Assembly: GCA_964491155.1 (NCBI GenBank)
Contig: CAZBFG010000001.1
Span: forward strand, 4,604 to 68,603
Reading direction: 5' to 3'
Origin: an uncultured Bdellovibrionales bacterium
GTDB lineage: Bacteria > Patescibacteriota > Minisyncoccia > Moranbacterales > UBA1568
DNA: 64,000 bases
This document shows, piece by piece, positions 1 to 64,000 of the stretch; positions within the stretch are counted from its first letter, which is position 1, and each line of letters opens with the position of its first letter. The position numbers and the translations under genes are program-made. The notes below the pieces were generated by a model. That model was not told where the DNA came from. It saw only the letters and a program-made list of their open reading frames with translations, and did no database searches.

Positions 1-1057
1 GGATTCTTTCCGCGGCAATCCGTCCGAGCGCCACTACTTCATCGCTTCGATTCACATAGTAGGCCAGTTCTTTCTTCAGGCCATCCACATCTTTGACGGA
101 GAAAAAGGCACCAGTATTGGCCACAGCTTCCCTGTGCGGTTCGATATCACTCACCAAAGGCATGAGGCCGTGCCCCATCGCCTCCAAAAGCGCCAGGGAC
201 AAGCCCTCCTGTTCTGATGGCTGGACATAGAGGTAGGCATGTGAATAGAGCGTCTCCATGGCTCTCCCGGTTCGTTCGCCCGCAAACACAATGTTCGAGC
301 GCCCTTCTGCCAAGTGCCTCAAAAACTTTTCATAGTCAGGTGTATCGGCATGAGCACCCACGATTACCAATTTGAAATTGTTGGGAATACGATTAGTGTC
401 TTCCAATTCTTTAAAGGCTTTGATCAGATAGTGCGTTCCCTTGTGCGGAACCAAGCGATGAACTGCCAAGAGATACCGTTTTGAACGGAGTCCCAATTCT
501 GTCAGCGTTTCCGTGTTCTCCTCAAAAGCTACTTCGGCTCCACTGGGGATAAAAACCACATCCGTACCATAGGACTCCTTGGCGTATTCAATAAGTGTTT
601 CGCTCGAAACAATCGTCCGCTCAGGTATGCGACAGGTAGCATACTCAGCCATACGAAGAAATAAACGGGCAAAAAATCCCCATTTCTTGTGAGTATAATC
701 CCGGCTGTGAAAGGTGGCTACGACACGGGCCTTCGGCTTGAACAGTCTCGGGAGAACCGACAAAATACTCGGGCCAATGGACTGAAAATGAATGATGTCG
801 TACGAAACAAACAGCGCATGCACGGTCGCACACAGTGCGTGCGTGATAGCATCGAGGTGCTTGGTGTGAATACTCGGCGCATGTACCAGTTTCACGCCCT
901 GAAACTCATGAAGTGTCACGGGTGTATAGTGCGAACGCACATAAACCGTCACGTCGTGCCCCTGAGCTGCCAAACGAGTTGCCAGTTTTTCGACATGCTT
1001 TTCCACCCCACCAGAAAGAGCGGGGATTCCTTTCTGACCGATAAATGCGATCTTCAT
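1..1057 (-). CDS. GT4-family glycosyltransferase; its C-terminus is truncated by the window edge, and its ATG is at 1055-1057
   Basis: Reverse-strand translation reads MKIAFIGQKGIPALSGGVEKHVEKLA...EQEGLSLALLEAMGHG, the typical GT4/GT1 N-terminal and EX7E region; the ORF track misses it because it runs off the window. Confidence 0.8.
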   Translation of the reverse strand, partial: MKIAFIGQKGIPALSGGVEKHVEKLATRLAAQGHDVTVYVRSHYTPVTLHEFQGVKLVHAPSIHTKHLDAITHALCATVHALFVSYDIIHFQSIGPSILSVLPRLFKPKARVVATFHSRDYTHKKWGFFARLFLRMAEYATCRIPERTIVSSETLIEYAKESYGTDVVFIPSGAEVAFEENTETLTELGLRSKRYLLAVHRLVPHKGTHYLIKAFKELEDTNRIPNNFKLVIVGAHADTPDYEKFLRHLAEGRSNIVFAGERTGRAMETLYSHAYLYVQPSEQEGLSLALLEAMGHGLMPLVSDIEPHREAVANTGAFFSVKDVDGLKKELAYYVNRSDEVVALGRIAAERI

Positions 1058-1097
1058 AGGATGATATATCATGAACGAACTTCGAACTCGAAATCGA

Positions 1098-2114
1098 TTA
1101 GAAACCACGGAGGACTGGAGAGGTAGCACCGACATGATTTCCTTCGAGACGGTTGTCATTGACTCCTGTACCTAAAATGATACCACCAAATGACTTGAGA
1201 CCATTCGCTGTACGCGCCATGCGAGCGACACCGTAGCGGCCGTTCCCGACCAGCTGTGCTTTCTTCAAGCCGACATTACCGGCAGCACCATAGGCATTGA
1301 CCTCAACACCTTCGCGTTTGTTGTTTCTGATACTGTTTGATTTGGTCCAAACAGAAGCGCCATCAAGAACTACCTTGATACCACTTCCACCATTGCTGTT
1401 GATACGATTCCCTTCAAACCAGGCTTCCATACCGGCTGCCAAATCGATACCGTCACTTTTGTTGGTATGAATGTTACTATTGATAATAACGATGTCGCGC
1501 TTTTCAGAATAAATACCGGCACGGGCGCTTCCTCGCACTTCGACAGCGTCAATCAGTGCGCGGTGTTTCTTGTCGCGCTTGGCGGCATCAATATGGATAC
1601 CATCACGATTACTGTTTTTTACGGTCACTTTGTAAATCTTGGCTTTGGCATCGTCCTCGATACGCACACCATGGCGACCGCCTTCAACCGTCAAAAAGTT
1701 CAGTTCTGTCTGATGCTTCATAGTGACGGTCGGCTTGTCGCCGTTGGTCGACTTGATGACCACATCACCAATATCTTTTTTCTTACCAAAAAGTTTCACG
1801 CCCTTTGGAAGCGTAATATTTTCTTTGTAAGTTCCTTTGGCAATATGAATATCAGTTCCCTCTTTGGCATTCTTGAGGGCCTTACCGATGCTGCGATAGG
1901 GATGATTGGACGTTCCTTCCTCGGAACCCTTGGCATCCTTATCAACATACACTTGCTTGCTCCCACCAAAAACAATAAGTGGGGCAGCGATTAAAAATGT
2001 AAAAGCAAAACCGAGAATTACCTCTCTTTTAAGCCAAAAGTTGCGAACCTGCATAGGGATAAAATCATGAATTTTTAGACCTTGTATCTTATCAAATTTT
2101 AGGCTTTTTGTCAA
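1098..2114 (-). CDS. Secreted or membrane-anchored right-handed parallel beta-helix repeat protein (pectate-lyase or NosD-like fold)
   Basis: N-terminal hydrophobic anchor; repeated ~22-aa G/N/I-rich turns (GNRINSNGGSGIKV, NSNIHTNKSDGIDL). The start at 2114 is TTG and an alternative ATG lies at 2054. Confidence 0.55.
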   Translation of the reverse strand: MTKSLKFDKIQGLKIHDFIPMQVRNFWLKREVILGFAFTFLIAAPLIVFGGSKQVYVDKDAKGSEEGTSNHPYRSIGKALKNAKEGTDIHIAKGTYKENITLPKGVKLFGKKKDIGDVVIKSTNGDKPTVTMKHQTELNFLTVEGGRHGVRIEDDAKAKIYKVTVKNSNRDGIHIDAAKRDKKHRALIDAVEVRGSARAGIYSEKRDIVIINSNIHTNKSDGIDLAAGMEAWFEGNRINSNGGSGIKVVLDGASVWTKSNSIRNNKREGVEVNAYGAAGNVGLKKAQLVGNGRYGVARMARTANGLKSFGGIILGTGVNDNRLEGNHVGATSPVLRGF

Positions 2115-2181
2115 GAGAGGGGTTTTGCGGTAAAATTATGTTAGTCAAGCCATAAATCCTGGATTATTTAAGATATTTTCT

Positions 2182-4284
2182 ATGAATCTCGCCCCTTTGT
2201 TTTCTCCTCGCTCTATCGCTGTCATCGGTGCCTCGACCAAACCAGGAAGTGTCGGCAATACACTGACAGAAAACTTGCTCCGCTACGGTTACACCGGAAA
2301 AGTCTATCCGATCAATCCAAAAGCCACAACACTTTTTGACCTCCCCTGCTTCGCCAGTATTCACGACATCAAAGAAGCAATAGACCTGGCCATCATCATT
2401 ATCCCCGCTGCTTTGGTGCCACAGGCTCTGCGCGAAGTCGGTGAAAAAGAAATCAAGGCTGCTATCATCATCTCGGCCGGTTTCAAAGAAACAGGTGCGG
2501 CTGGTGCTACTCTCGAAAATGAACTCTGCGAGATTGCAGAAGAATATGGCATTGCCCTCCTTGGTCCAAACTGTCTCGGATTTATTCATCCCAAGCTTGG
2601 ACTCAATGCTTCTTTTGCCAGTGGCATGCCAAAGCAAGGATCGGTGGCTTTTTTTTCTCAAAGCGGTGCGCTCTGTACTGCCCTCCTCGACCTCACTGCC
2701 GAAAAAGTAGGATTTTCCGCCTTTGTCAGTGATGGCAACAAAGCCATCTTGAACGAAAATCATTTTCTTCGTCACTTTGCTGCCGATGAAGAAACAAACG
2801 TCATCGGCTTTTATTCCGAAGGCCTGATCAATGCTCCCGAGGTCATCGCGACTGGGCGCGGTATCCTGGCTCGACCGGAGGCCAAACCAATCATTGCTCT
2901 CAAATCGGGTACTACCTCTGCTGGAACTGCTGCCTCCAGTTCTCATACGGGCGCCCTGGCCGGGAGCGATGCTGCCTATCAGGCTCTCTTTACCCAGGCT
3001 CGTATCATCCGCGCCAGTTCTCTCAAGCACCTCGCCGAGCTCCTCACAGTCTTTTCACAAAATCCACTCCCTCAGGGGAAAAATATCGCCATCCTCACCA
3101 ATGCCGGAGGCCTGGGAGTACTCGCTACGGACGCTGCCGAAAAACACGGACTCAAACTCGCAACCCTCTCCCCTGAAACCACCGCGCGCTTGGATGTCTT
3201 GCCGCCATCGGCTTCACGAAAAAATCCTGTTGATGTCCTCGGTGATGCACTGGCTGATCGCTATCGTCTAGCCCTCGAAGCCCTGGCCGTGGATACACAA
3301 GTAGATATGATATTGGTTATTGTCACACCACAAACCGTGACTCAAGCCAAAGAAACAGCCGAAGCCATTGCTGATACCAAAAAGCACTGTGCCAAACCCA
3401 TCGTCGCTATTTTTGCTGGTGCGGCAGCATTCACTGACGGCTTTCCTATACTCAAGAATAACAACATTGCCACACTGACTTATCCAGAAGATGGTGCTCG
3501 GGCACTGGCAGCGCTCGCCCAGATAGCGGCCTGGCGAAAACAATCCATGCCTACGCCTTTTTCACTCGATGCGCTTGATACAAAAAAAGCGCGAACTATC
3601 ATTGATAGCGCACGAGAAGAGGAGCGCACTACCCTCTACGAAACAGAAGTCTGGGACATACTCTCAGCCTATGGCTTTCAGTTTCTCCGGAGCCACGCCG
3701 TAAAGAGCAAAGAAGAAGCTCTCGAAGCCGCCAAGAGCTTCACCGGAAAACTCGCCATGAAAATCATCTCACCAGATATCACCCACAAATCTGATGCTGG
3801 CGGTGTTTTGCTTAATATAGAGCCACAAGAAGCGGATGTGAAATACGACGAACTCATGGCTCGCGTGACCGAGCGAGTTCCAAGCGCTACACTCGAAGGA
3901 GCGCTCATAGTAGAAATGGCCGAAACCGGTGGCCGTGAAATTATTCTCGGGATGAAAGAAGAACCGGGCCTCGGCAAACTCCTCATGGCCGGTCTCGGCG
4001 GTATCTTTGTCGAAACATTCAAAGATGTGGCCTTTCGTTTTGCGCCACTGACAGAAGAAGATGCCCACGAGATGCTCCATGAGCTCAAGAGTCTACCCCT
4101 CCTCGAGGGCGCCCGTGGACAAGATGGCGTCGATATCCCTACCATCGTCACGGCACTCGGCCGTCTCTCACAACTCGTCACAGACTTCCCGGAAATAGCT
4201 GAACTCGATATCAACCCCCTTCTCTCGTTCAAAGAACCAACCCGCTTCCGTGTCCTTGATGCCCGCATCACACTGAAAAAATAG
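2182..4284 (+). CDS. Acetate--CoA ligase (ADP-forming) / acyl-CoA synthetase (NDP-forming), alpha and beta domains fused
   Basis: 700 aa; N-terminal CoA-binding Rossmann motif (SIAVIGASTKPGSVGN), a succinyl-CoA-synthetase-like middle domain and a C-terminal ATP-grasp domain. Confidence 0.8.
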   Translation: MNLAPLFSPRSIAVIGASTKPGSVGNTLTENLLRYGYTGKVYPINPKATTLFDLPCFASIHDIKEAIDLAIIIIPAALVPQALREVGEKEIKAAIIISAGFKETGAAGATLENELCEIAEEYGIALLGPNCLGFIHPKLGLNASFASGMPKQGSVAFFSQSGALCTALLDLTAEKVGFSAFVSDGNKAILNENHFLRHFAADEETNVIGFYSEGLINAPEVIATGRGILARPEAKPIIALKSGTTSAGTAASSSHTGALAGSDAAYQALFTQARIIRASSLKHLAELLTVFSQNPLPQGKNIAILTNAGGLGVLATDAAEKHGLKLATLSPETTARLDVLPPSASRKNPVDVLGDALADRYRLALEALAVDTQVDMILVIVTPQTVTQAKETAEAIADTKKHCAKPIVAIFAGAAAFTDGFPILKNNNIATLTYPEDGARALAALAQIAAWRKQSMPTPFSLDALDTKKARTIIDSAREEERTTLYETEVWDILSAYGFQFLRSHAVKSKEEALEAAKSFTGKLAMKIISPDITHKSDAGGVLLNIEPQEADVKYDELMARVTERVPSATLEGALIVEMAETGGREIILGMKEEPGLGKLLMAGLGGIFVETFKDVAFRFAPLTEEDAHEMLHELKSLPLLEGARGQDGVDIPTIVTALGRLSQLVTDFPEIAELDINPLLSFKEPTRFRVLDARITLKK

Positions 4285-4349
4285 AGTAAAGAAAAAACAG
4301 CCGACCGTTGTTGCGGGAGACTGCTCTATAAAAATTCGCTCGCAGGCGT

Positions 4350-4862
4350 TCAGGTTCCCAGGGTGCTATGTTTCACTGTTTGCCTGATGATCGAGTCCCT
4401 CACTCGCTCAAAGTGCTGCCTGGAAAAGCTCCGAAGGACCACTCCGACTTCCAGCGGTGTTTGCAAGACGCTCACCGGTGGACGTAGTCCCTTGTCGCCA
4501 AACCACAAAGGAACAGACCCGCACTCAACCCGAAAGTTCGGGGTCTTCCGGTTTTGGAGCACCATAACCTCGCACTTTGCCAAGTGTTCCCGACTGTAAC
4601 CAACCGGCATGGGCACAAGATGCGGAGCAACCTCTTGTTGCAGATCGGCCATCAGCTTCCGCACCCGCTTCGGTTCTTTCCCACCCGGGATAACAAAATC
4701 CACCGGGACATAGATATCCTCTGCCACACCATCCTTGGGGACATACGTGACCGCCAAGTCCGTGGTAGCACCATGCGCGAAACTGCCAATGGCACCAACG
4801 GCCAAAATGGCCAGAGCGAGAATCGCCCAGCCGAGTACCCGCAGAAAAACACCATTCTTCAT
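4350..4862 (-). CDS. Hypothetical exported or membrane protein, in high-GC cassette 1
   Basis: N-terminal hydrophobic segment (WAILALAILAVGAIGSFAHG); the local GC is clearly higher than in the flanking genes; no recognisable domain. Confidence 0.5.
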   Translation of the reverse strand: MKNGVFLRVLGWAILALAILAVGAIGSFAHGATTDLAVTYVPKDGVAEDIYVPVDFVIPGGKEPKRVRKLMADLQQEVAPHLVPMPVGYSREHLAKCEVMVLQNRKTPNFRVECGSVPLWFGDKGLRPPVSVLQTPLEVGVVLRSFSRQHFERVRDSIIRQTVKHSTLGT

Positions 4863-4928
4863 GTCACCCTCCTCAGGGTTGGTTTTGAAACAACTGAACC
4901 ACTTAGAGGCGAGGCCTCTAAGTTGACC

Positions 4929-5933
4929 TTACACTACCTTGTTCCATTTTAGGAACCTTGCGATGTACATGTCAAACCAATGCGTACGAACCGTTGGTTC
5001 ATGTGCGTATTTTTCTTTCAGGTAGGCATAAGTTTTTTCCAAACCTACCTCCAAGCTCGTCATAGGATAAAAACCAAATTCTTCGTTGGCTCGACCGATG
5101 TCGAGCACGATTTTTTGCACATCAAACGGACGCTTTTCCAAACGCTTGATACGGGGCATCGACTGAGTAGTTTTTGATAACATCAGTACCAATTCAAAAA
5201 GAGCAACTCCTCGACCGCTCCCGACATTATAGGTCGAGTTCTTGTGCTGTTCGGAAAAATTTTCAGCAATAAAGCTCGTCACATCCTTCACATAAACATA
5301 GTCACGCACCGTGTTACCATACAAATCAAGCGGCTCGTGCTTCATCATATGTTTCATAAAGATCGGAATTGCCCCCTGAATACCATTGGGATCCTGACGT
5401 TCACCATAGGGATTAGCAATGCGATAAATAACAAATGATAATCCATGCTGCCGACGGTAAAAATGCAAATGCTCTTCAATAGCAAGTTTGGTCACGGCAT
5501 ATGGTGACATAGGACGAGCCTGTGTTGTCTCACTAGCTACTTCTTCCAGAGCATTACCATACACGGCACCACCAGATGAAGGATAGATAATTTTTTTCAC
5601 GCCATGTTTCACGCACAGATCAAGGAGCTGGAGTGTACTCTCCAGGTTAAGTTTGATTTCTTTCTGTGGATCATTGGCCGTCGAAGCGGGCGTGCTGAGT
5701 GAAACGAAATGAAAAACATAATCGACACCCTTAAGGGCACGTGACACGTGCCACTTATTAAGGAAATTGCCTTTGTAAAATTCAATTTTTCCCTTGAGAT
5801 GTTTCAAATTCTTGATCCGTCCTTTTTGGAAACGATCAAACACGCGGACATCGTAACCACGAGCCACAAGATCGTCTATCAGATGACTCCCGAGGAACCC
5901 ATCCCCGCCGAGTACCAGACATTTCTTTGCCAT
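4929..5933 (-). CDS. NAD-dependent epimerase/dehydratase (UDP-sugar 4-epimerase-like, SDR family)
   Basis: Begins MAKKCLVLGGDGFLGSHL (a GxxGxxG motif) and has a YxxxK region; the track start at 5939 is TTG and the ATG at 5933 is preferred. Confidence 0.8.
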   Translation of the reverse strand: MAKKCLVLGGDGFLGSHLIDDLVARGYDVRVFDRFQKGRIKNLKHLKGKIEFYKGNFLNKWHVSRALKGVDYVFHFVSLSTPASTANDPQKEIKLNLESTLQLLDLCVKHGVKKIIYPSSGGAVYGNALEEVASETTQARPMSPYAVTKLAIEEHLHFYRRQHGLSFVIYRIANPYGERQDPNGIQGAIPIFMKHMMKHEPLDLYGNTVRDYVYVKDVTSFIAENFSEQHKNSTYNVGSGRGVALFELVLMLSKTTQSMPRIKRLEKRPFDVQKIVLDIGRANEEFGFYPMTSLEVGLEKTYAYLKEKYAHEPTVRTHWFDMYIARFLKWNKVV

Positions 5934-6007
5934 ATACAAAAACCCGATTGAAAGTTAACGGGTCATCATACACTGTTTTTTGTATTTTGTCAAGTGTCAG
6001 AAAGTGA

Positions 6008-7234
6008 CTATTTTTTGGCTTGTATAAGGGAAGAATAGAGGTCGAGAATGGCCTTGAGATAGGTATGTTCGTCAAGCGACAAAACACTGCTCCGAGCATT
6101 TTCTTGCAAAGTTATTATTGGGACAGTCTGTAAAAATTGTATTTTTTCGGCCAAATCATGAGCATCACCCGGAGTAAAGAGAAGTCCATTGAAACTATCC
6201 TGTACCCGCTCCGGTAAACTCCCCACTCGTGCCGCAATGACCGGCGTCCCCGAGGCCAGTGTCTCAAGGAGTGCGTAGGGCGTGTTTTCGTACCACTCTG
6301 ATGGCACCACCACCGCTCTTGCTGGCAGGAGAATTTTTTGCAGTTCATCACCGTACATCGGACCATGAAAAATCACCCTGTTCTCCAATGCCAGTTCTTT
6401 CGTCAATTGTTTCAAGCGTTCTTCCTCCGGACCAAACCCGACAACAGAAAGTGTCTCGCTATTATGCAATTCAACAAAAGCGCGAATAAGTGTAGCAATC
6501 CCTTTTTCAGCTGACAAACGCCCAAAGTATAAAAAGTTTTTCCCTGTTTTTTCCGGCAACGGTGCTGCCACATCCGGCAGTGGTACTAGCGGCTGTGGCA
6601 AAAGCATGATTGGATAAGGAAACCCCAACCGCTTATACGTATCGATGAGAAACTGACTGAGTCCAATATAGGCATCTACTTTCCCATAGGTACCAAGGAA
6701 ATCATGCAGCCATTTTTCTATGGCACACACCAAGCTTTTTCCAAAAGAATCCTTGACACAACGGTCAGCGAGACAGCGCCATCCCGAGCCGTATTCCCAA
6801 ATCTTGCCTCGTACAAAGAGACTGTAATTAGGCGAAGCCAACTTGTAATCACAGAGTGTCATTACGATAGGTACACCATGTTTTTTAAGTGCCCAGATGA
6901 TCGATGGTGAGAGCTGATGATACGTCACAAAAAGATGTGCCACATCTGGTTTGAATTCAGCTATCAGGGATTCCAGATTGCGCTTGGCCTCCGGATTCCA
7001 GATAATGTTGCGCGCCACCTTCAGTTTTTGCCACAGCGTGAGATGGTTGGCTTCTTCGTAATCCACCTGCTCCACAAAATACTTACTCCACTCGGTCGGT
7101 TCATTTTTGGGATGCGCCATAGCAAAAAAAGCCACCTCGTGACCCTGGGCTCGGAGCAATTTGGCTGTATCAAAATACAGACGCTGCGGACCAGCATACT
7201 GACGGTGATATTTGTCGATCAGGAGAACGCGCAT
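6008..7234 (-). CDS. GT4-family glycosyltransferase
   Basis: Begins MRVLLIDKY with a Glyco_trans_4-like N-terminal half; the C-terminal half has FGRLSAEKG...EWYENTPYALLETLASGTPVIA, a GT1 signature. Confidence 0.8.
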   Translation of the reverse strand: MRVLLIDKYHRQYAGPQRLYFDTAKLLRAQGHEVAFFAMAHPKNEPTEWSKYFVEQVDYEEANHLTLWQKLKVARNIIWNPEAKRNLESLIAEFKPDVAHLFVTYHQLSPSIIWALKKHGVPIVMTLCDYKLASPNYSLFVRGKIWEYGSGWRCLADRCVKDSFGKSLVCAIEKWLHDFLGTYGKVDAYIGLSQFLIDTYKRLGFPYPIMLLPQPLVPLPDVAAPLPEKTGKNFLYFGRLSAEKGIATLIRAFVELHNSETLSVVGFGPEEERLKQLTKELALENRVIFHGPMYGDELQKILLPARAVVVPSEWYENTPYALLETLASGTPVIAARVGSLPERVQDSFNGLLFTPGDAHDLAEKIQFLQTVPIITLQENARSSVLSLDEHTYLKAILDLYSSLIQAKK

Positions 7235-7291
7235 ATTTTGACTTTTTGGCTTAGTAATGGCATTATACAATAAAGTACCACTGAAAACAAT

Positions 7292-7954
7292 ATGATTTCT
7301 GTTATCGACAAAATTGCCTACGCCATATCAGCACGTAGTCGGGAACGCAAATTTTCCCAATTTCTCTCACTCATCATGCCACGAGAGCACGAGTCCATCA
7401 TCGATGTCGGAGTCAATACCACTGAGTACTCTGCTACCGACAACTACCTCGAAAAACACTATTCCCATCCGGAAAACATTACTGCAGTCGGACTCGGTAC
7501 CGACGAGGAAATCACTACTTTCCAAACTCGCTACCCACTCGTCACAACACAAGCCGGTGATGGACGCTCACTCTCCTTTCCTGACAACGCTTTTGATATT
7601 GCCTACTCCAACGCTGTCATCGAACATGTGGGGAATTTTGATGATCAACGCCGCTTTCTCTCCGAACTCTATCGAGTAAGCCGCCGTGGCTACCTCACTA
7701 CTCCCAACCGTCTCTTTCCTATCGAGCTCCACACTCGTATTCCGCTCCTACATCTCCTCCTGTCCAAGAAAAATTTCGACGTTTTTGTCACCAAAATCGG
7801 CAAACCCTGGGCGGCTGGTGACTATATGTCCCTCCTCTCAGAATCTGACCTCCACAGACTCTTTTCCCAGGCCGGTATAAGACACTACACGCTCGTCAAA
7901 AACCGCTTGTGTGGCCTTCCTATGACCTTCACAGTGATTTGGCACAAAGAGTAA
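7292..7954 (+). CDS. Class I SAM-dependent methyltransferase
   Basis: Methyltransf_11-like motifs (IIDVGVN, FPDNAFDIAYSNAVIEHV). Confidence 0.7.
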   Translation: MISVIDKIAYAISARSRERKFSQFLSLIMPREHESIIDVGVNTTEYSATDNYLEKHYSHPENITAVGLGTDEEITTFQTRYPLVTTQAGDGRSLSFPDNAFDIAYSNAVIEHVGNFDDQRRFLSELYRVSRRGYLTTPNRLFPIELHTRIPLLHLLLSKKNFDVFVTKIGKPWAAGDYMSLLSESDLHRLFSQAGIRHYTLVKNRLCGLPMTFTVIWHKE

Positions 7955-8000
7955 ATCCATTCGACATCCGCCGGCTGGCGGATCAGGGCAAACAAACGAC

Positions 8001-9371
8001 ATGAACCATCCTATTATCGACAATACGCTCAAGAATTCCCTGCTGTGGATTTTTCTTGCTCTTATCGTAACTATTGGCATCGCCAGTTCTTTTTTTCTTC
8101 ACTTTTCACCATTATTACCCTTCCTTCTTGCTTTTGGAATCCTCTCTCTCATACTCGCCTTTCGAGCGCCTCTCCTCCTTCTTTTTGGTCTCATTATCGT
8201 CCGCATGTCACTCGACTACTCCTCGCAGTATGTCAGTGTTTCATTCTACAACATCACACTCTCCTTCTCACAGCTCCTCGGAGTCGGTATCGCGCTCTTG
8301 GGTGTCGTCATCCTCATTCTCAAACGCCAGCACCTGTTCCGCTACCCGCTCTTCTTTCCGTTTTTTCTCCTGCTCTTTTGGGGGAGCACGACGCTCTTGT
8401 ACTCATTGTCCCCCACGGATACCCTCCAGGAGCTACTCCGTATCTTTGACCTCTTTACGCTAGGCTTTCTCGCCTACGCCACCATCCGTGATACAGCAGA
8501 CTTCAAACATCTCCTCCAAGCCTTTTTTGTCTCGAGCATCCTTCCCATACTCTTTGGCCTCTACCAATACGCTTTTCACATCGGTCTCTCCGACCAAAAC
8601 GTTTCCATTCTCCGCATCTTTGGTACGTTTAGTCATCCCAACGTCTATTCACTCTACCTCTTTGCACTCATCGTTTTCGGAGGCCTCTACCTGGTCCTGT
8701 TTGCAGACAGCGGCATCCGACGTATCATCACAGCCGGCCTCGTCGCTATTTTCACTACCGTACTCGTCCTCACGTTTGCACGCGTGGCCTGGATAGCACT
8801 CTTCGTCTTTGTTTTCCTCATGGCACTCTTGCGCTATCGACTCCTCCTCTTTCCTCTCTTTCTCATTCCCTTTGTGCTCTATGTTTTTTCTCCCAGCTTT
8901 GCAGAACGCATCAACGAAAGTTTTCATTCCGATCCGGACAGTTCGCTCCTCTGGCGTCAAACACTCTGGGCAGATGTCACTCGTCATTCGCTCCAAGAAG
9001 ACCGCTTGCTTCTCGGTGCCGGTATGGATACGTTTCCCAAGGTCTCCGAAAGTGTCCGTGGTACCAATAACGGCCCCAACGATCCACACAATGATTTCGT
9101 CAAGTTCTTTGTGGAGGGCGGATTGGTTGGACTTGGCATCTTTTTCCTTTACCTCTTCTCACTCGGATATCTTCTTATAAAAAAGTATCGCCAAGCTCGT
9201 CCCGGCAGTGCCCTTCGCTTGGCCTTCGGCGTCATGTTTGTTTTCTTCCTCACGCTCGAACTCTCAGCCCTCACCGACAACATATTCAAAAACACTCCCG
9301 TCCAGTGGCTCTTCTTCACCGCCCTCGGCGCCCTCTTGGCTCTCTCGGAACAAAAAAAGAAGCTCGCTTGA
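8001..9371 (+). CDS. O-antigen ligase / Wzy-like polymerase family membrane protein
   Basis: 456 aa with about 10-12 TM helices and a periplasmic loop of Wzy_C type (FGTFSHPNVYSLYL...RVAWIALFVF). Confidence 0.7.
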   Translation: MNHPIIDNTLKNSLLWIFLALIVTIGIASSFFLHFSPLLPFLLAFGILSLILAFRAPLLLLFGLIIVRMSLDYSSQYVSVSFYNITLSFSQLLGVGIALLGVVILILKRQHLFRYPLFFPFFLLLFWGSTTLLYSLSPTDTLQELLRIFDLFTLGFLAYATIRDTADFKHLLQAFFVSSILPILFGLYQYAFHIGLSDQNVSILRIFGTFSHPNVYSLYLFALIVFGGLYLVLFADSGIRRIITAGLVAIFTTVLVLTFARVAWIALFVFVFLMALLRYRLLLFPLFLIPFVLYVFSPSFAERINESFHSDPDSSLLWRQTLWADVTRHSLQEDRLLLGAGMDTFPKVSESVRGTNNGPNDPHNDFVKFFVEGGLVGLGIFFLYLFSLGYLLIKKYRQARPGSALRLAFGVMFVFFLTLELSALTDNIFKNTPVQWLFFTALGALLALSEQKKKLA

Positions 9372-9391
9372 GCTTCAAAGTGGTATTCGGA

Positions 9392-9434
9392 TAAAAAAAG
9401 AAGGGGCCGGAACGCTGTTGCGTCCTGACCCCTT
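9392..9434 (-). terminator. Putative intrinsic terminator downstream of 9458-10279
   Basis: On the minus strand, a GC stem (aagggg...cccctt) is followed by ctttttttat. Confidence 0.4.
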
Positions 9435-9457
9435 TGTCGATACTGAAGTGTCTGGCG

Positions 9458-10279
9458 TCAGTTCCAGTAAGCCCGAGGGACTCGGATGGTGACGTACTTG
9501 CCACCCGTGTCGCCGACCCATTCGGACATCCACGACTCGCAGTTGTTGGCCGGGTAAGGGCTCCGGTTCTTCTCGCTCTTCGGATCCTCACAGTGCAGGT
9601 CGAACCCGCTGTAGGCATTGTCCATGCCGCGCCACCAGTCGAGGCCGACTTGCAGCCTGGCCGGACCAACGATCGCGACTTCCATCTCCACCAGATAGCG
9701 GGCGTCCCGTTTGTTGTCCAGGCGCCGCCCGGTCCAGTTGTGGAAAAGACGACGAGCGACTTTGCCCGGAAAGACATTGTAGACCCCGCCTTCGTAGTCG
9801 TAGACAAGGTCATTTTCGCCTGTTCCGTCGGTCTCGCCGTACCACTTCTCGACCTCATGACCGCGCGCAGTCATCTGGATCCGCGGAAAAATCCCACCTG
9901 CATCCACGTTTTCTTCACTCGTAGCATTGAACGTGATGGTCTGAAGCAGCCGTTTCGGACTGTTCTTGCCACGCTGTTCGTAGACTTTCCACGAGCGAAT
10001 CGAGACACGAGATGCGCCTCCTGTGTCACAGGGAACAGCGTTTACCACCGTGATGTGACTGATGGCCGCATGAAAGTTCGGTGGCGGCGTTTCCCGACCG
10101 GGATGGTGGTGCTCATTCTTCCAGATGGCACCCGACGGCACCAACGGTAGATTGTTCACTGGTGTCCCCGGAGCACATGGTTTGGTAACCGGGTTTTGTG
10201 CCCACAGTGACGATGAGCACAAGAGCCAGACGATGGCCAAAAAAAACCTCAATGCTTTCGTCACTTGGACTCCTTTCAT
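9458..10279 (-). CDS. Secreted hypothetical protein (high-GC island)
   Basis: Signal peptide MKGVQVTKALRFFLAIVWLLCSSSLWAQ; an AAGGAG ribosome-binding site; about 60% GC. Confidence 0.6.
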   Translation of the reverse strand: MKGVQVTKALRFFLAIVWLLCSSSLWAQNPVTKPCAPGTPVNNLPLVPSGAIWKNEHHHPGRETPPPNFHAAISHITVVNAVPCDTGGASRVSIRSWKVYEQRGKNSPKRLLQTITFNATSEENVDAGGIFPRIQMTARGHEVEKWYGETDGTGENDLVYDYEGGVYNVFPGKVARRLFHNWTGRRLDNKRDARYLVEMEVAIVGPARLQVGLDWWRGMDNAYSGFDLHCEDPKSEKNRSPYPANNCESWMSEWVGDTGGKYVTIRVPRAYWN

Positions 10280-10288
10280 CAGTTAAGT

Positions 10289-10741
10289 TCAGCAGCCCGA
10301 GGACTGCAGGTTCTTGACGTGCATCTCACCGTCGACTCCTTGGAGTCCGATGCGCACGGCGCCGTCCGTCATGTTCGGCGGGAAAACCCATTCCCGCTTG
10401 ACGGATCGGAACTCATCAGACGACCCCTGCTTGAAGTCCGGTGCCCACTTCTGTTTGCCACCGGCCATGATCTCGAAATCGAAATGAGGCCCATGGTAGG
10501 AAGCAGTCCCGCCCTTCACGCCCGTAGCCTTGTACTCGGCCGAGAGCGTGAACTTCTTGCCAGCGCAACTCGCCGGCAAGACATAGATCAGTCGCGGGAA
10601 GTCATCTCCACCGCTCTGACCACGAATGACGTACGTGTCACCGTTCTTAGTGACATCACCACCTTCCATCTTCCACACCACCTGGGCGGTGGCATTGACC
10701 GAAAAAAGAGCGGCCAAAAGCGCTAAAAACTTGGTTTGCAT
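10289..10741 (-). CDS. Small secreted hypothetical protein (high-GC island)
   Basis: Signal peptide MQTKFLALLAALFSVNATAQ; the track start at 10753 is TTG and the ATG at 10741 is preferred. Confidence 0.6.
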   Translation of the reverse strand: MQTKFLALLAALFSVNATAQVVWKMEGGDVTKNGDTYVIRGQSGGDDFPRLIYVLPASCAGKKFTLSAEYKATGVKGGTASYHGPHFDFEIMAGGKQKWAPDFKQGSSDEFRSVKREWVFPPNMTDGAVRIGLQGVDGEMHVKNLQSSGC

Positions 10742-10865
10742 GGTTTGCTCCAATTGAAAAGGACCAGAATTCGTGCGTTCGCATCACGCGAACAAAGAAG
10801 TATAGAATAAAATTCGCTTTCTGTCAATAAAGAGAAACTCGTTTGAGTTTCAGAAATATTTTGGA

Positions 10866-10910
10866 TAAAAAAAGAGGGGTTTCGCAGTACATCGTACTTT
10901 GAAACCCCTA
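10866..10910 (-). terminator. Intrinsic terminator after 10958-11608
   Basis: On the minus strand, aggggtttc...gaaacccct is followed by ctttttttat. Confidence 0.6.
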
Positions 10911-10957
10911 TTGTGTAACCGCGTCATTGACGCGGGACTTGTGGCGGCCTAGCCAGG

Positions 10958-11608
10958 CTACTGGAAGCTGCCGGCGAAGAACTGCTTGGCGGCCTTGGTC
11001 GGCAACACAACCTTGGTAGCCTTGCCGTCGGCACCGCGCTCGACGATGAGCAGTGTGATGGTTTGCCCACGGCTGTTCTTGCCGCGTGACTCACCAAAGG
11101 GGTGGGAACCCCAGGCCCGTGTTCCGTCCTTGAGTTCGATCACAGGGATCGCGCCCAAGAGGTCGTAGTCGCCGGCCACGTCGACCTGATAGGTACCACT
11201 GGCGCCCGTGATGGGTGCGCAGGCAACCCGCGGGTCGTCGAGCTTGAGACTCGGAAGGCTGGCAGTGCCTGGCCAATCACTGCCGCGCTTCAGAATGCAC
11301 TGACGTGCACCTTCGAACGCCGCCGGATTGGTCTTGTAGGACAACACCCAGTCCATGACACCCTTCTTGCCATCCTCGCTTTGCAGCTTGGTAGCGTTGT
11401 AGGTGGCGCCAGGGTCGGTTTTCCACACGGCCGCGATGCCGTGGATGGTCAACTCGACCTTGTCATTGAGAACCGGGCCGATCTGGAGCGTCGTCGCGCC
11501 GGCGCCTTGGGTACCGTTGACCTTGAAGGTCGTCTTGGCCGGTTCGGCCGCGGAAACGCTCAAGGCACATGCGAAAGCCGCGAGCGCGGCGAAGATCTTG
11601 CTGATCAT
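10958..11608 (-). CDS. Secreted hypothetical protein (high-GC island)
   Basis: Signal peptide MISKIFAALAAFACALSVSAAEP; an AGGAG ribosome-binding site. Confidence 0.6.
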   Translation of the reverse strand: MISKIFAALAAFACALSVSAAEPAKTTFKVNGTQGAGATTLQIGPVLNDKVELTIHGIAAVWKTDPGATYNATKLQSEDGKKGVMDWVLSYKTNPAAFEGARQCILKRGSDWPGTASLPSLKLDDPRVACAPITGASGTYQVDVAGDYDLLGAIPVIELKDGTRAWGSHPFGESRGKNSRGQTITLLIVERGADGKATKVVLPTKAAKQFFAGSFQ

Positions 11609-11643
11609 GGTGTGCTCCTAAGTTGCACGGTGGGAAAGTTGAT

Positions 11644-11690
11644 TGCGTCTGTAAAATCAACTCACCCGAGTTGATAGATTCACAGACGCG
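11644..11690 (-). promoter_or_regulatory. Long imperfect hairpin in the 5' UTR of 10958-11608
   Basis: gcgtctgtgaatctatcaactc pairs with gagttgattttacagacgc (8 bp then 6 bp); it lies between the promoter and the ribosome-binding site. Confidence 0.4.
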
Positions 11691-11745
11691 AGGAACTGAG
11701 TTCTCCGATGTTTACCTCTTTGACGAGATACCCACTGGAGGAATC

Positions 11746-11774
11746 AGTATACACCTTTTCTTACTTCTTGTCAA
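11746..11774 (-). promoter_or_regulatory. Sigma70-type promoter, TTGACA-17-TATACT
   Basis: On the minus strand a consensus -35 (ttgaca) is followed by a 17-nt spacer and a -10 (tatact), about 130 nt upstream of the ATG at 11608. Confidence 0.6.
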
Positions 11775-11824
11775 TAGCTAGAAAGAGAATGTTTTAAGGC
11801 TCAAGGGAGCCTAAAAAGATCAAA

Positions 11825-11852
11825 GGCAGGTCGTTCGGATGAACTTCCTGCC
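11825..11852 (-). terminator. Intrinsic terminator after 11995-13617
   Basis: On the minus strand, ggcagg...cctgcc is followed by tttgatcttttt. Confidence 0.5.
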
Positions 11853-11994
11853 CTGATTGCGACGATGTCGCTAACTGCCCTGCTGCGTTTCATTTACCTA
11901 AGCCGATATGTCGCATCCAAATGATTTTCATCATTCGTCTTGGCGCATACCCTTTTTATAGACTTTCGTACAAATTCTACGCAGCTGTGTTCAG

Positions 11995-13617
11995 TCAGTC
12001 GTCAGCGTCAGAGGGCGCGGTCTTCCACTGCTTCTGGGGACTATTCATCCCCTTAGGCAGAATGACCATGCCATCCTTGTCGAGTCGGCCACCGGCCTTT
12101 TCGATCGCGGCCGTGAATTGCGCCTTGCGCGCTTGTTCACGATGCACGTAGACCGTCTTGCGGATGTCCCAGCTCCAGCCGAAACCGAAGAGTGAACCGC
12201 CGTTCAACAGGTCATAGTTGCGACCGAGGCCTATGAAGAGCCGCTCTTCCTTATCGCTCCACTGGAAGCGCCAGTTGGCCGTTTCTGCCAGGCTCGGAGC
12301 CTCTTGGAACCAGCCGAGCGCGAACCAGAGCTTGGTACCGATCTTGTCATCCTCTTCCGAAAGGTCGAGGAGACCGATACGTCCACCCACGTTCACGACA
12401 TGACTGAGCCTGGAGTCCGGGTCGGCCAGTGGTTGACCAAAAACGGAGTGTTCGGCCTCACCTCCCGTCGGCTTGAAGGCCGAAACGAAGAGTTGGTACT
12501 TGAAGAAGGACTTCTCCCCCCTCAACTCGCGTGCGTAGTTGTTGTACGCGAGCGTGATACCACGAAGGTCGAATTGCCGTTGGCTCTTGTAAGCCGCTTG
12601 CTCGCCGTTCTCTTCCAACGTGGCCCACGGCAGCAGCTTGAGACCGAAGTCGTAGCCACCTTCGTAAGCACTGTACTTGTAGGCCGGCCCGTAACCACCG
12701 AGGTGACCACTGAAACCAAAGCCTGTATCAGTCTTGCCGTGCCAGCTGCTGAAAGTGCCGCCGATACCGAACGCGTGTTCGGCACCGGAACCTTCAATGA
12801 AGAGACCGTAGAGCGCTCCAGACACGAACGTCGATTGCGCTGTCCGATCGTACTCCTTGCCGCCCACCAGTTCCCAGTCCCAGCGACGCACTGCCTCTTC
12901 AGGCGGTACTTCTTTGGGTTCGGGTTCTGGTATAACTTCTGGCGTCGGTTCTGGCTCTTTCTGCGGCTGCGGTTCTGGTTCCGGCTGTGGCTCAGGCTGT
13001 GGTTCTGGTTCCGGCTGTGGCTCAGGCTGGGACGTCACCATGAAGGTGATGTTCCCACATGAGAGCATATCGGCCAGCGTCTTGCCGGTCGAGAGCTTCC
13101 ATGTCTCCATCGCTTCGGGTCGCCCACCTTGTTCTGGTGTGCAAACCCTGACGTCACGGAGAAACTTGATCGTACCATCTTTGGAACGGAATGGCATGGC
13201 TTTGAACACCATGTCACTAGATACTAGCTCACGAACTCCACGCTCGAGAGAGACCAGAGCTTTCGCCTCGACTTTCTCTTCTGCCGTCAGATCCGGATTG
13301 GCATCGATTGCCTCCAGCCGAAGCTTGAGAGAGCCATAACGATTCCACGGCGCCCTATTCAAGTTGATGCAGGCTTGGGGCTGCTTCGCTTCGACAGCTG
13401 TACCACGCTCCGGGAACCGGATGATGGCACCAGCCTTGATGACGTTGCAGTCGTCCAGTTGATTGAACAGGCAGAGCACCTGCCAATCATGACCGAACTT
13501 CTTGGCAATCGATCCGAGCGTCTCGCCGGGATTGATTTTGTGAGGCGGCGTTTGATCGCCAGCCCACGCCCCCACCACTCCAAAGAGCAGCAAGAGAACC
13601 ATATACCATTTCTTCAT
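11995..13617 (-). CDS. Secreted LysM-like domain protein with a PEPQ-repeat linker and a Gly/aromatic-rich C-terminal domain
   Basis: Signal peptide MKKWYMVLLLLFGVVGAWAG; a LysM-like segment (INPGETLGSIAKKFGHDWQVL...IKAGAIIRFP); the linker QPEPQPEPEPQPEPQPEPEPQPQKEPEP; a C-terminal ~300 aa rich in G/F/Y/W. Confidence 0.6.
   Translation of the reverse strand: MKKWYMVLLLLFGVVGAWAGDQTPPHKINPGETLGSIAKKFGHDWQVLCLFNQLDDCNVIKAGAIIRFPERGTAVEAKQPQACINLNRAPWNRYGSLKLRLEAIDANPDLTAEEKVEAKALVSLERGVRELVSSDMVFKAMPFRSKDGTIKFLRDVRVCTPEQGGRPEAMETWKLSTGKTLADMLSCGNITFMVTSQPEPQPEPEPQPEPQPEPEPQPQKEPEPTPEVIPEPEPKEVPPEEAVRRWDWELVGGKEYDRTAQSTFVSGALYGLFIEGSGAEHAFGIGGTFSSWHGKTDTGFGFSGHLGGYGPAYKYSAYEGGYDFGLKLLPWATLEENGEQAAYKSQRQFDLRGITLAYNNYARELRGEKSFFKYQLFVSAFKPTGGEAEHSVFGQPLADPDSRLSHVVNVGGRIGLLDLSEEDDKIGTKLWFALGWFQEAPSLAETANWRFQWSDKEERLFIGLGRNYDLLNGGSLFGFGWSWDIRKTVYVHREQARKAQFTAAIEKAGGRLDKDGMVILPKGMNSPQKQWKTAPSDADD
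12936..13034. repeat. Tandem 30-bp DNA repeat encoding the PE/PQ linker
   Basis: ggttctggttccggctgtggctcaggctgt appears in at least two perfect copies plus degenerate copies. Confidence 0.7.
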
Positions 13618-14543
13618 GGCAAACTCCTTGTCTGTAGGTTTCTGGGTGGGTCGCTCGGAAGCAACCCGGCTTGGGTTTCTTCCTTCACGGCGTCACCTTT
13701 CTTCCCGCATCCGTTGTTCGCCACAGATATGTTATGCGGCAACGACAGCACTGCGCCGACAATCATAAACGTCGCGCTGGGCACTGCCGAAGCACTACCG
13801 CATGTGACGAGTCTGTCGAGCTTATTCACGCCCTTTGTCAGGGCGCCAACATGAACGATGTCCGGCTGCGTCGAGAACACTTCCCCATCATCTCCCATCG
13901 GGAGAGGAATGGGGTAGCGTGCTTCCAGCCACACGAAGAACTTGCGTCCTGCGGGGTGGTCGCGCCGGAAATTCGAATACTCAGGAAATGGCGAGGGATG
14001 GGCGGTGAAGAACTGATTACTCAGCTCAAAGGCGCCATTCTCGATATTTACCAAAGCACCCTTGGTCGTCATGACTGTCTTGCCATCATTGAACCGGACG
14101 AGCCAGTAGCCCCGATTGTACTCCGCCACCCTTCCAGGAGGCAAGAGTACAAAAAGCTCTGTTTCGTCAGGATTCATGATGGTGTCAAACACTTCAACTC
14201 TTCCATCGACGTAGTAGGCGGTTCGCCAGACCGAACAGATGACTGGTCGAACTGACTTCCCAACCTTGTACGAGCGACTCGGGTCACGGATCTCACTGCG
14301 CCAGGCCTCAGGGAGAGGCTTGGGCAACTTGATCATGGCGACCGTGTAGCTGAAGGTCTTGGTAACATCACCACGTACTGATACGCAGCGCCACGGCAGT
14401 TGTACACCACCTTGATCGCCTTGCTTCACCTTCGTGGTCTCGATGTTGTAGCCAATATCCTCTCTGACCTCTTCGATCTTCCGATCGATACTGGCGCACC
14501 CCGTGAGGAGGGCCAGAGCGATCATACCAATGATACGCAACAT
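13614..14543 (-). CDS. Lipoprotein of unknown function, overlapping the downstream LysM gene by 4 nt
   Basis: Lipobox MLRIIGMIALALLTGCAS; a GGAG ribosome-binding site ahead of the ATG at 14543; the track start at 14609 is an upstream extension. Confidence 0.6.
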   Translation of the reverse strand: MLRIIGMIALALLTGCASIDRKIEEVREDIGYNIETTKVKQGDQGGVQLPWRCVSVRGDVTKTFSYTVAMIKLPKPLPEAWRSEIRDPSRSYKVGKSVRPVICSVWRTAYYVDGRVEVFDTIMNPDETELFVLLPPGRVAEYNRGYWLVRFNDGKTVMTTKGALVNIENGAFELSNQFFTAHPSPFPEYSNFRRDHPAGRKFFVWLEARYPIPLPMGDDGEVFSTQPDIVHVGALTKGVNKLDRLVTCGSASAVPSATFMIVGAVLSLPHNISVANNGCGKKGDAVKEETQAGLLPSDPPRNLQTRSLP

Positions 14544-14667
14544 GGATATCTCCTTGTGGGTTGCACCAAACAAACTAACTGAACACAAATTGGTAAGGAT
14601 CAAAAACAACAGATCCTAGGAAGAAAGCAGTGGTGACGATGACGCCGCACCGCTCTCTTCCCAGGAA

Positions 14668-14688
14668 CTTAGACATCAGATGTCTAAG
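14668..14688. promoter_or_regulatory. Perfect 21-bp palindrome CTTAGACATCaGATGTCTAAG, a candidate operator
   Basis: 10-bp arms with a 1-nt centre; it cannot form an RNA hairpin with a 1-nt loop, so a DNA-binding site is more likely; it lies about 125 nt upstream of the lipoprotein ATG. Confidence 0.45.
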
Positions 14689-14726
14689 TGCGGGATGACT
14701 CGGCGCTTTAGGAAAGCGCCCGTCAC

Positions 14727-15404
14727 TTAGGCCATTCGGTCATTCAAAGAAACAGTGTCATTGCGAGAAAAAGCAGAGTAGCGAGATTCGTATCTCACAA
14801 CAATAAAGAAAGCTGAGAGAAAGAGTCCGGCTAGAAAGGCGATGAAGACAGTCTTAATCACCTTGGTCAGACTCGGGCTCTGTTCGAGAATCGGACCAGA
14901 GAGGACACGGATCTCGACACTTTTTTCATCACCACCACGGAAGAGTGAGTTTTTTTCGATCAGTACCTGAGCGATACCGTCCATGATACGGGCGACATCA
15001 CGCTCACGTTCACCTTTGACAGTTACGCCGATGATGCCGAGTTCGAGATTTTTTTCGACCGCTACCATCTTGCTCCACTGTGCGAGACGATGCTGTTTGT
15101 CGAATGGCAAGAATTCTTTGTTCACTTTACCAGTCTCTACCAGTGCATCGATGAAACGATCGCTGTACACCGCCTCAGCAAGAATTTTTCCCAAGTACTC
15201 TGAAGATTTGAATTGGGTGTAAAAATCCTGATTGTTTGCATTGGTCTGCACCACCAAAAAATCCATTTTATTCTGAAATGGCTTTTCAGTCATGATAAGA
15301 CCGAAGAATGCAAGTGCGCCAAACAGCGCACCAAAAAGGATAAGTGTTCCCATCCGTGACCGCAATAAAGCGAAGATTTGCTGGTTTTCCATAATTTTTC
15401 TCAC
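14727..15404 (-). CDS. Wzz-like polysaccharide chain-length determinant family protein
   Basis: N-terminal and C-terminal TM helices flank a periplasmic helical domain (Wzz architecture); the track start at 15404 is GTG and an ATG alternative lies at 15390. Confidence 0.55.
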   Translation of the reverse strand: MRKIMENQQIFALLRSRMGTLILFGALFGALAFFGLIMTEKPFQNKMDFLVVQTNANNQDFYTQFKSSEYLGKILAEAVYSDRFIDALVETGKVNKEFLPFDKQHRLAQWSKMVAVEKNLELGIIGVTVKGERERDVARIMDGIAQVLIEKNSLFRGGDEKSVEIRVLSGPILEQSPSLTKVIKTVFIAFLAGLFLSAFFIVVRYESRYSAFSRNDTVSLNDRMA

Positions 15405-15420
15405 AATTTATAGACCTTAT

Positions 15421-15449
15421 ATACTACCAAAAAAATGACAAATTGTCAA
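15421..15449 (-). promoter_or_regulatory. Promoter TTGACAAT-N17-TGGTAGTAT (extended -10)
   Basis: The minus strand reads ttgacaatttgtcatttttttggtagtat; the greA promoter is nearly identical. Confidence 0.5.
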
Positions 15450-15475
15450 TAGCAAAACAATGATTTTTTGATATA

Positions 15476-15508
15476 GCTAAAAACCCCTTAAACAAGGGGT
15501 TTTATGGG
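15476..15508 (-). terminator. Intrinsic (bidirectional-looking) terminator
   Basis: aaaacccctt-aaac-aaggggtttt forms a stem with T-runs on the minus strand. Confidence 0.5.
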
Positions 15509-15524
15509 ATATTATATTGGACTA

Positions 15525-15694
15525 GGAAATATCTTCCCTTTTCTTACCCTTTCTTTCCGACGAACATCCCTGACTCGTTCTGCCGAACAGGGAGCTGTCT
15601 TGTACCAAGGTGTCAATCACGCTCGACTGTTACCGGCTCACTCATCACGGATGTGACCGTCGGAAACCGGAGAAAGAAAATGAAAGAATATTTC
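15525..15694. repeat. Copy 1 of a ~175-nt conserved imperfect-palindrome element (candidate structured ncRNA)
   Basis: About 85% identical to 62242-62422; nested helices (ggaaatat/atatttcc, tccgacg/cgtcgga, acatcc/ggatgt) carry compensatory changes between the copies. Confidence 0.7.
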
Positions 15695-15715
15695 CCATGC
15701 GCTTTTCAGGGCTCC

Positions 15716-16885
15716 CTAAAAAAGCTTGGTGAGTTTCTCGAGAATATCAAACTGAGCAAAATCACGCACGGTCACAAAAAGCATAAGGAGTAAAAGGAGC
15801 ATAAAGCCCACTTGATGAATCATACCCTCCACTCTGCGACTGACCGGACTACCTTTCAACTTTTCAATGAGAATAAAGAGGATACGTCCACCGTCGAGGG
15901 CCGGAATCGGCAGGATGTTGATGATACCAAGATTGATCGAAAGGAGTGCAGCAAACTGAAGGAGATATGGCAGACCGAGGTCACTCATCTGCTTGGTCAA
16001 GTAGACGATGCCGACCGGACCAGTCACATCAAGTGCCGCTTTCTCCGCCCCAAAGAGTGAAGCAATCATTTTACCAAAAGCTTCGAGGATAGCCATGGTG
16101 ATGTTGTAGGTCGCGATGGCGCCACGGTAGATGGCTTCGTACCATGGATATGAAACCACGGCTGTTTCAGAAAACGAAATGCCGAGAGCGCCTTCACTAG
16201 CTGGATATTCAGTTCGGGGTGTTCCAGAAAGCGAAAACGCCTGTCCAAAACGATCCACATCGATACTGATAGATTTGCCCTTGTTCTCACCGATTATCTG
16301 CGAGACCCGTTCGAGACTGTGTATCTTTTCCCCGTTGATAGAGACGATAGCGTCACCCATTGACAGTCCCATGGCTTCGGCTGGCGTCCCCTTCCCGACG
16401 GACAGCACCTGAATTTCCGCATTTGGATACTGACCACGTTCACTCGGCTCGATAGGCTGCGGCATGCCAAGCATGAGCACGATAGAAATGAGGAACCAGG
16501 CAAACAGAAAGTTCATGACCACCCCTGCAGCCAGCACTTTGACACGTACCCAGGCTGACTTGCTCGCAAAACTGTTGGGATCGCTCGTATCGTGTCCATC
16601 CTCTCCAGCAATTTTGACAAACCCCCCGAGTGGAATCCAATTGAGCGAATAGACCGTTTTCCCGCTTGGCATTTCCTTGTTTCCCCACACTATTCTGTAT
16701 TTCCCCGTATCATCCTTGATCACTCCGAACATCCGTGGTGGAAACCCAAAGCCAAATTCGTCTACTCGAATACCGTTTCGTACAGCTGTCACAAAATGCC
16801 CCAATTCGTGTACAAACACCAGGAGCCCAAGGAGAACAATAAATATGAGAACAGTGAGCATAGTCAGAAAATTCCTAATTCCCAA
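15716..16885 (-). CDS. rseP: RIP site-2 zinc metalloprotease RseP (M50 family) with a PDZ domain
   Basis: HELGHF motif in the first TM helix, a PDZ segment, and a C-terminal LDGG motif; the track start is TTG and an ATG alternative lies at 16861. Confidence 0.8.
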   Translation of the reverse strand: MGIRNFLTMLTVLIFIVLLGLLVFVHELGHFVTAVRNGIRVDEFGFGFPPRMFGVIKDDTGKYRIVWGNKEMPSGKTVYSLNWIPLGGFVKIAGEDGHDTSDPNSFASKSAWVRVKVLAAGVVMNFLFAWFLISIVLMLGMPQPIEPSERGQYPNAEIQVLSVGKGTPAEAMGLSMGDAIVSINGEKIHSLERVSQIIGENKGKSISIDVDRFGQAFSLSGTPRTEYPASEGALGISFSETAVVSYPWYEAIYRGAIATYNITMAILEAFGKMIASLFGAEKAALDVTGPVGIVYLTKQMSDLGLPYLLQFAALLSINLGIINILPIPALDGGRILFILIEKLKGSPVSRRVEGMIHQVGFMLLLLLMLFVTVRDFAQFDILEKLTKLF

Positions 16886-16965
16886 TCTCTAATTTCTAAA
16901 AATGCAGAAATTTTATTGGGATTCTTAGTTAGATATTTGATATTAGAAATTAGATATCCCGTTTC
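16886..16965. repeat. Copy A of the CTAATTTCTAA/TTAGAAATTAG palindromic intergenic repeat
   Basis: Inverted pairs cccaat/attggg and ctaatttctaa/ttagaaattag; it lies between frr and rseP. Confidence 0.6.
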
Positions 16966-17523
16966 TTAAACGGTCAGCACTTCTTCTTCCTTCTTCTTCC
17001 GAATCACTTCCAGTTTCTGATTGTATTCATCAACGACTTTTTGCAACTCTTCCTTTCCAAAAAACTTGTCATCCTCAGAGATATCCCCTGATTTTTCAAA
17101 ATCCTGGATATCTTTCCAGATTTCTTCTCGAACATTGCGTATAGCGATGCGCCCCTCTTCTGCCCGTTGATTGAGTGATTTGACCAAGTTTTTTCGCGTT
17201 TCCTCAGTCAATGCTGGGAGTGTGATACGAAGCGCCACGCCATCATTGCCTGGGTTCAGTCCCAGATCAGACTCCCGGATGGCTGCTTCAATGAGTACCA
17301 GACTGCCCTTGTCCCAGGGAGAAATGAGGATCTGACGAGCCTCGGGAATGCTGATACTGGCTATCTGACGGAGCGGTGTACGTGTACCGTAGTAGTCCAC
17401 CGACAAATTTTCCACCAATCCGGGATGGGCGCGTCCTGTACGAATCTTGGAGGCTTCGTCTGCAAAGTGTCCGACCGCATTCTCGAAATTCTGCTTCTTA
17501 TCATCAATCAGTTCCTTTATCAT
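16966..17523 (-). CDS. frr: Ribosome recycling factor
   Basis: 185 aa; full-length RRF-like sequence (MIKELIDDKKQNFENAVGHF...). Confidence 0.9.
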   Translation of the reverse strand: MIKELIDDKKQNFENAVGHFADEASKIRTGRAHPGLVENLSVDYYGTRTPLRQIASISIPEARQILISPWDKGSLVLIEAAIRESDLGLNPGNDGVALRITLPALTEETRKNLVKSLNQRAEEGRIAIRNVREEIWKDIQDFEKSGDISEDDKFFGKEELQKVVDEYNQKLEVIRKKKEEEVLTV

Positions 17524-17542
17524 AGTCTTGCGTTTCGTTATA

Positions 17543-18739
17543 TTACTTGAAATTTCTCAGTCCAACAAACAAATATTCCGAATCAAAGGGATCATAAGAG
17601 ACAAACGATGCACCCCGATCAACTGTCATCCCCGTCACAAACCAGGTCTGTCCGCTATCGATGGATTTGTAAAAAGCTTTGCCGGCTACAAACACGATCT
17701 CATCGGGATTTTTAGGGTTGACTGCGATAGAGCGAATCGGAAACTTCTTGGCACTCTCGATGATATTAATCTCGGTCCAGTATTTTCCAAAATCCGCACT
17801 CTTGAAAAAACCATTGCTCGTACCGGCGTAGATCACCCCTGAGCGAGTCGGATCCGAAGCGATAGAGATGATACCCGCAGGCATCTTGTTCGTTTGATTT
17901 CGTTCAGAGAGCTTGGCGGATTCCTTTTGCAGCCGCTCGGATTCCTTGGCATTGCCATTGGTCGAGGCGTCGCTTGCTCGCTTCTGGAGTGCTGCTACTT
18001 CTTTCTGCTTCTCTTCTTCCCAATCAAGCCAGGCTACTCCACCATCTCGAGAGTAGTAGAGTTTTTGACCAAAGGTCAGGAGATAGGTAGTAAACTTCTG
18101 AGTAGCATCAAACAAAATATCAGAGACCGTACCTTCAATCTTGTTTCCCACGTTCTTCCACGTCTCACCAGCGTCCGTACTCTTGACCACTGTCCCGGTC
18201 GAAGTGCCCGCAAAAATAACATTGATATCAGTCGGGTGCTGGGAAAGAGCTGTGACATTGGCCTGGACACCCGGCTCGGTATAAACTTCCTTCCATTCCT
18301 CTCCGCCATCATCTGTCCGGAAAATCTTGCCCCACTCGCCAACCACTCCCGAAGCAAACATGCGGTTGTCCGGGTCATTACGATCCAAGATGAAACTATA
18401 GATCTTTTTTGGAGGAAAGGAGATAGGTGTCCACTGCTCACCTGCATCTTCCGTTTTGAAAATACCATTGTCTACTGAACCCACATAGATAGTTCCCTGC
18501 GTATGTGGATGATAGGCGATAGAAAGGATGTCTGCCTTGGTGATAGTGGTTGTTTCATCAATCGTTGACTTGACCTCAAAGGTCTGCCCTCCATCACTGG
18601 TCCGCCACAGACTGCCCTTGGCTGGGGCGCCACTCGTAGTTGTCTCCGGCGAAAGAGATCCAGGAAGCGGGATAGTACACCCTGACAGTATAAAAGTACC
18701 CATCGCCAATACTCCTGACAACAATAATCTCTGTACCAT
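17543..18739 (-). CDS. Lipoprotein with BNR/Asp-box repeats
   Basis: Six S-x-D-x-G-x-T-W-like motifs (SDGGQTF, TEDAGEQWT, TDDGGEEWK, STDAGETWK, SRDGGVAWL, SIDSGQTWF); the signal/lipobox reads LAMGTFILSGC; the start is trimmed to the ATG at 18739. Confidence 0.65.
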   Translation of the reverse strand: MVQRLLLSGVLAMGTFILSGCTIPLPGSLSPETTTSGAPAKGSLWRTSDGGQTFEVKSTIDETTTITKADILSIAYHPHTQGTIYVGSVDNGIFKTEDAGEQWTPISFPPKKIYSFILDRNDPDNRMFASGVVGEWGKIFRTDDGGEEWKEVYTEPGVQANVTALSQHPTDINVIFAGTSTGTVVKSTDAGETWKNVGNKIEGTVSDILFDATQKFTTYLLTFGQKLYYSRDGGVAWLDWEEEKQKEVAALQKRASDASTNGNAKESERLQKESAKLSERNQTNKMPAGIISIASDPTRSGVIYAGTSNGFFKSADFGKYWTEINIIESAKKFPIRSIAVNPKNPDEIVFVAGKAFYKSIDSGQTWFVTGMTVDRGASFVSYDPFDSEYLFVGLRNFK

Positions 18740-18831
18740 ATTTGTATATAATTTCCCTTTCAGTATAGCAGAAAACTGAGCCCGAGAAAAGAAAAAACTC
18801 CTCGAGGGAGTTCTTTCCTTTTGATGAGTTT

Positions 18832-18907
18832 TGGTGGGTACAGCAGGAATCGAACCTGCGACCGTTGGCTTAAAAGGCCACTGCTCTACCGACTGAGCTA
18901 TGTACCC
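18832..18907 (-). tRNA. tRNA-Lys (anticodon TTT)
   Basis: Cloverleaf gggtaca/tgtaccc acceptor stem, D-arm gctcagtcggtagagc, anticodon loop cttttaa, T-arm ggttcgattcc, and CCA encoded. Confidence 0.85.
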
Positions 18908-18955
18908 GCAAATCAAAACAATTGTACCTGGAATGAGGCACTTTGGTCAACCCTC

Positions 18956-20278
18956 CTACTGCTTTGGCGCAATAACATCTTTACCAACAAACGGCCGGAG
19001 CACCTCGGGAATCGTCACCGAACCGTCAGCTTGCTGGTAATTTTCGAGGATCGAGATAAAGATGCGTGGGCTTGGGAGAGCGGTGTTATTGAGCATATAG
19101 ACATGTTTTTTGTCGCCGTTCTCGTCTTTGTACTTCACATTGAGCCGGCGAGCCTGCCAGTCGAGGAAATTCGAGGCTGATCCTGTCTCGCCATAGCGAT
19201 TCATCCCGGGCATCCAAGCCTCAAGATCAAAGGCGCGGTACTTGCCGGCGCTCATGTCACCACTACAGATCTGAATCTTGCGATACGGCAGCCCGAGCTC
19301 TTGGTGCATTTCTTCTGAAACAGCAATCATCTCTTCCTGAAGTTTGTTGGCCAGTTCCATATCAGCCGGACACAGTATGACCTGCTCCACTTTCATAAAC
19401 TCATGCACCCGGTACATACCCTTGGTATCTTTGCCGTAACTTCCGATTTCACTCCGGTAGCACTGACTGAAGCCAGCCATGCGCAGCGGCAGATTCTTTT
19501 CTTCTAAAACCTCATCGCTATAGTACGAAAGCAGTGATGGCTCGGCCGTTCCGACCAAGAATTTTGATTCTTTTGAAATGCTGCCATCTACTTCTTTATC
19601 GGATGTCGCTACCTGATAGATTTCATCAATCTCGCCATTGTATTCGCCACCCTTGAAGTAGCCACTCCCGAAAAGCGGAAAGCTTTTTACCAAGGTTGGC
19701 GGGATCATCGGTGTATACCCTTTGGAAACCAGCTTTTGCAATGCATAGAACATCAACCCCATCACCAGGAGCGTCCCTTCATTTTTCAAATAGTAGCCGC
19801 GGTATCCAGACACTTTGGCTCCGCGCTCCAAATCCAAAATATCGAGCATCTTCCCCAGCTCCATATGTGTCCGTGGTGCAAACTCAAACTGCTTGATATC
19901 TCCATACTTTCCCACCTCAACGTTCTCCGCATCACTTTTCCCACGCGGCGTATCCGGAGAAATAATATTTGGCACTTGTACCATGAGCGCATCAAACTCT
20001 TTCTTCACCACAGCAAAGCGCGGCTCAAGTTCATCAATTTTTACTTTGATCTCCTTGCCTTTGGCGATAATTTCAGCGCGCTCTTCATCTGTTTTTGCCT
20101 GCTGAATAAGATCATTGATATCATTCTTGAGCGACTTTAGTTCTTCCAGTTCCTGAAGCAGCGCAATGCGCTCACCATCTTTGGCGAGTAAAGCATCAAT
20201 ATCAAGCGACAAATTCTTTGCCGTCACTGCTTCTTTGATAGCGGCCGTATTAGTACGAATGTATTGGATATCTAACAT
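18956..20278 (-). CDS. serS: Seryl-tRNA synthetase
   Basis: Begins MLDIQYIRTN, with an N-terminal coiled coil and class II core motifs; the track start at 20308 is a GTG extension. Confidence 0.9.
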   Translation of the reverse strand: MLDIQYIRTNTAAIKEAVTAKNLSLDIDALLAKDGERIALLQELEELKSLKNDINDLIQQAKTDEERAEIIAKGKEIKVKIDELEPRFAVVKKEFDALMVQVPNIISPDTPRGKSDAENVEVGKYGDIKQFEFAPRTHMELGKMLDILDLERGAKVSGYRGYYLKNEGTLLVMGLMFYALQKLVSKGYTPMIPPTLVKSFPLFGSGYFKGGEYNGEIDEIYQVATSDKEVDGSISKESKFLVGTAEPSLLSYYSDEVLEEKNLPLRMAGFSQCYRSEIGSYGKDTKGMYRVHEFMKVEQVILCPADMELANKLQEEMIAVSEEMHQELGLPYRKIQICSGDMSAGKYRAFDLEAWMPGMNRYGETGSASNFLDWQARRLNVKYKDENGDKKHVYMLNNTALPSPRIFISILENYQQADGSVTIPEVLRPFVGKDVIAPKQ

Positions 20279-20337
20279 AGGAACGGCTTCATTAGCTTTT
20301 AGCTTCACTAGCTTGTTAGTCTTCTAATTATTTAGGG

Positions 20338-20411
20338 TGGACGACACTGGATTCGAACCAGTGACCCCAGCAATGTGAATGCTGTGCTCTAACCAACTGA
20401 GCTAGTCGTCC
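20338..20411 (-). tRNA. tRNA-Val (anticodon CAC)
   Basis: ggacgac/gtcgtcc acceptor stem, D-arm gctcagttggttagagc, anticodon loop ttcacat, T-arm ggttcgaatcc; the 3' end reads ACCC, so CCA is not fully encoded. Confidence 0.8.
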
Positions 20412-20419
20412 GGCTGTTC

Positions 20420-21880
20420 TTACTCTTTGTCCTTCATTGGTGGAAAGATGACCGTCTCGCGGACGGAGCGATTCATGAGGATAGCAAACAGACGTTCACT
20501 CATCCCGAATCCACAGGCTGGTGGCATACCATACTCCAGCGCCTGGATAAAGTCTTCGTCGAGCATCATCCCCTCCTTGTCACCGGCATCACGAAGCTTC
20601 ATCTGCTCCTCAAAGCGTGCTCGCTGATCAATCGGATCATTGAGTTCTGCAAATCCGTTCCCGAGCTCACTCTTGGCCGCTATCGGCTGAAAACGAAGCG
20701 TCCGACGAGGATTCTTGGGATCACACTTCGCGAGTGGCGACACTTCGATCGGGTGCCCTACCAAGAAACATGGCTGCAGCAATTTTTGACGAACTGTTTT
20801 CTTGTACAGCGTATCAATCATGCGCCCCTTGCCATAATTCTTTTCGTATTTGATATGAAGCTCATCAGCCTTTTTCTGAAGCTGCTCGATGGTCACTTCG
20901 TGAGACAAATCAATACCCGTTTCTTTCTCAAACTCAGTAAAATAGTCGACACGCGGAAATGACGTATTCCAATCAATACTCACTCCCTCATACTCCGTGG
21001 CCATCGTTTCACCGACCACCGCACGCACGATATCTTTGTACAATCGCTCCACTAGTTCCATCCCCTGCTCCATATTCATGTAAGCAGCATAAAATTCCAT
21101 GTGATCGAACTCCTGCAGATGTTCACGGTCTATTCCCTCGTTACGAAAGACCCGACCGATCTCAAACACGCGCTCATACCCGCCGACGAGCAAACGCTTG
21201 AGCGCCAGTTCGAGCGAGATGCGCAGATAAAAGTCAGCATCCAAAGCATTGTGGTGTGTCACAAACGGTTCCGCTTCGGCGCCACCAGGAATGTGCTCGA
21301 GCACCGGCGTCTGCACTTCCAAAAATTTCTGCTCTGTCAGCACTGTTCGGACAGTCTGCCAAAACGCATTTTTCTTGATAAACAACTGTCGCGTCTCTTC
21401 ATTCATGAGCAAATCGAGATAACGACGACGGAGGAGTTCTTCCTCATCTTTCAAACCATAGAATTCTGTCGGGATTGGTCGGAGTGACTTGCAGAGCATC
21501 TGCCATGAGGCCACTCGTACTGATTTTTCATCTTGTTTGGTCAAAAAAACCGCGCCGGTGATAGCCACAAAGTCACCGAGGTCAACCGTTTCTTTAAAAA
21601 GTTTGAAGTCTGTTTCGCCTAACACTTCGAGAGAAAAAAATCCCTGAATTTTTCCACTCCCATCCTCAAGATGACAAAAGGCAATCTTGCCCATGACACG
21701 CAAGGACTTGACGCGCCCCACTACCGACACCTGAGTATCGGTGCCATTCAGGGTCTCAAAAGCATCCAAAACCTCCACGCTCGTATGGGTACGCACCACA
21801 GTATCCGGATAGGCTGTTCCGGTTGCTTGGCGTATTTTCTCAAGCTTTTCGAGTTTCGTTGTCAGAATATCTTCACGCAT
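20420..21880 (-). CDS. lysS: Lysyl-tRNA synthetase (class II)
   Basis: 486 aa; N-terminal OB anticodon-binding domain plus class II motifs 1-3 (FRNEGID, GGxERxxE-like region). Confidence 0.9.
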   Translation of the reverse strand: MREDILTTKLEKLEKIRQATGTAYPDTVVRTHTSVEVLDAFETLNGTDTQVSVVGRVKSLRVMGKIAFCHLEDGSGKIQGFFSLEVLGETDFKLFKETVDLGDFVAITGAVFLTKQDEKSVRVASWQMLCKSLRPIPTEFYGLKDEEELLRRRYLDLLMNEETRQLFIKKNAFWQTVRTVLTEQKFLEVQTPVLEHIPGGAEAEPFVTHHNALDADFYLRISLELALKRLLVGGYERVFEIGRVFRNEGIDREHLQEFDHMEFYAAYMNMEQGMELVERLYKDIVRAVVGETMATEYEGVSIDWNTSFPRVDYFTEFEKETGIDLSHEVTIEQLQKKADELHIKYEKNYGKGRMIDTLYKKTVRQKLLQPCFLVGHPIEVSPLAKCDPKNPRRTLRFQPIAAKSELGNGFAELNDPIDQRARFEEQMKLRDAGDKEGMMLDEDFIQALEYGMPPACGFGMSERLFAILMNRSVRETVIFPPMKDKE

Positions 21881-22002
21881 ATTTCAAAGTTGTTTCACCG
21901 AGCGTATGGTCACATTGTAGCCTCTCCTAAAGCAAAATGCAAGGCACAAAACGAAAGAAGTTCGACTTCCAACTGGAGGTCGAACTTCTCGAAAGAGTGA
22001 AT

Positions 22003-22458
22003 CTAGTTCACAGAAACGATTTCGTACTTGACGGTCGCAGCAGGAGTCGTGACCTCTACCTTGTCTCCCTTACCTTTACCCAAGAAAGCCTGACCCAGGG
22101 GTGACTCATTGGAGATTTTTCCAGCAGCCGGGTCAACTTCGTTCGAACCAACGATTTCAAAATGAAATTCCTTGCCATGGACTTTGACACCTAGCTTGGA
22201 GCCCATACCGATTGTTGAAGCACCCTTGTGTTTGGCAGCAACCACTGAATCCTTGAGCATGCCCTCGAGCTCAGCAATACGAGACTCATTCTCGTTCTGA
22301 TGGTTCTTGGCCTCGCTGTATTCAGCATTTTCAGACAGGTCACCCTGCTCTTTTGCTTCCTTGATAGCTTCCGCAATCTCCTGACGAATCTTCGTCTTGC
22401 GTTCCTCGAGCTCTACAGTCAGTTTTTTCAACCCTTCCTCAGTAAAAATTTTTGCCAT
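22003..22458 (-). CDS. greA: Transcription elongation factor GreA
   Basis: 151 aa; N-terminal coiled coil with the DLSENAEY acidic tip and a C-terminal FKBP-like domain. Confidence 0.9.
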   Translation of the reverse strand: MAKIFTEEGLKKLTVELEERKTKIRQEIAEAIKEAKEQGDLSENAEYSEAKNHQNENESRIAELEGMLKDSVVAAKHKGASTIGMGSKLGVKVHGKEFHFEIVGSNEVDPAAGKISNESPLGQAFLGKGKGDKVEVTTPAATVKYEIVSVN

Positions 22459-22524
22459 AATTGATGTACAAATGAAAATTCTCTCCCGAGGGAAAGAATT
22501 GGATTTAGATATCAGAGTTTCTCA

Positions 22525-22552
22525 ATACTACCAAAATATGAATAATTGTCAA
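22525..22552 (-). promoter_or_regulatory. Promoter TTGACAAT-N16-TGGTAGTAT upstream of greA
   Basis: The minus strand reads ttgacaattattcatattttggtagtat. Confidence 0.5.
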
Positions 22553-22589
22553 TGCCAAACATTTTTGGCTCTAAAAAAGCAAAAAATGA

Positions 22590-24476
22590 CTATTTTTCTC
22601 GATTAAAATACCAATCGTACACTTCTTTCGTCACCGGAACAGCATTGTACCCCTCTTCTCCTTGCCCCTCAACCAGCACGATCATAGCCAGTTCCGGAGC
22701 CTCATAGGGAGCAAAAGAAACGAACCAGCCATGCGTTTTTTCAGCTGAACCAAACTGGGCTGTTCCTGTTTTTCCGGCTACTGCCACTGGCATATCCTTG
22801 AGTGACTGAGCTGTCCCTTCAGTCACCGTCTCTCGCATTCCTTCGCGAACAATATGCAAAATATCCTTGTCCATAAAGTCCTGACGAATGACCTTGGGTG
22901 CCACAGCAGTCACCTTTCCGTCGGCAGAACGGATCTGTGATACAATCCTTGGCTCATAGAGCGTGCCACCATTGGCGATAGCCACCACAGAATTGAGTAC
23001 CTGGAGCGGCGTCGCGGTCACAAACCCCTGCCCGATAGACGCATGGTAGTCGTCACCGATATACCAACGTTCACCGATTTTTTTCTGTTTCCACTCGGCG
23101 CTGGGGATGAGTCCATCTGCCTCACCCAGCATATCAATACCCGTCTTTTGGCCATATCCAAACAGTTCTTCATATTTTTTCATGCGATCCATCCCGAGAC
23201 CACTGATGTTTCCATATCCACCACCGATAGAATAAAAAAACACATCGCTTGAAACAGCGATCGCCCGCCTAATGTCGGTAAATCCGTGTACCTTCCAGTC
23301 CCCAAAGAAAAATTTTCCGATACTGATACCTCCCCGACTCTCGATCTCTGTGTGCTCATTGACAATTCCCTCACGAAGCGCTGCTGCTGCCAAAACCGGC
23401 TTGATGGTTGATCCCGGCGGATACTCCCCCGATACTGCTCGGTTAAAGAGTGGTTCGGATGGATCTTCGATCAATTTTTTGTATTCTTCTCCGGAAATCC
23501 CTCCAGAAAAAAGATTATTATCAAAACTTGGCAGACTGACCAGTGCCCGTACCGCTCCGCTCCGTGGATCGATGATGACAGCGGCCGCTCGTTTCAACTC
23601 ATTTTTTTCCAAAATAGCCTGGAGACTATCAAATGTTTTCTTTTGCAAGTCGGCATCAATATTTAAAATAAGGTCGTTGCCTGGAATCGGCTGCACAATA
23701 CCCAGTGCTTTTTTGATCTTTCCAAACGCATCTACTTCTACCCGTTCAAAACCATGTTTTCCCCGCAGCACCGACTCATAGCTTTTTTCCAAACCCTGCT
23801 TCCCGATAGAATCGGTCAACAGATACTCCGGATGTGTCACCAGCTCTTCTTTACGAATTTTTCCTTCGTAGCCCAAGACATGGGAAAAAATAAGACTGTC
23901 TAGATAGCTGCGCTCGGTTGTCTTGTACAGGCTGACCCCCGGAAAACCCTGGCTGCGACTGAGAAAAATAAGCGTTTCTTCCTGAGTCAGTTTTTCCTTG
24001 AGGAGTATCGGCAACGTTGAACGCGTATCGATCCGACTGAGTATTTCTGACAACACCGCCTCTTCGATGCCAAAATCTCCCAAAAGAGCAGCTCGCATTC
24101 TTTCACGGGCTTCACTATCGGCCGGGATATCCGCAGGTATCAATACCATATCTATACTCGGTACATTTCGTACCAACGGTTTTCCCGAGATGTCATACAC
24201 GATACCGCGTGGAGCGGGCAACACCAGCGCACGCAGGCTATTGCGAAGCGCGGCAGCCTGATACTCACTTCCCTTGATAATGCTCAAATAAAACACTCGC
24301 CCACCGAGCGCCATAAGAGCAAACATCATAACCCATAGAAAAAGAGATGACATCTTCCGATTGAGTGGCCATTCCATTTTGACGGCATCCTTTTCAGTCA
24401 CCGTCAACACGGCATCGTCAATTTCCATGCCACCCTTCTTATGAAGAAATATTCCTTTGCGAACAAAAAAACTCAT
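22590..24476 (-). CDS. mrdA: Penicillin-binding protein 2 (class B transpeptidase)
   Basis: N-terminal TM helix, a PBP dimerisation domain, and the transpeptidase motifs STIKP, SSD and KTGTAQ. Confidence 0.85.
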   Translation of the reverse strand: MSFFVRKGIFLHKKGGMEIDDAVLTVTEKDAVKMEWPLNRKMSSLFLWVMMFALMALGGRVFYLSIIKGSEYQAAALRNSLRALVLPAPRGIVYDISGKPLVRNVPSIDMVLIPADIPADSEARERMRAALLGDFGIEEAVLSEILSRIDTRSTLPILLKEKLTQEETLIFLSRSQGFPGVSLYKTTERSYLDSLIFSHVLGYEGKIRKEELVTHPEYLLTDSIGKQGLEKSYESVLRGKHGFERVEVDAFGKIKKALGIVQPIPGNDLILNIDADLQKKTFDSLQAILEKNELKRAAAVIIDPRSGAVRALVSLPSFDNNLFSGGISGEEYKKLIEDPSEPLFNRAVSGEYPPGSTIKPVLAAAALREGIVNEHTEIESRGGISIGKFFFGDWKVHGFTDIRRAIAVSSDVFFYSIGGGYGNISGLGMDRMKKYEELFGYGQKTGIDMLGEADGLIPSAEWKQKKIGERWYIGDDYHASIGQGFVTATPLQVLNSVVAIANGGTLYEPRIVSQIRSADGKVTAVAPKVIRQDFMDKDILHIVREGMRETVTEGTAQSLKDMPVAVAGKTGTAQFGSAEKTHGWFVSFAPYEAPELAMIVLVEGQGEEGYNAVPVTKEVYDWYFNREK

Positions 24477-24479
24477 ACT

Positions 24480-25022
24480 CTAACGGATATTGCGAAACTG
24501 CTTTTGATTCAAAAAATTGAGATATCGTTCAAACCGATCAATAGTATAGTGCGTAAGCAAAAATACCGGCAAGAAAACTACTAACGAAAATAACAACGTA
24601 TCAACAGACGGTGTCGCCCGCAAGAGAAGCGATGTCTCTGGAGCTATAAAGCGGTAGACCACCAGAGAAAAGAGCCCCTGATACAGCAGGGCGGCGCCAA
24701 ACGCCACCAACCCATACAACATAAGCCCCACGCCCTTATGTTCGAGCAACAGTCGCCGCAACAAAAAACTGGTCACATATGCAAAAAAAACAGCGTAGAG
24801 AGAAAACCAAGACACCCTACCCAAAGAAACAGTGTCGAACAGGAGTGTCAGCGGCAGGGTCATAAAAAGAGCCGAGGGGAAATTTCGTATCAGAACAAAA
24901 GAAATGACTGCTCCCAACAGAAACAACGGTGCTCGAAACCATGGAAAAAGAATATTGAAAAATGAGAGCTGGAGAAACACCAACAGGAGCAAAAAAGATA
25001 TCCGAAAAAAAACGTCTTTCAT
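24480..25022 (-). CDS. mreD: Rod shape-determining protein MreD
   Basis: 180-aa polytopic membrane protein; ATGA overlap with mreC. Confidence 0.7.
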   Translation of the reverse strand: MKDVFFRISFLLLLVFLQLSFFNILFPWFRAPLFLLGAVISFVLIRNFPSALFMTLPLTLLFDTVSLGRVSWFSLYAVFFAYVTSFLLRRLLLEHKGVGLMLYGLVAFGAALLYQGLFSLVVYRFIAPETSLLLRATPSVDTLLFSLVVFLPVFLLTHYTIDRFERYLNFLNQKQFRNIR

Positions 25023-25843
25023 GGTACGAGTGATTTTTTAATAACAAAGACGTAGCGGAGCGTACTGAAATTTACCGGGGAAACAATAGACGCACGCTGA
25101 TACAAATGATCAGAAGAGGGGCGGATATCCTGGATAGCACCAATGACCAGATCCTTGGGAATTTCGCCACCTAGACCGGAAGTAACCAGTCGATCCGCCG
25201 TCTGAAGCACCATATCCTGCGGCACCATATCAAGGACGATCCCAAGTCCATATTCTCCTTTGATAATTCCCTGAGCATTTCCCTCAAGCGTCACTCCACT
25301 CACCACACTCTCGGGGTTAGTCAGGAGCATGACACGCGCACTCCCCGGAAAAACCTCTATCACACGTCCAATCAAAACGCTCCCCGATACCGTTACTACC
25401 ATACCACGCTCAATCCCCTGCAGTGACCCCTGATCAATAGTCAGCCAATTTCCCAAACCGGCAGCGTCCCGCCCGATGACTTCAGCAGCCCGCAGTTCGA
25501 AACGATCTCTCGGCAACAATGACAGTTCTTTTCTCAAGATATCATTTTCGCTCGCAACAGATTGCCACTTCGCGTTCTCACCAGCCAAGCGAATATTTTC
25601 TTGCACCAGGTACTCATTCTCACGCTTCAAATTTCCGATAGAAGTCACAAAAGAAAATTTGTCGCGCACTTCAAACGCTACCGAAGACACCATACCCTGT
25701 ATCGGCCACGCTATAGTCGAAAACACCACGCGTAACGGCTCCATAAGAAAACGTGGTTGCCACACCAAAAAGACCAATAACACTATCGAAACAATAAAAG
25801 CGCGGAAAAATTTTGTTTGAGTAAATTTTCGACGAAGAGCCAT
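25019..25843 (-). CDS. mreC: Rod shape-determining protein MreC
   Basis: N-terminal TM helix, a coiled coil and beta-rich domains; located between mreB and mreD. Confidence 0.8.
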   Translation of the reverse strand: MALRRKFTQTKFFRAFIVSIVLLVFLVWQPRFLMEPLRVVFSTIAWPIQGMVSSVAFEVRDKFSFVTSIGNLKRENEYLVQENIRLAGENAKWQSVASENDILRKELSLLPRDRFELRAAEVIGRDAAGLGNWLTIDQGSLQGIERGMVVTVSGSVLIGRVIEVFPGSARVMLLTNPESVVSGVTLEGNAQGIIKGEYGLGIVLDMVPQDMVLQTADRLVTSGLGGEIPKDLVIGAIQDIRPSSDHLYQRASIVSPVNFSTLRYVFVIKKSLVP

Positions 25844-25949
25844 ATGCCACGCAGGTATACCTGTGAATTTCTAATTACCAATTTCTAATTTCCAAAAAAT
25901 ACCTTTCACGCAAGCATTCATTAGAAATTAGATATTAGAAATTAAATAT
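25844..25949. repeat. Copy B of the CTAATTTCTAA/TTAGAAATTAG palindromic intergenic repeat
   Basis: caggtatacctg palindrome, ctaatttc...gaaattag inverted pair, and a tandem attagaaatta; it lies between mreB and mreC. Confidence 0.6.
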
Positions 25950-27044
25950 TTATCCCAAAGGCTTATTGTCCTCTTCTTCTATCAAAACCTCTTTCAAGTT
26001 TTCCATATCATCAAGCACAATACCCGTACCGCGCACCACCGCCGTGAGTGGGTCCTCCATCATCCGCACCGGTATCCCTGTCTGATTGGCAATCAGTTTA
26101 TCCATACCACGAATAAGGCTGCCTCCTCCTGCTAGGATAATACCGCGCTGCATGATATCTGCCAAAAGTTCCGGTGGCGTTTCTTCGACAATAGTCTTGA
26201 TATTATTGACAATAATTCGAATCGATCGTGACAGCGCCTCACGGATATGTTCGTCTGTTGCCAATACTTCTTTGGGCAAACCCGATACGAGATCACGACC
26301 GCGGAGCGGAAACGTCAGACGCTCCCGCTGCGGATACGCACTGCCGATAGCAATCTTGGCTTCCTCAGCTGTACGCTCGCCTATGAGAATATTGAATTCA
26401 TCACGACTGAAACGGACGATATCTTCATTCATCTCATCACCAGCGATACGGAGACTCCGAGAAATAACCACGCCTCCCAATGATATGACGGCAATTTCGG
26501 TCGTCCCGCCACCGATATCCACTACCATATTGCCGGCAGCATCGGTCACTGGCAAACGCGCACCGATAGCAGCTGCCATCGGCTCATCAATGAGAAAGGC
26601 CTGCCGTGCTCCGGCATTCATAGCTGCCTCCATTACCGCACGCTTCTCCACCTCTGTCACGCCCGAAGGAATACCGATGAGCACTCGAGGGCGCCGGAGA
26701 AAAGAAAAACTGTCCTGATTGACTTTGTTGATGAAATAACGAAGCATCTGTTCGGTTACTTCAAAATCGCTGATGACACCATCAACGAGTGGGCGTGTAG
26801 CCACGATATGCCCCGGTGTCTTGCCTACCATTTTCTTGGCCTCCCGGCCAATAGCCAAGATTTGCCCGGTCCGCTGATTGACCGCCACCACCGACGGTTC
26901 ATTGATCACAATCCCTCTTCCTTTGACGTAGACCAGCGTGTTAGCTGTCCCTAAATCAATCCCGATATCCTGTGACAAATGACTAAAAAACCTATCAATA
27001 AGGCCTTTTTGGAAATTTTTTATGAAGCGCTCAAAACTCGACAT
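25950..27044 (-). CDS. mreB: Rod shape-determining actin homolog MreB
   Basis: Begins MSSFERFIKNFQKGLIDRFFSHLSQDIGIDLGTANT; full actin-fold motifs; the start is trimmed to the ATG at 27044. Confidence 0.9.
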   Translation of the reverse strand: MSSFERFIKNFQKGLIDRFFSHLSQDIGIDLGTANTLVYVKGRGIVINEPSVVAVNQRTGQILAIGREAKKMVGKTPGHIVATRPLVDGVISDFEVTEQMLRYFINKVNQDSFSFLRRPRVLIGIPSGVTEVEKRAVMEAAMNAGARQAFLIDEPMAAAIGARLPVTDAAGNMVVDIGGGTTEIAVISLGGVVISRSLRIAGDEMNEDIVRFSRDEFNILIGERTAEEAKIAIGSAYPQRERLTFPLRGRDLVSGLPKEVLATDEHIREALSRSIRIIVNNIKTIVEETPPELLADIMQRGIILAGGGSLIRGMDKLIANQTGIPVRMMEDPLTAVVRGTGIVLDDMENLKEVLIEEEDNKPLG

Positions 27045-27209
27045 AGACAAAAAGAGGAGAAAAAAGTAAAAAATCAACCGGAAAACACAAAAAGGCACTC
27101 AAAAACAGGACATCCCCCATTCTATCCTATCCTTGAGAATTTTTCCAGTGTAAAAGAATAAGCCCCTCCCATATCGGGAAAAGGCTCTCCTTTCTCTTGA
27201 AGATGGTGT

Positions 27210-28601
27210 CTACTTCTTGAGGGTGATACCGAGTTCGCGAAGCTGTTCGGAAGAAATCTCGGAGGGAGCTTCCATCATCGGATCCTTACCCTCGCCCGTC
27301 TTGGCAAAGGCAATAACTTCACGAATATTTGGTTCATTCTGGAGGAGCATCATGAGACGATCAAACCCAAAGGCCAACCCTCCGTGTGGAGGCGTCCCAG
27401 AGCCAAGAGCCTGGAGCATATGACCAAAGTTCTTTTCGATACGCTCCGGAGAATATCCCATGATTTCAAAAACTTTTTTGAGCGCTTCCGGCCGGTGATT
27501 GCGAATGCCTCCACCACCGATCTCATAGCCGTTTAGTACCATGTCATACTGTGCCGCCACAATCCCGCCGATATTTTTCTCCGCCATCAAGTCTTCCATA
27601 TACTCCGGCTTGGGTGCAGAAAAAGGATTGTGTGTAAACGTCCAACCACCATCGTCAGCCTTTTCAAAAAACGGAAAGTCCACCACCCAGCAAAATGCCA
27701 GAAGATTCGGATCATTCTTGTCTTCGCGGATATCGGGCTTGTCTGAGTTATACTTCTCCATCGCTTCGGAGTAGGTCAAACGAGGAAATGGGAGCGCCTG
27801 AATTCTCTTTTCCGGATACAACTCCGTGACCAGATCCACGATCATCTTTTCATTGATGGCCATGACATCTTCTTGTGTCACAAAACTCATTTCCAAATCT
27901 ATTTGCGTAAATTCTGGCTGTCTGTCGCCACGCGTATCTTCGTCACGAAAGCACCGAGCAATCTGGAAATACCGCTCGAAGCCAGCGGACATGAGGAGCT
28001 GCTTGTACTGCTGTGGAGACTGCGGCAGCGCATAAAACTTGCCCTGATCCAGTCGCGATGGTACCACATAGTCACGCGAACCCTCTGGTGTCGACTTGGT
28101 CATGTTTGGTGTCTCAATCTCGACAAATCCTTCCTGAGTATAAAATCCCCGTACAAAATGCGTGGCGAGATGACGCTTGCGAATATTCTGTTGCATCCGA
28201 TCACGACGCAGATCGAGGTACCGATACTTCAAACGAATCTCCTCATTGATTTCCTTGCCATCAGAAGCGATATCAAACACTGGAGTCACCGCCTCATTCA
28301 GCACTGACAAAGTGAGTGCCTCTATTTCAATAGCGCCATTGGGTTGCTCGGTATTGATCAGCTTATCGGGACGAGCATTGACTTTGCCCACTACTTCAAC
28401 CACCCATTCCGGACGCAGGGTTTCAGCTACTGCTTTGGCTTCCGGGTGGTGTGGCAGAACAACCATCTGTACCTGGCCACTACTGTCACGCAAATCCAAG
28501 AAAATAAGTTTTCCATGATCTCGACGAATATGCACCCAGCCCTGAAGGGTAATTTCTTCTCCAATATGTTCTTTGGCTTCACTCACCAGTGTCCGTTTCA
28601 T
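27210..28601 (-). CDS. aspS: Aspartyl-tRNA synthetase (short, archaeal-type, probably non-discriminating)
   Basis: Begins MKRTLVSEAKEHIGEEITLQGWVH (OB fold); class II motifs (FRDE, GGGIRNH); an ATG at 28601 is preferred over 28616. Confidence 0.85.
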   Translation of the reverse strand: MKRTLVSEAKEHIGEEITLQGWVHIRRDHGKLIFLDLRDSSGQVQMVVLPHHPEAKAVAETLRPEWVVEVVGKVNARPDKLINTEQPNGAIEIEALTLSVLNEAVTPVFDIASDGKEINEEIRLKYRYLDLRRDRMQQNIRKRHLATHFVRGFYTQEGFVEIETPNMTKSTPEGSRDYVVPSRLDQGKFYALPQSPQQYKQLLMSAGFERYFQIARCFRDEDTRGDRQPEFTQIDLEMSFVTQEDVMAINEKMIVDLVTELYPEKRIQALPFPRLTYSEAMEKYNSDKPDIREDKNDPNLLAFCWVVDFPFFEKADDGGWTFTHNPFSAPKPEYMEDLMAEKNIGGIVAAQYDMVLNGYEIGGGGIRNHRPEALKKVFEIMGYSPERIEKNFGHMLQALGSGTPPHGGLAFGFDRLMMLLQNEPNIREVIAFAKTGEGKDPMMEAPSEISSEQLRELGITLKK

Positions 28602-28634
28602 AGTCATACATCTCATGCATTAAAATCCTACACG

Positions 28635-29447
28635 CTACTTCCCCTGAAAATAGTCATTGACAGCATACACCAACTGGCTGGGTGTTATTTCGGTCTTGAG
28701 AAAAGCCTGCGTCACAATACCGGCATCTTTCAACACCTTGACGCTTTCGTCTTCCATGGAAACTGATGCCGACAACAGAAATATAGGAACATTTTTCCCT
28801 TGTTCTTCGTCTCGCAATTTCTTGATGAACTCACGGCCATCCATATTGGGCATCATAACATCAGTAATGATGAGATCAAAAACTTCACTCAGTGCCGCTG
28901 CCAAACCCTGCACTCCATCTTGTTTGGCAACTACTTCATATCCTTCACTCTGCAAGCGCTTACTAAACATCTCAACAAAAACCGGCTCATCCTCAATCAA
29001 AAGAATCTTTTTCTCCAAATGTGCTCTCTCTCCCTGTGGTCGAGCATCATTGGCAGAATTTTTATCCTGCTCATTAAATTGTCGTAAAAATCGTTCAATT
29101 TCACTGACTACCTCAGAAGGTGAAAACTCTGTCTTGGAAATAAAGCCGTTGGCACCCAGTTTCAATACTTGTTCCCGATCTTCGGCACTACTCAAATTGC
29201 TAAACACTACCACTTTCAAAGTTTGGTCGTATTCCTTGTTATGACGCAGCTCTCGTAGGACTTCGATACCACTCATTTCTGGCAATACCAAATCAAGCAG
29301 AATCAAATCAAATTTTTGCTCCTGGACATACTTCAAAACAGCTTTGCCCGAAGTGGCATTGACCGTCTCAAAACCGGACGACTCCAATTTCTTTTGATAA
29401 ATCTCGGCAATAAACGGGTCATCTTCGACGAGGAGAATTTTTGCCAT
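28635..29447 (-). CDS. Response regulator with two tandem receiver domains and no output domain
   Basis: REC1 begins MAKILLVEDDP...D54-like; REC2 reads KKILLIEDEPVFVEMF...; no helix-turn-helix. Confidence 0.8.
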   Translation of the reverse strand: MAKILLVEDDPFIAEIYQKKLESSGFETVNATSGKAVLKYVQEQKFDLILLDLVLPEMSGIEVLRELRHNKEYDQTLKVVVFSNLSSAEDREQVLKLGANGFISKTEFSPSEVVSEIERFLRQFNEQDKNSANDARPQGERAHLEKKILLIEDEPVFVEMFSKRLQSEGYEVVAKQDGVQGLAAALSEVFDLIITDVMMPNMDGREFIKKLRDEEQGKNVPIFLLSASVSMEDESVKVLKDAGIVTQAFLKTEITPSQLVYAVNDYFQGK

Positions 29448-29507
29448 AGGTCATGTTGACATTTAAATCAAATGTAGGATATCAAAAAATTGGCTTATAA
29501 TCAACAT

Positions 29508-31208
29508 TTACAGACTAGCTGCCTTTCCAAGCGTCTCCACTGGGAGCTTGATGATAAACGTCGATCCCTTCCCTGAGCCTTCTGATTCGACAGAGAGCAA
29601 TCCCCCATGAGCTTCCACAAAGTTTTTGCCCACATAAAGACCAAGTCCCGTGCCGGAAACATCCAACTTCATAGTCTCCGTGCTTCTCGTGAATTTCTCA
29701 AAAAGCCGTTTACTCTCCTTTGGATCAACACCAATACCCGTATCCTTTATCCTGACAGAGACACACTTAGTATCTCCTTCAACAGTCACCGTGACACCGC
29801 CTTCTTTAGTATATTTGAGAGCATTATCGATCAAATTGGAAACCACTTCACGAATCTTATTCACGTCCAGTGTCAATTTTGGCAGAGACTTGTTCGGCAG
29901 CTTGATCTTGAGTGATAATTTTTTCTCTTTGGCCATGATCGTGAACATATCGACGATATCAGCCACAATCGGTTCCAGTTGGGCTTCGACAAAATTGTAC
30001 TGCACCCGACCGGATTCAATACGAGAAATACTAAGGAGATCCTCGACCAACTGACCCATGCGATTGTTCACTATATACACTTTGTTCAAAACATCCTGGA
30101 GTGTCATGGGAACTTTGCCATATGAACCCTCAAGTATGAGCGAAACATAACCCTTGATAGCTGTCAGTGGCGTCCTGAGCTGATGCGAAGCGATCGAAAT
30201 AAATTCCGATTTTGCCGCATCCAAACGTTTCAATTCGTTGTTTGCAATGGCCAACTCCTGCGTCAACGCCTGTAATTCCTCCTTACGCTTCACTTCTTCC
30301 TTAACAGATCGAATGAGTATAATTCCAAAGATAGAAGCCAGGATAAAGGTAGTGGCAACCAGTATGTAACTCGTCATCTCCCGGATAAAGAACAGCTGTG
30401 ATCCGATCAAAGATATAAGCCCCACCACCAATGCCTGAGCCCCAATAAGTTTTAGATTAAAAGCCTGATACTTCACAATCAAATAGGTAAGAAACCCAAG
30501 AAAAACCGGCATTCCAAAAAGTCCATACTGAAGAATTTTCCAATTATCTGGATCATCGGGATTGATAACCGAAGCAATACTCCCAGCTATATTCGCCCCG
30601 GAAAAAGAAAGAAGGAATAATACCGAACCAAGAACAAGATATACGGCTTGAACTCGAGCAGAATCTCGCGTTTTAAATATTTTCCAAATTCCATATCCAA
30701 GTAAAGTCAGAAAAAATACCACCTCAAGGAAATAAAAATAGTTAACAAGCACTCCTTGCTGCGCTTCACAAAGAGTCGCATTAAAACCAGTTATATTGTA
30801 TTGTGTGGGCAAAAGAACAAGAAAAGGAACAAAAAGCAAAGCGAATACTGCTTTATATCGCATTGCCAAATCTCGCTTTTCAATGAAAACATAGACGAAA
30901 TACACTGTGAGACAACTCACCATGTTTTCAAGAAGATTAATTATCGACCAAAAAAACATCGTTTTCCGACTGTCAGGACTACTCCAGAGAATCAAATCAA
31001 AGGCAGACCAAAGAGCGAAAAGAACTGTCACCAAAAAAAACAGCCTACTCGAGAGATCTTTTTTATTCTTAAAGAAAATAAACAGTCCCAAAAGCAAAGT
31101 GACAATCGCCGTTGGAATGTGAGAATAATACAAAATCACATTACCACTCAAAATAGAGTCCATTATTGCCTTGCAATATTCCGAGTTTGTAACAAGATTG
31201 AAATTCAT
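29508..31208 (-). CDS. Sensor histidine kinase with an N-terminal ~8-TM sensor domain
   Basis: Polytopic N-terminus, a coiled coil, the HisKA motif (SHQLRTPLTAIKGY) and a HATPase_c domain (N, G1, G2 boxes). Confidence 0.8.
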   Translation of the reverse strand: MNFNLVTNSEYCKAIMDSILSGNVILYYSHIPTAIVTLLLGLFIFFKNKKDLSSRLFFLVTVLFALWSAFDLILWSSPDSRKTMFFWSIINLLENMVSCLTVYFVYVFIEKRDLAMRYKAVFALLFVPFLVLLPTQYNITGFNATLCEAQQGVLVNYFYFLEVVFFLTLLGYGIWKIFKTRDSARVQAVYLVLGSVLFLLSFSGANIAGSIASVINPDDPDNWKILQYGLFGMPVFLGFLTYLIVKYQAFNLKLIGAQALVVGLISLIGSQLFFIREMTSYILVATTFILASIFGIILIRSVKEEVKRKEELQALTQELAIANNELKRLDAAKSEFISIASHQLRTPLTAIKGYVSLILEGSYGKVPMTLQDVLNKVYIVNNRMGQLVEDLLSISRIESGRVQYNFVEAQLEPIVADIVDMFTIMAKEKKLSLKIKLPNKSLPKLTLDVNKIREVVSNLIDNALKYTKEGGVTVTVEGDTKCVSVRIKDTGIGVDPKESKRLFEKFTRSTETMKLDVSGTGLGLYVGKNFVEAHGGLLSVESEGSGKGSTFIIKLPVETLGKAASL

Positions 31209-31244
31209 AGATATTTACACTATTTATATTTTTTACACCATCAG

Positions 31245-32099
31245 TCACTCGCTTTCTTTCATTATAGCAGAAACAACGGTCTTATATTCTTCCGGATAAT
31301 ACCTCCAATAAACATCTTCTTCAGTCTCTGCCGGAACAAGCCTCACAATAAGAGGTCTAACGCCAAAATCAGCAACTATACTCCTATATGTAGGTAAAAG
31401 AATGTTTTTTGTAAGATCACTATAAAATCCGCTCAAGAGGAAATTCTCAAAAAGAACGCCATGACAAATAAAAATTGAAAGGATATATCTATAGTATCTA
31501 CTTGCCTGCCCTCCATTTCTAGCATAATACTCAGACATATCAATTCTATTTTCAGATCCTAAAATAGAAGAAACTATACTGTGATGAAAATTAACAAGGC
31601 TTGTACCTGAAATAATTTTTACATCAGAAATTTTTTTTCCATCAAAAAAATCAAAATCCACAGCTTTTACAGACGATATTTTTCTGCCGCCCTTCTTGCC
31701 GAGTCCTTCATAAAAAACCATTTTTCCTAGATAATATTTATCCTCATTCTTGGTTACAAACTTATCACTGAGATACTCAAATCCTACCGGATCAATACCT
31801 ATACTCTTAACAGATTCTAAAAAATTTATAAGCTCAAAATTTGGACTCATGACATGCCGAGAGATCACTGCTCTCGGGGAAAGCTTCACTACTTCTGGAA
31901 TATCTTGCCCTAAGAATTCTTCTATTTTTGATTTTAACGCCGCATTATTCCACCGCTTCTTTATCTCTTCCTTTGCTTCATCAAGTGACATGTATATAGA
32001 ATCCAGCTCTGCTCTTGCATTCAAATCTTCTTGCGACATAAGACAGACACTATTATTCTCCAGTATTACTCTCAACATTCGTCTCGGGAAATTCCGCAC
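31245..32099 (-). CDS. Hypothetical cytoplasmic protein (AT-rich gene)
   Basis: 284-aa ORF with no recognisable motif; GC roughly 33%. The start is uncertain (GTG 32099, ATG 32078 or ATG 32039) and the first two options overlap the upstream gene. Confidence 0.45.
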   Translation of the reverse strand: MRNFPRRMLRVILENNSVCLMSQEDLNARAELDSIYMSLDEAKEEIKKRWNNAALKSKIEEFLGQDIPEVVKLSPRAVISRHVMSPNFELINFLESVKSIGIDPVGFEYLSDKFVTKNEDKYYLGKMVFYEGLGKKGGRKISSVKAVDFDFFDGKKISDVKIISGTSLVNFHHSIVSSILGSENRIDMSEYYARNGGQASRYYRYILSIFICHGVLFENFLLSGFYSDLTKNILLPTYRSIVADFGVRPLIVRLVPAETEEDVYWRYYPEEYKTVVSAIMKESE

Positions 32100-32553
32100 T
32101 CATCACTTCCTCTTCGGGCTCCAAAACCTCAACTGGCGCATTGAGCATGTTGTACGCTTCCGGATCACTACACTCTGATCCATCCTCCAAACTCGCATCA
32201 CAAAGAGTTATCACACATCCAACTTCATCTTCCTTACACTCAAGTGGCACACAGTCTTCGCTAGCAGGATCACACAGTGGGATATTCTTAGCATTTCTAT
32301 CAATCAGCTTATAATACGAAGTATCTGCCACTGGATCACCTGTGCATTCCTCTACGGTCGCATCACAATGGTACACAAAACAAGCCTCAGTCGTAGGATC
32401 GCACTCTATCTGTGATTGAAGAGGATAGTCTCGTAGAATAAAAAACCGATAGAAAGACAACCCGATTGAAATCGTTGTAGCAATAACAAACACCGCAATT
32501 AGTACCCTGCTACTCCTCTTTACCACAGCATCGCTCTTTGTCTCGATTTCCAT
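32053..32553 (-). CDS. Single-pass membrane protein with a Cys-rich acidic ectodomain
   Basis: TM helix VLIAVFVIATTISIGLSFYRFFIL; about 14 Cys residues in a ~110-aa extracytoplasmic region; acidic C-terminus. Confidence 0.5.
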   Translation of the reverse strand: MEIETKSDAVVKRSSRVLIAVFVIATTISIGLSFYRFFILRDYPLQSQIECDPTTEACFVYHCDATVEECTGDPVADTSYYKLIDRNAKNIPLCDPASEDCVPLECKEDEVGCVITLCDASLEDGSECSDPEAYNMLNAPVEVLEPEEEVMSAEFPETNVESNTGE

Positions 32554-32562
32554 AAAAAAATT

Positions 32563-33516
32563 TTAACTAATCAAGTATATCCCTATCGCAATAATACAAC
32601 ATGCGATGATTTTTGTCTTAAAAGCGACCAGCTGATCTTGATAAATCTGCCTGGATTTCTCTCTATTTGTCTTCAAAAAGATTACGACGAGCAGTAAACT
32701 GAGTACCATTACAAACACTGGCGCCAAGCTTCCGATAACAGCAACAAATGATACGGCCGGACTCAGATCGATGGCTCGCTGCAAAGCCACAACAGCCAAT
32801 AAATTCAAAACTTCAGCGAGAACAAAAACGAGGAAGAAATTCCGACTGATATCGTAGATATGTTTCATCCGAGAGCCTATCGACTTATGATCGAGCAGAG
32901 ATATGAGCAAGCCACTCACGGTAGCTCCAATGGAAAAAAGCAAAAAGCAGCTCCAAAAATCATTCCCTGTCGCTTGAAATGCCATCGTTTGAAACACCAT
33001 GCTTAGGGAAAGGAAAACAAAGGCTCCTATCATCAGGGAAAACACTTTCCCAAAGTTTTTTTCTTTAATTTCACCATGAAATGAAAATAGCATGGCTCCT
33101 GCAAAGGCTATAGCAATACCGATATAGTGCATCACAGATAACTGCTCCCCCACAAGAAGCCAGGCCAAAAATGGTACCAATGGAACGCTCAAATTAGCCA
33201 GCGCCTGCACCACTACCATATCATTCGAGACAAATAGAGTCTTGAAGTAAAAGTAATAGGAGAACATAAGAAAAGCACCGCTTGAGAAAGCGATGCCGGC
33301 AACTGTCCAACCTGGAAAAATAAATTCTACGAGTCCAAATAAAGGAAGGAGCCACGGGAGGAGCTGGAAGAGTGCATTGATGATAACACCGTCCCACTCA
33401 TCCTCATATACACCGCTCACAAAGTAGATGTCTATGATATTCACAAGAGCCCAAAAGAATGGCGCTAGAAATGCGACAAAAATCCAATGACTCCATAAAT
33501 ACCCAAAAAAATCCAT
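32563..33516 (-). CDS. DMT-superfamily (EamA-like) 10-TM permease
   Basis: 317 aa with two repeated 5-TM halves. Confidence 0.6.
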   Translation of the reverse strand: MDFFGYLWSHWIFVAFLAPFFWALVNIIDIYFVSGVYEDEWDGVIINALFQLLPWLLPLFGLVEFIFPGWTVAGIAFSSGAFLMFSYYFYFKTLFVSNDMVVVQALANLSVPLVPFLAWLLVGEQLSVMHYIGIAIAFAGAMLFSFHGEIKEKNFGKVFSLMIGAFVFLSLSMVFQTMAFQATGNDFWSCFLLFSIGATVSGLLISLLDHKSIGSRMKHIYDISRNFFLVFVLAEVLNLLAVVALQRAIDLSPAVSFVAVIGSLAPVFVMVLSLLLVVIFLKTNREKSRQIYQDQLVAFKTKIIACCIIAIGIYLIS

Positions 33517-33539
33517 ATCTGAGAAAAGAAAAATTCTTC

Positions 33540-33929
33540 CTACACAATATCTTGAAGAGGATATTTCTTACCGCGTTCGATAAAATTAACTTCTGTATCT
33601 TTCAGATCAAACTGTTTCACAAAATAGTTGATAATATGATCCTGTGAAAGACCATTCTTGCAGGTATAGACGTCGATACTGACGAAACCACGGGCTGGAA
33701 AGGTATGAATACTGATATGACTCTCGGCGATGACAGTAAATCCACTCCAGCCACCCGGGTCTTTCTTGTCATTTCCCTCAGCAAAGTACACTTCCGGACC
33801 GGCAAGAATATGCATATCGAGCATATCCGGTAAACCTTTGAGACAGTTTAGAACGAGCTCTTTGTCATTCAACTTCTCGTAATTCCCACCATATCCATCC
33901 AACGTCAAGTGCTCACCAAAATGCGTCAT
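33540..33929 (-). CDS. speH: S-adenosylmethionine decarboxylase proenzyme (class 1b, SpeH-like)
   Basis: AESHISIHTFP self-processing motif; about 130 aa when started at MTHFGEHLTLDGYG; the track start at 34019 is TTG. Confidence 0.75.
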   Translation of the reverse strand: MTHFGEHLTLDGYGGNYEKLNDKELVLNCLKGLPDMLDMHILAGPEVYFAEGNDKKDPGGWSGFTVIAESHISIHTFPARGFVSIDVYTCKNGLSQDHIINYFVKQFDLKDTEVNFIERGKKYPLQDIV

Positions 33930-34047
33930 AAAACAAGAGAAAAAATATATTTCACCAACAGAAAAATAATAACACAAAAACACATTTTTGGAAAGAAAAA
34001 AGGACTGCAACTTGTGCAACCCCGTTGAAGTTTAGTAGCCCTCGTGG

Positions 34048-34584
34048 CTACTTCCGTAAACGCAGCACATCGCTGCAGAACCTCTCGGCACATAGCGTGC
34101 CGCGTGTCTTGAAGTCCCGGCTCCCCTGCCGCAGATCGGTCACGAACGGAAAGGACTGTTCGATTTCAAAGTCGACCCCGTACTTCGGAGTGCTGCCCTT
34201 GTCCGCCGAGAGTAACCAGACCTTGAAACGGTAGGAATGCCTGGCATCAAAACACCAGTTTTCCCGATTCAAGCTCTTTGACACGAAGAACCAGCGCTCG
34301 TTTTTCTCGTCACCATCCCGCGCGTGAACAACAAATCCGTGATTCCCCGGTGTGTTGAGGAAAAACGTGCCGATGCAGAACGATCTTGCATTGGAGCGCG
34401 GACTGATGTCAAACTCCACCTCACTGTCCCGAAAAATCGCCGACCACAACTCGGTCTGTGGGGTAGGGGCGATGGAGGATGAATAGACACGAACGTCCGT
34501 GTGGTAACCAGGGTAATCAGCCGGCGTTTGCGCACGCGCCGCCACCGAAACCAGCAAGCAAAGAACCATGGCGATGAGTTGCAT
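34048..34584 (-). CDS. Secreted hypothetical protein, in high-GC cassette 2
   Basis: Signal peptide MQLIAMVLCLLVSVAARAQTPAD; an AGGAGG ribosome-binding site; own promoter at 34620-34648 (TTGACT-17-TATGGT) and terminator. Confidence 0.6.
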   Translation of the reverse strand: MQLIAMVLCLLVSVAARAQTPADYPGYHTDVRVYSSSIAPTPQTELWSAIFRDSEVEFDISPRSNARSFCIGTFFLNTPGNHGFVVHARDGDEKNERWFFVSKSLNRENWCFDARHSYRFKVWLLSADKGSTPKYGVDFEIEQSFPFVTDLRQGSRDFKTRGTLCAERFCSDVLRLRK

Positions 34585-34619
34585 CGCTTCCTCCTATGCG
34601 TCACGGATTGTGACTGTTC

Positions 34620-34648
34620 ACCATAACCTGAAATAAGAAAAAAGTCAA
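34620..34648 (-). promoter_or_regulatory. Sigma70-type promoter TTGACT-17-TATGGT for 34048-34584
   Basis: The minus strand reads cttgacttttttcttatttcaggttatggt. Confidence 0.45.
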
Positions 34649-34677
34649 GAAAAAACAGAGGAGCTGGAAACCCTCTG
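34645..34677 (-). terminator. Intrinsic terminator after the acidic protein gene
   Basis: On the minus strand, cagaggg-tttccagc-tcctctg is followed by ttttttctt. Confidence 0.55.
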
Positions 34678-34706
34678 CTTTTCTTTCTGTCTATCCTCCC
34701 CTTGTG

Positions 34707-36101
34707 TTATTTCCCGATGTTGAAGAACCAACCCAAGAGACTGAGGCGATCACGCTGACCTCCCACAAAATTCTGTAACTTCGATGTCTGTGCCTTGAGC
34801 ACTTCGACCTGATCAAGGATGATGGATTTCATGTCCTGATCTTCCACGGCCTCAGCTGCTTTCAGCAAGGACTCCGTACGAGTCTTGTTCGCAGCGATTT
34901 CTTGTTCCAAGCTATTCAAATCAGCATCACTGGCGCCAAACAATGCCTGCAAGACCGGATTGCGCTTGTCGACTTCTTTGACAGTCTCACCAATCTTCTT
35001 GGTAGCATCCTTATGGTCATCAGCGATACGACGGATTGCCCGTCCAACGTTGTCATCTTCAATATCAGCCACATCATTCAGGTGTTCAGCAATATCGTCA
35101 CTTTCGTCCTCCAGATCATCGTCGAGCTCTTCGTCCGTACCACCCAAGGCATAGATCATTCCTTCAACACTACTCTTGAGACGCTTGACCTTGCGCTCCA
35201 AGGCATCAAGAGAATCCTCCATCGCAGCCAAATCATATCCACCTGCAGCGATAGTAGCCTTGAGTGCTGCCAAATCAGACTCATACGACGCAAGAGTAGA
35301 CTTCACAGAACTACTATCACCTCCAACCGCTTCTAACAAAGCAATCTTGCCATTCGTTTGAGTAATCCGCTTGGCTACTTTGGCGACATCTTCAGCAACT
35401 TCCTTGGCATCATGCAAATCGTCGTTACGAGCGAAATGAGCCAATTTCTTCACTTCTTTGCTCAGCTGCTTGGCAGCTTCAAGATCATTACTATCAAACG
35501 CACCGCCCACTGTTGCTGCCATTATCTTGGCTTCGGCCAATCGAGCCAGGGCCGCCGTCACATCCACTCCTTCAGCCTGCTTCTCGAGAATTTCCTTTTC
35601 TGCTTCAGCAAGTTCTTTATCGAGCTTTGAAAGGGTCTTGGCACGATCCTTGTACATGCCATTGTCACTTCCCTTTCGGTCATCTCCGTCCTCATCCTCC
35701 AATTCGTCAACTCCGTTTTCATCACTGTCATCGTCTGCATCATCACTGTCATCATCCAAGTCATCTAATCCGTCATCGTCGGAAGTCTTTCCTGATCGCT
35801 CAGCCGCTTTCTTGAGCGTTTCACGCTCTCGCTCGGCTTTCTTTTTAGCTTCTTCCTTGGCTTTCTTCTCAGACTTCGACTCCTTATCATCATCTTTATC
35901 TTCGTCATCATCCTTGTCTTCGTCACTATCATCACCCCCATCATCATCTCCATCATCACCGCTCCCACTTTCAGCCAATGAAGTAGGAATGAAATTTAAA
36001 CCATTTTGAGTTGCCAGAGCCATGATACCAACGAACCCACCAAACGAAAGCACTGCTACCAACAATGCCGGCAACAGAGCGACTTTTTTCTTCTCAGACA
36101 T
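34707..36101 (-). CDS. Membrane-anchored, extremely acidic coiled-coil protein
   Basis: N-terminal TM helix; poly-Asp/Glu tracts (GDDGDDDGGDDSDEDKDDDEDKDDD); long heptad-like helical repeats; encoded by GAT/GAC-rich low-complexity DNA. Confidence 0.6.
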   Translation of the reverse strand: MSEKKKVALLPALLVAVLSFGGFVGIMALATQNGLNFIPTSLAESGSGDDGDDDGGDDSDEDKDDDEDKDDDKESKSEKKAKEEAKKKAERERETLKKAAERSGKTSDDDGLDDLDDDSDDADDDSDENGVDELEDEDGDDRKGSDNGMYKDRAKTLSKLDKELAEAEKEILEKQAEGVDVTAALARLAEAKIMAATVGGAFDSNDLEAAKQLSKEVKKLAHFARNDDLHDAKEVAEDVAKVAKRITQTNGKIALLEAVGGDSSSVKSTLASYESDLAALKATIAAGGYDLAAMEDSLDALERKVKRLKSSVEGMIYALGGTDEELDDDLEDESDDIAEHLNDVADIEDDNVGRAIRRIADDHKDATKKIGETVKEVDKRNPVLQALFGASDADLNSLEQEIAANKTRTESLLKAAEAVEDQDMKSIILDQVEVLKAQTSKLQNFVGGQRDRLSLLGWFFNIGK

Positions 36102-36201
36102 ACTTTTTATTTTTATGGCAAGTAGAACAAATTAAAAACCTACTCACCTTATATATTTCTCAGACGTAGTATAGCACAAAATCTTACAGAAACCGTCGCT
36201 C

Positions 36202-36846
36202 CTACTCAGTGGCCGCATTTTCTATGGCTTTTTTAAACGCATCCACACTACTTGGGTTCTCAAGCTTTTTCCCATTCAAAAAGAATGATGGTGTTCCTGA
36301 TATCTTGAGTTCGTTTCCAGTTGCACGGTCTTGATTGATTTTTTCATCCAAAGACGAATCATTCATGTCTTGTTTGAATTTTTCCACATCAATACCAACC
36401 CGGGTAGCGTAGGCAGGAAAAATACTCTTGGTTGGATCATCAGCGCTTGACCATTCTTTCTGATTGGTAAAAAGCATATCGTACATTTCCCAAAACTTCC
36501 CCTGACGGCCAGCTGCCTCCGCGGCCCGCGAGCTCGGTAACGCGTTTTTATGGATCTGAATGAGTGGATAATGACGCACCACAAACTTCATCTTTCCTTC
36601 TAGCTCTTTTGAAAGCTGATCAATGATAGGATGGTATGCCGCACAAGCCGGGCACTGAAAATCAGTATATTCTACCAACGTTACCGGAGCCCCAGCATCG
36701 CCTTTGACTCTGTCTTGCTCCGTGAGAGCGATTGGCCCGCCAAGAGCGACTGATCCTTCATTTTCTCCGGAAAACCCGTACTGCCAAACCGTAAACCCAA
36801 TAAACCCAACTAACGCTACCAATCCCAGCTTTATCAATGCACCCAT
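36202..36846 (-). CDS. DsbA-like thiol:disulfide oxidoreductase (thioredoxin fold), membrane anchored
   Basis: N-terminal TM helix; CPAC active site within FQCPACAAYHP. Confidence 0.75.
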   Translation of the reverse strand: MGALIKLGLVALVGFIGFTVWQYGFSGENEGSVALGGPIALTEQDRVKGDAGAPVTLVEYTDFQCPACAAYHPIIDQLSKELEGKMKFVVRHYPLIQIHKNALPSSRAAEAAGRQGKFWEMYDMLFTNQKEWSSADDPTKSIFPAYATRVGIDVEKFKQDMNDSSLDEKINQDRATGNELKISGTPSFFLNGKKLENPSSVDAFKKAIENAATE

Positions 36847-36894
36847 AGGTATTATGCTTTCAGAAGTTATTCTCTCTCCCTATGATACTCCTTT

Positions 36895-38052
36895 TCAATT
36901 TCCTTTGGCAAGAAAGACATTTACGGTCTCACCTGCTGCCTTTCCCCAAGAAAACCGAGCTGCTTGTGCCAACCCATCCTGTTGCATCCGTGCTGAGAGC
37001 TCCTGATTTTCCAAAACGGACTGCAGTGCCAGATATAGCTCCTCCGGCTGGTAGGGATCGATCATGATACTGGCTTTTCCTACTACTTCAGAAAGAGCCG
37101 AGGAATGACTGGTCACCACTGGGACGCCGCAGGCCATCGCTTCAAGCGGCGGAAATCCGAAACCCTCGTAAAAAGATGGATAAACAAACACGCTAGCCAA
37201 ATTATACAACGCCACCTTGTCTTCATCGGCGATAAATCCAGGGAGTCGGATACGATCTCTGTAGAGCGATGACTCGCAGGCAACAAATACATCCTGACAC
37301 TCCCAGCCGCGCGTACCGGCCAATACCAAATCGTGTTTCTTCGAAATATCATTTCCCGTGCGAAGCAGTGCTTCATACCCATGAATGAGCGAGCTCATAT
37401 TCTTCCGCGGTTCAAATGTCCCCAAAAAGAGGATAAACCGATATGGGAGATAATACTTTTCTTTAACACGCAAAAGCTCGGGGTCATTGCGATCCAACCG
37501 ATGGAAGCGTTTTTCGATGCCGCTGTGAACAACCGTGATCTTTTCCGCCGGCACCCGGTATTCTGTCACTAGATCCCCCTTGGTGGAATGAGAGACGGCA
37601 ATCACGCGATCAGCCCGACGCACCAAACTCCGGAAATTCACTAGGAAATGCCATATACGCTGCTTCCAAGAAAACATCTCTGGAAACCACTCAAATGACA
37701 CATCATGTGCCGTTACTACCAGTTCCGTATCTCGTGATACCGCAGCAAAGTTCAAATTGGGAAGAAAAAACACATCCGTACCTCCGACCAAGCGATCAAG
37801 CTTGGGAAAACCAAAATACCAAAGCGATAGATTGAACAGCTTGTTCGGAAAATGAAATACGCGGAGCGTAACGTTTGGGTACACCTCTACCCATGAAAAA
37901 TCCACTTCTTCGCTGCGCCAAGCATTGAAAAAGAGGATATACTCATTCGTCTGATCACGCTCAAAGACCGCTTTCAAAAGCGCTAGGGTATACTCTTCTA
38001 CCCCAGTACGCTTCCCCTCTGCCAAACACCGTATGTCTATTCCGATACGCAT
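36895..38052 (-). CDS. GT4-family glycosyltransferase
   Basis: Begins MRIGIDIRCLAEGKRTGVEEYT; GT1 C-terminal EGFGFPPLEAMACGVPVV; the ATG at 38052 lies 3 nt after the upstream stop. Confidence 0.8.
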   Translation of the reverse strand: MRIGIDIRCLAEGKRTGVEEYTLALLKAVFERDQTNEYILFFNAWRSEEVDFSWVEVYPNVTLRVFHFPNKLFNLSLWYFGFPKLDRLVGGTDVFFLPNLNFAAVSRDTELVVTAHDVSFEWFPEMFSWKQRIWHFLVNFRSLVRRADRVIAVSHSTKGDLVTEYRVPAEKITVVHSGIEKRFHRLDRNDPELLRVKEKYYLPYRFILFLGTFEPRKNMSSLIHGYEALLRTGNDISKKHDLVLAGTRGWECQDVFVACESSLYRDRIRLPGFIADEDKVALYNLASVFVYPSFYEGFGFPPLEAMACGVPVVTSHSSALSEVVGKASIMIDPYQPEELYLALQSVLENQELSARMQQDGLAQAARFSWGKAAGETVNVFLAKGN

Positions 38053-38054
38053 GC

Positions 38055-38651
38055 CTAGTGCTTCCGTAAAAAGTAATGTCTGAAAAGCACCGCCCAAAAC
38101 CCCACAAACAACCCCAAGGCCAAACCAATGAGCAGCGCTGTACGCAGATTCACCCGAGCATCCTCGAGCACCGGTTCGCTCCCTAGCACCACAAACCAAC
38201 TCTTTTCTTGTCCTTCCGTATTGAGCGTATTGGTATAGCGATTGAGCACGGTAACGAGAGCAGCCGACAATTGTTCCAAGGTCTTCTGATGTTCCCCATC
38301 GTATTTGACGCTAATAACCTGAGAAGAAAGTCTCCCCGCACGAAATGTAGCCCTCTCTGCCGTATCAATATGTGCCTCACGATAAATATCCTCGACGACC
38401 CGTGGTGTACCAAGCCAACGCACCACCGTATCAGCAAACCGCTCATCAGCCTGGAGACGATAAAAACTATCATAGGTGTAGTCGGTCGTTTCACTGACTC
38501 CTGTGCGCCCGATATTGATGAGGAGTGTCGCCTGGTATGATACCGGCTGTGATATTTGCCATACCCAAGCAACCAGAACACACAAACTGATCAACACCAT
38601 ATAGAACATGCGCTGCTTTTTGAATATGTCGAGAAATTCTTTCAGTTCCAT
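38055..38651 (-). CDS. Wzz-like chain-length determinant family protein (short)
   Basis: N-terminal and C-terminal TM helices flank a periplasmic domain; same architecture as 14727-15404. Confidence 0.5.
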   Translation of the reverse strand: MELKEFLDIFKKQRMFYMVLISLCVLVAWVWQISQPVSYQATLLINIGRTGVSETTDYTYDSFYRLQADERFADTVVRWLGTPRVVEDIYREAHIDTAERATFRAGRLSSQVISVKYDGEHQKTLEQLSAALVTVLNRYTNTLNTEGQEKSWFVVLGSEPVLEDARVNLRTALLIGLALGLFVGFWAVLFRHYFLRKH

Positions 38652-38728
38652 ATATCTTGGTTAAAAACACAGATATCAAAGCACAAAAGCCAAACAAAGC
38701 ACAGTTTCCAAAAAAATAATCAAAAAAA

Positions 38729-39895
38729 CTAGGGTGGGGTTTGTGGAATTGTGTTTTGTGTTTTGTTTGGACTTTGGACTCTGTGTTTTGTGTTTTCCAA
38801 ATGCTCATTTAGAGCATTGGTGACATAATTCCGTATTTTAGTCTTAAACTGCTCTTTGTCAAAATGAAGGGCCTGATTCCTGATAAAGACCGGGTCGTAG
38901 CGACTCTCATCAAATCCCTGCACGGCCCCCACTATTGATGCAGTAGTCTGTTCATTGAAAAACACTCCTGTCTCCCCTTCTTTCATATGTTCTACGATAT
39001 CGCCTCCCCGATAGGCAATCACCGGGCGACCCGAGGCCATCGCTTCCATGGCCACAATGCCGAAATCTTCTTCTTGGGGGAAAACAAAGGCCCGACACTC
39101 CGCATAGTACTGAGGCAACGCTTCATCCGAAACCCGTCCCAAAAATTCAATCGTCGGTCCGGCCAATTTCTTCAACCGATCCATTTCCGGACCACGACCG
39201 ATAATCTTCAGTGGAAGCTTGAGAGTATTAAAGGCCTCGATGGCGATATCAAAACGCTTGTAGGCAATCAGTCGGCCTACCATAAGAAAATAAGGCTTGC
39301 GATCTTCCGGCTTGGCAATATAGAACTGATCGACGTTGACCGGCGGGTGGATGACGGTCGCTTCTTTATGATAGTACTTGGCGATGCGCTTCCCCACAAA
39401 CTGCGAATTCGCGAGATAGCGGTCGACCCGATCGGCACTGGCCTTGTCCCACAGACGGATAGGACTCATGAAAAAAGGCACCAGTCGCTTCACGAGACTC
39501 GGGAAACCAAAATCCTGCGTGTATTTCTGGCAGTCATCCCACGCATAGCGCATCGGGGTGTGCATGTAGCAGATGTGGAGCGTCTCCGGTCTGGTGATAA
39601 TGCCTTTGGCATAGCTCGACGAATCAGACAACACGATGTCGTACTTACTAAAATCAAATTCTTCGATAGCGAGCGGCATCAGTGGCGGGAAAAAGCGATG
39701 ATGTTTGCGCGAAAAAGGCATTTTTTGTAGAAACGAGGTATAGATACGTTTCTCTGAAAACTGCCCCCGCATAGCCTGATCGTCGTGAATCAAAGTATAA
39801 ATCGGGGCATAGGGAAAAACCTCGGTAAAGGCCTCGAGTACCCGCTCGGCTCCACCATACTGCACCAAATAGTCATGCACCAGCGCTATTTTCAT
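38729..39895 (-). CDS. GT4-family glycosyltransferase
   Basis: Begins MKIALVHDYLVQYGGAERVLE; GT1 C-terminal EDFGIVAMEAMASGRPVIA. Confidence 0.8.
   Translation of the reverse strand: MKIALVHDYLVQYGGAERVLEAFTEVFPYAPIYTLIHDDQAMRGQFSEKRIYTSFLQKMPFSRKHHRFFPPLMPLAIEEFDFSKYDIVLSDSSSYAKGIITRPETLHICYMHTPMRYAWDDCQKYTQDFGFPSLVKRLVPFFMSPIRLWDKASADRVDRYLANSQFVGKRIAKYYHKEATVIHPPVNVDQFYIAKPEDRKPYFLMVGRLIAYKRFDIAIEAFNTLKLPLKIIGRGPEMDRLKKLAGPTIEFLGRVSDEALPQYYAECRAFVFPQEEDFGIVAMEAMASGRPVIAYRGGDIVEHMKEGETGVFFNEQTTASIVGAVQGFDESRYDPVFIRNQALHFDKEQFKTKIRNYVTNALNEHLENTKHRVQSPNKTQNTIPQTPP
38744..38798. repeat. GT-rich direct repeat (tgtgttttgtgttttg, two copies) overlapping the 3' end of the glycosyltransferase
   Basis: Two copies flank ggactttggactc; they encode the low-complexity tail PNKTQNTIPQTPP. 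Confidence 0.5.
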
Positions 39896-39943
39896 ATATA
39901 CCCACTCTAGCGCAAAATGAGCCTTTCGGCGAGGGTAAGCCAA

Positions 39944-39984
39944 GAAAAAGAAAAGCCCGCGCTTGGTTGTTCACCTTGCGCGGG
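39944..39984 (-). terminator. Intrinsic terminator after 39990-40547
   Basis: On the minus strand, cccgcgc-aaggtgaacaaccaa-gcgcggg is followed by cttttctttttctt. Confidence 0.6.
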
Positions 39985-39989
39985 AAAGA

Positions 39990-40547
39990 TCAGTACTCAG
40001 CGTCGTCCGTGAAGTGTACGAAGTACCACTTCCCGGCGACCGAGCATTTGCCACCGAAGCGCGGGCTCGCCGGATTGCGCCGGTTATTCCACAATTCGGT
40101 ATACTCCACAGAACAGGCCAGCGTGTAGAGTTGCCCACTCATACGGTCAGTGAGCATGATCCAGAGCGTGTCGCCCTGAACACTGATCGACTCGAGCGGA
40201 CCCCGCTTCCACAACCAGTCCGCATGGAAGCGTGGAGTGATCTCCACCACCCAGTGATTCCGCACGTGTTCGGCCGTCCGTTCTATGAACGGATGTTGTC
40301 CCGACGGCGTCTTCAGTCGACGACTCGCGTGACAGAAAACGATGTGTCCGTTCGGGCTGTGCTCGGGGTAGACCTCCCACTCTTCGCCAGCGGAGATCGA
40401 TTGCCGGCGAGGAGGCTCGATGATGAGCTTGTAGTTCTTGCCGTCGAATTCGTACGGCGCCCACAGTTGCCTCTGACTGTTGTGGACACCCTCCCGCACC
40501 GTGACGGTGATGGTGTGGAAGAAGGGAATGTTGCGGTTGGTAGACAT
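39990..40547 (-). CDS. Hypothetical cytoplasmic protein, in high-GC cassette 3
   Basis: 185 aa with no signal peptide; an AAGGAG ribosome-binding site; about 60% GC. Confidence 0.55.
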   Translation of the reverse strand: MSTNRNIPFFHTITVTVREGVHNSQRQLWAPYEFDGKNYKLIIEPPRRQSISAGEEWEVYPEHSPNGHIVFCHASRRLKTPSGQHPFIERTAEHVRNHWVVEITPRFHADWLWKRGPLESISVQGDTLWIMLTDRMSGQLYTLACSVEYTELWNNRRNPASPRFGGKCSVAGKWYFVHFTDDAEY

Positions 40548-40698
40548 CGTAGTCTCCTTGGTTCAGGGGTTGCATCGCTGCATCCCACAGACTTCGGATT
40601 CCACTTGTCCAGAAAAAAATTGAGATGCAGACAGTTGTTCAAAAATCTACATCATATGTGCCAATACATGAGTATCTCCTTTTAAAGTACGAAACGAG

Positions 40699-40727
40699 AT
40701 GATAGCATATTTTCGTATAAAAGTCAA
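40699..40727 (-). promoter_or_regulatory. Sigma70-type promoter TTGACT-17-TATCAT for 39990-40547
   Basis: The minus strand reads ttgacttttatacgaaaatatgctatcat; it implies a ~145-nt leader containing a tiny uORF (MYWHI). Confidence 0.55.
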
Positions 40728-40741
40728 TAGATAAGAGTTCA

Positions 40742-40769
40742 AAAAAGAGGCTTAAAAAATCCTCTTTTA
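40742..40769 (-). terminator. Intrinsic terminator after the metzincin gene
   Basis: On the minus strand, aagagg-attttttaag-cctctt is followed by tttttt. Confidence 0.55.
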
Positions 40770-40806
40770 AATATTTTACATTGAAGTAACCGTACTTTCT
40801 CACGCT

Positions 40807-41766
40807 TCAAACTATTTTATCAACCACTCTCCCCTTCAAAATATTAATCCGTTCCCAAATGATGTCCCAGACAGTCTGATTGCACCGAGTGAGGAGCATG
40901 GCTTTGTCTTCGGATGACAGCGCTATCGGATCGAGAGACTGCTGTTCCATCAAATAGTACATCATCGACTGGGGATCGCTTCCGTGAGCAAACCCCAGGG
41001 CATGCCCAAATTCATGTACCAAGACGGCCCGGAGATGCGAGACATCATCGTACTGATAAATATTGATTTCTTCACCAACATAGTCCCCCTGGTCGAACTG
41101 CGCTGACTGTCCATAGCGCCCGGTATATTCTTCTACCCGCGCATTGTAGTCCTCGACCACTGCCACTTGTTTGGCCGAAAATGAATTAACTTCTTTGGCC
41201 AGTGCATTCACCTCGAGTCGTTTGGCCTCCAGTTCTTTTTCTTCCTTGAGAAGCACCCGCGAGACCTTTTCCAGGTCTTTATAGACATCCTCCGGAGCAC
41301 CGCCTTCGCGATTCCATTTTTCCACCTCAGCATTATAGGCACTCAGTTTTCTCTTGAACGATTCAAACAAACGCTCGTATTCTCTACTGGTCTTTTCGTA
41401 CAAAGAACGGGTCTTTTGCTGCTTTTGTTCCAGAGTTTCTTGTGAAGCCTTTGTTTTTTCCAAAAAAGATTCTAGTTTTTGACCCTCAAGCGTGCGCTCC
41501 TGCCGCTCGTCAAAAACCAGATTTATTTTGAACGCAGCCTCTGGCACAAAGCGAAACAACTCCCGACCCAGTGCACTTTCCCATAGTTCTTCGGCAGCAC
41601 TGGCTTCCTGCAAGAAATCTTCCTGACTGATACCAAAGCGACTATCGAATGCCCCGAGAGCATACTCGATCGGCGTAGCACACGGCACTGGTACGGTTTT
41701 CCACACTAAAACTGTGCCCAAAACAAGGACAACAAAAAGTCCGTACTGGAGAATCTTTTTTATCAT
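40807..41766 (-). CDS. Membrane-anchored metzincin (matrixin-like) zinc peptidase
   Basis: N-terminal TM helix, a coiled-coil spacer, and the HEFGHALGFAHGSD motif (HExxHxxGxxH) followed by a Met-turn (MMYYLM). Confidence 0.7.
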   Translation of the reverse strand: MIKKILQYGLFVVLVLGTVLVWKTVPVPCATPIEYALGAFDSRFGISQEDFLQEASAAEELWESALGRELFRFVPEAAFKINLVFDERQERTLEGQKLESFLEKTKASQETLEQKQQKTRSLYEKTSREYERLFESFKRKLSAYNAEVEKWNREGGAPEDVYKDLEKVSRVLLKEEKELEAKRLEVNALAKEVNSFSAKQVAVVEDYNARVEEYTGRYGQSAQFDQGDYVGEEINIYQYDDVSHLRAVLVHEFGHALGFAHGSDPQSMMYYLMEQQSLDPIALSSEDKAMLLTRCNQTVWDIIWERINILKGRVVDKIV

Positions 41767-41774
41767 ATAAACGG

Positions 41775-44213
41775 CTAGACTCGCAGGCGACCATTGTGAG
41801 TAGCGGCCAGAGCGACGATGCGATCGAAAGCAGCGTCCATTTCCGTGCTGGACAGCGTCCGATCAGGAGCGCCAAAAGACAAATGAAAGGCAAAACTTTT
41901 TTCGCCATCTTTTTCGTAAATATCAAAGAGCTCTGCTCGCTGTAACAGGGGCGCGCCCGCTTCATGGAGTAACCGTTCGACTTCACTCACGGTCATGGCC
42001 CTGGGGAATGTGAGTGAAATATCCCGTAGGGCATACGGAAATTTCTGAAGTGGCGTAAAAACAGTTTCTTTTTGCTGTAGTGAGAGCAATTCTGAAGTGA
42101 TAAATCCCCCCACTGTTACTCGTGGTTCCAAACCAAACGATTTGAGCACTTGCGGATGCACTTCACCGATGATACCGATCACTTGGCCATTCACTGTGTA
42201 GCAGGCACTCCGTGTCGGATGAAGCATGGCCAGTACTGGAATGTCTCTGTGTTTCTCACTCGGTTCGAGTACTACCTTGGATGTGTCGATATGAAGTGCC
42301 GTAAGCATGGCCTCTATCTTCCCTTTCAGAGCAAAAAAGCCCGCTCCTTGTTCGCTTTTTTTAGCAGCAACAGAAATGAGTGAAAGAGCAGAAATTTCAA
42401 CTGGCTGCTTGGTTTTTGGATGTTTAGCAAATACCTTGCCCCATTCGAAGCAGTCAAAACTCTCAAAGTGTCTGGCATTTTCCACTGCCCGACGCAGATG
42501 GAGCGGCACCAACGTCATACGGAGGTACTTTTGATCAGGACTGAGAGGATTTTCCAGCTCTACATGATGATCGAGTGGCAAACGAGTGGCTGCTATTTCT
42601 TTCTCACCATAAAAAGAATAGGTCATGAGCTCATCAAAACCAACAGAAGCGAGATATTCCTTGGCTGCTCGTTCCAACAGTTTGGCTGGGTTCTTCGGAC
42701 GAGCGGAGAGCGGCAGGAGTGGCGCCGTCGCCTCGATACCATCATACCCATGCATGCGACCAATTTCCTCGATCAGATCCCATTCGTCGCGCAGGTCAGG
42801 ACGCCTGGTCGGCACTATCACCGAAACAGCATTTTCACTGGCTACTTTCTTGACCTTGAGCCCCAAGAGTGCCAGATGCTGCACCACCTGAAAGAGCGGC
42901 AGCTTCACTCCGAGTACATGCTCTACCCGATCAAGAGAGAGCGTGATTTTCCCGGGAGTCACTTCTTTGGGGTAGACATCGCGCATCCCAACAATTTTTC
43001 CTCCACAGAGTCCCGGCAAAAGAGCAGCTGCCTCACGAAGCGCCTCACCAACCAGATTCGGATCGAGGTTGCGTTCAAAGCGATAACTGGCATCCGTGGG
43101 CATATTGTGACGATTCTTGGTCCGACGAATAGAAGAACCATCAAAGTTGGCTACTTCTAAGAAGATATTCTTCGTTTCTGCTGTCACAGCCGAAAACTGT
43201 CCTCCCATTACGCCAGCCAAAGCCAAAGCGTGTTTGGTATCAGCAATCACCAAATCTTCGGGAGATAACTTGCGCGTATCGCCGTTCAAGAGTACCAGTT
43301 TCTCATTTTTCTTGGCTCGCCGTACGGTCACCGCCCCTGCAATCTTGTCCGCATCAAAAGCATGCATTGGCTGCCCCGTGAGGAGCATGAGGTAGTTGGT
43401 CACGTCCACGATATTGTTGATCGGTCGCAACCCAGAAACAAGCAGGCGTACTTTGAGCCACAGTGGCGACTCGCTCACCGTCACATCGCGCAGTGCCAGT
43501 GCTCCATAACGCGCACAACCAATTTTATCAGCAATCACGACTTTGGCCGCTTTGTTATACGAAGGAAAATGTACGGGTTTCAGCGATTTCTCCACAAAAT
43601 GCGGTGCGTAGCCATCAAGCGCTGCGATTTCACGAGCCAGTCCTTGATAAGCCAGAGCATCAGAACCACGATCCGGCAGGATCTTGACCTCGATGATACT
43701 ATCATCCAGACCGACATACTTCACAAACGACGCTCCTACTGGCGCCTCTTCATCCAAAACGAGAATACCGGCATGATCATCACCCAGGCCCAGCTCCTTG
43801 GCCGAACAAATCATACCGTTTGATTCGATACCGCGCAATTTCGCAACTTTGATCTCGATACCACCAGGCCCGCCCGCATCGTTACGCGCGGACGCGTCCG
43901 AAGCGTTTCGGGCAGGCAGTTTCGTTCCTGGTAAAGCCACTGCCACTTTCTGACCCTCCACAATATTCGGAGCACCACAAACAATCGTCCGGGTATCTTT
44001 TTTTCCCACCTCTACTTGTGCCACGCGCAATTTGTCAGCGTCCGGGTGCTGCGCCAGTGCCACTACTTTCCCAATCACGACATCATCGATGCCCAGGGAA
44101 AATTTCTCGATGCCTTCTACCTCAAAAGCATGCACCATCAAAAGCTTGGCCAGTTGTTCGGCGCTTTTCTTGGTTCCCGAAAGTTCTTTCAATAGCCGGT
44201 AAGAATATTTCAT
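41775..44213 (-). CDS. pheT: Phenylalanyl-tRNA synthetase beta subunit
   Basis: 812 aa; tRNA-binding OB fold, B3/B4, B5, class II-like and FDX-ACB domains; lies next to pheS. Confidence 0.9.
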   Translation of the reverse strand: MKYSYRLLKELSGTKKSAEQLAKLLMVHAFEVEGIEKFSLGIDDVVIGKVVALAQHPDADKLRVAQVEVGKKDTRTIVCGAPNIVEGQKVAVALPGTKLPARNASDASARNDAGGPGGIEIKVAKLRGIESNGMICSAKELGLGDDHAGILVLDEEAPVGASFVKYVGLDDSIIEVKILPDRGSDALAYQGLAREIAALDGYAPHFVEKSLKPVHFPSYNKAAKVVIADKIGCARYGALALRDVTVSESPLWLKVRLLVSGLRPINNIVDVTNYLMLLTGQPMHAFDADKIAGAVTVRRAKKNEKLVLLNGDTRKLSPEDLVIADTKHALALAGVMGGQFSAVTAETKNIFLEVANFDGSSIRRTKNRHNMPTDASYRFERNLDPNLVGEALREAAALLPGLCGGKIVGMRDVYPKEVTPGKITLSLDRVEHVLGVKLPLFQVVQHLALLGLKVKKVASENAVSVIVPTRRPDLRDEWDLIEEIGRMHGYDGIEATAPLLPLSARPKNPAKLLERAAKEYLASVGFDELMTYSFYGEKEIAATRLPLDHHVELENPLSPDQKYLRMTLVPLHLRRAVENARHFESFDCFEWGKVFAKHPKTKQPVEISALSLISVAAKKSEQGAGFFALKGKIEAMLTALHIDTSKVVLEPSEKHRDIPVLAMLHPTRSACYTVNGQVIGIIGEVHPQVLKSFGLEPRVTVGGFITSELLSLQQKETVFTPLQKFPYALRDISLTFPRAMTVSEVERLLHEAGAPLLQRAELFDIYEKDGEKSFAFHLSFGAPDRTLSSTEMDAAFDRIVALAATHNGRLRV

Positions 44214-44214
44214 A

Positions 44215-45252
44215 CTAGAATTGTCGAATAAAACGAAGGTCGCCGCTCATCAGGAGACGGATATCAGTAATCTTGTACTTCATCATGGCGAGACGTGTCA
44301 TCCCGAAACCCCAAGCAAAGCCCTGGTACACGCCGCGTTTGTAACCCGCCGCCTCAAAGACTCGCTGATTGACCATACCTGCGCCCCCTATTTCGAGCCA
44401 GCCGCTCTGCTTGCACGTTGCACACCCTTTTCCACTGCACAGGATACAACTGATATCAAATTCAAACGAAGGTTCCGTAAATGGAAAAAAGCTTGGTCGC
44501 AATCGCACACTCACTTTTTCTCCAAAAAACCTGCTAAAAAACTCCTCAGCCACATACTTGAATGTCGCCACACTCACTGCGCCCTCCACATCTACCATGA
44601 GGCACTCAAACTGATGAAAGGTATGCTCATGTGAAGCATCAGTCGCTTCATTGCGAAACACCCGACCCGGTACAATCACACGGAGCGGTGGCTTGTGTGC
44701 CTCCATGTAGCGCACTTGGACACCCGATGTATGAGTACGTGGGAGATAATGGTCTTTTACTTTTTTCTCACTTTTTATCCAGAAAGTATCCTGCATGTCA
44801 CGAGATGGGTGATCCTTTGGAAAGTTCAGCGCATCAAAATTGTAACTTTCCGTTTCTACTTCCGGTCCATCAGCAATATCGAAACCCATCGACGAGAAAA
44901 TATCTTCAATGTCGTGTTCGAGACGAGTGATAGGATGCAAATGGCCAGCTCGTGCGGATACACCAGGTGCCGTGATGTCGATCCCTTCGGCTTGCCAATC
45001 GATACTATTTTCAAGCAGCTCCTTTTTCTTGGCATCAAACAAAGCGATGAGCTTCTGCTTGGTACTGTTCCCAAGGGGTCCGACAATTTTCTTTTCCTCG
45101 GGTGACAAATCACGGAGGCCTTTGAGGAGTGTGTTCAGTTCACTCTTGCGACCCAGATATTCAATTTCCCAAGCTTCAAGAAGAGCCATCGTTTTGATTG
45201 CTCCCAATTTTTCCTCCCCTGCCTGACCGATTTTTTCAATCTGTTCTTTCAT
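44215..45252 (-). CDS. pheS: Phenylalanyl-tRNA synthetase alpha subunit
   Basis: 345 aa; class II motifs (FRNE, GxGxGxxR-like region) and a C-terminal catalytic core. Confidence 0.9.
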   Translation of the reverse strand: MKEQIEKIGQAGEEKLGAIKTMALLEAWEIEYLGRKSELNTLLKGLRDLSPEEKKIVGPLGNSTKQKLIALFDAKKKELLENSIDWQAEGIDITAPGVSARAGHLHPITRLEHDIEDIFSSMGFDIADGPEVETESYNFDALNFPKDHPSRDMQDTFWIKSEKKVKDHYLPRTHTSGVQVRYMEAHKPPLRVIVPGRVFRNEATDASHEHTFHQFECLMVDVEGAVSVATFKYVAEEFFSRFFGEKVSVRLRPSFFPFTEPSFEFDISCILCSGKGCATCKQSGWLEIGGAGMVNQRVFEAAGYKRGVYQGFAWGFGMTRLAMMKYKITDIRLLMSGDLRFIRQF

Positions 45253-45292
45253 GATTTCATTCTACCCAATTTTTCCTTTTTTACCTAAAATA

Positions 45293-46501
45293 CTAATCTT
45301 TGAAAACAACCTTCACGAAATCCTTTTTCCCAACTTTCATTACCTTGCCATTATCTTCTTTAGTAAACATCCGTGATCCGACGACAATTCTCTCATCACC
45401 AAGATTCACTCCGCCCTGCTGAATCTTCCTTCTAGCATCAGATTTACTGGTTGCAAGACCAATGCGCGCAATGAAAGATTCAATGTTTTCATATCCCTCC
45501 AAAGCTGGCTCAAGTAGCACTTCTCTTACATTTTGAGGTGTTACACCTTTCGAAAACGTCTCAATAAAATACTGCTCCGCCTGTATCGCTTCGGCTTCAC
45601 CATGGTACAGTTGCACGATTTCCTTGGCCAGACGCACCTTGGCATCCCGCGGATTGCCACCAGTCACCATGTCCTCCGCCATCTTCGCGATTTCCGTCAT
45701 CGGTATACGCGTGCAGTGCACAAAATAATCCGTAATGAGATTGTCCGGCACACTCATCACTTTGCCAAACATCTCATTCGGCGCATCCATGAGATTGATA
45801 GTGTTTCCCCAGCTCGAGCTCATCTTGCGCCCGTCTGTTCCGAGAATCAAGTTCATCATGAGAATATCCTGTGCTGGCTGGCCATGCGCTTCCTGCAATC
45901 GTCGTCCCGCCAAAAGATTGAAACGCTGGTCGATGCCCCCCAGTTCGACATCGGCATTGATGGCGATACTGTCGAAGCCTTGCATGAGCGGATAGAGTAC
46001 CTCGCGCAAAGATACACGCTTCCCTTCGCTTAGTCGTTTCTTGATATTGTCGCGAGAAATGAATTCAGCCAAGGAAAAAACATTTGCTTGCTGTCCAATT
46101 TCTTCATACCCGAGTTTTTCCAACCATGTGGAGTTGTAGTGTACCTCTGCCTGTTCCAAATCGATCAATTTTCCCAGTTGCTCGGTGTAGGTCTGCATGT
46201 TCTGTTCGATAGCATCAGTTGTGAGCATTGGTCGTTCACTCTCTTTGTCAGACGTATCACCGATCACACCCGTGAAGTCACCGACGATAAGCACAATCTT
46301 ATGTCCCAGTTGCTGCAAATCACGCATCTTGAGCAACACAACCGCTCGACCAATATGGATATTGGCGCTGGTCGGATCGATACCAAGTTTGATACGAAGT
46401 GGCTTACCCTCAAGCAAACGCGCCTTCAGATGATCATGGTCGATCACTTCCGCCACGCCTCGAGAAAGAATTTCTTCTACCAATTGTTCTTTATTTTCCA
46501 T
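45293..46501 (-). CDS. tyrS: Tyrosyl-tRNA synthetase
   Basis: HIGH-like motif (GIDPTSANIHIGRAV), KMSSS, and a C-terminal S4 domain. Confidence 0.85.
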   Translation of the reverse strand: MENKEQLVEEILSRGVAEVIDHDHLKARLLEGKPLRIKLGIDPTSANIHIGRAVVLLKMRDLQQLGHKIVLIVGDFTGVIGDTSDKESERPMLTTDAIEQNMQTYTEQLGKLIDLEQAEVHYNSTWLEKLGYEEIGQQANVFSLAEFISRDNIKKRLSEGKRVSLREVLYPLMQGFDSIAINADVELGGIDQRFNLLAGRRLQEAHGQPAQDILMMNLILGTDGRKMSSSWGNTINLMDAPNEMFGKVMSVPDNLITDYFVHCTRIPMTEIAKMAEDMVTGGNPRDAKVRLAKEIVQLYHGEAEAIQAEQYFIETFSKGVTPQNVREVLLEPALEGYENIESFIARIGLATSKSDARRKIQQGGVNLGDERIVVGSRMFTKEDNGKVMKVGKKDFVKVVFKD

Positions 46502-46513
46502 AACGGGTAAAAA

Positions 46514-46813
46514 TTATTTTAACCCAAAACGAGCTTTAGCCAGTCTATACTGATCGTCGGACATCTGACCAGCCTTGCGCATAGCCTCGAGCGACGCCAG
46601 GATTTCGCCTTTGTGCTTTTCAATATTCTTGGGAGTCATAGCTTTGCGCAGGGTTTTTTCACGATCCGCCGGACTCATGTTCATGAGACGCTTCATGGCA
46701 AAACGCTGAAGCATGTTCATGTCCTTGGTATCCGGCATACCTGGAATACTTGGGGTCGCTTCTCCTTTTTTTTCTTCGTCTTGTTCGTCTTTTTTGCTGA
46801 ATGGATTCCACAT
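46514..46813 (-). CDS. Small basic hypothetical protein (99 aa)
   Basis: Lys/Arg-rich helical C-terminus; no recognisable family. Confidence 0.4.
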   Translation of the reverse strand: MWNPFSKKDEQDEEKKGEATPSIPGMPDTKDMNMLQRFAMKRLMNMSPADREKTLRKAMTPKNIEKHKGEILASLEAMRKAGQMSDDQYRLAKARFGLK

Positions 46814-46922
46814 ACACTCTAAATGTCAAAGCTCAAATTACAAATATCAAATCAATTTTCAATGTCTCAATTTTTAAATTTTTTCATTCGGATTTCATTT
46901 GTCATTTGGTATTGGGATTTTG

Positions 46923-47825
46923 TCATTTTCCAGACATCTTCATCTTGTACCGAGACACGAGCAAAGCCGAGGCGATATAGATGGACGAGTACGTTCCAAA
47001 AACAACACCCGAGAGCAATGCGACACCGAAATACTTGATGCTCTCTCCACCAAACAATACGATAGCGATAAGGGTGATAATAACCGTCATCGACGTGTTG
47101 ATCGAACGTCCCATGGTTTCATTGAGCGAGCGGTTCACGATATTTTCAAAATCTTCTTTGTGACTGCTGCGCATCAGATTCTCACGCACCCGATCATACA
47201 CCACGATGGTATCATTGACCGAATACCCGAGAATCGTGAGGAGTGCTGCCACAAAAGGAATACCCACCTCAACATCATAATACTCTCCGAGGATTGCAAA
47301 CAACCCCACAACGATAATGATGTCATGAGCGAGCGCAATAATAGCCCCCAGACCATACTCCCATGACGTCACCACGCCCGAAACACGTCGAAAGGCCCAG
47401 GCAATATAGAGCGCGATACCAACGAGAGAGAGGGCTGTCCCGGTAAAAGCATTGCGTTTAATTTGTTCAGAAACAGATCCCCCGATAAAATCCGTACGTA
47501 GCTGTTTCACCTCCGGATCAAGAGCCACCAATTTTTCCAGTACCAGATCATTGGCTGCCTCATCGGACGCCAGATAGCGGAGCAGCATGCCATTATTTTC
47601 AGTCGGCTGTAGGGTCAAACTCTGAAGCGATAGTTCTGACAAGCTGGCCTCCACTTCCTGCACCTGCGGCACAGGATCTTTCACAAACTGTACCTCCATG
47701 AGCGTCCCGCCTTTGAAATCAATACCCAGTCTCAATCCAAAAAGAACGATACAGACGACGCTGGCCACGGTCAAAACAGTCGACAGGGCGTAGGCGTATT
47801 TTCTTTTTTGAATAATCTTGAGCAT
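46923..47825 (-). CDS. secF: Protein-export membrane protein SecF
   Basis: 6 TM helices; SecD/SecF GG motif region; lies immediately downstream of secD. Confidence 0.85.
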   Translation of the reverse strand: MLKIIQKRKYAYALSTVLTVASVVCIVLFGLRLGIDFKGGTLMEVQFVKDPVPQVQEVEASLSELSLQSLTLQPTENNGMLLRYLASDEAANDLVLEKLVALDPEVKQLRTDFIGGSVSEQIKRNAFTGTALSLVGIALYIAWAFRRVSGVVTSWEYGLGAIIALAHDIIIVVGLFAILGEYYDVEVGIPFVAALLTILGYSVNDTIVVYDRVRENLMRSSHKEDFENIVNRSLNETMGRSINTSMTVIITLIAIVLFGGESIKYFGVALLSGVVFGTYSSIYIASALLVSRYKMKMSGK

Positions 47826-47859
47826 ACTGTACAGTCAACAATCAGCAATTAACAATCTA

Positions 47860-49551
47860 CTATTCTTCCAGCTTCTTCTTGGGTGATACCAACAGCTTTG
47901 GGTGACGTTCCATCCAGTCTCCGGCCAAATACGTCGTCGTGATGCGCACCAGTACCACCGCAGTAAACAATGAGAGGAGGACACCAAGCGCCAAGATGAC
48001 CGCAAACCCCTTCACGAATCCTGTTCCTAGACCGATAAGTATGACTGTGGTGATCAGTGTCGAAACATGACCGTCCCGAATACTTGGCCAAGCCCGCCTG
48101 TAGCCTTCCTTGATAGAGCGGATGACCCCTTTGCCATAGGACAACTCTTCTCGTGTGCGTTCAAAGATAAGCACGTTGGCATCAACCGCGATACCAATCG
48201 AAAGGATAAAGCCTGCGATACCCGAGAGTGTGACCGTGATAGCAAACGGGGTAAACACCGAAAGCTTGAAAATCGTCAAAAGCATCGCTGTATAAAGAAG
48301 CAACGCAAACACGGCTACGAGTCCCAACAACCGATAGTAGAAAATCATAAACACCGCGACCGCCGCCAAACCAACAATTCCCGCAAACAAACTCTGCTTT
48401 AGTGCCACTTCTCCGAGAGAAGCATCGACACTCTGCTGACCGACCAGCGTGATCGGTACTGGGAGTGCTCCCTCATTCAAACGCTTCACCAGGTTATTGG
48501 CCTCCTGCATGGTAAAGTCTCCTGTGATAACAGCCTGCCCGTTCGGTATCTCATTTTGCACCGTTGGCTGACTGATGATTTCGTCATCGAGGAAGATAGC
48601 CACCGGCTTACCGATATTGCGTTTGGTTATTTCCGAAAAAAGAGTCGTCCCCTCATCGTCAAATTGCAGTGCGATCTGCGGCGACCCGACACCCTGCGTC
48701 TGATAGTCCACATAGGCGTTTTTCAAGTGTTTGCCAGAAAGTCCCGTTGCCTTGTAAGCAAGCTTGGGGAAATCCTGGGCGGCGTACTTACGAAACAGCA
48801 CATGCGCCACTTTGACTTCACGCTCATCACCCTCACCGCGCTCATCGAGTTTTTTCATGATATGCCACCCAAAATCCGTTTCTACTAGAGCAGGATGCAC
48901 GCTCCCTTTGGAAAAATTCGGATCAAATGTCACGGCATCAAACTCACCAACGTAATATCCCTTCTTGGCAAAATCATACTCCCCACCATTGTCTTTGGAT
49001 CCCGGGTCTTCACTGAATTGTGTTGCCAGGACAGCAAATTCTTCTCCTTCTTTGGCGCGCGCCAAAATACTTTCTGCCTTGCCACGGTTGGAATCATTCA
49101 GTTGATCGAGCTGTCCCTGCTCTTCCGGAGTGATGTTGCCATCTGAAGATTCACGAAATTCCAAAAACGGCGTTTCTTTGATCATCTTTTTCGCCTGATC
49201 AATATCCTTGATCCCCGGGAGCTCTACGATGATACGGTGTTCCGTACCCGAGCGAGACAGCTGCACGAGCGGCTCTCCCACACCAAAGGCATTGACGCGT
49301 CGTTCGATGACCGCTTCCGCTGCCACGAGCGCATCACTCACCTTTTCACTCTCAATTTGCGACACATCAGCCTTGTACTCGAGGTGGATACCGCCCTGCA
49401 AATCCAGTCCTTTGTTCACCTGCATGGCATCGAACACGTCAAAAACCGGCGGGATAAATTTCACCGCCTGCGGGTACGAAATAACTCCACAGACCAAGCC
49501 AAGAAGGAGTACCGCTATGAATTGATATCGGATTTTTGCCTGTTGTTTCAT
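47860..49551 (-). CDS. secD: Protein-export membrane protein SecD
   Basis: N-terminal TM helix, a large periplasmic domain (LDLQGGIHLEY) and a C-terminal 5-TM bundle. Confidence 0.85.
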   Translation of the reverse strand: MKQQAKIRYQFIAVLLLGLVCGVISYPQAVKFIPPVFDVFDAMQVNKGLDLQGGIHLEYKADVSQIESEKVSDALVAAEAVIERRVNAFGVGEPLVQLSRSGTEHRIIVELPGIKDIDQAKKMIKETPFLEFRESSDGNITPEEQGQLDQLNDSNRGKAESILARAKEGEEFAVLATQFSEDPGSKDNGGEYDFAKKGYYVGEFDAVTFDPNFSKGSVHPALVETDFGWHIMKKLDERGEGDEREVKVAHVLFRKYAAQDFPKLAYKATGLSGKHLKNAYVDYQTQGVGSPQIALQFDDEGTTLFSEITKRNIGKPVAIFLDDEIISQPTVQNEIPNGQAVITGDFTMQEANNLVKRLNEGALPVPITLVGQQSVDASLGEVALKQSLFAGIVGLAAVAVFMIFYYRLLGLVAVFALLLYTAMLLTIFKLSVFTPFAITVTLSGIAGFILSIGIAVDANVLIFERTREELSYGKGVIRSIKEGYRRAWPSIRDGHVSTLITTVILIGLGTGFVKGFAVILALGVLLSLFTAVVLVRITTTYLAGDWMERHPKLLVSPKKKLEE

Positions 49552-49657
49552 GTTCTCGAGTATACCCGAAAGTCAAAATCCAGGCAACTGCAAGCCTTTT
49601 TTGAGATATTTTTTGCCTTTCTACTTTCCGTGTTTTTCTTCCAAACGTTTCAAGACG

Positions 49658-50449
49658 CTATTTTTTCGATATGTCCACATTTCGCACATAGACCGTATTG
49701 TCAGTAGCGATATCCGAATGACGATACTGACCAATTTTCACATAATGTTGATACCCGTTCAACATATTGGCTCCGGTCGCCACAAATATCGGTTCATCCA
49801 ATCCATTTAGGTACACTACTGCTTTACCGGTATCTGATTGCGACCACGTGATATCAATAGTAATCGTGTTCCAGACATTTTTCTTGAGAGGGATGGTCCC
49901 AATGGGAGTATATGCCGTCCCATACGTAAAACTGAGGATATCGTCCTTCCCGTCGTTCCCATACCCAAACAATACAGGTGGACTCTGTGACTCATGACCG
50001 TCCCACGTTTCTCCCTTGCTGATATCTGGTTGATCGTGCCACTGACCTATTACCCACCAACGATTGAGAGGGAAATCTGACGGAAATACTTCAGGTAATT
50101 TGAATTGCCAAGAATAGCGAAGGGTTTCTCCCTCATTGTATGGATAATCAATCGATATTTCTGCCCGTACTCTATCTCGCAGTTTTTTATTCTCCTGAAA
50201 AAGATTGAGGGCGAGCGAATCACCTTCTGTCTCGTGTACGATATCCACGCCTTCCATCTGAGCGATCTCGATATGTGCATATTCTATAAGCGCCTCCGAA
50301 AGAGCTGCCCGCAGATATTGCTCTTCTAGCTGCCTCGTAGCATCATCCACGGGTGAGTCGGTAGAAAGAGTGGTATTTCTCGTACCAAGATATGTGATAC
50401 CTCCCAAAAAAACTATCACCAAAAGAAAAATAATCAAATATTTTTTCAT
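49658..50449 (-). CDS. Secreted concanavalin-A-like (polysaccharide-lyase or glycanase-like) protein
   Basis: Signal anchor MKKYLIIFLLVIVFLGG; a beta-rich ~230 aa region with aromatic/Q/H/Y motifs (QWHDQP, HYVKIGQYRH) reminiscent of PL7 and heparin-lyase-I jelly-rolls; the assignment is tentative. Confidence 0.4.
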   Translation of the reverse strand: MKKYLIIFLLVIVFLGGITYLGTRNTTLSTDSPVDDATRQLEEQYLRAALSEALIEYAHIEIAQMEGVDIVHETEGDSLALNLFQENKKLRDRVRAEISIDYPYNEGETLRYSWQFKLPEVFPSDFPLNRWWVIGQWHDQPDISKGETWDGHESQSPPVLFGYGNDGKDDILSFTYGTAYTPIGTIPLKKNVWNTITIDITWSQSDTGKAVVYLNGLDEPIFVATGANMLNGYQHYVKIGQYRHSDIATDNTVYVRNVDISKK

Positions 50450-50509
50450 ATTTGTTCTTACATATTTCTTTCAGGATATCACACTTCTTTTCAGTAGACT
50501 CTAGGGAAT

Positions 50510-52225
50510 CTACTTTCCATGTTTTTCTTCCAAACGCTTCAAGACGCGAGTCACTTTCGAGAGTGCTTCTTTTTCATAGGTCGCATAGTCGGCCACTACG
50601 GACAGCTGGCCATCTTCCAAGAGATAACTCTGTGTCAATTGCAGACGTTCGAGAAACAAGCGATCATGGGTCACCAACAAAATCGTACCGGGGTAGAGAG
50701 CGAGCGACTCCTCTAGCGCCTCAATGGCTTCAAGGTCGAGATGATTGGTCGGTTCATCGAGAACCAAGACATTGGCGTGCAGCATCGAGAGGAGAGCGAG
50801 GATGAGTCGCACGCGTTCGCCCGGACTCAGGTATTTGATCTTGTCATCGAGCACATCCGGTGAAAACTGAAACTCGGTGAGCTGCAGTGCTACCTCGTAA
50901 GCATCGAAATTCATCAGACGTTTTTTGAACAACTCACGCGGTGTCAGCGCCTGAGAAATATTTTCGTGTTCCTGCATCAAGTATCCAAAAACAATCTGCT
51001 TCCCACAGACGAGCTCTCCTTCCAATGGCGGAAGCGTCCCGGTGATGGTCTGGAGCAGGGTCGATTTGCCCACGCCGTTGTTGCCCAAGATAGCAATACG
51101 CGCCCCGAGCGGAATCTCAAGGTCGATAGGTCCACCCTGAAATGGCTTGGTTCCACCCTTTTTTTCAGCATACCCAAACACCAATTTTTTCAAAAAGATG
51201 CTACTGTCTTCATTTTTTTCCGTCGTCAGAACAATATCAAGCGGTGGTCGCTCCAGTGGTCGTTCGACGCCATCTAGGCGCTTCTCGCGACCCTGCAGAG
51301 CCGTAGCCGCGCCATCAAACTTGCGGATAGCGCGCTCTTTCTTGAAGTTGGCCGTTAGTTTGTCATGATCTGGCGTTTTTCGTTCCTTCACTCGCACCAC
51401 CCATTCTTTCTTTTCATCAATAGACTCAAACAAACGCTCACGCTCGGCCTCTTGCATGCGATACTGTTCTTTATGTTTTCGAAACGCATGTGCCTTCATT
51501 TCGGCAAATTCACTCCAACCACCGGTGTACATAACGGCTTCGCGCTTGAACCAATCAATCTCCACTACTTTCTTCACCACATGATCGAGAAAGCGCCGGT
51601 CATGAGACGCGATGAGACACGTCGCTTTGGAACGACGCAAATAATTCTCGAGCCAGAGGAGAGCCGGCAGGTCGAGGTTGTTGGTCGGCTCATCAAGGAG
51701 CAAGATATCGACACCACGGAGCAATACTCCGGCCAATGCCGCCTTGCGTTTCTCACCGCCAGACAGTTCCGAGAGCGGACGCCTCAGTCCAACATGCGAA
51801 AGAAACAATCCTTCCAAAATACTTTTTGCCTTCCGTTCAAAGTCATAGCCGCCCAAACGTTCGTAGTCATGCTGCACCAACTCGAACTGTGCGAGTATCG
51901 CCTCTTCATCCAAATTTTTTTCCAAACGCTTCATTTCTTTTTCCAGTTCCGCCAAGCCCGCCATGCGCCGCAAGTATTCAATCAGCGTTTCATCCGGCAG
52001 CGCTCCCACTTCCTGTGGCAGATAACCAACCAGACAGCGGTTCGGCACAGTGCGCTCCCCTTTTTCAAATGTTTCCAGTCCGGCAGCAATCTTGAGGAGC
52101 GTCGACTTGCCGACACCGTTTTGTCCGACCAACGCTACTTTCTGTCCCTCGCCCAACGAAAAAGAGACCTTTTCGAGGACGCGGTGAATACCATAAATTT
52201 TCCGAATGTTTTTGAGAACGAGCAT
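50510..52225 (-). CDS. ABC-F family ATPase (tandem ABC domains with a linker; Uup/EttA-like)
   Basis: Two sets of Walker A (GQNGVGKST / GNNGVGKST), LSGGE signature and Walker B motifs; no TM helix. Confidence 0.85.
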   Translation of the reverse strand: MLVLKNIRKIYGIHRVLEKVSFSLGEGQKVALVGQNGVGKSTLLKIAAGLETFEKGERTVPNRCLVGYLPQEVGALPDETLIEYLRRMAGLAELEKEMKRLEKNLDEEAILAQFELVQHDYERLGGYDFERKAKSILEGLFLSHVGLRRPLSELSGGEKRKAALAGVLLRGVDILLLDEPTNNLDLPALLWLENYLRRSKATCLIASHDRRFLDHVVKKVVEIDWFKREAVMYTGGWSEFAEMKAHAFRKHKEQYRMQEAERERLFESIDEKKEWVVRVKERKTPDHDKLTANFKKERAIRKFDGAATALQGREKRLDGVERPLERPPLDIVLTTEKNEDSSIFLKKLVFGYAEKKGGTKPFQGGPIDLEIPLGARIAILGNNGVGKSTLLQTITGTLPPLEGELVCGKQIVFGYLMQEHENISQALTPRELFKKRLMNFDAYEVALQLTEFQFSPDVLDDKIKYLSPGERVRLILALLSMLHANVLVLDEPTNHLDLEAIEALEESLALYPGTILLVTHDRLFLERLQLTQSYLLEDGQLSVVADYATYEKEALSKVTRVLKRLEEKHGK

Positions 52226-52394
52226 TTGAGTAGCTTCCTAGCTGCTTAGCTTTTAGCTTCTTAGTTCTTAGAAGCCGGACTTCTAAGTAATATACGACTT
52301 CACGAACAGATGATTTACTATACAGTAAATCCTGAAAAAAGCAAGAGTTGGTGCATAAAAATACCTATTTCAAGCCATAATTTCCTAAAAAGTA

Positions 52395-52423
52395 TTGACA
52401 GGAATAGTTTTTAGGTGTATAAT
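52395..52423 (+). promoter_or_regulatory. Consensus sigma70 promoter TTGACA-17-TATAAT
   Basis: ttgaca at 52395-52400, a 17-nt spacer, and tataat at 52418-52423, about 70 nt upstream of the 52496 start. Confidence 0.65.
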
Positions 52424-52495
52424 GTTTGGTTGGTGTTTGAGCTTACCTTATAAGATTCAACCCGACAAACTCGTCCTCAACAACTGGAGAAGAAA

Positions 52496-52885
52496 TTGAA
52501 CGAACTACAAGTCGGTCGAAAAATAGCAGATGCTCTCGTCAATCTGTTCGCCCAGCTCGTGGTGGATAGACTTAACAACAATCGCAGACCGGAGGATGGT
52601 TTCTACTCGTTTGTTCCTGACGGGTGCAACCGCTTCGAAATTCTGCTCTCGGCGCCCGGTCTCGGCACGACTCTGAAATCGCAGGTACTGGTGATCATTG
52701 CACTTCCTATCCACCCAGTTCAGCGCCGAGTCATAGGGGTGTTTGTCGACCCTTCGGCTAACACTTTTTTGACAATCAACGAAGTGGATAGATACAAGCT
52801 GATTGTCCGTGAGGCTCTCAAGCAATTCTTCCTGCACTTCAATTTCACAGAAGTACGATTCGGCGACGAACTCATCGGACCGTAA
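52496..52885 (+). CDS. Hypothetical protein (129 aa), starting at TTG
   Basis: A GGAG ribosome-binding site lies 7 nt before TTG; it has its own promoter and terminator; no recognisable domain. Confidence 0.45.
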   Translation: MNELQVGRKIADALVNLFAQLVVDRLNNNRRPEDGFYSFVPDGCNRFEILLSAPGLGTTLKSQVLVIIALPIHPVQRRVIGVFVDPSANTFLTINEVDRYKLIVREALKQFFLHFNFTEVRFGDELIGP

Positions 52886-52917
52886 ACCGAACCACGACGG
52901 TCACGCCGTCACCAAGA

Positions 52918-52972
52918 AGAAAGCCGCACACCGAGGACTCCTCACCGTGCGGCTTTTGAATTTTACTAAACC
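52918..52972 (+). terminator. Intrinsic terminator (bidirectional-looking)
   Basis: aagccgcac-accgaggactcctcacc-gtgcggctt is followed by ttgaatttt. Confidence 0.65.
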
Positions 52973-52979
52973 CTAATTG

Positions 52980-53495
52980 CTAATCGCTAACCCCTGCCCG
53001 GAGATACTCCTCCATCTCACGGAGCACACGCTTGGCGTTGTCAAAGGTGACGCGCTCGAGTGCCGCATCGTACTTCTCCCATATATGTCCCTGGTGTTCA
53101 TGCGAAATCGTCACGGCTTCGGTTGTGGTCTCCGCAGGATAAAAGTGCACTTCCTTGAAAATCCAAATGCCCTGCGCCTTGCCACGCCGTTTGGCACGCT
53201 CTGTTCCCTTGGCCACATAGAAATAGCGGATACTGACCCGATGAGGAAAGACCTGCAAATCCTTGATGCCGGATTCTTCTTCGGTCTCACGTCTGAGTGT
53301 CATTTCCTCGGTTTCACCCTTTTCGACATGTCCCTTGGCAAAATCATAGTGTCCACTGGGATAATGAAGCAACAAATACAGTCGCTCACCGTCCACTCGG
53401 CGAAATACCACTGCTCCCACCGATGTTTCCCATATCACTGGAAAGCTAAAAAATCGAAGAAAAAAATAAAGCCACTTGGAAACTGGTATTTTCAT
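52980..53495 (-). CDS. NUDIX hydrolase
   Basis: Nudix box GHVEKGETEEMTLRRETEEESGI. Confidence 0.8.
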   Translation of the reverse strand: MKIPVSKWLYFFLRFFSFPVIWETSVGAVVFRRVDGERLYLLLHYPSGHYDFAKGHVEKGETEEMTLRRETEEESGIKDLQVFPHRVSIRYFYVAKGTERAKRRGKAQGIWIFKEVHFYPAETTTEAVTISHEHQGHIWEKYDAALERVTFDNAKRVLREMEEYLRAGVSD

Positions 53496-53594
53496 AAATT
53501 TGCGCTTGATTGACAGATACCTCTAATACTTCTACTGTAACATAATACCCTATTTTCCGTCTAAGTATCTATAGTCCCTTAAGAGCTCTCGGCC

Positions 53595-55718
53595 ATGTAT
53601 TTTTTTTCCCGCTACAAACTCAAAAACCCTATTCTGACCTTGTTGTCTGAGATTATTTTTTTCTCATGCCTCGTCGTGCTCGGAGTCATCATCGGCCTCT
53701 TTCTCATCTATTACTACGCCACTCCTAGTATCGACCATATTCGTAACTACCAGTGGAAGCTGCCCTCTATCATCTACGATCGCACGGGCGCAGTCGAACT
53801 GTACCGTCTATACGACGAAGAAAACCGTATCGTTATCTCGCACGACGCCATCCCGGAATCTATTCGTCTCGCCACTATTGCCTCCGAAGATCAAAACTTT
53901 TATACCCACCACGGTGTCGATCCTCTCTCGATTTTGCGCGCGCTGCGTGCCAATCTCTCCAGCGGTCGCATCGAACAAGGTGGATCCACTATCACCCAGC
54001 AGCTGGCGCGCGCCCTCTTCCTCACCAATGAACGTACTTTGGAACGCAAAGTCCGTGAAGCGCTCCTCGCCATCAAAATCGATCGAGCCCTCGAAAAAGA
54101 CGAAATCCTGGATCTTTACTTGAATACCGTCCCCTACGGAGCCAATGCCTATGGTATCGAATCCGCTGCTCATCTCTTTTTTGATAAAAAAGCGCTCGAC
54201 CTGACGATCGACGAAAGTGCCCTGCTCGCCGCTCTCCCCAACGCCCCGACATTTTTCTCGCCCTACAAAAACAACCTCGACGAACTGAAAAATCGCCAGG
54301 AACATATCCTGCTCCGCATGTACACCCTGGGCTACATATCCCGCAGTGAGTACAATGAGGCCATCGCCACTGAGACCCTGGCTCGTATCCTGCCTCGCAG
54401 TGACAGCATCATCGCTCCGCACTTTGTGTTTGCTGTCCTAGATGAGCTCAAGGAAAAATATTCCGAAGCCGACCTTCAAACCAAAGGTCTTCACATTGTT
54501 ACGACGCTTGATCTCGACCTCCAAAAAGAAGCTGAGCGTGTCGTCCGTGAAGGCGCTGAAAAAAACAAAACTCGTGGTGCCGAAAATGCCGCTCTCGTTG
54601 CGATTGATGCCAAGAATGGCGACATCCTGGCCATGGTCGGGTCGCGTGATTACTTTGATACCACCATCGATGGCAACGTCAACGTGACGATGGAAAAACG
54701 TCAGCCGGGTTCGGCATTCAAACCCTTTGCCTACGCCACCGCTTTTTCCAAAGGCTTCCAACCGGAAACCCCCATCTACGATACCCTCATCAACTTTGGT
54801 CCGGATGGTTCGGGCAAAAACTATATTCCTCGTAACTACGATGGCAAATTCCATGGTCGTCTAACTATGCGCCAAGCTCTCGCCATGTCACTCAATGTCC
54901 CGGCCGTTCAAACACTCGCGCTCGCTGGTATCGAAGACACCATCAAACTGGCAACGAATATGGGGATCACCACGCTCACTGATCCCAAACGCTACGGCCT
55001 TGCTCTCGTCTTGGGTGGTGCCGAAGTCCGTCCACTCGACATGGCCAACGCTTTTTCGGTATTTGGACAAGAGGGTCGTACCCACGACACCACCGGTATC
55101 GTCAAAGTGCTCGATCGTACTGGACACGAAGTGGTCTTTCATGAAACCAAAGAATCCAAACAGGTTCTCGATCCACAAGTAGCCCGCAAGGTCAACTCAA
55201 TCCTGACTGACAACGCGGCGCGCACTCCTATTTTTGGCCCTCGCAGTCCGCTCGCGTTTCCGGCCGGCACCGTCGTCGCTGGCAAGACTGGTACCACGCA
55301 GAATTTCCGTGATGCCTGGACAGTCGGCTACACGCCCTCTATCGCTGTAGCTGTGTGGGCTGGCAACAATGACAACCGTCCCATGCATGCCGGTGCCGAT
55401 GGCATCTTTGTCGCTGCTCCCATCTGGCGCGCCTTTATCGATCAGGCGCTCAAAAAATATCCTGTAACCGGCTTTACTGCCTACACACCGACTGTCAGCA
55501 CCCAGGCCATCGCCCGGCCGGAATCTCTCCCCACCAAAACTATTTATATCGATAAAAAAACCGGACGCGAAATCCCGGAAAGCAAGGCCAAGAAAATGAA
55601 AAAGGGTCGTGTTGAAAAAATTTCCACTGGTGATATCAACATTTCGCCCGAAAGCCTCGACGGCACCGTCCCAATGAATCTCAGTGACTTCCAAAGTTTT
55701 TACGCCCAAAACCCGTAA
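53595..55718 (+). CDS. Class A penicillin-binding protein (PBP1A, transglycosylase plus transpeptidase)
   Basis: N-terminal TM helix; GT51 motifs (EDQNFYTHHGVD, GGSTITQQL); transpeptidase motifs (SxxK region, KTGT). Confidence 0.85.
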   Translation: MYFFSRYKLKNPILTLLSEIIFFSCLVVLGVIIGLFLIYYYATPSIDHIRNYQWKLPSIIYDRTGAVELYRLYDEENRIVISHDAIPESIRLATIASEDQNFYTHHGVDPLSILRALRANLSSGRIEQGGSTITQQLARALFLTNERTLERKVREALLAIKIDRALEKDEILDLYLNTVPYGANAYGIESAAHLFFDKKALDLTIDESALLAALPNAPTFFSPYKNNLDELKNRQEHILLRMYTLGYISRSEYNEAIATETLARILPRSDSIIAPHFVFAVLDELKEKYSEADLQTKGLHIVTTLDLDLQKEAERVVREGAEKNKTRGAENAALVAIDAKNGDILAMVGSRDYFDTTIDGNVNVTMEKRQPGSAFKPFAYATAFSKGFQPETPIYDTLINFGPDGSGKNYIPRNYDGKFHGRLTMRQALAMSLNVPAVQTLALAGIEDTIKLATNMGITTLTDPKRYGLALVLGGAEVRPLDMANAFSVFGQEGRTHDTTGIVKVLDRTGHEVVFHETKESKQVLDPQVARKVNSILTDNAARTPIFGPRSPLAFPAGTVVAGKTGTTQNFRDAWTVGYTPSIAVAVWAGNNDNRPMHAGADGIFVAAPIWRAFIDQALKKYPVTGFTAYTPTVSTQAIARPESLPTKTIYIDKKTGREIPESKAKKMKKGRVEKISTGDINISPESLDGTVPMNLSDFQSFYAQNP

Positions 55719-55736
55719 AAAAGTTTCTTTTTTTCT

Positions 55737-56993
55737 TCAATCCCTACGGAGGGCTTCCATGGGAGTGAGCGAGGCGGCGCGATAGGCGGGCGCCAGACCA
55801 AAGATAATACCGACCGCTGTCGAAAATCCGACACCTAAGAAAAATGACTGCAGTGAAAACGAGAGCGGTAGCGCAAAACCGAGAGAGGCAAACACCAGAC
55901 CTAATCCCCAGGTGAGGAGCATACCAAGGACAATTCCGATGAATCCTCCGAGAAGTGTGATGATCAGTGCCTCAAACAAAAACTGCTGCAGAATACTACG
56001 AGACGTGGCACCCACCGCTTTACGCAGGCCGATTTCCGACGTACGCTCGGACACCGAGACGTACATGACGTTCATAATGCCCACCCCACCAACAACGAGC
56101 GAGATGGAGGTGAGAGCGAGGAGAAGAATCGACAACGACCCCAAAACATCACTGAGGGTTTCTTGCGCTTCTTTGGTGGAAGTCACAGAAAAATCATCCT
56201 TATCAGGATTGTCGATATCATGCCGCTTGCGGAGCAGAGCCACGATATCCGCCACCGTCTCTGTCTCGCGTGTGGTATCCTGCATTTTAACCGAAACAAA
56301 CTGCACATAGTCGACACCAAGCAGCTTCTTTTGCAGCGTTTGAACCGGCACATACGTAAAAACATCCAGATTGAAAAACGCGGCTGCTCCACGAGGAGCC
56401 AGCACTCCGATGACTCGATACTTATCCCCCTTGAGCGTAATCGACTGTCCGACCGCCTCACTCTCCCCAAAAAACGTTTCTTTAATTTCACTTCCCAACA
56501 CCACGACCTGCGCCAAACTATAATCTTCTTCATCAGTAAAAAATCGCCCGCTCTCAATCTTGGCGTTACCATCAACCAGAGCCACTCCCGATCCCGTTCC
56601 AAACAGTGAAATACGTTTACCAATGGATCCATACGTCGCTCGTTCTTGTCCGATAGTTCCAGCATACACCGCTTCCACATTCGGGAGCTTGGCAATCGCT
56701 TCACCGTCTTTGACCGTCAGTGTCGTGATCTGTGTCCCCTGGGCTCGTGACGAAGCATTGTCACTCGACATGGCAGTGGTATTGGGAATCTTGACTTCCA
56801 CCTGAATGAGATCTGTTCCAAAACTCTCCACCTGACCAAGAACAAATCCTTTCACCCCTTCACCGAGCGACGTCACCACTACCACGGCAAAGACCCCAAT
56901 CACCACGCCCAAAAGTGCCAGTGCCGTCCGGGCCTTGTGGGTCCGAATAGTTCGGAAAGCAAACAAGAGTGGAATGAGAGTTTTTTTATTCAT
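55737..56993 (-). CDS. MacB/FtsX-family ABC transporter permease
   Basis: Begins MNKKTLIPLLFAFRTIRTHKARTALALLGVVIG; a periplasmic domain then a C-terminal 3-TM FtsX fold; the start is trimmed to the ATG at 56993. Confidence 0.75.
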   Translation of the reverse strand: MNKKTLIPLLFAFRTIRTHKARTALALLGVVIGVFAVVVVTSLGEGVKGFVLGQVESFGTDLIQVEVKIPNTTAMSSDNASSRAQGTQITTLTVKDGEAIAKLPNVEAVYAGTIGQERATYGSIGKRISLFGTGSGVALVDGNAKIESGRFFTDEEDYSLAQVVVLGSEIKETFFGESEAVGQSITLKGDKYRVIGVLAPRGAAAFFNLDVFTYVPVQTLQKKLLGVDYVQFVSVKMQDTTRETETVADIVALLRKRHDIDNPDKDDFSVTSTKEAQETLSDVLGSLSILLLALTSISLVVGGVGIMNVMYVSVSERTSEIGLRKAVGATSRSILQQFLFEALIITLLGGFIGIVLGMLLTWGLGLVFASLGFALPLSFSLQSFFLGVGFSTAVGIIFGLAPAYRAASLTPMEALRRD

Positions 56994-58227
56994 ATCTGAG
57001 TGCTTCCATGGGACTGACACGAGATGCTTTGAATGCCGGGTACAAACCAAAGATAATACCAATACTGAGCGATACGGAAAAACCAATCACCACAGACGAG
57101 AGAGGAATCAGAAACTGCCACTCATACCCCAAACGAGGGATGATCAAAGCCGCCACATAGGCAATAAAAATACCGAAAACAATACCGATAACGCCGCCGA
57201 TAAGCGTCACGCATGCTGACTCGATAAGAAACTGCGTCATGATATGAACCGGCCGAGCCCCTACCGCTTTGCGCAGACCGATTTCGCGGATACGTTGCGA
57301 CACCGATATGAGCATGGAATTCATGATGCCGATACCTCCCACGACCAGTGAAATAGAAGCGATAGCAATCAGAAAATATTTGAGGACATCGGTGATACTG
57401 GTGAGTGCGCCCAGTGCTGCCTTGGTACTTCGCACAGAAAAATCCGACTCTTCTCCTTCTTCGATATCGTGGCGCTTGCGAAGGAGCTCGGTCATATCAG
57501 CCATAGCACGTTCGATATTTTCTGGTGTATCCACCTTGCCGCGTGCAAAATTGAGATAGTTGATGCCGAGCAAAATTTTCTGAGCCGTTTCTAGTGGCAC
57601 AAAAATGAGCGTATCGGGATTGGAAAAAGCCGCTGATCCACGCTCTTCCAGAACACCGATCACTTTGAATGGATTCTTTTTGATGATGATCGTTTCACCG
57701 ATCGGGTCACGATTGGGAAACAGGTCGGCTGCTCGGGTGGCACCGAGCACGACCACACGTGACAAATCCCCTTCTTCTTCCGCAAAAAAGAACCGTCCTT
57801 TGGCCACAGTGATGTTTTCTACTTTTATCATGTCCGGGGAAACGCCCTGAAAGCTCGCTTCAAACGACTCCGTTGCTGATTCCACGGTCGCAGAACCGCT
57901 CACATACCCGGACAAAGCCTCAAGGTGTGGAACATTACGCCGTTCCCGAAGTGCTTTCAAATCATCATTCTTGAACGTCGTAGTAACAATCCCCATGGCC
58001 GAAGCTGGCGGACCCTTTTCTTCCGAGGCACCGGGGAGTACTGCCACTAGATTGGATCCCACGTTTTCCACTTGCGACAGCACCAGTCTTTGTGCACTCG
58101 CTCCGATAGCCATGACCATGATAACTGCCGCCACGCCAATCACTACTCCAAGTACCGTAAGGAGAAACCGCAATTTTGAAGCAGAGAGAGATCGATAGGT
58201 GATCTTGATTGGATCTGAAAACTTCAT
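56986..58227 (-). CDS. MacB/FtsX-family ABC transporter permease, a paralog that overlaps the previous gene by 8 nt
   Basis: Begins MKFSDPIKITYRSLSASKLRFLLTVLGVVIG; same architecture; the track start at 58245 is GTG. Confidence 0.75.
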   Translation of the reverse strand: MKFSDPIKITYRSLSASKLRFLLTVLGVVIGVAAVIMVMAIGASAQRLVLSQVENVGSNLVAVLPGASEEKGPPASAMGIVTTTFKNDDLKALRERRNVPHLEALSGYVSGSATVESATESFEASFQGVSPDMIKVENITVAKGRFFFAEEEGDLSRVVVLGATRAADLFPNRDPIGETIIIKKNPFKVIGVLEERGSAAFSNPDTLIFVPLETAQKILLGINYLNFARGKVDTPENIERAMADMTELLRKRHDIEEGEESDFSVRSTKAALGALTSITDVLKYFLIAIASISLVVGGIGIMNSMLISVSQRIREIGLRKAVGARPVHIMTQFLIESACVTLIGGVIGIVFGIFIAYVAALIIPRLGYEWQFLIPLSSVVIGFSVSLSIGIIFGLYPAFKASRVSPMEALRYE

Positions 58228-58289
58228 ATTTCGTTCAAAACACACATTCTAAAACACAACGCTCAATCGAGACTTGTGTTTGTAAAAAA

Positions 58290-59012
58290 CTACTTTAGTA
58301 ATTCTGTTTCAACATTAGCAAAGCGACGTTTGGCAACCGGTTCGTCACTCACAATACGACCGTCCACCATACGCAAAATGCGTTTGGCATGCTCAGCCGT
58401 TGATGTCTCGTGTGTTACGAGAATAATAGTTTTTCCCTCCTCATTGAGTCGCTGCAAAATTGCCATCACCTGCAAACCAGATTTGGAATCCAAATTTCCG
58501 GTTGGTTCATCGGCAAAAATAATATCAGGATTATTGACCAGTGCTCTGGCGATAGCCACGCGTTGCTTTTCACCACCAGACAACTGACTGGAGAGGTAGG
58601 TCTCCCGATGTGACAATCCAACTGCCTGGAGCGCCGCTTTGACGCGCGCATCATTCGACTCCATGACCGCCTCATCATAGAGGAGAGGTAGCTCGACATT
58701 TTCCGCCACGCTAGTCTTGGGCAACAGATTGAACGCCTGAAAAACAAATCCGATTTTTCTATTTCGCAAACGAGCCAATTCATCGTCCGTAAACTGTGAG
58801 ACTTCTTTTCCATCCAACTGATAACTGCCTCCCGTCGCTCGATCGAGCAGCCCGAGCACTTGCATGAGTGTTGATTTTCCGGAACCCGATGGTCCCATGA
58901 TAGCCAAGAACTCACCCTTTTCGATAGTAAAAGTAGCCCCGAGAAGCGCCCGCGTTTGCACGCCTTCGCTTTCATAGATCTTCTCCAGTGTGGTAGCGGA
59001 AATCAAAGTCAT
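58290..59012 (-). CDS. ABC transporter ATP-binding protein (MacB/LolD-type)
   Basis: Walker A GPSGSGKST, signature LSGGEKQR, Walker B IIFADEPTGNLD. Confidence 0.85.
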   Translation of the reverse strand: MTLISATTLEKIYESEGVQTRALLGATFTIEKGEFLAIMGPSGSGKSTLMQVLGLLDRATGGSYQLDGKEVSQFTDDELARLRNRKIGFVFQAFNLLPKTSVAENVELPLLYDEAVMESNDARVKAALQAVGLSHRETYLSSQLSGGEKQRVAIARALVNNPDIIFADEPTGNLDSKSGLQVMAILQRLNEEGKTIILVTHETSTAEHAKRILRMVDGRIVSDEPVAKRRFANVETELLK

Positions 59013-60010
59013 TTCTTTTGTGTTGCTCCGATGGTCACCTCATCGCCTTCCTTCAGTCCGGATTTTACTTCAATAGTGCCTTCGTCACCTTCCAGTCCGG
59101 TGGTGACTTCTACTTTTTCAAAATTTTCAGCACTTCGTTTTACTTCCGCATACGTTTTACTTCCTTCTTTTGTTAAGGCGCGATACGGTACCCAAAGTAC
59201 GCCAGTACGCTTGGCTGTTTCTACATCGATATTACCAGTCATCCCCTCTTTCAAACGATCATCCTGCTTATTCAAACGAAATTTTACCCTGTAGGACACA
59301 ACATCTTGCACTACGGTAGCAGCCGGATCAATACTCATCACTTCGCCCTCGAAAATATCGTCGTTCGTAAACGCATCAAAGGTAATCGAGGCCTTCATCC
59401 CCAGTTGTATCTTGGCGATATCCGATTCTGGTACTCGTGATTCAAGCAGATAACTCCCCGGCTTGATGACTCGAGCAATCACCTTGCCGAGCGTCACTAC
59501 CTCACCGATACGCGTATCAAATTTTGAAATCTGCCCAGTCATTGGTGACCTTAGAACACTCTGCTTCATTTGTGCCTCTACCGTCCGGACGCTTTCCCGC
59601 GCTTGTTCAGAGAGATATTTCTTGGCTGCCAACTCCTCAGGCGTATAGTTAGTGCGACCACGACGCAGTAATTTTTCATTTTGTTCAGCCACACGCGCAC
59701 CAATACGCGCTTCTTTCAGCTGAGAAAAAAGTACCATCCGATCAAGGGAAGCTATCGCGTCACCCTCTGAGATGCTATCACCAATTTTCACCATCACGGC
59801 ATCGACAGCTCCGGTACTAGAAAATGACAAATCTGCATATTCTTCCGGCACCAGCTCTCCGGTCACGCTCACTGTCTCCGCCACATCACCACGCTTCACC
59901 GTCTCAGTCTGCACGACCGCTCCAGTATCTTTGCGTGTGAAAAAATAATAGCCGCCACCCACAAGAACCAGGAGGATTATAGCGATGATGATTCTTTTTT
60001 TCGTAAACAT
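59009..60010 (-). CDS. HlyD/MacA-family periplasmic adaptor
   Basis: N-terminal TM anchor, a coiled-coil hairpin, and lipoyl and beta-barrel domains; overlaps the ATPase gene in an operon; the start is taken at MFTKKRIII. Confidence 0.7.
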   Translation of the reverse strand: MFTKKRIIIAIILLVLVGGGYYFFTRKDTGAVVQTETVKRGDVAETVSVTGELVPEEYADLSFSSTGAVDAVMVKIGDSISEGDAIASLDRMVLFSQLKEARIGARVAEQNEKLLRRGRTNYTPEELAAKKYLSEQARESVRTVEAQMKQSVLRSPMTGQISKFDTRIGEVVTLGKVIARVIKPGSYLLESRVPESDIAKIQLGMKASITFDAFTNDDIFEGEVMSIDPAATVVQDVVSYRVKFRLNKQDDRLKEGMTGNIDVETAKRTGVLWVPYRALTKEGSKTYAEVKRSAENFEKVEVTTGLEGDEGTIEVKSGLKEGDEVTIGATQKK

Positions 60011-60014
60011 ATGT

Positions 60015-60443
60015 TTAGAGAAGTGACTTTTGTTTTGAGTGCTCATCCATCGATTTGTTGGCTTCGGCATCAGCCCGCGTATTAAATTCTCGTCTGACAT
60101 GAACAAACTCTACTTCGGAAAAATCAAGCATCAGGTTCCAGACCTGAAAAAACAGCGGTTGCAACTTTTCATTTTCAATCTTGTAGATATGATTGAGCTG
60201 ACGACAAGCCAGTTCCGAGTCCATCCGACACTCAACCTTGGCCTTCTTGGCTTTTTCTTTCCCAACAAGAGACTTGATTTTTTTCAGCCCCGCGACGATG
60301 GCGGCGTACTCGGCCTCGTTGTTGGTCTTGGTGCCGAGAAACTCACCAAACGCCACATCAAGCGTCTCAATATAGACACCCAAAGCCGCTGGTCCCGGAT
60401 TCCCCCGCGACCCTCCATCACTGTACATCACAATTTTTTCCAT
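60015..60443 (-). CDS. rnhA: Ribonuclease HI
   Basis: YSDGGSRGNPGPAALGVY and NNEAEYAAIVAGL motifs with the D-E-D-D catalytic residues. Confidence 0.8.
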   Translation of the reverse strand: MEKIVMYSDGGSRGNPGPAALGVYIETLDVAFGEFLGTKTNNEAEYAAIVAGLKKIKSLVGKEKAKKAKVECRMDSELACRQLNHIYKIENEKLQPLFFQVWNLMLDFSEVEFVHVRREFNTRADAEANKSMDEHSKQKSLL

Positions 60444-60468
60444 ATGACCCTATTGTATCAGAAAAGTC

Positions 60469-62184
60469 TTATTTCCGCTTCATATCAACCAGTTTGAGCT
60501 GGAGTGAGGTCGAGCCGTTCCAAGTGTTTTCATCGAGAGTAAAGGCCACATCGAGGACGTCGTTTTCTTTGAGGTCTGGGAAAGTCGTCCCGAGGGAAAA
60601 CCCGATAGCGTCAAAACACTTGATGCCACCCTGTGCGACCAAGGAGAGTTTCCAATGCTTACTACCATTGCCCACCAATCGCGCCTCGCGTACCACCATA
60701 TTTTCCAGAGCAAACACCGGTTCGGGATTCCCTTCACCAAAAGGGGCAAAAGCTACTAAATCACGGTAGAGTTTCGGGGTAAGATGTTCCGGCTTCACCA
60801 CAACGTCTACCCACTGCTCCGGCTCGGTCACGACATCGGCCAGCTTTTTCTCCACCAAGGCATTGAACTTTTCATAAAACGCCCCCATGCGGTCATTTCT
60901 GATAGTCATACCGGCTGCTTGGGCATGACCGCCAAACTTTTCAAGCATATCGCCACACTCCTCAATTGCTTCAATAATGTTGAGTTCAGCAATGCTGCGA
61001 AATGATCCGACACTGGTGGTCTCGCCCCGGGTCATGATACAGGTCGGTTTATTAAATTCTCGGGCGATTCGTCCGGCAATAAGACCAACCACTCCATACG
61101 GGAAGTGTTCGTCGGCTGCGAAAATAAATTTCTTGTTGGCAAATTTCTCAAGCGCAATTTTCCGCACCCGATCCGTCACTTCGGTACTTACTTTCTGCCG
61201 CCTGACGTTACAGTCATCGAGTTCGAGCGCGAGGATACGTGCCTCGGCCTGATCCCGTTCCATGAGGAGCTGGTGGGCCAACATGGCATGCGCCATGCGC
61301 GACGCCGCATTTATACGCGGAGCAATCTGAAACCCGATGGTGTGCGCATCCGGTACATGATCCTCATCGATGGGAATCCGCCCGACCGCGAACATTTCCT
61401 GAAACCCCACTCGTTTCGTTTTGGAAAGCACAATCAAACCATATTTGACGATACAGCGGTTCTCACCAACCAGGGGCATAACGTCAGCCACTGTCCCCAC
61501 GGCCACCACATCGAGGAGCCATTTCAATTGCTCAACTTCTTTCGGCAGGTAGCGCTGGTAGAGTGCTTGCGCCACCTTGAAGCTCGTCCCCGCCCCGCAC
61601 AGTTCCCGAAACGGATAGGTCTCGGTCGGCACTTTGGGATTGATAATAGCATATGCTTCGGGCATCACCTCGGGCACATGGTGGTGATCAATGACAATAG
61701 TGGCGATACCGCGCTTTTTGGCCTCGAGAATCACATCGTGATTCATGATGCCACAGTCGAGCGTCAGCACCAGCTTGATACCCTTGCTCTCAAAGAAATC
61801 CACCGCCAGAATATTGAACCCATGGCCCTCATTCACTTTTTCTGGAATATACACCTGGACCGGTACGCCGATAGCCTGCAGTGCCTCGCGCATAATGACG
61901 GACGATGTCACACCATCGGCATCAAAATCTCCAAACACTCCCACTGTTTCCAGATTGACCCGCGCTTCACCGAGCCGCGTGACGATTTTCTCCATTTCCT
62001 TGAATAGAAACGGGTCATGGATATCTCGATCAAAATTGGGCGACAAAAACAACTCCCGCGCCTCCTTGGTCGTATAGCCCCGATGATTGAGGAGTGCCTC
62101 GGTCACAGGATGCCATTCCTCCTGCCCCGTATGCTGTCCAGTATTTTTGGGCAACTCTGTAATTTTATATTTCCACTCTGGCAT
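60469..62184 (-). CDS. recJ: Single-stranded-DNA-specific exonuclease RecJ
   Basis: DHH motifs (DFDADGVTS, IVIDHHH), DHHA1 (GGHAQAAG) and a C-terminal OB domain. Confidence 0.85.
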   Translation of the reverse strand: MPEWKYKITELPKNTGQHTGQEEWHPVTEALLNHRGYTTKEARELFLSPNFDRDIHDPFLFKEMEKIVTRLGEARVNLETVGVFGDFDADGVTSSVIMREALQAIGVPVQVYIPEKVNEGHGFNILAVDFFESKGIKLVLTLDCGIMNHDVILEAKKRGIATIVIDHHHVPEVMPEAYAIINPKVPTETYPFRELCGAGTSFKVAQALYQRYLPKEVEQLKWLLDVVAVGTVADVMPLVGENRCIVKYGLIVLSKTKRVGFQEMFAVGRIPIDEDHVPDAHTIGFQIAPRINAASRMAHAMLAHQLLMERDQAEARILALELDDCNVRRQKVSTEVTDRVRKIALEKFANKKFIFAADEHFPYGVVGLIAGRIAREFNKPTCIMTRGETTSVGSFRSIAELNIIEAIEECGDMLEKFGGHAQAAGMTIRNDRMGAFYEKFNALVEKKLADVVTEPEQWVDVVVKPEHLTPKLYRDLVAFAPFGEGNPEPVFALENMVVREARLVGNGSKHWKLSLVAQGGIKCFDAIGFSLGTTFPDLKENDVLDVAFTLDENTWNGSTSLQLKLVDMKRK

Positions 62185-62241
62185 AAGCTATTTCTTTTCT
62201 AAAGTAAAAAATTCGTTTATCATTGTTATTCGGTGTTTCTC

Positions 62242-62422
62242 GAAAATACTTTCCATTTTCTTACCCTTTCGTGGCCGTCGAACATTTCTGACTCGCTGCA
62301 CCGAACAGGGAGCTGTCCTGTACCAAGTCGTCAGTCACGCTCGACTGTTACCGGTACGCTCATCAAAAATGTTACCGACGGCACCCGGAGAAAGAAAATG
62401 AAAAGTATTTCCAAGAAACTGT
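62242..62422. repeat. Copy 2 of the ~175-nt conserved imperfect-palindrome element (candidate structured ncRNA)
   Basis: Aligns over its whole length with 15525-15694; helix partners change co-ordinately (gccgtcg/cgacggc versus tccgacg/cgtcgga, and acattt/aaatgt versus acatcc/ggatgt). Confidence 0.7.
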
Positions 62423-62699
62423 TCAAACAGACACTATTTCATCAACAAACGTTTGTTTCCTCTAGAAACTTCCAAGCAAGAATCTTTCAAAGTAACTTCT
62501 GAGAGCCCGCACGGGCACGGTTTTTTCGAAGAAAAAGAGTGCGGGCATAAGGGTAGGGCGCTTCGCCACGCCGGGGCGAGCGACCGGTACTTTGGAAGGT
62601 TGCTTGCTTGGGAAGTTTCTACATTTTATAAAGGAAAGTCTTCATTGCAGAAGCACTCAAATAACATCCCAAAAACAAACAGTCCTTCTAGTCTAACAC

Positions 62700-62747
62700 A
62701 AAATAAAAACCCGCGCTCTCAATAATCGAACGCGGGGATATCTCAAG
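62700..62747 (-). terminator. Intrinsic terminator after dnaJ
   Basis: On the minus strand, cccgcg-ttcgattattgagag-cgcggg is followed by tttttatttt. Confidence 0.6.
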
Positions 62748-62750
62748 AAA

Positions 62751-63839
62751 TCAACGTTTCAAATCCCGCAAAGCCTCAATCAAGCGTTTTTCTTCGGAAG
62801 AAAGCTTTTTAGGAACAGCCAGCGTCACAGAAACCAAGTGATCGCCACGACCATACCGCTGCAGGTGTGGGATACCCTTACCTTTGATCCGAAAGACCTC
62901 GCCTGGCTGGGTGCCAGCGGGAATTTTCATGATCACTTCGCCCTCAATAGTCTCAATAGAAACTTTGGCTCCGAGCGTCGCCTCAGTGAAACTCATAGCA
63001 TACTGCGATACGATATCATCAGCGCGCCGAAGCAGCGTCGCATGCGGTCGCACATGAACATTGACATACAAATCCCCCGGGCGACTGCCAGCTTCTCCGG
63101 CGGCACCATGACCCCCGAGCGACAGCGTCTGTCCATCGCTGATACCAGCCGGAATATCAATCGAAACCTTTTCTTCGCGCTGCGTGCGACCGGCACCATG
63201 ACAGGTACCGCACTGATCAGCATAGGTCTTGCCTCGTCCCTGGCAACGATCACAGAGGACCGCTTGTTGCATAGTTCCAAAGATACTCTGCATCGTGCGC
63301 CGCACCTGCCCCGCTCCCTGACACTGTGAACACGTTGACTCTTTGGATCCTGGTTTGCCGCCCGTTCCATGGCAAGTGTCGCATTCGGACATTTTCCGTA
63401 GCGTAACTTCACGTTTGGCTCCACGCACCATCTCTTCAAAAGAAATCTCTACGTCAATCTGAATATCCGCACCCGCGCGTGAACGACTACGACCGGCACG
63501 TCCTCCAAAAAGATCAGAAAAGACATCCTCAAAGCCGGAACCATTGAAGTCGAATCCTTGGCCTCCATTGAAACCACTAAAATCGAAACCACCGAAACCT
63601 TGGCCAGCGCCCGGGCCACCCTGACCCTGGGTATGATAATCCTGGCCAGTCTGGTCGTAGCGAGCACGCTTTTCTTGATTACTGAGTACCTGATAAGCCT
63701 CATTGATCTCTTTGAACTTCTTTTCGTCTCCTGTTCCTTTGTCCGGGTGGTACTTGTGCGCCAGCTTGCGAAAAGCCTTTTTGATATCGTCTTCCGACGC
63801 GGACCGTGACACTCCGAGCGTACTGTAGTAATCAGCCAT
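62751..63839 (-). CDS. dnaJ: Chaperone DnaJ
   Basis: J domain with HPD (YHPDK), a G/F-rich region, four CxxCxGxG zinc-finger repeats, and a C-terminal substrate-binding domain. Confidence 0.9.
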   Translation of the reverse strand: MADYYSTLGVSRSASEDDIKKAFRKLAHKYHPDKGTGDEKKFKEINEAYQVLSNQEKRARYDQTGQDYHTQGQGGPGAGQGFGGFDFSGFNGGQGFDFNGSGFEDVFSDLFGGRAGRSRSRAGADIQIDVEISFEEMVRGAKREVTLRKMSECDTCHGTGGKPGSKESTCSQCQGAGQVRRTMQSIFGTMQQAVLCDRCQGRGKTYADQCGTCHGAGRTQREEKVSIDIPAGISDGQTLSLGGHGAAGEAGSRPGDLYVNVHVRPHATLLRRADDIVSQYAMSFTEATLGAKVSIETIEGEVIMKIPAGTQPGEVFRIKGKGIPHLQRYGRGDHLVSVTLAVPKKLSSEEKRLIEALRDLKR

Positions 63840-64000
63840 AAAACTTCAATAATAAGCTCTCCAATTACACGTCCATTCTATAATAAAAACAAAAAATTAG
63901 CAATCATCGTATGAGAGTGCTAATTCTACGTAATCTACGGGAGCAATATTTCCTGAACCCGTGGTACACGATCTAACTGTACCCACCCAAAAAAGAGTGC

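What the first reader, a model, noticed from the sequence alone, without database searches (positions are those of the whole stretch)
15525..15694. A ~175-nt element present twice, with compensatory base changes in three nested helices: a candidate novel structured ncRNA
Regions 15525-15694 and 62242-62422 align end-to-end at about 85% identity, and neither copy encodes a conserved peptide. Three long-range pairings are preserved by co-ordinated substitutions. The outer stem is ggaaatat/atatttcc in copy 1 and gaaaatac/gtatttcc in copy 2. The second helix is tccgacg/cgtcgga versus gccgtcg/cgacggc, an A-T swapped for T-A on both strands. The third helix is acatcc/ggatgt versus acattt/aaatgt. Two further inner pairings (ccgaacag/ctgtt..cgg and gagc/gctc) and an apical cttg-tac-caag hairpin are identical in both copies. 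Covariation of this kind is the classical signature of selection on secondary structure; simple duplication would not produce it. The fold is a long irregular rod with internal loops, which resembles 6S-like or ERIC-like RNAs, although no known family motif was recognised. In copy 2 a single A.C mismatch on the plus strand becomes G.U on the minus strand, which weakly favours minus-strand transcription. Copy 1 lies between the rseP stop and a terminator hairpin; copy 2 lies in a 566-nt recJ-dnaJ spacer.
Basis: seen in the sequence. Interest (0 to 1): 0.85.

Follow-up and report, generated by a model that had tools for sequence, protein, structure and literature searches.

The report
Mobile hairpin repeat of Moranbacteria genomes
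The two look-alike 180-base stretches are copies of a previously undescribed repeat family of Moranbacteria (candidate-phyla bacteria) that folds into a long hairpin. The fold is kept by matched base changes, but the element comes and goes between sister genomes like a small mobile element, so it is not a single fixed RNA gene.

Summary
Window 15522-15698 and 62238-62416 are two copies (~86% identical) of a ~178-nt element that folds as an irregular rod. Twelve base pairs differ on both sides between them and stay paired.

With 25 distinct copies from Moranbacteria genomes and metagenomes, covariation is strong: 93% of cells paired, 32 of 56 pairs with double changes, 0 of 500 shuffles as high. 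It also holds on a structure-blind alignment. G.U outnumbers A.C about 7:1 on the window's minus strand, so the fold belongs to that strand.

It is not a single-locus ncRNA gene. Copy density is about one per 25 kb. Copies lie in either orientation relative to neighbouring genes and often fill the whole intergenic gap. No Rfam family, promoter or transposase was found.

Copy 1 is a ~191-nt insertion right after the rseP stop. It is absent from relatives with 95, 86, 80 and 79% identical RseP. Two other spacers are filled, empty or oppositely filled in different relatives.

Terminal stems are copy-specific, and no target-site duplication is seen, so it fails the classical MITE test.

Best reading: a lineage-specific mobile structured repeat, analogous to ERIC or bcr1. 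I infer, but have not shown, that it acts as a long RNA hairpin in 3' UTRs and intercistronic spacers.

The parts
15522..15698 (-). Copy 1 of the ~178-nt rod element ('rod1')
   Evidence: Covariance model hit of 186.5 bits, E 4e-31. Minus-strand fold -76.7 kcal/mol, z -7.3.
15699..15715 (-). 17-nt unpaired 5' tail between the rseP stop codon and the rod. It is part of the DNA that relatives lack, so it probably belongs to the insertion.
   Evidence: Alignment A6 with four relatives that lack the element. The whole gap relative to the L046 empty site is about 15525-15715.
15571..15647 (-). Sequence-conserved core of copy 1. It holds the tandem G.A internal loop (UGAUGAG opposite CGAGUCA), two of the three near-invariant G.U pairs (the third lies just outside, between 15564 and 15655), a bulged U, a UC/CC loop and the apical hairpin.
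   Evidence: Invariant columns in A2/A3. Per-pair table.
62238..62416 (-). Copy 2 of rod1, 53 nt upstream of the recJ start codon
   Evidence: Covariance model hit of 187.6 bits, E 2.5e-31. Minus-strand fold -89.2 kcal/mol, z -9.7.
62289..62365 (-). Conserved core of copy 2
   Evidence: Same columns as the copy 1 core.
62417..62460 (-). Linker between rod2 and rod1 in the composite form. It holds the CAAACGTTTG palindrome and a small hairpin whose sequence varies between copies.
   Evidence: Alignment of composite copies.
62461..62625 (-). 'Rod2', a second and different structured module (branched rod) that precedes rod1 in a subfamily of copies
   Evidence: Fold of the 411-nt composite, -165 kcal/mol, z -8.7. 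Seven homologues, with 14 of 52 pairs changed on both sides. Found in dnaJ-recJ spacers of relatives in either orientation.
15484..15498 (-). Context, not part of the element: the intrinsic terminator of the rseP transcription unit. It places copy 1 inside the 3' UTR.
   Evidence: A similar terminator is present in relative L046.
15421..15449 (-). Context, not part of the element: promoter TTGACA-17-TAGTAT of the next gene, with its TTGACA box invariant and its second hexamer near-identical in five genomes

Best explanation
Rod1 is a member of a lineage-specific family of small structured repeats in Candidatus Moranbacteria. These repeats are mobile or once were.

Each copy has three parts:
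- a sequence-conserved core of about 80 nt
- moderately conserved pyrimidine-rich (5') and purine-rich (3') arms
- an outermost stem of 8-17 bp whose sequence is unique to each copy but stays complementary

Shown:
- It is multi-copy.
- It is gained or lost between close relatives.
- It lands in intergenic spacers in either orientation.
- It carries no gene and no promoter.
- Its hairpin is maintained by compensatory change on one particular strand.

Inferred: it works like ERIC, REP or bcr1 repeats. When the flanking operon is transcribed, the element becomes a roughly 85-bp irregular RNA duplex in a 3' UTR (copy 1, between the rseP stop and its terminator) or in an intercistronic or 5' spacer (copy 2, before recJ). 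There it would act as a processing or stability determinant, for example a double-strand-specific RNase target or an exonuclease block. The conserved tandem G.A and G.U core would be the part recognised by a protein. How it moves is not known.
For: **Family and spread.** The genome scan found 12 true copies in Moranbacteria MAGs. The metagenome scan, keyed on the other arm, found about 15 loci with true copies, some of them duplicates of each other or of genome-scan loci. The covariance model finds 25 distinct full-length copies plus three partial or decayed ones, including a third copy on the same contig just outside the window (L001:3218-3395).

**Covariation.**
- Model alignment: 92.9% of cells paired; 32 of 56 pairs changed on both sides, against 20.8 +/- 1.8 in shuffles and 11-19 when partners are slid; 0 of 500 shuffles as high.
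- Structure-blind MAFFT alignment: 90.6% paired; 26 of 56 pairs against 14.9 +/- 2.1; 0 of 500.

**Strand specificity.** There are 168 G.U against 25 A.C.
- Copy-specific outer stem: 20 against 5.
- Copies sense to their neighbours: 50 against 7. Antisense copies: 63 against 10.

**Mobility.**
- The rseP 3' spacer is 311 nt here. It is 126-138 nt and element-free in relatives with 95, 86, 80 and 79% RseP identity. There are no copies in 117 kb of sequence fetched from those relatives, part of it redundant (about 74 kb distinct).
- The dnaJ-recJ spacer is filled in L050 and lacks rod1 in L051, L052 and L053.
- The MurJ-LepA spacer is filled at different points and in opposite orientations in L001 and L050. 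It lacks rod1 in L051 (967 nt) and is only 81 and 58 nt in L052 and L053.

**Retention with in-situ compensation.** L014 and L025 share homologous outer stems and flanks and differ by 7 double changes. L024 and L002:1570 sit before orthologous genes (81% amino-acid identity).

**Transcription context.** Copy 1 lies upstream of the rseP terminator.

**Precedent.** ERIC is co-transcribed and affects mRNA decay. bcr1 is mobile, transcribed and keeps its fold by compensatory changes (PMC3184786).
Against: - No transcript data exist, so RNA-level action is inferred only.
- The G.U excess stays on the element's own strand even in copies that are antisense to both neighbours. A purely passive co-transcription model does not predict this. 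It points to something intrinsic to the element, such as its own transcription or a strand-specific single-stranded DNA step.
- In the copy-specific outer stem the excess is clear in sense copies (9 against 1) but weak in antisense copies (8 against 4).
- No consistent terminal inverted-repeat sequence, no target-site duplication and no partner transposase were found. The mobility mechanism is therefore open.
- Only about 8-20 kb around each hit could be read, so copy numbers per genome are lower bounds.
- Many cells in the covariation counts share ancestry and are not independent events.
Confidence: 0.6

Rival explanations
1. The functional form is a strand-specific single-stranded DNA hairpin. 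The element would be the substrate, or a relic, of an enzyme that recognises folded single-stranded DNA. Candidates are a Y1/HUH transposase of the IS200/IS605 or REP/RAYT type, or a recombinase. The fold would be kept because only foldable copies propagate, and any RNA would be incidental.
For: - There is no conserved terminal inverted repeat and no target-site duplication, as in IS200/IS605 and REP elements.
- The G.T against A.C asymmetry is tied to the element's own strand whatever the orientation of the neighbouring genes.
- Insertions occur in either orientation, and independent insertions occur in the same spacer.
- Modules flip orientation at one locus.
- Two different hairpin modules, rod2 and rod1, sit side by side. 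In L015 they flank 0.9 kb of foreign-looking GC-rich DNA, like left and right ends.
Against: - No Y1, RAYT or any other transposase gene lies near any of the ~27 copies or in the window.
- Known single-stranded-DNA transposon hairpins and REPs are 20-40 nt, not 180 nt (my own knowledge, and PMC3733652 abstract).
- Near-invariant G.U pairs and a tandem G.A loop are typical of RNA motifs.
- Compensation within orthologous copies (L014 and L025) is not expected for dead copies of a transposon.
Confidence: 0.2
2. Each copy is an independently transcribed small RNA gene. This would be a multi-copy trans-acting sRNA family, 6S-like or protein-sponge-like, with its own promoter.
For: - The fold is strand-specific and independent of the orientation of neighbouring genes.
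- The core is strongly conserved in sequence and carries non-Watson-Crick motifs.
- Copy 1 is followed by an intrinsic terminator.
Against: - No promoter-like site was found in or upstream of copy 2. For copy 1 the promoter-like matches lie downstream of the rod or on the opposite strand, none upstream on its own strand, although this organism uses a clear TTGACA-17-TAnnnT promoter.
- Upstream flanks are unrelated coding ends only 4-25 nt away.
- Most copies have no terminator after them.
- There is no match to 6S or any Rfam family even at E up to 10.
- Presence varies among close relatives.
Confidence: 0.12
3. There is no selection on structure. The palindrome is kept symmetrical by DNA-level processes such as template switching within quasi-palindromes or gene conversion between arms or between copies. 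These mimic compensatory change.
For: - Apical modules are swapped between otherwise near-identical copies (L006 and L019), so conversion between copies does occur.
- The outermost stems are largely Watson-Crick.
Against: - Templated correction would erase mismatches. Yet three G.U pairs, a tandem G.A loop, a bulged U and a UC/CC loop are near-invariant in 25 copies.
- G.U outnumbers A.C about 7:1, which a strand-symmetric DNA process does not produce.
- Outer stems are copy-specific, so they cannot come from conversion between copies.
Confidence: 0.05

Closest known systems
ERIC / IRU repeats of Enterobacteriaceae (~127-bp imperfect palindromes)
   Same: - Dispersed intergenic imperfect palindromes that fold as long RNA hairpins.
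- Found in transcribed regions next to genes in either orientation.
- Patchy between related genomes.
- Proposed to alter mRNA decay (PMC3184786).
   Different: - No sequence similarity: blastn against 5,426 E. coli genomes finds nothing.
- ERIC has defined terminal inverted repeats and TA flanks. Rod1 has copy-specific termini and no consistent duplication.
- The host is a candidate-phyla-radiation lineage.
bcr1 repeats of the Bacillus cereus group (~155 bp)
   Same: - Mobile, with a non-conserved genomic distribution.
- Transcribed, with compensatory base changes that maintain the RNA structure (PMC3184786).
- Similar size.
   Different: - bcr1 folds as two independent stem-loops and is flanked by 5-bp direct repeats.
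- Rod1 is a single rod without detectable direct repeats.
- The two share no detected homology.
Classical bacterial MITEs (Correia/NEMIS, RUP, Nezha, Chunjie)
   Same: - Under 400 bp, non-coding and multi-copy.
- Show insertion polymorphism.
- Fold into stable stem-loops.
   Different: - The defining conserved terminal inverted repeats, target-site duplication and a cognate IS were looked for and not found.
- In rod1 the centre is the most conserved part and the termini the least, which is the reverse of a MITE.
REP/BIME elements with RAYT transposases
   Same: - Extragenic palindromes at 3' ends of genes and between cistrons, in either orientation.
- No target-site duplication.
- Stabilise upstream mRNA.
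   Different: - REPs are 20-40 nt, G+C-rich and carry a conserved GTAG or CGTC head (PMC3733652 abstract).
- Rod1 is 178 nt, with no such head and no RAYT gene seen.
6S RNA (Rfam RF00013)
   Same: A rod-like RNA of about 180 nt.
   Different: - No model match even at E up to 10.
- No large central bubble.
- Multi-copy, insertion-polymorphic and without a promoter.

Membership tests
Classical MITE | Short (<400 bp), non-coding, many copies per genome | tested here: met
   - The element is 175-199 nt.
- There are 3 copies in about 72 kb of this contig, at least 5 in MAG JAYVWV01 and at least 3 in CAZPXK01.
- No conserved peptide: the open frames differ between copies.
Classical MITE | Terminal inverted repeats of conserved sequence shared by all copies and by a parent IS | tested here: not met
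   The outermost 8-17 bp are complementary but differ in sequence in nearly every non-orthologous copy. Up to 6 pair types occur per column.
Classical MITE | Target-site duplication (direct repeat) flanking each copy | tested here: not met
   Flanks of 25 copies show no consistent direct repeat. The only hint is TAG on both sides of copy 1.
Classical MITE | Presence/absence polymorphism at orthologous sites | tested here: met
   - rseP 3' site: filled here, empty in four relatives.
- dnaJ-recJ and MurJ-LepA spacers: variously filled, without rod1 or oppositely filled.
Classical MITE | A cognate transposase-encoding IS with the same ends in the same genomes | tested here: inconclusive
   No transposase was found in the annotated two-thirds of the window (about 5.7-26.9 kb and 31.8-64 kb) or in the gene-annotated flanks of several copies. 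Whole genomes could not be scanned.
ERIC | Sequence homology to the 127-bp ERIC consensus | tested here: not met
   No blastn match (word size 11) in 20,395 E. coli records, which carry ERIC copies.
ERIC-like behaviour (works like, not membership) | Lies inside transcription units and folds as a long RNA hairpin | tested here: inconclusive
   - Copy 1 lies between the stop codon and the terminator.
- Several copies fill intercistronic gaps of 4-50 nt.
- The fold is supported.
- Transcription itself is not testable here.
6S RNA | Match to the RF00013 covariance model; usually one or two loci per genome; central bubble | tested here: not met
   No hit at E up to 10 on either copy. The consensus fold has only small internal loops. 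The element is multi-copy.
Hammerhead ribozyme | Three-way junction with a CUGAUGA ... GAAA ... UH core | tested here: not met
   - UGAUGAG and CGAGUC are present, but they face each other in a two-way internal loop as tandem G.A pairs.
- There is no stem III and no GAAA.
- The position that would be C3 varies.
- No Rfam ribozyme hit.
REP/BIME | 20-40-nt G+C-rich palindrome with a GTAG/CGTC head and an associated RAYT gene | tested here: not met
   The length is 178 nt and G+C is 42-55%. There is no conserved head and no Y1 transposase in the loci.
Integron attC | Conserved R''/L''-L'/R' boxes (RYYYAAC ... GTTRRRY) at the base of a variable hairpin, in cassette arrays | tested here: not met
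   The conservation pattern is the reverse: the base is variable and the centre conserved. The neighbours are housekeeping genes, not cassettes.

The most novel reading that the evidence does not exclude
Rod1 is a genuine strand-specific functional RNA module that spreads through Moranbacteria genomes by a mechanism using neither terminal inverted repeats nor target duplications. Examples would be an RNA or single-strand intermediate, or insertion into pre-existing sites. Its conserved G.A/G.U core would bind a dedicated protein, and its free-to-vary outer stem would only need to pair. That would make it a mobile RNA-level regulatory cassette in genomes otherwise thought to be streamlined and repeat-poor. 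The polarity of the fold, which does not depend on the orientation of neighbouring genes, would reflect the element's own expression.
Probability: 0.15. Interest if true: 0.7.

Novelty: new variant of a known kind. Interest (0 to 1): 0.42.

Why it matters
Candidate-phyla-radiation bacteria have small, tightly packed genomes. Dispersed repeats and non-coding RNAs in them are barely described: I found no paper on such repeats in Patescibacteria, and Rfam 15 has no match.

This family shows three things:
- Even these genomes host an invasive structured element at roughly one copy per 25 kb in some lineages and none in close relatives.
- The element is a ready marker for strain-level differences and a likely cause of assembly breaks and spurious small-ORF calls.
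- It is a clean natural experiment on hairpin maintenance, with a conserved core, a stem constrained only to pair, and a strand polarity independent of host transcription.

For genome scanning the lesson is practical. Textbook covariation between two copies inside one genome can come from a mobile repeat, so presence or absence in sister genomes should be checked before calling an RNA gene.

Tried and rejected
- **Rfam.** The gathering scan of the whole window found only two tRNAs. Permissive scans of both loci found only generic hairpin or terminator noise. Scans of five related loci found nothing.
- **Hammerhead and K-turn readings of UGAUGAG/CGAGUCA.** Rejected. The two strands form UGAU/GUCA pairs plus tandem G.A in a continuous helix, with no 3-nt bulge and no third stem.
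- **Own promoter.** No sigma-70-like site lies in the dnaJ-recJ spacer. Near copy 1 the scan found four promoter-like matches, but none lies upstream of the rod on its own strand: the strongest is the next gene's promoter downstream of it. Reading the consensus by eye on both strands also found none. A loose TGTTTGAAA-like motif upstream of some copies is not general.
- **Terminator function.** No U-run follows the rod in most copies, and copy 1 has a separate terminator.
- **Target-site duplication or conserved terminal repeats.** None found.
- **Insertion into pre-existing host hairpins as the source of the copy-specific stems.** The L046 empty site shows no hairpin at the insertion point, and the outer stems are A+T-rich rather than terminator-like. 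Not supported, but not excluded.
- **Phage or plasmid origin.** No blastn hit in 50,697 phage or 72,556 plasmid records. Ten 16-mer matches in viral contigs are chance, with no model hit.
- **Protein coding.** No conserved frame.
- **In-situ inversion as the explanation for opposite orientations in the MurJ-LepA spacer.** Rejected. The flanks and insertion points differ, so these are independent insertions.
- **The 195-aa GC-rich ORF between rod2 and rod1 in L015 as a candidate transposase.** No Pfam, NCBIfam or PHROG family matches.
- **Literature searches.** Searches for repeats in Moranbacteria or Patescibacteria found nothing relevant.

Full report
**1. Observation**

Window 15525-15694 and 62242-62422 are two copies of one element.
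- They align end to end at 86% column identity.
- They are the only copies in the 64-kb window.
- Each folds as a single irregular rod of about 85 pairs.

| Strand | Copy 1 | Copy 2 |
|---|---|---|
| Minus | -76.7 kcal/mol (z -7.3) | -89.2 kcal/mol (z -9.7) |
| Plus | -61.5 kcal/mol | -62.2 kcal/mol |

On the final alignment the two copies differ on both sides, and stay paired, at 12 of 56 pairs, with one break. The only slip is that the apical hairpin is not identical in the two copies.

All neighbouring genes are on the minus strand.
- Copy 1 order: rseP (16885->15716), element, intrinsic terminator (15498-15484), promoter TTGACA-17-TAGTAT (15449-15421), next gene.
- Copy 2 order: dnaJ (63839->62751), 566-nt spacer holding the element (62416->62238), recJ (62184->60469).

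**2. Source and relatives**

The window is part of a 117-kb metagenome contig (ENA ERZ27247837, k141_762857). Its genes are closest to Candidatus Moranbacteria.

Two independent scans found more copies.
- An exact scan of one genome per species with a 19-mer from the 3' side of the core gave 14 hits. Twelve were true copies, all in Moranbacteria-type MAGs, with 4 in one MAG and 3 in another.
- A scan of JGI metagenomes with a degenerate pattern from the opposite side of the core gave 26 hits, of which about 15 were true copies, some of them duplicates. This second scan gives a view of the first block that does not depend on the first key. That block varies, and it varies with compensation: for example AACAG/CUGUU becomes AACGG/CCGUU, and CCGG/CGG becomes UCGG/CGA.

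A covariance model built from 13 copies finds 25 distinct full-length copies plus three partial or decayed ones. These include a third copy on the window's own contig 6.5 kb beyond the window end (L001:3218-3395, MurJ-LepA spacer) and a second copy in L002.

Nothing was found in Rfam 15, phage records, plasmid records, viral contigs or E. coli genomes.

**3. The fold is under selection, on one strand**

| Measure | Model alignment (27 distinct rows) | Structure-blind MAFFT alignment (13 copies) |
|---|---|---|
| Cells forming a standard pair | 92.9% (shuffles 81.0%) | 90.6% (shuffles 82.6%) |
| Pairs changed on both sides | 32 of 56 (shuffles 20.8 +/- 1.8; slid partners 11-19) | 26 of 56 (shuffles 14.9 +/- 2.1) |
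| Shuffles reaching the observed value | 0 of 500 | 0 of 500 |

The anatomy is layered.
- **Outer stem:** about 8 pairs whose sequence is different in almost every copy, with up to six pair types per column.
- **Middle:** pyrimidine-rich 5' arm against purine-rich 3' arm, with many U.G pairs.
- **Core:** about 80 nt that is nearly invariant in sequence. It contains three near-invariant G.U pairs, a tandem G.A loop (5'-UGAU-GA-G / 5'-C-GA-GUCA), a bulged U and a UC/CC loop.
- **Apical hairpin:** comes in at least three types.

G.U pairs outnumber A.C combinations, which would be G.U on the other strand.

| Region or copy set | G.U | A.C |
|---|---|---|
| All pairs | 168 | 25 |
| Copy-specific outer stem | 20 | 5 |
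| Middle | 52 | 9 |
| Core | 94 | 10 |
| Copies sense to their neighbours | 50 | 7 |
| Copies antisense to their neighbours | 63 | 10 |
| Outer stem, sense copies only | 9 | 1 |
| Outer stem, antisense copies only | 8 | 4 |

One unexpected point remains: the polarity follows the element, not the host genes.

**4. It is not a fixed gene: gain, loss and orientation**

Orientation relative to flanking genes is about half sense and half antisense. Many copies sit 4-50 nt from the neighbouring stop and start codons. They fill the spacer and leave no room for a promoter.

*The rseP 3' site.* Relatives with RseP 95, 86, 80 and 79% identical have the same gene order. Their rseP-to-next-gene spacer is 126-138 nt, against 311 nt here, and it holds no element. 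Alignment with the best-matching empty site (L046) places the inserted DNA at about 15525-15715. It lies immediately after the stop codon and consists of a 17-nt tail plus the rod. The 117 kb fetched from those relatives, part of it redundant (about 74 kb distinct), contains no copy at all.

*The other two spacers*.

| Locus (RecJ identity) | dnaJ-recJ spacer | MurJ-LepA spacer |
|---|---|---|
| Window contig | rod1 present, sense | composite rod2 + rod1 (L001:3218-3395) |
| L050 (89%) | rod1 present, sense | rod1 alone, opposite orientation, different insertion point |
| L051 (87%) | no rod1 | 967 nt, no rod1 |
| L052 (83%) | no rod1; an arm remnant of about 30 nt | 81 nt, no rod1 |
| L053 (72%) | no rod1 | 58 nt, no rod1 |

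The L001 and L050 insertions in the MurJ-LepA spacer are therefore independent events.

Some copies are old. L014 and L025 share flanks and homologous outer stems, yet differ by 7 double changes. L024 and L002:1570 lie before orthologous genes that are 81% identical. The family thus combines recent gain with long retention and compensation in place.

**5. Composite form**

In a subfamily (copy 2, L001:3218, L005, L006, L019, and variants in L003, L021 and L050), rod1 is preceded by a 44-nt linker and a second, different structured module. This is rod2, at window 62461-62625.

Rod2 or its variant is present in the dnaJ-recJ spacer of every relative examined, but its orientation differs.
- Forward: window, L050, L051.
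- Inverted: L052, L053, L006, L019.

In L015, rod2 and rod1 are separated by 0.9 kb of GC-rich DNA carrying an unassignable 195-aa ORF.

**6. What it is**

It is a lineage-specific family of mobile structured repeats, not a single-locus ncRNA gene.

Tests against defined families gave these results.
- **Classical MITE:** the size, copy-number and polymorphism criteria are met. The criteria of conserved terminal repeats and target-site duplication are not met. No cognate IS was seen. The conservation pattern (centre conserved, ends free) is the reverse of a MITE.
- **Other families:** there is no homology to ERIC. REP, attC, 6S and hammerhead definitions are not met.

In behaviour it is closest to ERIC and to bcr1 of the Bacillus cereus group. 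bcr1 is also mobile and transcribed, and it keeps its RNA fold by compensatory changes (PMC3184786).

**7. How it most likely works**

Shown: the hairpin, its strand, its maintenance, and its position inside the rseP transcription unit.

Inferred: when transcribed, it forms a long irregular RNA duplex in 3' UTRs and intercistronic spacers. There it serves as a processing or stability element, with the G.A/G.U core as the recognition site for a protein.

The main rival, at about 0.2, is that the selected form is a strand-specific single-stranded DNA hairpin used in mobilisation. That would explain the missing terminal repeats and duplications, and the polarity that ignores host genes. However, no suitable enzyme gene was seen, and the hairpin is far longer than any known substrate.

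An independent sRNA gene family (about 0.12) lacks promoters. Purely DNA-level symmetrisation (about 0.05) is contradicted by the conserved mismatches and the G.U excess.

**8. Unexplained**

- The polarity of the fold is kept in copies that are antisense to both neighbours.
- The origin of the copy-specific outer stems is unknown.
- The antisense strand is depleted of stop codons. Twenty of 25 copies have a fully open frame across the element, against 0.34 per copy expected, spread over all three frames.
- The mechanism of insertion is unknown.

**9. Verdict**

It is a new variant of a known kind of element. Interest is moderate, because of the host lineage, the unusual layered conservation and the host-independent polarity.

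Noticed in passing
window 62461-62625 (-), linker 62417-62460: A second structured repeat module ('rod2', a branched rod) lies directly upstream of copy 2. Rod2 or a variant sits in the dnaJ-recJ spacer of every relative examined. It is forward in some genomes (window, L050, L051) and inverted in others (L052, L053, L006, L019). Fourteen of 52 predicted pairs change on both sides.
   Followed up: partly
window 49620-49658 and 50509-50547: A 39-nt direct repeat (95% identical) brackets a 263-aa polysaccharide-lyase gene (49658-50449) between the ABC-ATPase gene and secD. In relative L053 the two genes are adjacent, and a decayed half copy of rod1 sits at that junction (L053:18024-18205). The arrangement looks like a gene insertion that duplicated the spacer.
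   Followed up: partly
rod1 copies, antisense strand (for example window 15504-15656 +): The strand opposite the structured one is depleted of stop codons. Twenty of 25 copies are open across the whole element in at least one frame, against 0.34 per copy in dinucleotide shuffles, and the open frames are spread over all three frames. The structured strand is open in only 2 of 25. A gene caller annotated a spurious 50-aa ORF here. The pattern recalls the in-frame Rickettsia palindromic elements, but no copy inside a gene was seen.
   Followed up: partly
L009:6394-6592, L019:934-1108, L023:2927-3125 / L050:3302-3500, L025:5207-5399: Several rod1 copies carry short G+C-rich insertions of 20-45 nt inside an arm or the apical loop. 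Some of these are themselves hairpins. This suggests a further small repeat that nests in the rods.
   Followed up: no
L015:6090-7000: In one MAG, rod2 and rod1 are separated by about 0.9 kb of G+C-rich DNA with a 195-aa ORF on the opposite strand (6197-6784). It matches no Pfam, NCBIfam or PHROG family. It could be cargo or the remnant of an autonomous element.
   Followed up: partly
window 15421-15449 (-): A canonical sigma-70-type promoter (TTGACA, 17 nt, TAGTAT with an upstream TG) has an invariant TTGACA box and a near-identical second hexamer (one variable position) in five Moranbacteria genomes whose RseP is 79-100% identical. These CPR bacteria therefore use ordinary -35/-10 promoters.
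   Followed up: partly
L001:2535-2730 (same contig, about 5.7-5.9 kb beyond the window end): A segment of about 190 nt just after murJ ends in an intrinsic terminator and is conserved in L001, L050 and L051. Relatives L052 and L053 have only a short spacer there. It has no Rfam match (E > 0.5). It is a candidate small RNA or leader.
   Followed up: partly
L003, L005, L012, L014, L015 (CAZATJ01, CAZPXK01, CAZCNN01): MAGs titled 'uncultured Bdellovibrionales' carry rod1. One of them apparently also carries a Moranbacteria-type RseP (81% identical): I infer this because the longest contig carrying P0040 has the same length, 330,622 bp, as L012's contig. The taxonomic label looks wrong.
   Followed up: partly
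L006:390-569 versus L019:934-1108: Two composite copies with near-identical flanks and arms carry different apical hairpin types (GGAUGGUCUCGAC versus UUGACACCAUGGUAC). Modules are therefore exchanged between copies.
   Followed up: no
L050:20179-20526: A bAvd gene (accessory protein of diversity-generating retroelements) lies about 8 kb downstream of recJ in a close relative. Reverse-transcriptase systems therefore occur in these genomes.
   Followed up: no

What the first reader, a model, noticed from the sequence alone, without database searches (positions are those of the whole stretch)
16886..16965. CTAATTTCTAA/TTAGAAATTAG palindromic repeat family inside housekeeping operons (frr-rseP and mreB-mreC)
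Two intergenic spacers contain the same AT-rich inverted-repeat core. The first is 16886-16965: tcctaattcccaatctctaatttctaaaaa...attgggattcttagttagatatttgatattagaaattagata. The second is 25844-25949: ttctaattaccaatttctaatttccaaaaaa...attagaaattagatattagaaattaaata. Both lie between co-directional genes that are expected to be co-transcribed. They are therefore REP/BIME-like candidates, acting as mRNA-stability or decay-punctuation elements, internal attenuators or protein-binding sites. Their presence between mreB and mreC could set the differential stoichiometry of MreB versus MreCD.
Basis: seen in the sequence. Interest (0 to 1): 0.55.

Follow-up and report, generated by a model that had tools for sequence, protein, structure and literature searches.

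The report
Heptamer-array hairpin inserts between genes
The two spacers each hold one copy of an AT-rich hairpin built from facing rows of 7-base CTAAT units; the same kind of element is scattered between genes in many candidate-phyla-radiation-type bacteria and also sits inside a 23S rRNA gene, so it is more likely a dispensable inserted element than a conserved operon control.

Summary
Both spacers (frr→rseP and mreB→mreC, genes on the − strand) carry the shared motif: 8 hits against 1.05 expected, 7 of them in these two spacers. The "palindrome" is two facing arrays of about four tandem heptamers (CTAATnn / nnATTAG) around a unique centre.

The source is a Candidatus Moranbacteria (Patescibacteria) metagenome contig. 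In 1.13 Mb of Moranbacteria DNA, period-7 arrays run at 21.6 per 100 kb of intergenic DNA against 0.5 in coding DNA, and no other period is enriched. A relative with 97% identical MreC lacks the mreB–mreC element cleanly. Other relatives have plain spacers or arrays with other units at the same two junctions.

At least 120 CTAAT-type copies occur in public metagenomes, in contigs of 26–63% GC. 118 of 120 are intergenic. Their ends are defined (aAATTT|CTAAT) and they have no target-site duplication. Four copies sit at helix tips of one 23S rRNA gene, as intervening sequences do. One relative has a 23S_rRNA_IVP gene inside such an element at frr–rseP.

Best reading: a dispersed hairpin insert resembling both cyanobacterial STRR repeats and rRNA intervening sequences. 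Cleavage by RNase III is inferred, not shown. A role in MreB/MreC stoichiometry is unsupported.

The parts
16915..16958 (-). El1 5' arm on the transcript: heptamer array GATATCTAA TTTCTAA TATCAAA TATCTAA CTAAGAA TCCCAAT, starting 7 nt after the frr stop codon (16966-16968)
   Evidence: Sequence read directly; TRF period 7 at 16929-16957; lag-7 segment 16932-16954
16900..16914 (-). El1 central unique segment (AAAATTTCTGCATTT)
   Evidence: unpaired or locally paired in the predicted fold
16868..16899 (-). El1 3' arm: TTAGAAA TTAGAGA TTGGGAA TTAGGAA TTTT. It ends 6 nt before the rseP ATG (16861-16859) and contains the only AGGA upstream of that ATG
   Evidence: TRF period 7 at 16870-16899; paired with the 5' arm in the MFE structure
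25919..25946 (-). El2 5' arm: TTTAATTTCTAA TATCTAA TTTCTAA TG, starting 3 nt after the mreB stop codon (25950-25952)
   Evidence: TRF period 7/14 at 25920-25950; lag-7 segment 25920-25944
25896..25918 (-). El2 centre (AATGCTTGCGTGAAAGGTATTTT), itself a short stem-loop capping the long stem
   Evidence: MFE and centroid structures
25866..25895 (-). El2 3' arm: TGGAAAT TAGAAAT TGGTAAT TAGAAAT TC
25869..25944 (.). Segment present in the window but absent from the close relative L005 (CAZPXK010000012.1; 97% MreC identity, about 90-92% DNA identity in the flanks). The junction shares only 1-3 nt (T / ATT)
   Evidence: blastn breakpoints; upstream sequences; three-way alignment with L005 and L029
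25852..25863 (.). Perfect 12-nt palindrome CAGGTATACCTG between El2 and the mreC ATG. It is not part of the insert: L005 keeps it and L029 has CAGGTACTCCTG
   Evidence: The terminator scan flags it only on the antisense (+) strand
46814..46922 (-). Related, decayed element in the spacer between secF and the next ORF: CAAATGA-type units facing nnATTTG units (CnAAT core)
   Evidence: TRF period 7 at 46852-46874. The fold is not better than shuffles (z = −0.3), so membership is weak
47826..47859 (-). One-arm heptamer array (TAGATTG TTAATTG CTGATTG TTGACTG) that fills the secD→secF spacer
   Evidence: TRF period 7 at 47831-47857; Pfam SecD/SecF
38660..38805 (-). Facing heptamer arrays with a different unit (AAAACAC… / TGTGCTT…). 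The 5' arm lies in the 3' tail of a GT4 glycosyltransferase ORF
   Evidence: fold −33.8 kcal/mol, z = −2.7; the Pfam domain ends at residue 345 of 404

Best explanation
Each spacer contains one copy of a discrete AT-rich hairpin element of about 80-90 nt. Its two arms are facing arrays of about four heptamers with a CTAAT/ATTAG core, its ends follow the consensus aAATTT|CTAAT, and its centre is unique.

The element belongs to a large dispersed family found in Patescibacteria-type genomes. It is an insert, or at least a rapidly gained and lost sequence, not a conserved part of the frr-rseP or mre operons.

The same kind of element sits at the tips of 23S rRNA helices, where such inserts act as intervening sequences. 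It can also carry a 23S_rRNA_IVP gene.

Shown: the anatomy, the intergenic bias, the specificity of period 7, the presence/absence between close relatives, the defined ends, the lack of target-site duplication, and the rRNA copies.

Inferred: once transcribed within the operon mRNA, the arms pair into a double-stranded stem of about 30 bp. RNase III would be expected to cut this stem, which would separate the upstream and downstream cistrons. In El1 the stem would also hide the AGGA in front of rseP. I judge the net effect on the operons to be small or neutral. How copies arise is unknown (non-duplicative insertion, or templated copying at hairpin tips).
For: Anatomy and significance.

Organism: MreC homologues and 67 related genome loci are Candidatus Moranbacteria.

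Dispensable and fast-changing:
- L005 (97% MreC identity) lacks window 25869-25944 cleanly.
- L085 (94% MreC identity) has an unrelated 67-nt TTTTGGn array.
- Most of the 66 mreB-mreC and 28 frr-rseP junctions examined are short and plain. Others carry facing arrays with other units.
- L029 (54% MreC identity) has nearly the same element as the window. The 5' arm is 89% identical and the 3' arm 32/34 as read from the alignment, against 61-78% in the flanking coding DNA.

Period-7 census in 1.13 Mb: 22 arrays in 102 kb of intergenic DNA against 5 in 1,027 kb of coding DNA. Lags 4-12 other than 7 give 0-2 intergenic arrays, and shuffled intergenic DNA gives 0.3. TRF agrees.

Family in metagenomes:
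- At least 120 stretches match CTAATTTCTAATN{20,50}TTAGAAATT, and most of the 80 inspected by eye carry further in-register units.
- Contig GC ranges from 0.26 to 0.63. One 61% GC contig is Patescibacteria by its PilB homologues.
- 118 of 120 are intergenic.
- Both ends follow the consensus aAATTT|CTAAT.
- A sub-family shares the inner motif AATCCCAAT with El1; 24 of 120 interiors contain it.

Link to rRNA:
- In L162, Rfam LSU_rRNA_bacteria (2158 bits) spans 5,107 nt against a 2,925-position model. A 144-nt and a 151-nt insert replace terminal loops.
- Four homologous copies are present; two of them differ only by a 15-nt indel.
- One copy folds at −50.3 kcal/mol, z = −9.3.
- In L066 a PF05635 23S_rRNA_IVP ORF lies inside facing arrays exactly at frr-rseP.
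- A published survey of CPR rRNA genes reports many short, ORF-less, non-intron inserts at the known RNase III IVS sites, and IVP ORFs in inserts (PMC11270868).

An RNase III signature (ERLEFLGD) is encoded in two related Moranbacteria loci.
Against: - No target-site duplication at 118 elements, and no transposase or other mobilising gene was identified. Mobility is therefore inferred from distribution only.
- Units differ between relatives at the same junction. This fits local turnover as well as repeated insertion.
- No sense-versus-antisense folding asymmetry: 42 against 31 of 74 co-directional copies, p = 0.17. The 29 long orthologous spacers show no consistent asymmetry either. There is thus no direct sign that the RNA form is under selection.
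- RNase III cleavage is untested.
- Only one of the 120 metagenome loci is an rRNA gene, and its organism could not be placed.
- El1 folds only marginally better than shuffles (z = −2.3).
- The family was retrieved with a pattern derived from the window's own elements, so membership by sequence is partly circular. The extra units, the end consensus and the shared inner motifs are the independent part of the evidence.
Confidence: 0.6

Rival explanations
1. The arrays are simple-sequence repeats generated on the spot (STRR / long-SSR type). Polymerase slippage on a 7-nt unit builds an array, and hairpin-templated (quasi-palindrome) repair copies it onto the other arm. Nothing moves. The same junctions are hit repeatedly because they tolerate extra DNA.
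For: - Heptamers are reported as the commonest long simple repeat in bacteria, attributed to slippage (Mrazek 2007 as summarised in PMC4679880; PMC4692102).
- Units differ between relatives at the same junction, and one-arm arrays exist (L006, L018, L034, L085; window 47826-47859).
- Two L162 copies differ by a 15-nt (two-unit) indel.
- No target-site duplication.
- Folding is symmetric between the two strands.
- Xanthomonas GGGAATC repeats also sit between the same genes in two species, with extensive length and sequence variation.
Against: - The CTAAT core and the aAATTT ends are the same in contigs of 26-63% GC. Local slippage should amplify local sequence.
- Sub-families share their non-repetitive centres although the flanks are unrelated.
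- Four homologous copies, including their short flanking stems, sit at different helices of one rRNA gene.
- The window and L029 share an element more similar than the neighbouring coding DNA, while closer relatives lack it.
Confidence: 0.25
2. The hairpins are selected cis-acting RNA signals of the operons. They would act as processing or stability punctuation, or as translational-coupling devices that tune RseP relative to RRF and MreC/D relative to MreB. The 5' arm starts just after the upstream stop codon and the 3' arm covers the ribosome-binding region.
For: - The elements fill the space from stop codon to start codon.
- The AGGA before rseP is paired in the predicted fold.
- The frr-rseP and mreB-mreC junctions carry period-7 arrays in 7/28 and 7/66 relatives, against 11/767 other co-directional junctions (Fisher p = 7e-7 and 2e-4).
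- Cyanobacterial 7-bp STRR hairpins in the hupS-hupL spacer have been proposed to raise transcript stability or couple translation (PMC2670836).
- TAACTGA heptamers in Beggiatoaceae sit just upstream of start codons that lack a canonical ribosome-binding site (PMC4679880).
Against: - El2 is absent from the 97% relative with an otherwise identical operon and is replaced by an unrelated spacer in the 94% relative. Most relatives have spacers of 4-40 nt.
- The sense strand does not fold better than the antisense strand.
- The family shows no preference for co-directional spacers (80% against a 77% baseline). It also occurs in convergent and divergent spacers and in rRNA.
- The hot-spot statistic is not corrected for shared ancestry, and these two junctions were chosen after the fact.
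Confidence: 0.12
3. They are REP/BIME-type extragenic palindromes spread by a RAYT (IS200/IS605-like TnpA), or classical MITEs moved by a DDE transposase.
For: Dispersed, intergenic, hairpin-forming, multi-copy, with defined ends. Lack of target-site duplication is compatible with HUH-type enzymes (the compatibility rests on my own knowledge of IS200/IS605).
Against: - The sequence is AT-rich and built from tandem units, unlike REPs.
- The arm sequence varies between families, which a sequence-specific enzyme should not tolerate.
- No target-site duplication, which argues against DDE-type MITEs.
- No RAYT or transposase was looked for systematically, and none was noticed next to the copies.
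Confidence: 0.04
4. They are intrinsic terminators or attenuators inside the operons.
For: They form stem-loops between genes. El1 is followed by AAUUUUCU.
Against: Recognisable terminators in this window are GC-rich stems followed by T-runs, for example at 15484-15498 and 27160-27187. The scan reports none on the sense strand in either spacer. The stems here are A-U rich, and El2 has no U-tract.
Confidence: 0.03

Closest known systems
Cyanobacterial STRR (short tandemly repeated repetitive) heptamers, including the STRR hairpins in the hupS-hupL spacer and the STRRs inside the RNase P RNA gene
   Same: 7-nt tandem units. They are intergenic and often arranged so that they can form a hairpin between co-transcribed genes. 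They are also found inside a structural RNA gene. Function is unknown, with transcript stability or translational coupling proposed (PMC2670836; title of Vioque 1997 as cited).
   Different: A different phylum and different unit sequences (the STRR1-3 sequences are from my own knowledge). Here the facing-array layout with defined aAATTT ends is the rule, and 9-nt spacing also occurs.
23S rRNA intervening sequences (IVS) cleaved by RNase III, and the short ORF-less inserts reported in CPR rRNA genes (PMC11270868)
   Same: Long extra stem-loops at helix tips, a sporadic distribution, and occasional carriage of a 23S_rRNA_IVP gene. L162 has four CTAAT-array copies in exactly this position. L066 has the IVP ORF inside an array pair.
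   Different: The two window copies lie in mRNA spacers, not in rRNA. The cited paper never uses the word 'repeat' (0 occurrences), so the link is new here and rests on one rRNA locus.
Genome-wide heptamer repeat families: GGGAATC in Xanthomonas, GGGGA(C/T)T in Nostoc (PMC4692102), TAACTGA in Beggiatoaceae, Cyanobacteria and Bacteroidetes (PMC4679880)
   Same: A heptamer with 4-5 fixed and 2-3 variable positions, mostly about four units, strongly intergenic, often next to start codons. They sit at the same junction in related species with variable length and sequence, sometimes as inverted pairs, and no spreading mechanism is known.
   Different: Those families are mostly single direct arrays (only 1 inverted set among about 170 in the BOGUAY genome). 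They are G-rich or have a different sequence. They were not reported inside rRNA or with defined element ends.
MITEs and REP/BIME elements
   Same: Small, non-coding, dispersed, intergenic, with inverted ends and hairpin potential. They are known to affect mRNA processing (own knowledge).
   Different: No target-site duplication. The arms are tandem arrays. The elements are AT-rich, and no partner transposase or RAYT was identified.

Membership tests
STRR / long simple-sequence heptamer repeats | Tandem repeats of a 7-nt unit | tested here: met
   TRF period 7 in all four arms. Lag 7 is the only enriched lag.
STRR / long simple-sequence heptamer repeats | Strong intergenic bias, with the same unit at many loci | tested here: met
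   21.6 arrays per 100 kb intergenic against 0.5 per 100 kb coding. At least 120 CTAAT-type loci, 118 of 120 intergenic.
STRR / long simple-sequence heptamer repeats | The cyanobacterial STRR unit sequences and host lineage | tested here: not met
   The unit is CTAATnn and the host is Moranbacteria/Patescibacteria. The STRR1-3 sequences are recalled from my own knowledge.
rRNA intervening sequence (IVS) | Extra stem-loop that replaces the terminal loop of an rRNA helix | tested here: not met
   The two window copies are in mRNA spacers. The feature is met only by sister copies in L162.
rRNA intervening sequence (IVS) | Excised or cut by RNase III | not testable with these tools
   Only stem length (about 32 bp in El2) and the presence of an RNase III signature in related genomes could be checked.
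MITE | Terminal inverted repeats, small size, no ORF, several copies with unrelated flanks | tested here: met
MITE | Target-site duplication flanking the element | tested here: not met
   Direct repeats of 2-5 nt at the flanks of 118 elements occur at chance level. The El2 junction shares only 1-3 nt.
MITE | A related autonomous element or transposase with the same ends | not tested
   No systematic search was possible; only windows of about 10-20 kb were held.
REP/BIME | Short GC-rich imperfect palindrome with a conserved head sequence | tested here: not met
   AT-rich tandem-unit arms. No Rfam match at E<=1.
REP/BIME | Cognate RAYT gene in the genome | not testable with these tools
   Only 64 kb of the genome is available.
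Intrinsic terminator | GC-rich stem followed by a U-tract on the sense strand | tested here: not met
   The scan finds none on the − strand in either spacer. True terminators in the window look different.
TAACTGA-type start-codon-proximal heptamers (MacGregor 2015) | Direct repeats in forward orientation within a few nt of the start codon, replacing a canonical ribosome-binding site | tested here: inconclusive
   The El1 3' arm ends 6 nt from the ATG and the El2 3' arm 22 nt from it. Here the arrays come as inverted pairs, and the unit differs.

The most novel reading that the evidence does not exclude
Patescibacteria carry a phylum-wide class of hairpin elements that insert without duplicating their target. 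The elements are built from CTAAT heptad (or nonad) arrays, and the same class colonises both the tips of rRNA helices (as intervening sequences) and the spacers between protein genes. If so, the short unexplained rRNA inserts of CPR bacteria and these operon hairpins are one and the same element. RNase III processing of them would then be a general, evolutionarily labile way in which CPR operon transcripts get cut into pieces.
Probability: 0.3. Interest if true: 0.7.

Novelty: new variant of a known kind. Interest (0 to 1): 0.55.

Why it matters
Heptamer repeat families have been known for decades in cyanobacteria, Xanthomonas and giant sulfur bacteria, but their origin and function remain unexplained. 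CPR rRNA genes, for their part, are known to be full of short unexplained inserts. This case ties the two together in tiny CPR genomes, where every extra base is conspicuous. It also offers natural with/without pairs (the window against L005) in essential operons. Those pairs make both the RNase III question and the expression question directly testable with metatranscriptomes or simple in vitro assays. On the practical side, such hairpins break assemblies, mislead ORF callers (over-extended starts, read-through tails) and should be masked in CPR annotation.

Tried and rejected
- Selection on the RNA. I compared sense and antisense folding energies in 29 long orthologous spacers and in 74 co-directional metagenome copies. 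There was no significant asymmetry, so I make no claim of selection at the RNA level.
- Classical transposition. I tested 2-5 nt direct repeats at four offsets around 118 elements and found only chance levels.
- Phage carriage. The same pattern in viral contigs gave 8 hits. All were chance matches in coding DNA without arrays, which makes them a useful negative control.
- Known RNA families. Rfam at gathering threshold on the whole window found only two tRNAs. Rfam at E<=1 on 16800-26050 found nothing in the spacers.
- Preference for operon-internal spacers. Rejected: 80% co-directional against a 77% baseline.
- Further 23S_rRNA_IVP genes next to arrays. tblastn over all Moranbacteria loci found only the L066 copy.
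- rRNA context in other metagenome loci. blastn with the L162 23S gene matched other loci only through the element itself.
- Taxonomy of L162. The neighbouring AAA+ ATPase has homologues in many phyla and is uninformative.
- The secF-downstream arrays (46814-46922) do not fold better than shuffles, so I list them only as a weak relative.
- A covariance-model membership test was not run. The family was fished with a pattern taken from the window elements, so the test would be circular.
- Vioque 1997 could not be read. Literal searches for the repeat strings in the paper library found nothing relevant.
Full report

Yes. CTAATTTCTAA with up to one mismatch occurs 8 times in the 64-kb window, against 1.05 expected from dinucleotide-preserving shuffles. 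The largest shuffle gave 5, and none of 100 reached 8. The quoted sequences are there.

- Ribosome recycling factor, 16966-17523.
- An M50/PDZ site-2 protease. Its true start is the ATG at 16861-16859, so the first spacer is 16862-16965 rather than 16886-16965.
- MreB (25950-27098), MreC (25019-25843), a 180-aa ORF with no Pfam match in the mreD position, and PBP2.

Independent assemblies from another sequencing run (L002 and L004) are 100% identical over the two spacers, so these are not assembly artefacts.

**2. Anatomy**

The "palindrome" is two facing arrays of tandem heptamers. TRF reports period 7 with about 4 copies in each of the four arms. Read on the transcribed strand:
- El1: TAA-GAAACGG-[GATATCTAA TTTCTAA TATCAAA TATCTAA CTAAGAA TCCCAAT]-AAAATTTCTGCATTT-[TTAGAAA TTAGAGA TTGGGAA TTAGGAA TTTT]-CTGACT-ATG
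- El2: TAA-ATA-[TTTAATTTCTAA TATCTAA TTTCTAA TG]-AATGCTTGCGTGAAAGGTATTTT-[TGGAAAT TAGAAAT TGGTAAT TAGAAAT TC]-ACAGGTATACCTGCGTGGCAT-ATG

El2 folds into a stem of about 32 bp (−31.9 kcal/mol, z = −5.7). El1 folds only marginally better than shuffles (z = −2.3).

Neither spacer contains a sigma-70-like promoter or a terminator-like site on the sense strand. Genuine promoters (TTGACA-17-TAnnnT) and GC-rich terminators elsewhere in the window are easy to recognise. No Rfam family matches the spacers, even at E<=1.

**3. Organism and orthologous junctions**

The window comes from ENA metagenome contig k141_762857 (117 kb). MreC homologues and 67 related loci from GTDB species representatives are Candidatus Moranbacteria, in the Patescibacteria / CPR.

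I extracted the mreB-mreC spacer from 66 relatives and the frr-rseP spacer from 28. Three results matter.

(a) El2 is dispensable.
- L005 (97% MreC identity, about 90-92% DNA identity in the flanks) reads TAA-ATATTCACAGGTATACCTGCGTGGCCT-ATG. That is the window spacer minus 25869-25944, with only 1-3 nt shared at the junction.
- L085 (94% MreC identity) has a third, unrelated 67-nt spacer made of TTTTGGn units.

(b) Most relatives have plain spacers of 4-40 nt. A sizeable minority carry facing heptamer arrays with other units at the very same junctions. Examples are TTAG/CTAA in L006, ATGAAGT/TTCATGA in L017, GAATCAn in L022, CAAATGA/TCATTTG in L030, TAACAAC/GTTGTTA in L069 and ACTTACG/CGTAAGT in L032. 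Lag 7 is the best self-match lag in 22 of 29 spacers of 60-200 nt.

(c) The distribution does not follow relatedness. L029 (54% MreC identity) has almost the same element as the window at mreB-mreC. The 5' arm is 89% identical and the 3' arm 32/34 by reading, against 61-78% in the adjoining coding DNA. L027 has a CTAAT-type element at frr-rseP with the same GAAAACGGAATATCTAAT lead-in.

With a uniform detector, arrays occur in 7/28 frr-rseP and 7/66 mreB-mreC junctions, against 11/767 other co-directional junctions (Fisher p = 7e-7 and 2e-4). Two caveats apply: relatives are not independent, and these junctions were picked after the fact.

**4. Is period 7 special, and is there a positional bias?**

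I analysed 1.13 Mb (the window plus 67 Moranbacteria loci), using crude longest-ORF gene calls and a lag-k self-match score.
- Lag 7 gives 22 arrays in 102 kb of intergenic DNA (21.6 per 100 kb) and 5 arrays in 1,027 kb of coding DNA (0.5 per 100 kb).
- Every other lag from 4 to 12 gives 0-2 intergenic arrays.
- Shuffled intergenic DNA gives 0.3.
- TRF independently ranks period 7 first: 20 intergenic against 11 coding.

The window itself has further arrays: secD→secF (47826-47859, one arm), secF→next ORF (46814-46922, CAAATGA/ATTTG units, no significant fold) and 38660-38805 (AAACACA/TGTGCTT units, z = −2.7).

The phenomenon is not confined to CPR. Two Desulfobacterales MAG loci fetched as distant MreC hits carry GAAACTG/CAGTTTC facing arrays.

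**5. The CTAAT family outside this genome**

I scanned the JGI metagenome collection with CTAATTTCTAATN{20,50}TTAGAAATT, a pattern that El1, El2 and the L029 copy all satisfy.

A pattern of 21 specified AT-rich bases will also match by chance, so the count alone proves little. The nature of the hits does.
- Most of the first 80 hits, inspected by eye, carry additional in-register CTAAT/ATTAG units on both sides. In those 80 loci, 52 CTAAT clusters and 62 ATTAG clusters have three or more cores.
- All 8 hits in the viral collection are bare coincidences inside coding DNA.

Properties of the family:
- Contig GC ranges from 0.26 to 0.63. In the 61% GC contig L123 the element sits between ftsH and the next gene, and a neighbouring PilB ATPase has Patescibacteria homologues.
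- 118 of 120 copies are intergenic, where only about 18% of the DNA is non-coding (p about 1e-85).
- There is no preference for co-directional spacers: 74/93 against a 77% baseline, p = 0.54.
- Core-to-core spacing is 7 nt (201 cases) or 9 nt (79 cases), and rarely anything else.
- Both ends have the same sharp consensus aAATTT|CTAAT, beyond which composition drops to background.
- There is no target-site duplication.
- Sub-families share non-repetitive inner motifs despite unrelated flanks. For example, AATCCCAAT is present in El1 and in 24 of 120 interiors.

**6. The rRNA link**

One metagenome locus, L162, has eight CTAAT/ATTAG clusters. Rfam shows that seven of them, forming four elements, lie inside a 23S rRNA gene of 5,107 nt; the eighth (3757-3775) lies outside the gene. 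The model has 2,925 positions and the match scores 2,158 bits.

The cmscan alignment shows a 144-nt insert replacing a 9-nt terminal loop near model position 165. A 151-nt insert replaces a 6-nt loop near model position 285. The four elements are homologous (83% mean column identity). Three of them also share short flanking stems, and two differ only by a 15-nt, two-unit indel. One folds at −50.3 kcal/mol, z = −9.3, on the rRNA strand.

This is the position and shape of classical 23S intervening sequences. A 2024 survey of CPR rRNA genes reports many short (<200 bp), ORF-less, non-intron inserts at the known RNase III IVS sites, and 23S_rRNA_IVP ORFs within inserts. It does not mention repeats (PMC11270868).

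In the Moranbacteria relative L066, the frr-rseP spacer consists of facing arrays (AAATTTC… / …GAAATTT) enclosing a 116-aa ORF that matches Pfam 23S_rRNA_IVP (E = 3e-17).

I could not place L162 taxonomically.

**7. What it most likely is and does**

Shown: El1 and El2 are two copies of a discrete, dispersed, strongly intergenic, AT-rich hairpin element with heptamer-array arms. It is gained and lost on the time scale that separates 94-100% identical proteins. Elements of the same build occur as rRNA helix-tip inserts.

Inferred:
- In the operon transcripts the arms pair into long A-U/G-U-rich duplexes, the substrate type of RNase III. An RNase III signature is encoded in related Moranbacteria loci.
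- Cleavage would separate the two cistrons.
- In El1, the AGGA in front of rseP is buried in the stem.

Because close relatives do without the elements, and because the sense strand folds no better than the antisense strand, I regard them as tolerated inserts. Any regulatory effect is a by-product, not a designed stoichiometry control.

How copies arise is open. Copying of whole elements is favoured by four observations:
- The ends are defined.
- The core does not depend on host GC.
- Sub-families share centres.
- Four copies sit in one rRNA gene.

Three observations keep an in-situ slippage-plus-templating origin alive as the main rival:
- There is no target-site duplication.
- Units turn over at a fixed junction.
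- One-arm arrays exist.

**8. Comparison with what is known**

The closest known things are:
- The genome-wide heptamer families GGGAATC (Xanthomonas), GGGGAYT (Nostoc) and TAACTGA (Beggiatoaceae and others). These have 4-5 fixed positions, about four units, intergenic and start-codon-proximal positions, and no known spreading mechanism.
- RNase III-processed rRNA intervening sequences.

The element works like these, but it is not a member by sequence or lineage. It fails the MITE test on target-site duplication, the REP test on composition and form, and the terminator test.

I found no description of heptamer-array hairpins in CPR, nor of the identity between CPR rRNA inserts and intergenic hairpins. 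The relevant paper has 0 occurrences of "repeat". Literal searches for the repeat strings find nothing relevant, and keyword searches find nothing on Patescibacteria. Absence from this paper library is not proof of novelty.

**9. Verdict**

I class the feature as a new variant of a known kind (STRR-like and IVS-like dispersed hairpin repeats, here in Patescibacteria). Interest is moderate. The most testable and most novel element is the proposed identity between operon-spacer hairpins and rRNA intervening sequences.

Noticed in passing
L005 8636-8821 (empty site at window 27101-27103, lysS-mreB spacer): The close relative has its own 186-nt insert with 20-bp perfect inverted ends, AGTAACTATCTCAAATCTCA / TGAGATTTGAGATAGTTACT. 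The ends are built from nnnCTCA heptamers. The insert is absent from the window.
   Followed up: partly
window 38660-38805: Facing heptamer arrays (AAAACAC… / TGTGCTT…) fold at −33.8 kcal/mol (z = −2.7). The 5' arm lies inside the 3' tail of a GT4 glycosyltransferase ORF (38729-39943), beyond its Pfam domain. The array appears to be read through as a C-terminal extension.
   Followed up: partly
window 46814-46922 and 47826-47859: The secD→secF spacer is a one-arm nnnATTG ×4 array. The spacer between secF and the next ORF has CAAATGA units facing nnATTTG units, but its fold is no better than shuffles.
   Followed up: partly
window 25852-25863: A perfect 12-nt palindrome, CAGGTATACCTG, lies just upstream of the mreC ATG. 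It is kept in L005 (which lacks the hairpin insert) and appears as CAGGTACTCCTG in the distant L029. It could be a conserved small hairpin or a binding site.
   Followed up: no
window 52231-52271, 20286-20324, 31212-31238: Short tandem arrays with other periods lie immediately upstream of start codons: period 8 (TAGCTTCT ×5.4), period 16 and period 9.
   Followed up: no
window 8001-14000: GC is 0.52-0.57 here against about 0.47 elsewhere. A 30-nt tandem repeat sits inside an ORF at 12946-13029. This may be a foreign segment.
   Followed up: no
L066 19967-20455: The frr-rseP spacer of this relative is 483 nt. Facing AAATTTC / GAAATTT arrays enclose a 116-aa ORF (20031-20381) that matches Pfam 23S_rRNA_IVP.
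   Followed up: yes
L060 16693-16810 and 18076-18240: A rarA/mgsA gene is flanked upstream by about 12 TTCATGT units. Downstream it is flanked by about 17 CATAGAA-type units plus a short facing arm. These are the longest arrays seen.
   Followed up: partly
L162 5948-11054: The 23S rRNA gene is 5.1 kb long, about 2.2 kb more than the model. Four CTAAT-array inserts account for about 0.6 kb of the excess. The rest includes ORFs (for example 6558-7250 and 7860-8414) that may be intron or homing-endonuclease genes.
   Followed up: partly
L078 10516-10633; L079 18454-18478: Desulfobacterales MAGs also have heptamer arrays between a stop codon and the next start. L078 has both facing arms (GAAACTG / CAGTTTC) around a centre of about 68 nt; in L079 only the CAGTTTC arm scored, with the same flanking sequence. 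The architecture is therefore not restricted to CPR.
   Followed up: no
L005, L008, L010-L013 and other loci: Many GTDB records titled 'uncultured Bdellovibrionales bacterium' encode MreB and MreC proteins up to 97-98% identical to this Moranbacteria window. The titles appear to be mislabelled.
   Followed up: no
window 18832-18907: tRNA-Lys lies inside the mechanically called ORF 17543-18916. The BNR-repeat protein must start further downstream; the public gene call is 398 aa.
   Followed up: partly

What the first reader, a model, noticed from the sequence alone, without database searches (positions are those of the whole stretch)
28635..32553. AT-rich segment with a 7TM-sensor histidine kinase, a REC-REC regulator without an output domain, and two unknown genes including a Cys-rich ectodomain protein
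The HK (29508-31208) has an about 8-TM N-terminal sensor. Its partner (28635-29447) consists only of two receiver domains, so signalling must proceed by phosphorelay or protein-protein interaction rather than DNA binding. Immediately upstream on the same strand are an overlapping pair of roughly 33% GC genes: a 284-aa cytoplasmic protein with no detectable motif (31245-32099) and a single-pass membrane protein with about 14 Cys in the ectodomain (32053-32553). Then come a DMT permease and SAM decarboxylase. The overlap and the shared low GC of the two unknown genes suggest a co-acquired functional pair.
Basis: partly seen in the sequence, partly recalled or inferred. Interest (0 to 1): 0.5.

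Follow-up and report, generated by a model that had tools for sequence, protein, structure and literature searches.

The report
Polyamine-linked sensor kinase operon in Patescibacteria
The two "unknown" genes belong to large uncharacterised protein families that, across candidate-phyla-radiation bacteria, sit in a conserved operon with a membrane permease and a multi-pass sensor kinase; the cytoplasmic one is also found next to polyamine-synthesis genes in unrelated phyla, so it is a good lead to an undescribed polyamine-related function rather than a recently imported AT-rich island.

Summary
The genes are real, but several details in the finding are wrong. The "284-aa" protein is most likely 264 aa, starting at ATG 32039, so it does not overlap the Cys gene. 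The Cys protein has 10 invariant cysteines, not 14. Only the 264-aa gene (U264) and the 5' half of the kinase gene are AT-rich; the Cys gene is 44% GC.

In 57 of 74 informative loci, U264 lies just upstream of an orthologous roughly 9-TM histidine kinase. The Cys-rich ectodomain protein accompanies 45 of those 57. Either an EamA permease or a new 4-TM protein is usually present, never both. In kinase-less loci from other phyla, U264 sits beside SpeD, SpeE, pyruvoyl arginine decarboxylase, HSS-like or SpeY-like genes, and it is found fused to SET or GNAT domains.

Best reading: a vertically inherited, polyamine-linked sensing and transport operon. U264's chemistry is unknown.

The parts
33966..33994 (-). 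Promoter-like site (TTTCCA, 17 nt, TATTAT, with TG) just upstream of the SpeD-homologue start; the likely operon start
   Evidence: This is a consensus match only: the number of promoter-like sites in the region is no higher than in shuffled sequence.
33540..33929 (-). SpeD/AdoMetDC homologue (129 aa, pyruvoyl-type decarboxylase). Its substrate is unresolved: SAM, ornithine or arginine.
   Evidence: Pfam AdoMet_dc 85.8 bits. TIGR03330 scores 78.2 against a cutoff of 75.65. It differs from SpeE-linked SpeDs by a 7-residue insertion and by HTFP/VYTC in place of HTWPE/VFTC. CPR SpeD homologues are often ornithine or arginine decarboxylases (PMC10407285).
32563..33516 (-). EamA/DMT-type permease (317 aa, about 10 hydrophobic segments)
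   Evidence: Pfam EamA 23.1 bits, below the cutoff of 28.2. Orthologues in L006 and L012 carry PF00892 hits. It is present in 32 of 57 HK-linked loci and never together with the V175 family.
32053..32553 (-). Cys-rich single-pass membrane protein (166 aa). It has an N-in signal anchor at about residues 17-35 and a disulfide-type ectodomain with 10 invariant Cys (spacing 6-4-6-23-6-4-6-4-9, a CDPxxExC unit repeated twice). The acidic tail has 11 D/E and no K/R.
31245..32039 (-). U264: 264-aa cytoplasmic protein of a new family with a distant HUP (class I aaRS / nucleotidyltransferase-like) Rossmann fold. Conserved polar residues: Y16, R29, D92, N98, K101, H152, Y183, E198, N199.
29508..31208 (-). 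Sensor histidine kinase (566 aa). About 9 TM segments, no large extracytoplasmic domain, and Cys12 and Cys147 on the predicted outer face (C147 invariant; C12 is conserved in 6 of 7 orthologues and the seventh, L003, has a truncated N-terminus). These are followed by a coiled coil, HisKA (His342) and HATPase_c.
   Evidence: The sensor region and H342 are invariant in orthologues down to 30% identity.
28635..29447 (-). REC-REC response regulator (270 aa) with no output domain. REC1 has D9/D10, D52, S83, K105. REC2 has E152/D153, D196, S226, K251.
   Evidence: Pfam Response_reg, 2 stretches, 161 bits. Residues read from the sequence. REC-REC in L003 and, judging by the length of the REC-hit ORF, in L015 and L018-L020; single REC in L001.
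27210..28607 (-). Class II aaRS (AspRS-type), last gene of the same tightly spaced transcription unit. It is probably a syntenic passenger.
   Evidence: Near the module in 15 of 57 HK-linked loci.
27160..27187 (-). Terminator-like hairpin (11 pairs) after AspRS; the likely operon end

Best explanation
The segment is a vertically inherited seven-gene operon of a Patescibacteria (Moranbacteria-like) genome: SpeD homologue, EamA permease, Cys-rich ectodomain protein, U264, roughly 9-TM histidine kinase, REC-REC regulator, AspRS. It is not an imported island.

U264 is the founding member of a large uncharacterised family. It has a divergent HUP/Rossmann fold and a conserved polar site that is the same whether or not a kinase is present. 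I infer that it binds or modifies a small amine metabolite of the polyamine pathway (putrescine, agmatine, spermidine or homospermidine, or a derivative). The reaction may depend on an adenine nucleotide. U264 works together with a membrane permease, either EamA or the alternative 4-TM protein V175, that moves that compound across the membrane.

In Patescibacteria this core is wired to a receptor. The kinase has almost no extracytoplasmic domain. I infer that it uses the membrane-anchored, disulfide-rich, acidic Cys protein as an external co-sensor and receives cytoplasmic input from U264, whose gene is directly adjacent. The kinase then phosphorylates the output-less REC-REC protein, which acts by protein-protein contact or as a phosphate relay or sink.

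Shown: gene content, family conservation, fold class, synteny statistics, fusions and the association with polyamine genes.

Inferred: ligand identity, catalysis as opposed to binding, physical contacts, and the direction of signalling.
For: - Conserved module. Of 74 loci with at least 1.5 kb downstream of U264, 57 have the orthologous HK within 3 kb on the same strand, 51 of them directly adjacent. In those 57 loci Cys occurs in 45, EamA in 32 and SET in 6.
- Tight spacing. The gap between U264 and the HK ranges from an 11-nt overlap to 49 nt in gene calls.
- HK orthology. The sensor TM region, H342 and the ATPase boxes are invariant.
- Cys pairs with the HK. L083 and L084 carry Cys-U264-HK-Cys-HK, and Cys occurs in only 1 of 17 HK-less loci.
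- Alternative membrane partners. EamA (33 loci) and V175 (29 loci) never co-occur.
- Polyamine link in independent arrangements and phyla:
  - L043: SpeD, SpeE, U264, U264.
  - L049: PvlArgDC, V175, U264, SET, SET.
  - L039: saccharopine-dehydrogenase-type 473-aa enzyme (HSS/CASDH-like), V175, U264.
  - L008: SpeY-like, SET, U264.
  - L032 and L016: SpeD directly upstream of U264.
  - Window, L001 and L015-L020: SpeD at the head of the operon.

- In all, 20 of 83 unique loci carry a polyamine-biosynthesis gene within about 7 kb. My rough expectation by chance is 2-7%.
- Fusions to amine-modifying domains: three U264-SET and three GNAT-U264 among the 10 long members scanned, plus further SET fusions.
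- The same polar residues are conserved in 62 HK-linked and 17 HK-less copies.
- Confident model with a HUP-type fold. The conserved residues lie just after the predicted parallel strands (56-61, 83-88, 194-197), the usual ligand site of Rossmann-like folds.
- Operon signals and 9-60 nt intergenic gaps.
- A DsbA-like gene lies 3.6 kb upstream, consistent with extracytoplasmic disulfide formation.
- Purifying selection: dN about 0.2 with dS saturated.
Against: - Polyamine genes are present in only about a quarter of loci, and part of that signal within Patescibacteria is shared ancestry rather than independent events.
- The EamA Pfam hit in the window is below threshold. V175 has no annotation.
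- SET and GNAT also fit a protein-lysine-modification reading.
- Most HK-linked loci have no adjacent RR (REC in 12 of 57).
- AspRS in the same operon shows that streamlined genomes pack unrelated genes together.
- Taxon labels of many MAG contigs are automatic and may be wrong.
Confidence: 0.45

Rival explanations
1. U264 is purely a cytoplasmic adaptor or regulator of the kinase, analogous to PhoU linking the Pst transporter to PhoR. It would relay the transport state of the EamA permease and have no enzymatic role.
For: The HK lacks an extracytoplasmic domain. The U264 gene is directly adjacent to the HK gene or overlaps it. A permease gene is in the same operon.
Against: U264 also occurs without any HK in 17 loci. 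There it has the same conserved polar residues and is fused to SET or GNAT enzymes. That argues for an intrinsic ligand-binding or catalytic function independent of the kinase.
Confidence: 0.15
2. The U264 core belongs to a protein-lysine modification pathway. SET would methylate, GNAT would acetylate, and the deoxyhypusine-synthase homologue would transfer an aminobutyl group from spermidine. U264, whose best structural neighbour is class I lysyl-tRNA synthetase, would recognise or activate the lysine-containing target.
Against: The DS-like proteins score best against the homospermidine-biosynthesis (SpeY) model, not deoxyhypusine synthase. PvlArgDC, SpeE and the HSS-like neighbours point to free polyamines. 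The obligatory membrane partner (EamA or V175) fits transport of a small molecule better. The LysRS similarity is generic to the HUP fold, since BshC, ATP sulfurylase and NMNAT score similarly.
Confidence: 0.15
3. There is no functional connection. The genes are neighbours only because streamlined Patescibacteria genomes keep long syntenic, densely packed transcription units.
For: AspRS, clearly unrelated, is in the same unit. Many loci come from related Patescibacteria lineages.
Against: Adjacency survives rearrangement: SET or Cys is inserted between U264 and the HK in L066, L070 and L075, Cys-HK is duplicated in L083 and L084, and the Cys gene changes position in L003 and L016. Adjacency persists down to 30-35% identity. 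Gene fusions exist. Associations recur in other phyla in different gene orders.
Confidence: 0.1
4. One reading: an AT-rich, recently co-acquired pair of overlapping genes (horizontal transfer) inserted next to an orphan two-component system.
For: U264 is the GC minimum of the window, 3.5 sd below the mean, with GC3 of 0.275.
Against: The Cys gene has 44% GC. The overlap is a start-codon artefact. The same gene order is found in relatives with 47-73% identical U264. U264 is the lowest-GC gene of its block in six other genomes, with U264 GC from 27% to 48%.
Confidence: 0.03

Closest known systems
Histidine kinases without an external domain that sense through accessory proteins or transporters: PhoR with PhoU/PstSCAB, BceS with BceAB, LiaS with LiaF, WalK with YycH/YycI (from my own knowledge)
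   Same: A polytopic kinase with short external loops is encoded with a transporter-like membrane protein, a single-pass membrane protein with an ectodomain, and a small cytoplasmic protein.
   Different: None of the accessory proteins here is homologous to PhoU, BceAB, LiaF or YycHI (no Pfam or NCBIfam hits). The sensor domain is a roughly 9-TM HisKA_7TM-like module. No interaction has been tested.
NspS-MbaA polyamine sensing in Vibrio cholerae (from my own knowledge)
   Same: An extracytoplasmic accessory protein plus a membrane signal transducer would report on external polyamines.
   Different: NspS is a periplasmic binding-protein homologue and MbaA is a GGDEF-EAL protein. Here the parts are a disulfide-rich acidic ectodomain of unknown fold and a histidine kinase. 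Polyamine binding is only inferred.
BshC (PDB 4wbd) and class I lysyl-tRNA synthetase (PDB 1irx), HUP-class Rossmann folds
   Different: Sequence identity is 6-13%. There is no HIGH or KMSKS motif, no profile hit to any PDB sequence and no Foldseek hit. U264 is a stand-alone 250-300 aa protein.
Polyamine biosynthetic gene clusters with neofunctionalised SpeD (SpeDC/SpeDA), HSS and SpeY (Li et al. 2023, PMC10407285)
   Same: The same taxa are involved (CPR, Nitrospirota, delta-Proteobacteria) and the same enzymes flank U264.
   Different: A term search of that paper found no mention of a histidine kinase and no 'hypothetical' protein beyond the authors' 'hypothetical model'. A term search of the 2026 SpeY paper found none of SET domain, hypothetical, candidate phyla, Patescibacteria or histidine kinase. 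I did not read either paper in full.
FrzZ of Myxococcus xanthus, a dual-receiver response regulator without an output domain (from my own knowledge)
   Same: REC-REC architecture, with output through protein-protein interaction.
   Different: No specific homology was tested. Close relatives carry a single REC in the same position (L001), so the duplication is lineage-specific.

Membership tests
HisKA-type sensor histidine kinase | HisKA dimerisation/phospho-acceptor domain with the conserved His | tested here: met
   PF00512 scores 61.8 bits against a cutoff of 26.9. H342 in SHQLRTPL is invariant in 7 orthologues.
HisKA-type sensor histidine kinase | HATPase_c catalytic domain with N and G boxes | tested here: met
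   PF02518 scores 92.5 bits against a cutoff of 26.4. N458/N462, D489-G491-G493 and G521-G523 are invariant.
HisKA_7TM (PF16927) sensor module | Pfam model above the gathering score | tested here: inconclusive
   The window protein scores 26.8 bits against a cutoff of 28.6. The L001 orthologue carries an unmarked precomputed PF16927 hit and L003 a weak one. Distant orthologues have none.
Response regulator (CheY-like receiver) | Receiver fold with the acidic pocket, phospho-acceptor Asp, Ser/Thr and Lys | tested here: met
   Two Response_reg stretches, 161 bits. REC1 has D9/D10, D52, S83, K105. REC2 has E152/D153, D196, S226, K251, read from the sequence.
Response-regulator transcription factor (OmpR, NarL or NtrC type) | DNA-binding or other output domain | tested here: not met
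   Pfam finds only REC. All NCBIfam transcription-factor models score far below cutoff and match only the receiver part.
HUP superfamily (class I aaRS / nucleotidyltransferase-like Rossmann fold) | Overall fold similarity | tested here: met
HUP superfamily (class I aaRS / nucleotidyltransferase-like Rossmann fold) | HIGH / (H/T)xGH and KMSKS / ISSTxxR nucleotide-binding motifs | tested here: not met
   By inspection of alignment A1, the loop after the first core strand reads RxxxSPNxE. No KMSKS-like motif is present.
Cyclodipeptide synthase | Close fold match and the catalytic Ser/Tyr/Glu/Tyr pocket | tested here: inconclusive
DMT/EamA permease | EamA repeat(s) and about 10 TM segments | tested here: inconclusive
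   PF00892 scores 23.1 bits against a cutoff of 28.2, with one repeat matched. There are about 10 hydrophobic segments. Orthologues in L006 and L012 carry unmarked PF00892 hits.
Class 1b AdoMetDC/SpeD (pyruvoyl decarboxylase) | Family model plus the processing Ser, His and Cys | tested here: met
   PF02675 scores 85.8 bits and TIGR03330 78.2 against a cutoff of 75.65. ESH...IHT...YTC are present. The residue roles are as given in PMC10407285.
Class 1b AdoMetDC/SpeD (pyruvoyl decarboxylase) | SAM as substrate (bona fide AdoMetDC, with a SpeE partner) | not testable with these tools
   No SpeE was found among the fetched loci of the window's group. The sequence differs from SpeE-linked SpeDs. 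The diagnostic positions of Li et al. are given only in their Figure 8.

The most novel reading that the evidence does not exclude
U264 founds a new enzyme family of polyamine metabolism, for example an adenylate-forming ligase or another amine-modifying step acting on putrescine, agmatine or homospermidine. Its product is exported by EamA or V175. In Patescibacteria a dedicated receptor, made of the roughly 9-TM kinase plus the disulfide-rich acidic co-receptor, senses that polyamine-derived compound. This would give these episymbiotic bacteria a polyamine-based self- or host-sensing circuit.
Probability: 0.22. Interest if true: 0.8.

Novelty: new variant of a known kind. Interest (0 to 1): 0.62.

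Why it matters
Patescibacteria (CPR) make up a large part of bacterial diversity, have very few signalling systems, and most of their conserved genes have no known function. This analysis points to one of their few conserved two-component modules and names three uncharacterised partner families: U264, the Cys-rich ectodomain protein and V175.

It also gives U264 a testable functional context, polyamine metabolism, that holds across Patescibacteria, Nitrospirota, Desulfobacterota and other phyla. If U264 is a missing polyamine enzyme or sensor, it would extend recent work on the unusual polyamine pathways of these lineages. It would also give a handle on how ultra-small episymbionts sense their surroundings.

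Tried and rejected
- Sequence-family searches for U264 and the Cys protein gave nothing: Pfam, NCBIfam, PHROGs, PADLOC, a Pfam scan of all 65 alignment members, and a PDB profile search at E <= 10.
- Foldseek against the PDB gave no significant hit for U264. The AFDB50 library was unavailable.
- Rfam scan of 27000-37000 at E <= 0.1 found no RNA family, so no riboswitch sits in front of the operon.
- The weak VTT/DedA hit for one V175 member was not reproduced in 10 others. I dropped the DedA reading.
- I considered U264 as a non-homologous replacement for spermidine synthase. This is unlikely because L043 has a SpeE gene directly beside U264.
- I considered a SAM-centred reading (MetK, SET, SpeD, EamA as a SAM transporter). 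I weakened it after finding PvlArgDC and HSS-like neighbours, and after Li et al. showed that CPR SpeD homologues are often not SAM decarboxylases.
- dN/dS could not be computed as a ratio because synonymous sites are saturated.
- The first search for related loci attempt with the 65-sequence alignment failed for lack of a conserved stretch. It worked with 18 closer sequences.
- Literature searches found no description of this module.


Full report
**1. What is in the sequence**

All genes of the finding lie on the minus strand and are tightly spaced.

| Gene | Coordinates | Product |
|---|---|---|
| SpeD homologue | 33540-33929 | 129 aa |
| EamA-like permease | 32563-33516 | 317 aa |
| Cys-rich protein | 32053-32553 | 166 aa |
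| Unknown cytoplasmic protein (U264) | 31245-32039 | 264 aa |
| Histidine kinase | 29508-31208 | 566 aa |
| REC-REC regulator | 28635-29447 | 270 aa |
| AspRS-type synthetase | 27210-28607 | about 465 aa |

Intergenic gaps are 9-60 nt. A promoter-like site lies just upstream of the SpeD homologue (33994-33966). A terminator-like hairpin follows AspRS (27187-27160). The window is identical to part of ENA contig k141_762857 (117 kb), and the gene calls there agree with these coordinates.

**2.

*Kinase and regulator.* Pfam confirms HisKA and HATPase_c in the kinase, with a sub-threshold HisKA_7TM match. It finds two receiver domains and nothing else in the regulator. Both receivers keep the acidic pocket, the phospho-acceptor Asp (D52, D196), the Ser and the Lys.

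*Start codon and overlap.* The 284-aa reading frame is the longest ORF from a GTG. The ENA gene call for this contig is the 264-aa protein from ATG 32039 (P0001, 100% identical). Homologues begin near that position. In the nearest relative the frame is closed upstream of it (L015). The claimed overlap with the Cys gene is therefore most likely an artefact, although one pipeline does call the 284-aa form.

*Cysteine count.* The Cys protein has 10 cysteines, not about 14. All 10 are invariant in 40 aligned homologues. The spacing is 6-4-6-23-6-4-6-4-9, which looks like a duplicated CDPxxExC-x4-C-x6-C unit plus one extra pair.

*Base composition.* U264 has GC 0.350 and GC3 0.275. The lowest 800-bp window of the whole 64 kb (0.336; mean 0.483, sd 0.042) sits on U264 and the 5' end of the kinase gene. 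The Cys gene is 0.443.

**3. The low GC is not a sign of recent transfer**

U264 is the lowest-GC gene of its block in six of the seven other genomes I compared. Its own GC in those six ranges from 0.27 to 0.48. The same gene order (SpeD, EamA, Cys, U264, HK, RR, AspRS) is kept in relatives whose U264 is 47-73% identical.

Against the closest relative, both unknown genes have dN of about 0.2 with synonymous sites saturated. They are coding and under purifying selection.

**4. U264**

U264 belongs to a large family. There are 755 representatives at the 50% clustering level with E <= 1e-3 and 549 hits at the 90% level with a profile. Every source that names them calls them 'hypothetical protein'.

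No Pfam, NCBIfam, PHROG, PADLOC or PDB sequence match exists, either for the protein itself or for 65 members scanned individually.

AlphaFold2 with the family alignment gives a very confident model (pLDDT 96.9, pTM 0.92). It has an N-terminal helical bundle, then an alpha/beta core.

Foldseek finds nothing. The HIGH and KMSKS motifs are absent.

The invariant or near-invariant polar residues are Y16, R29, R61, D92, N98, K101, H152, Y183, E198 and N199. Most lie just after the predicted core strands, where Rossmann-like proteins bind ligands. This last point is an inference; I had no coordinates.

**5. Neighbourhood survey**

I fetched 77 loci from species-representative genomes and 14 from metagenome contigs. 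I annotated them with HMMs built here.

- Of 74 loci with enough downstream sequence, 57 (77%) have the orthologous kinase within 3 kb on the same strand. In 51 it is directly adjacent.
- In gene calls, the gap between U264 and the kinase ranges from an 11-nt overlap to 49 nt.
- The kinase is one orthologous family. Its membrane region (YYSHIP motif, W75, W87, C147, N156), His342 and the ATPase boxes are invariant down to 30% identity.
- Among the 57 kinase-linked loci, the Cys-rich gene is present in 45 and EamA in 32.
- The Cys gene is nearly absent from kinase-less loci (1 of 17). In L083 and L084 a second Cys-HK pair occurs without U264. The Cys protein therefore belongs with the kinase.
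- A further uncharacterised family of small proteins with about four hydrophobic segments (V175; motifs KDWLGIE, FDPFITT, RDWKIF; no Pfam hit) sits next to U264 in 29 of 83 unique loci. It never occurs together with EamA (33 loci). The two membrane proteins look like alternatives for one role.

**6. The polyamine link**

In kinase-less loci U264 is flanked by polyamine enzymes in different arrangements. These loci are labelled Thermodesulfovibrionales, Nitrospirae, Desulfobacterales, Desulfobulbaceae, Syntrophobacteraceae, Verrucomicrobia and others.

| Locus | Gene order |
|---|---|
| L043 | SpeD, SpeE, U264, U264 |
| L049 | pyruvoyl arginine decarboxylase, V175, U264, SET, SET |
| L039 | 473-aa saccharopine-dehydrogenase-type enzyme, V175, U264 |
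| L008 | deoxyhypusine-synthase homologue, SET, U264 |
| L032 | SpeD, U264 |

For L039, the match of this Pfam architecture and length to homospermidine synthase or carboxyspermidine dehydrogenase is from my own knowledge. For L008, the homologue's best NCBIfam match is the homospermidine-biosynthesis protein, below cutoff.

Overall, 20 of 83 unique loci have such a gene within about 7 kb.

Of the ten long family members scanned, three carry a C-terminal SET domain and three an N-terminal GNAT domain. SET or GNAT genes are also frequent neighbours.

Li et al. 2023 (PMC10407285) showed that SpeD homologues in CPR, Nitrospirota and delta-Proteobacteria are often neofunctionalised ornithine or arginine decarboxylases. 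These cluster with HSS, SpeY or CASDH/CASDC. The window's SpeD homologue differs from the SpeE-linked ones by a 7-residue insertion and by HTFP/VYTC in place of HTWPE/VFTC. It passes the AdoMetDC NCBIfam model only marginally (78.2 against 75.65). Its substrate is open, but it is a polyamine-pathway decarboxylase either way.

The conserved polar residues of U264 are equally conserved in 62 kinase-linked and 17 kinase-less copies. U264 therefore has one biochemical function whatever its context.

**7. The receptor side**

By hydropathy and the positive-inside rule, the kinase has about 9 TM segments. Its N-terminus is outside and its external loops are only short. Cys12 (conserved in 6 of 7 orthologues) and the invariant Cys147 lie on the predicted outer face.

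The Cys-rich protein is an N-in signal-anchor protein. Its ectodomain is confidently modelled (pLDDT about 90 or more) but has no structural relative in the PDB. The ectodomain is strongly acidic, with 32 D/E against 5 K/R. Across the family the C-terminal tail is variable, acidic and of low complexity.

A DsbA-like gene lies 3.6 kb upstream.

**8. Interpretation**

The best-supported picture has two layers.

- **Core.** U264 plus a permease (EamA or V175), often with SET or GNAT and polyamine-biosynthesis genes. This core is found in several phyla.
- **Receptor.** In Patescibacteria a receptor made of the roughly 9-TM kinase and the Cys-rich co-sensor is attached to that core. In the Moranbacteria-like lineage it feeds a receiver-only regulator.

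I infer that U264 binds or modifies a polyamine-pathway amine, that the permease moves it, and that the kinase integrates an external signal through the Cys protein and an internal one through U264.

The association statistics, fusions and fold class are shown. The ligand, the catalysis and the contacts are inferred.

Each is weighed in its own section of the report. The last is contradicted by the data.

**9. Novelty**

Full-text searches found no description of this module or of the U264, Cys-rich or V175 families. The two-component core is ordinary. The accessory set and the polyamine association appear to be new.

Noticed in passing
window 34048-34584 (-): A 178-aa ORF with a signal-peptide-like N-terminus and unusually high GC (0.555; GC3 0.69). 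It has its own promoter-like (34648-34620) and terminator-like (34023-34001) sites. It is not called in the ENA gene calls, has no family hit, and has no homologue in any of the 91 fetched loci. It could be a lineage-specific secreted protein or a spurious ORF.
   Followed up: partly
window 34707-36101 (-): A 464-aa protein with an N-terminal TM anchor, long D/E-rich low-complexity stretches and coiled coil. It is conserved upstream of the operon in close relatives (L018, L020, L038, L083, L084). It has no family assignment.
   Followed up: partly
window 36202-36846 (-): A DsbA/thioredoxin-like protein with a signal anchor, three to four genes upstream of the Cys-rich protein. It is a plausible oxidase for the five predicted disulfides.
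   Followed up: no
L030:7815-8333, L043:2545-3195, L049:6257-6931, L010:5086-5655 and about 25 other loci (not in the window): V175 is a new family of 170-220-aa proteins with about four hydrophobic segments (motifs KDWLGIE, FDPFITT, RDWKIF) and no Pfam hit. It is adjacent to U264 in 29 of 83 unique loci and mutually exclusive with EamA.
   Followed up: partly
window 33540-33929 (-) compared with L032, L035, L043, L051, L056: SpeD homologues split into a classical group (SpeE-linked in L035, L043 and L056) and a window-type group with a 7-residue insertion and HTFP/VYTC. The window enzyme may be an ornithine or arginine decarboxylase rather than a SAM decarboxylase.
   Followed up: partly
L012/L077, L035, L043, L044: Tandem or near-tandem U264 paralogues, for example U264-EamA-U264-109aa-HK in L012. 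This suggests hetero-oligomers or subfunctionalisation.
   Followed up: no
L083 and L084: A duplicated Cys-HK pair: Cys-U264-HK-Cys-HK-REC-AspRS.
   Followed up: no
window 20423-21883 (-) and 27210-28607 (-): Two class II tRNA-synt_2 synthetase genes (AspRS, AsnRS or LysRS type) within 8 kb. Their identities were not resolved.
   Followed up: no
window 8001-9000 and 9001-14000: A 1-kb stretch has strongly negative GC skew (-0.35) and AT skew (-0.34). It is followed by a 5-kb region of raised GC (0.54-0.59) against a window mean of 0.48.
   Followed up: no
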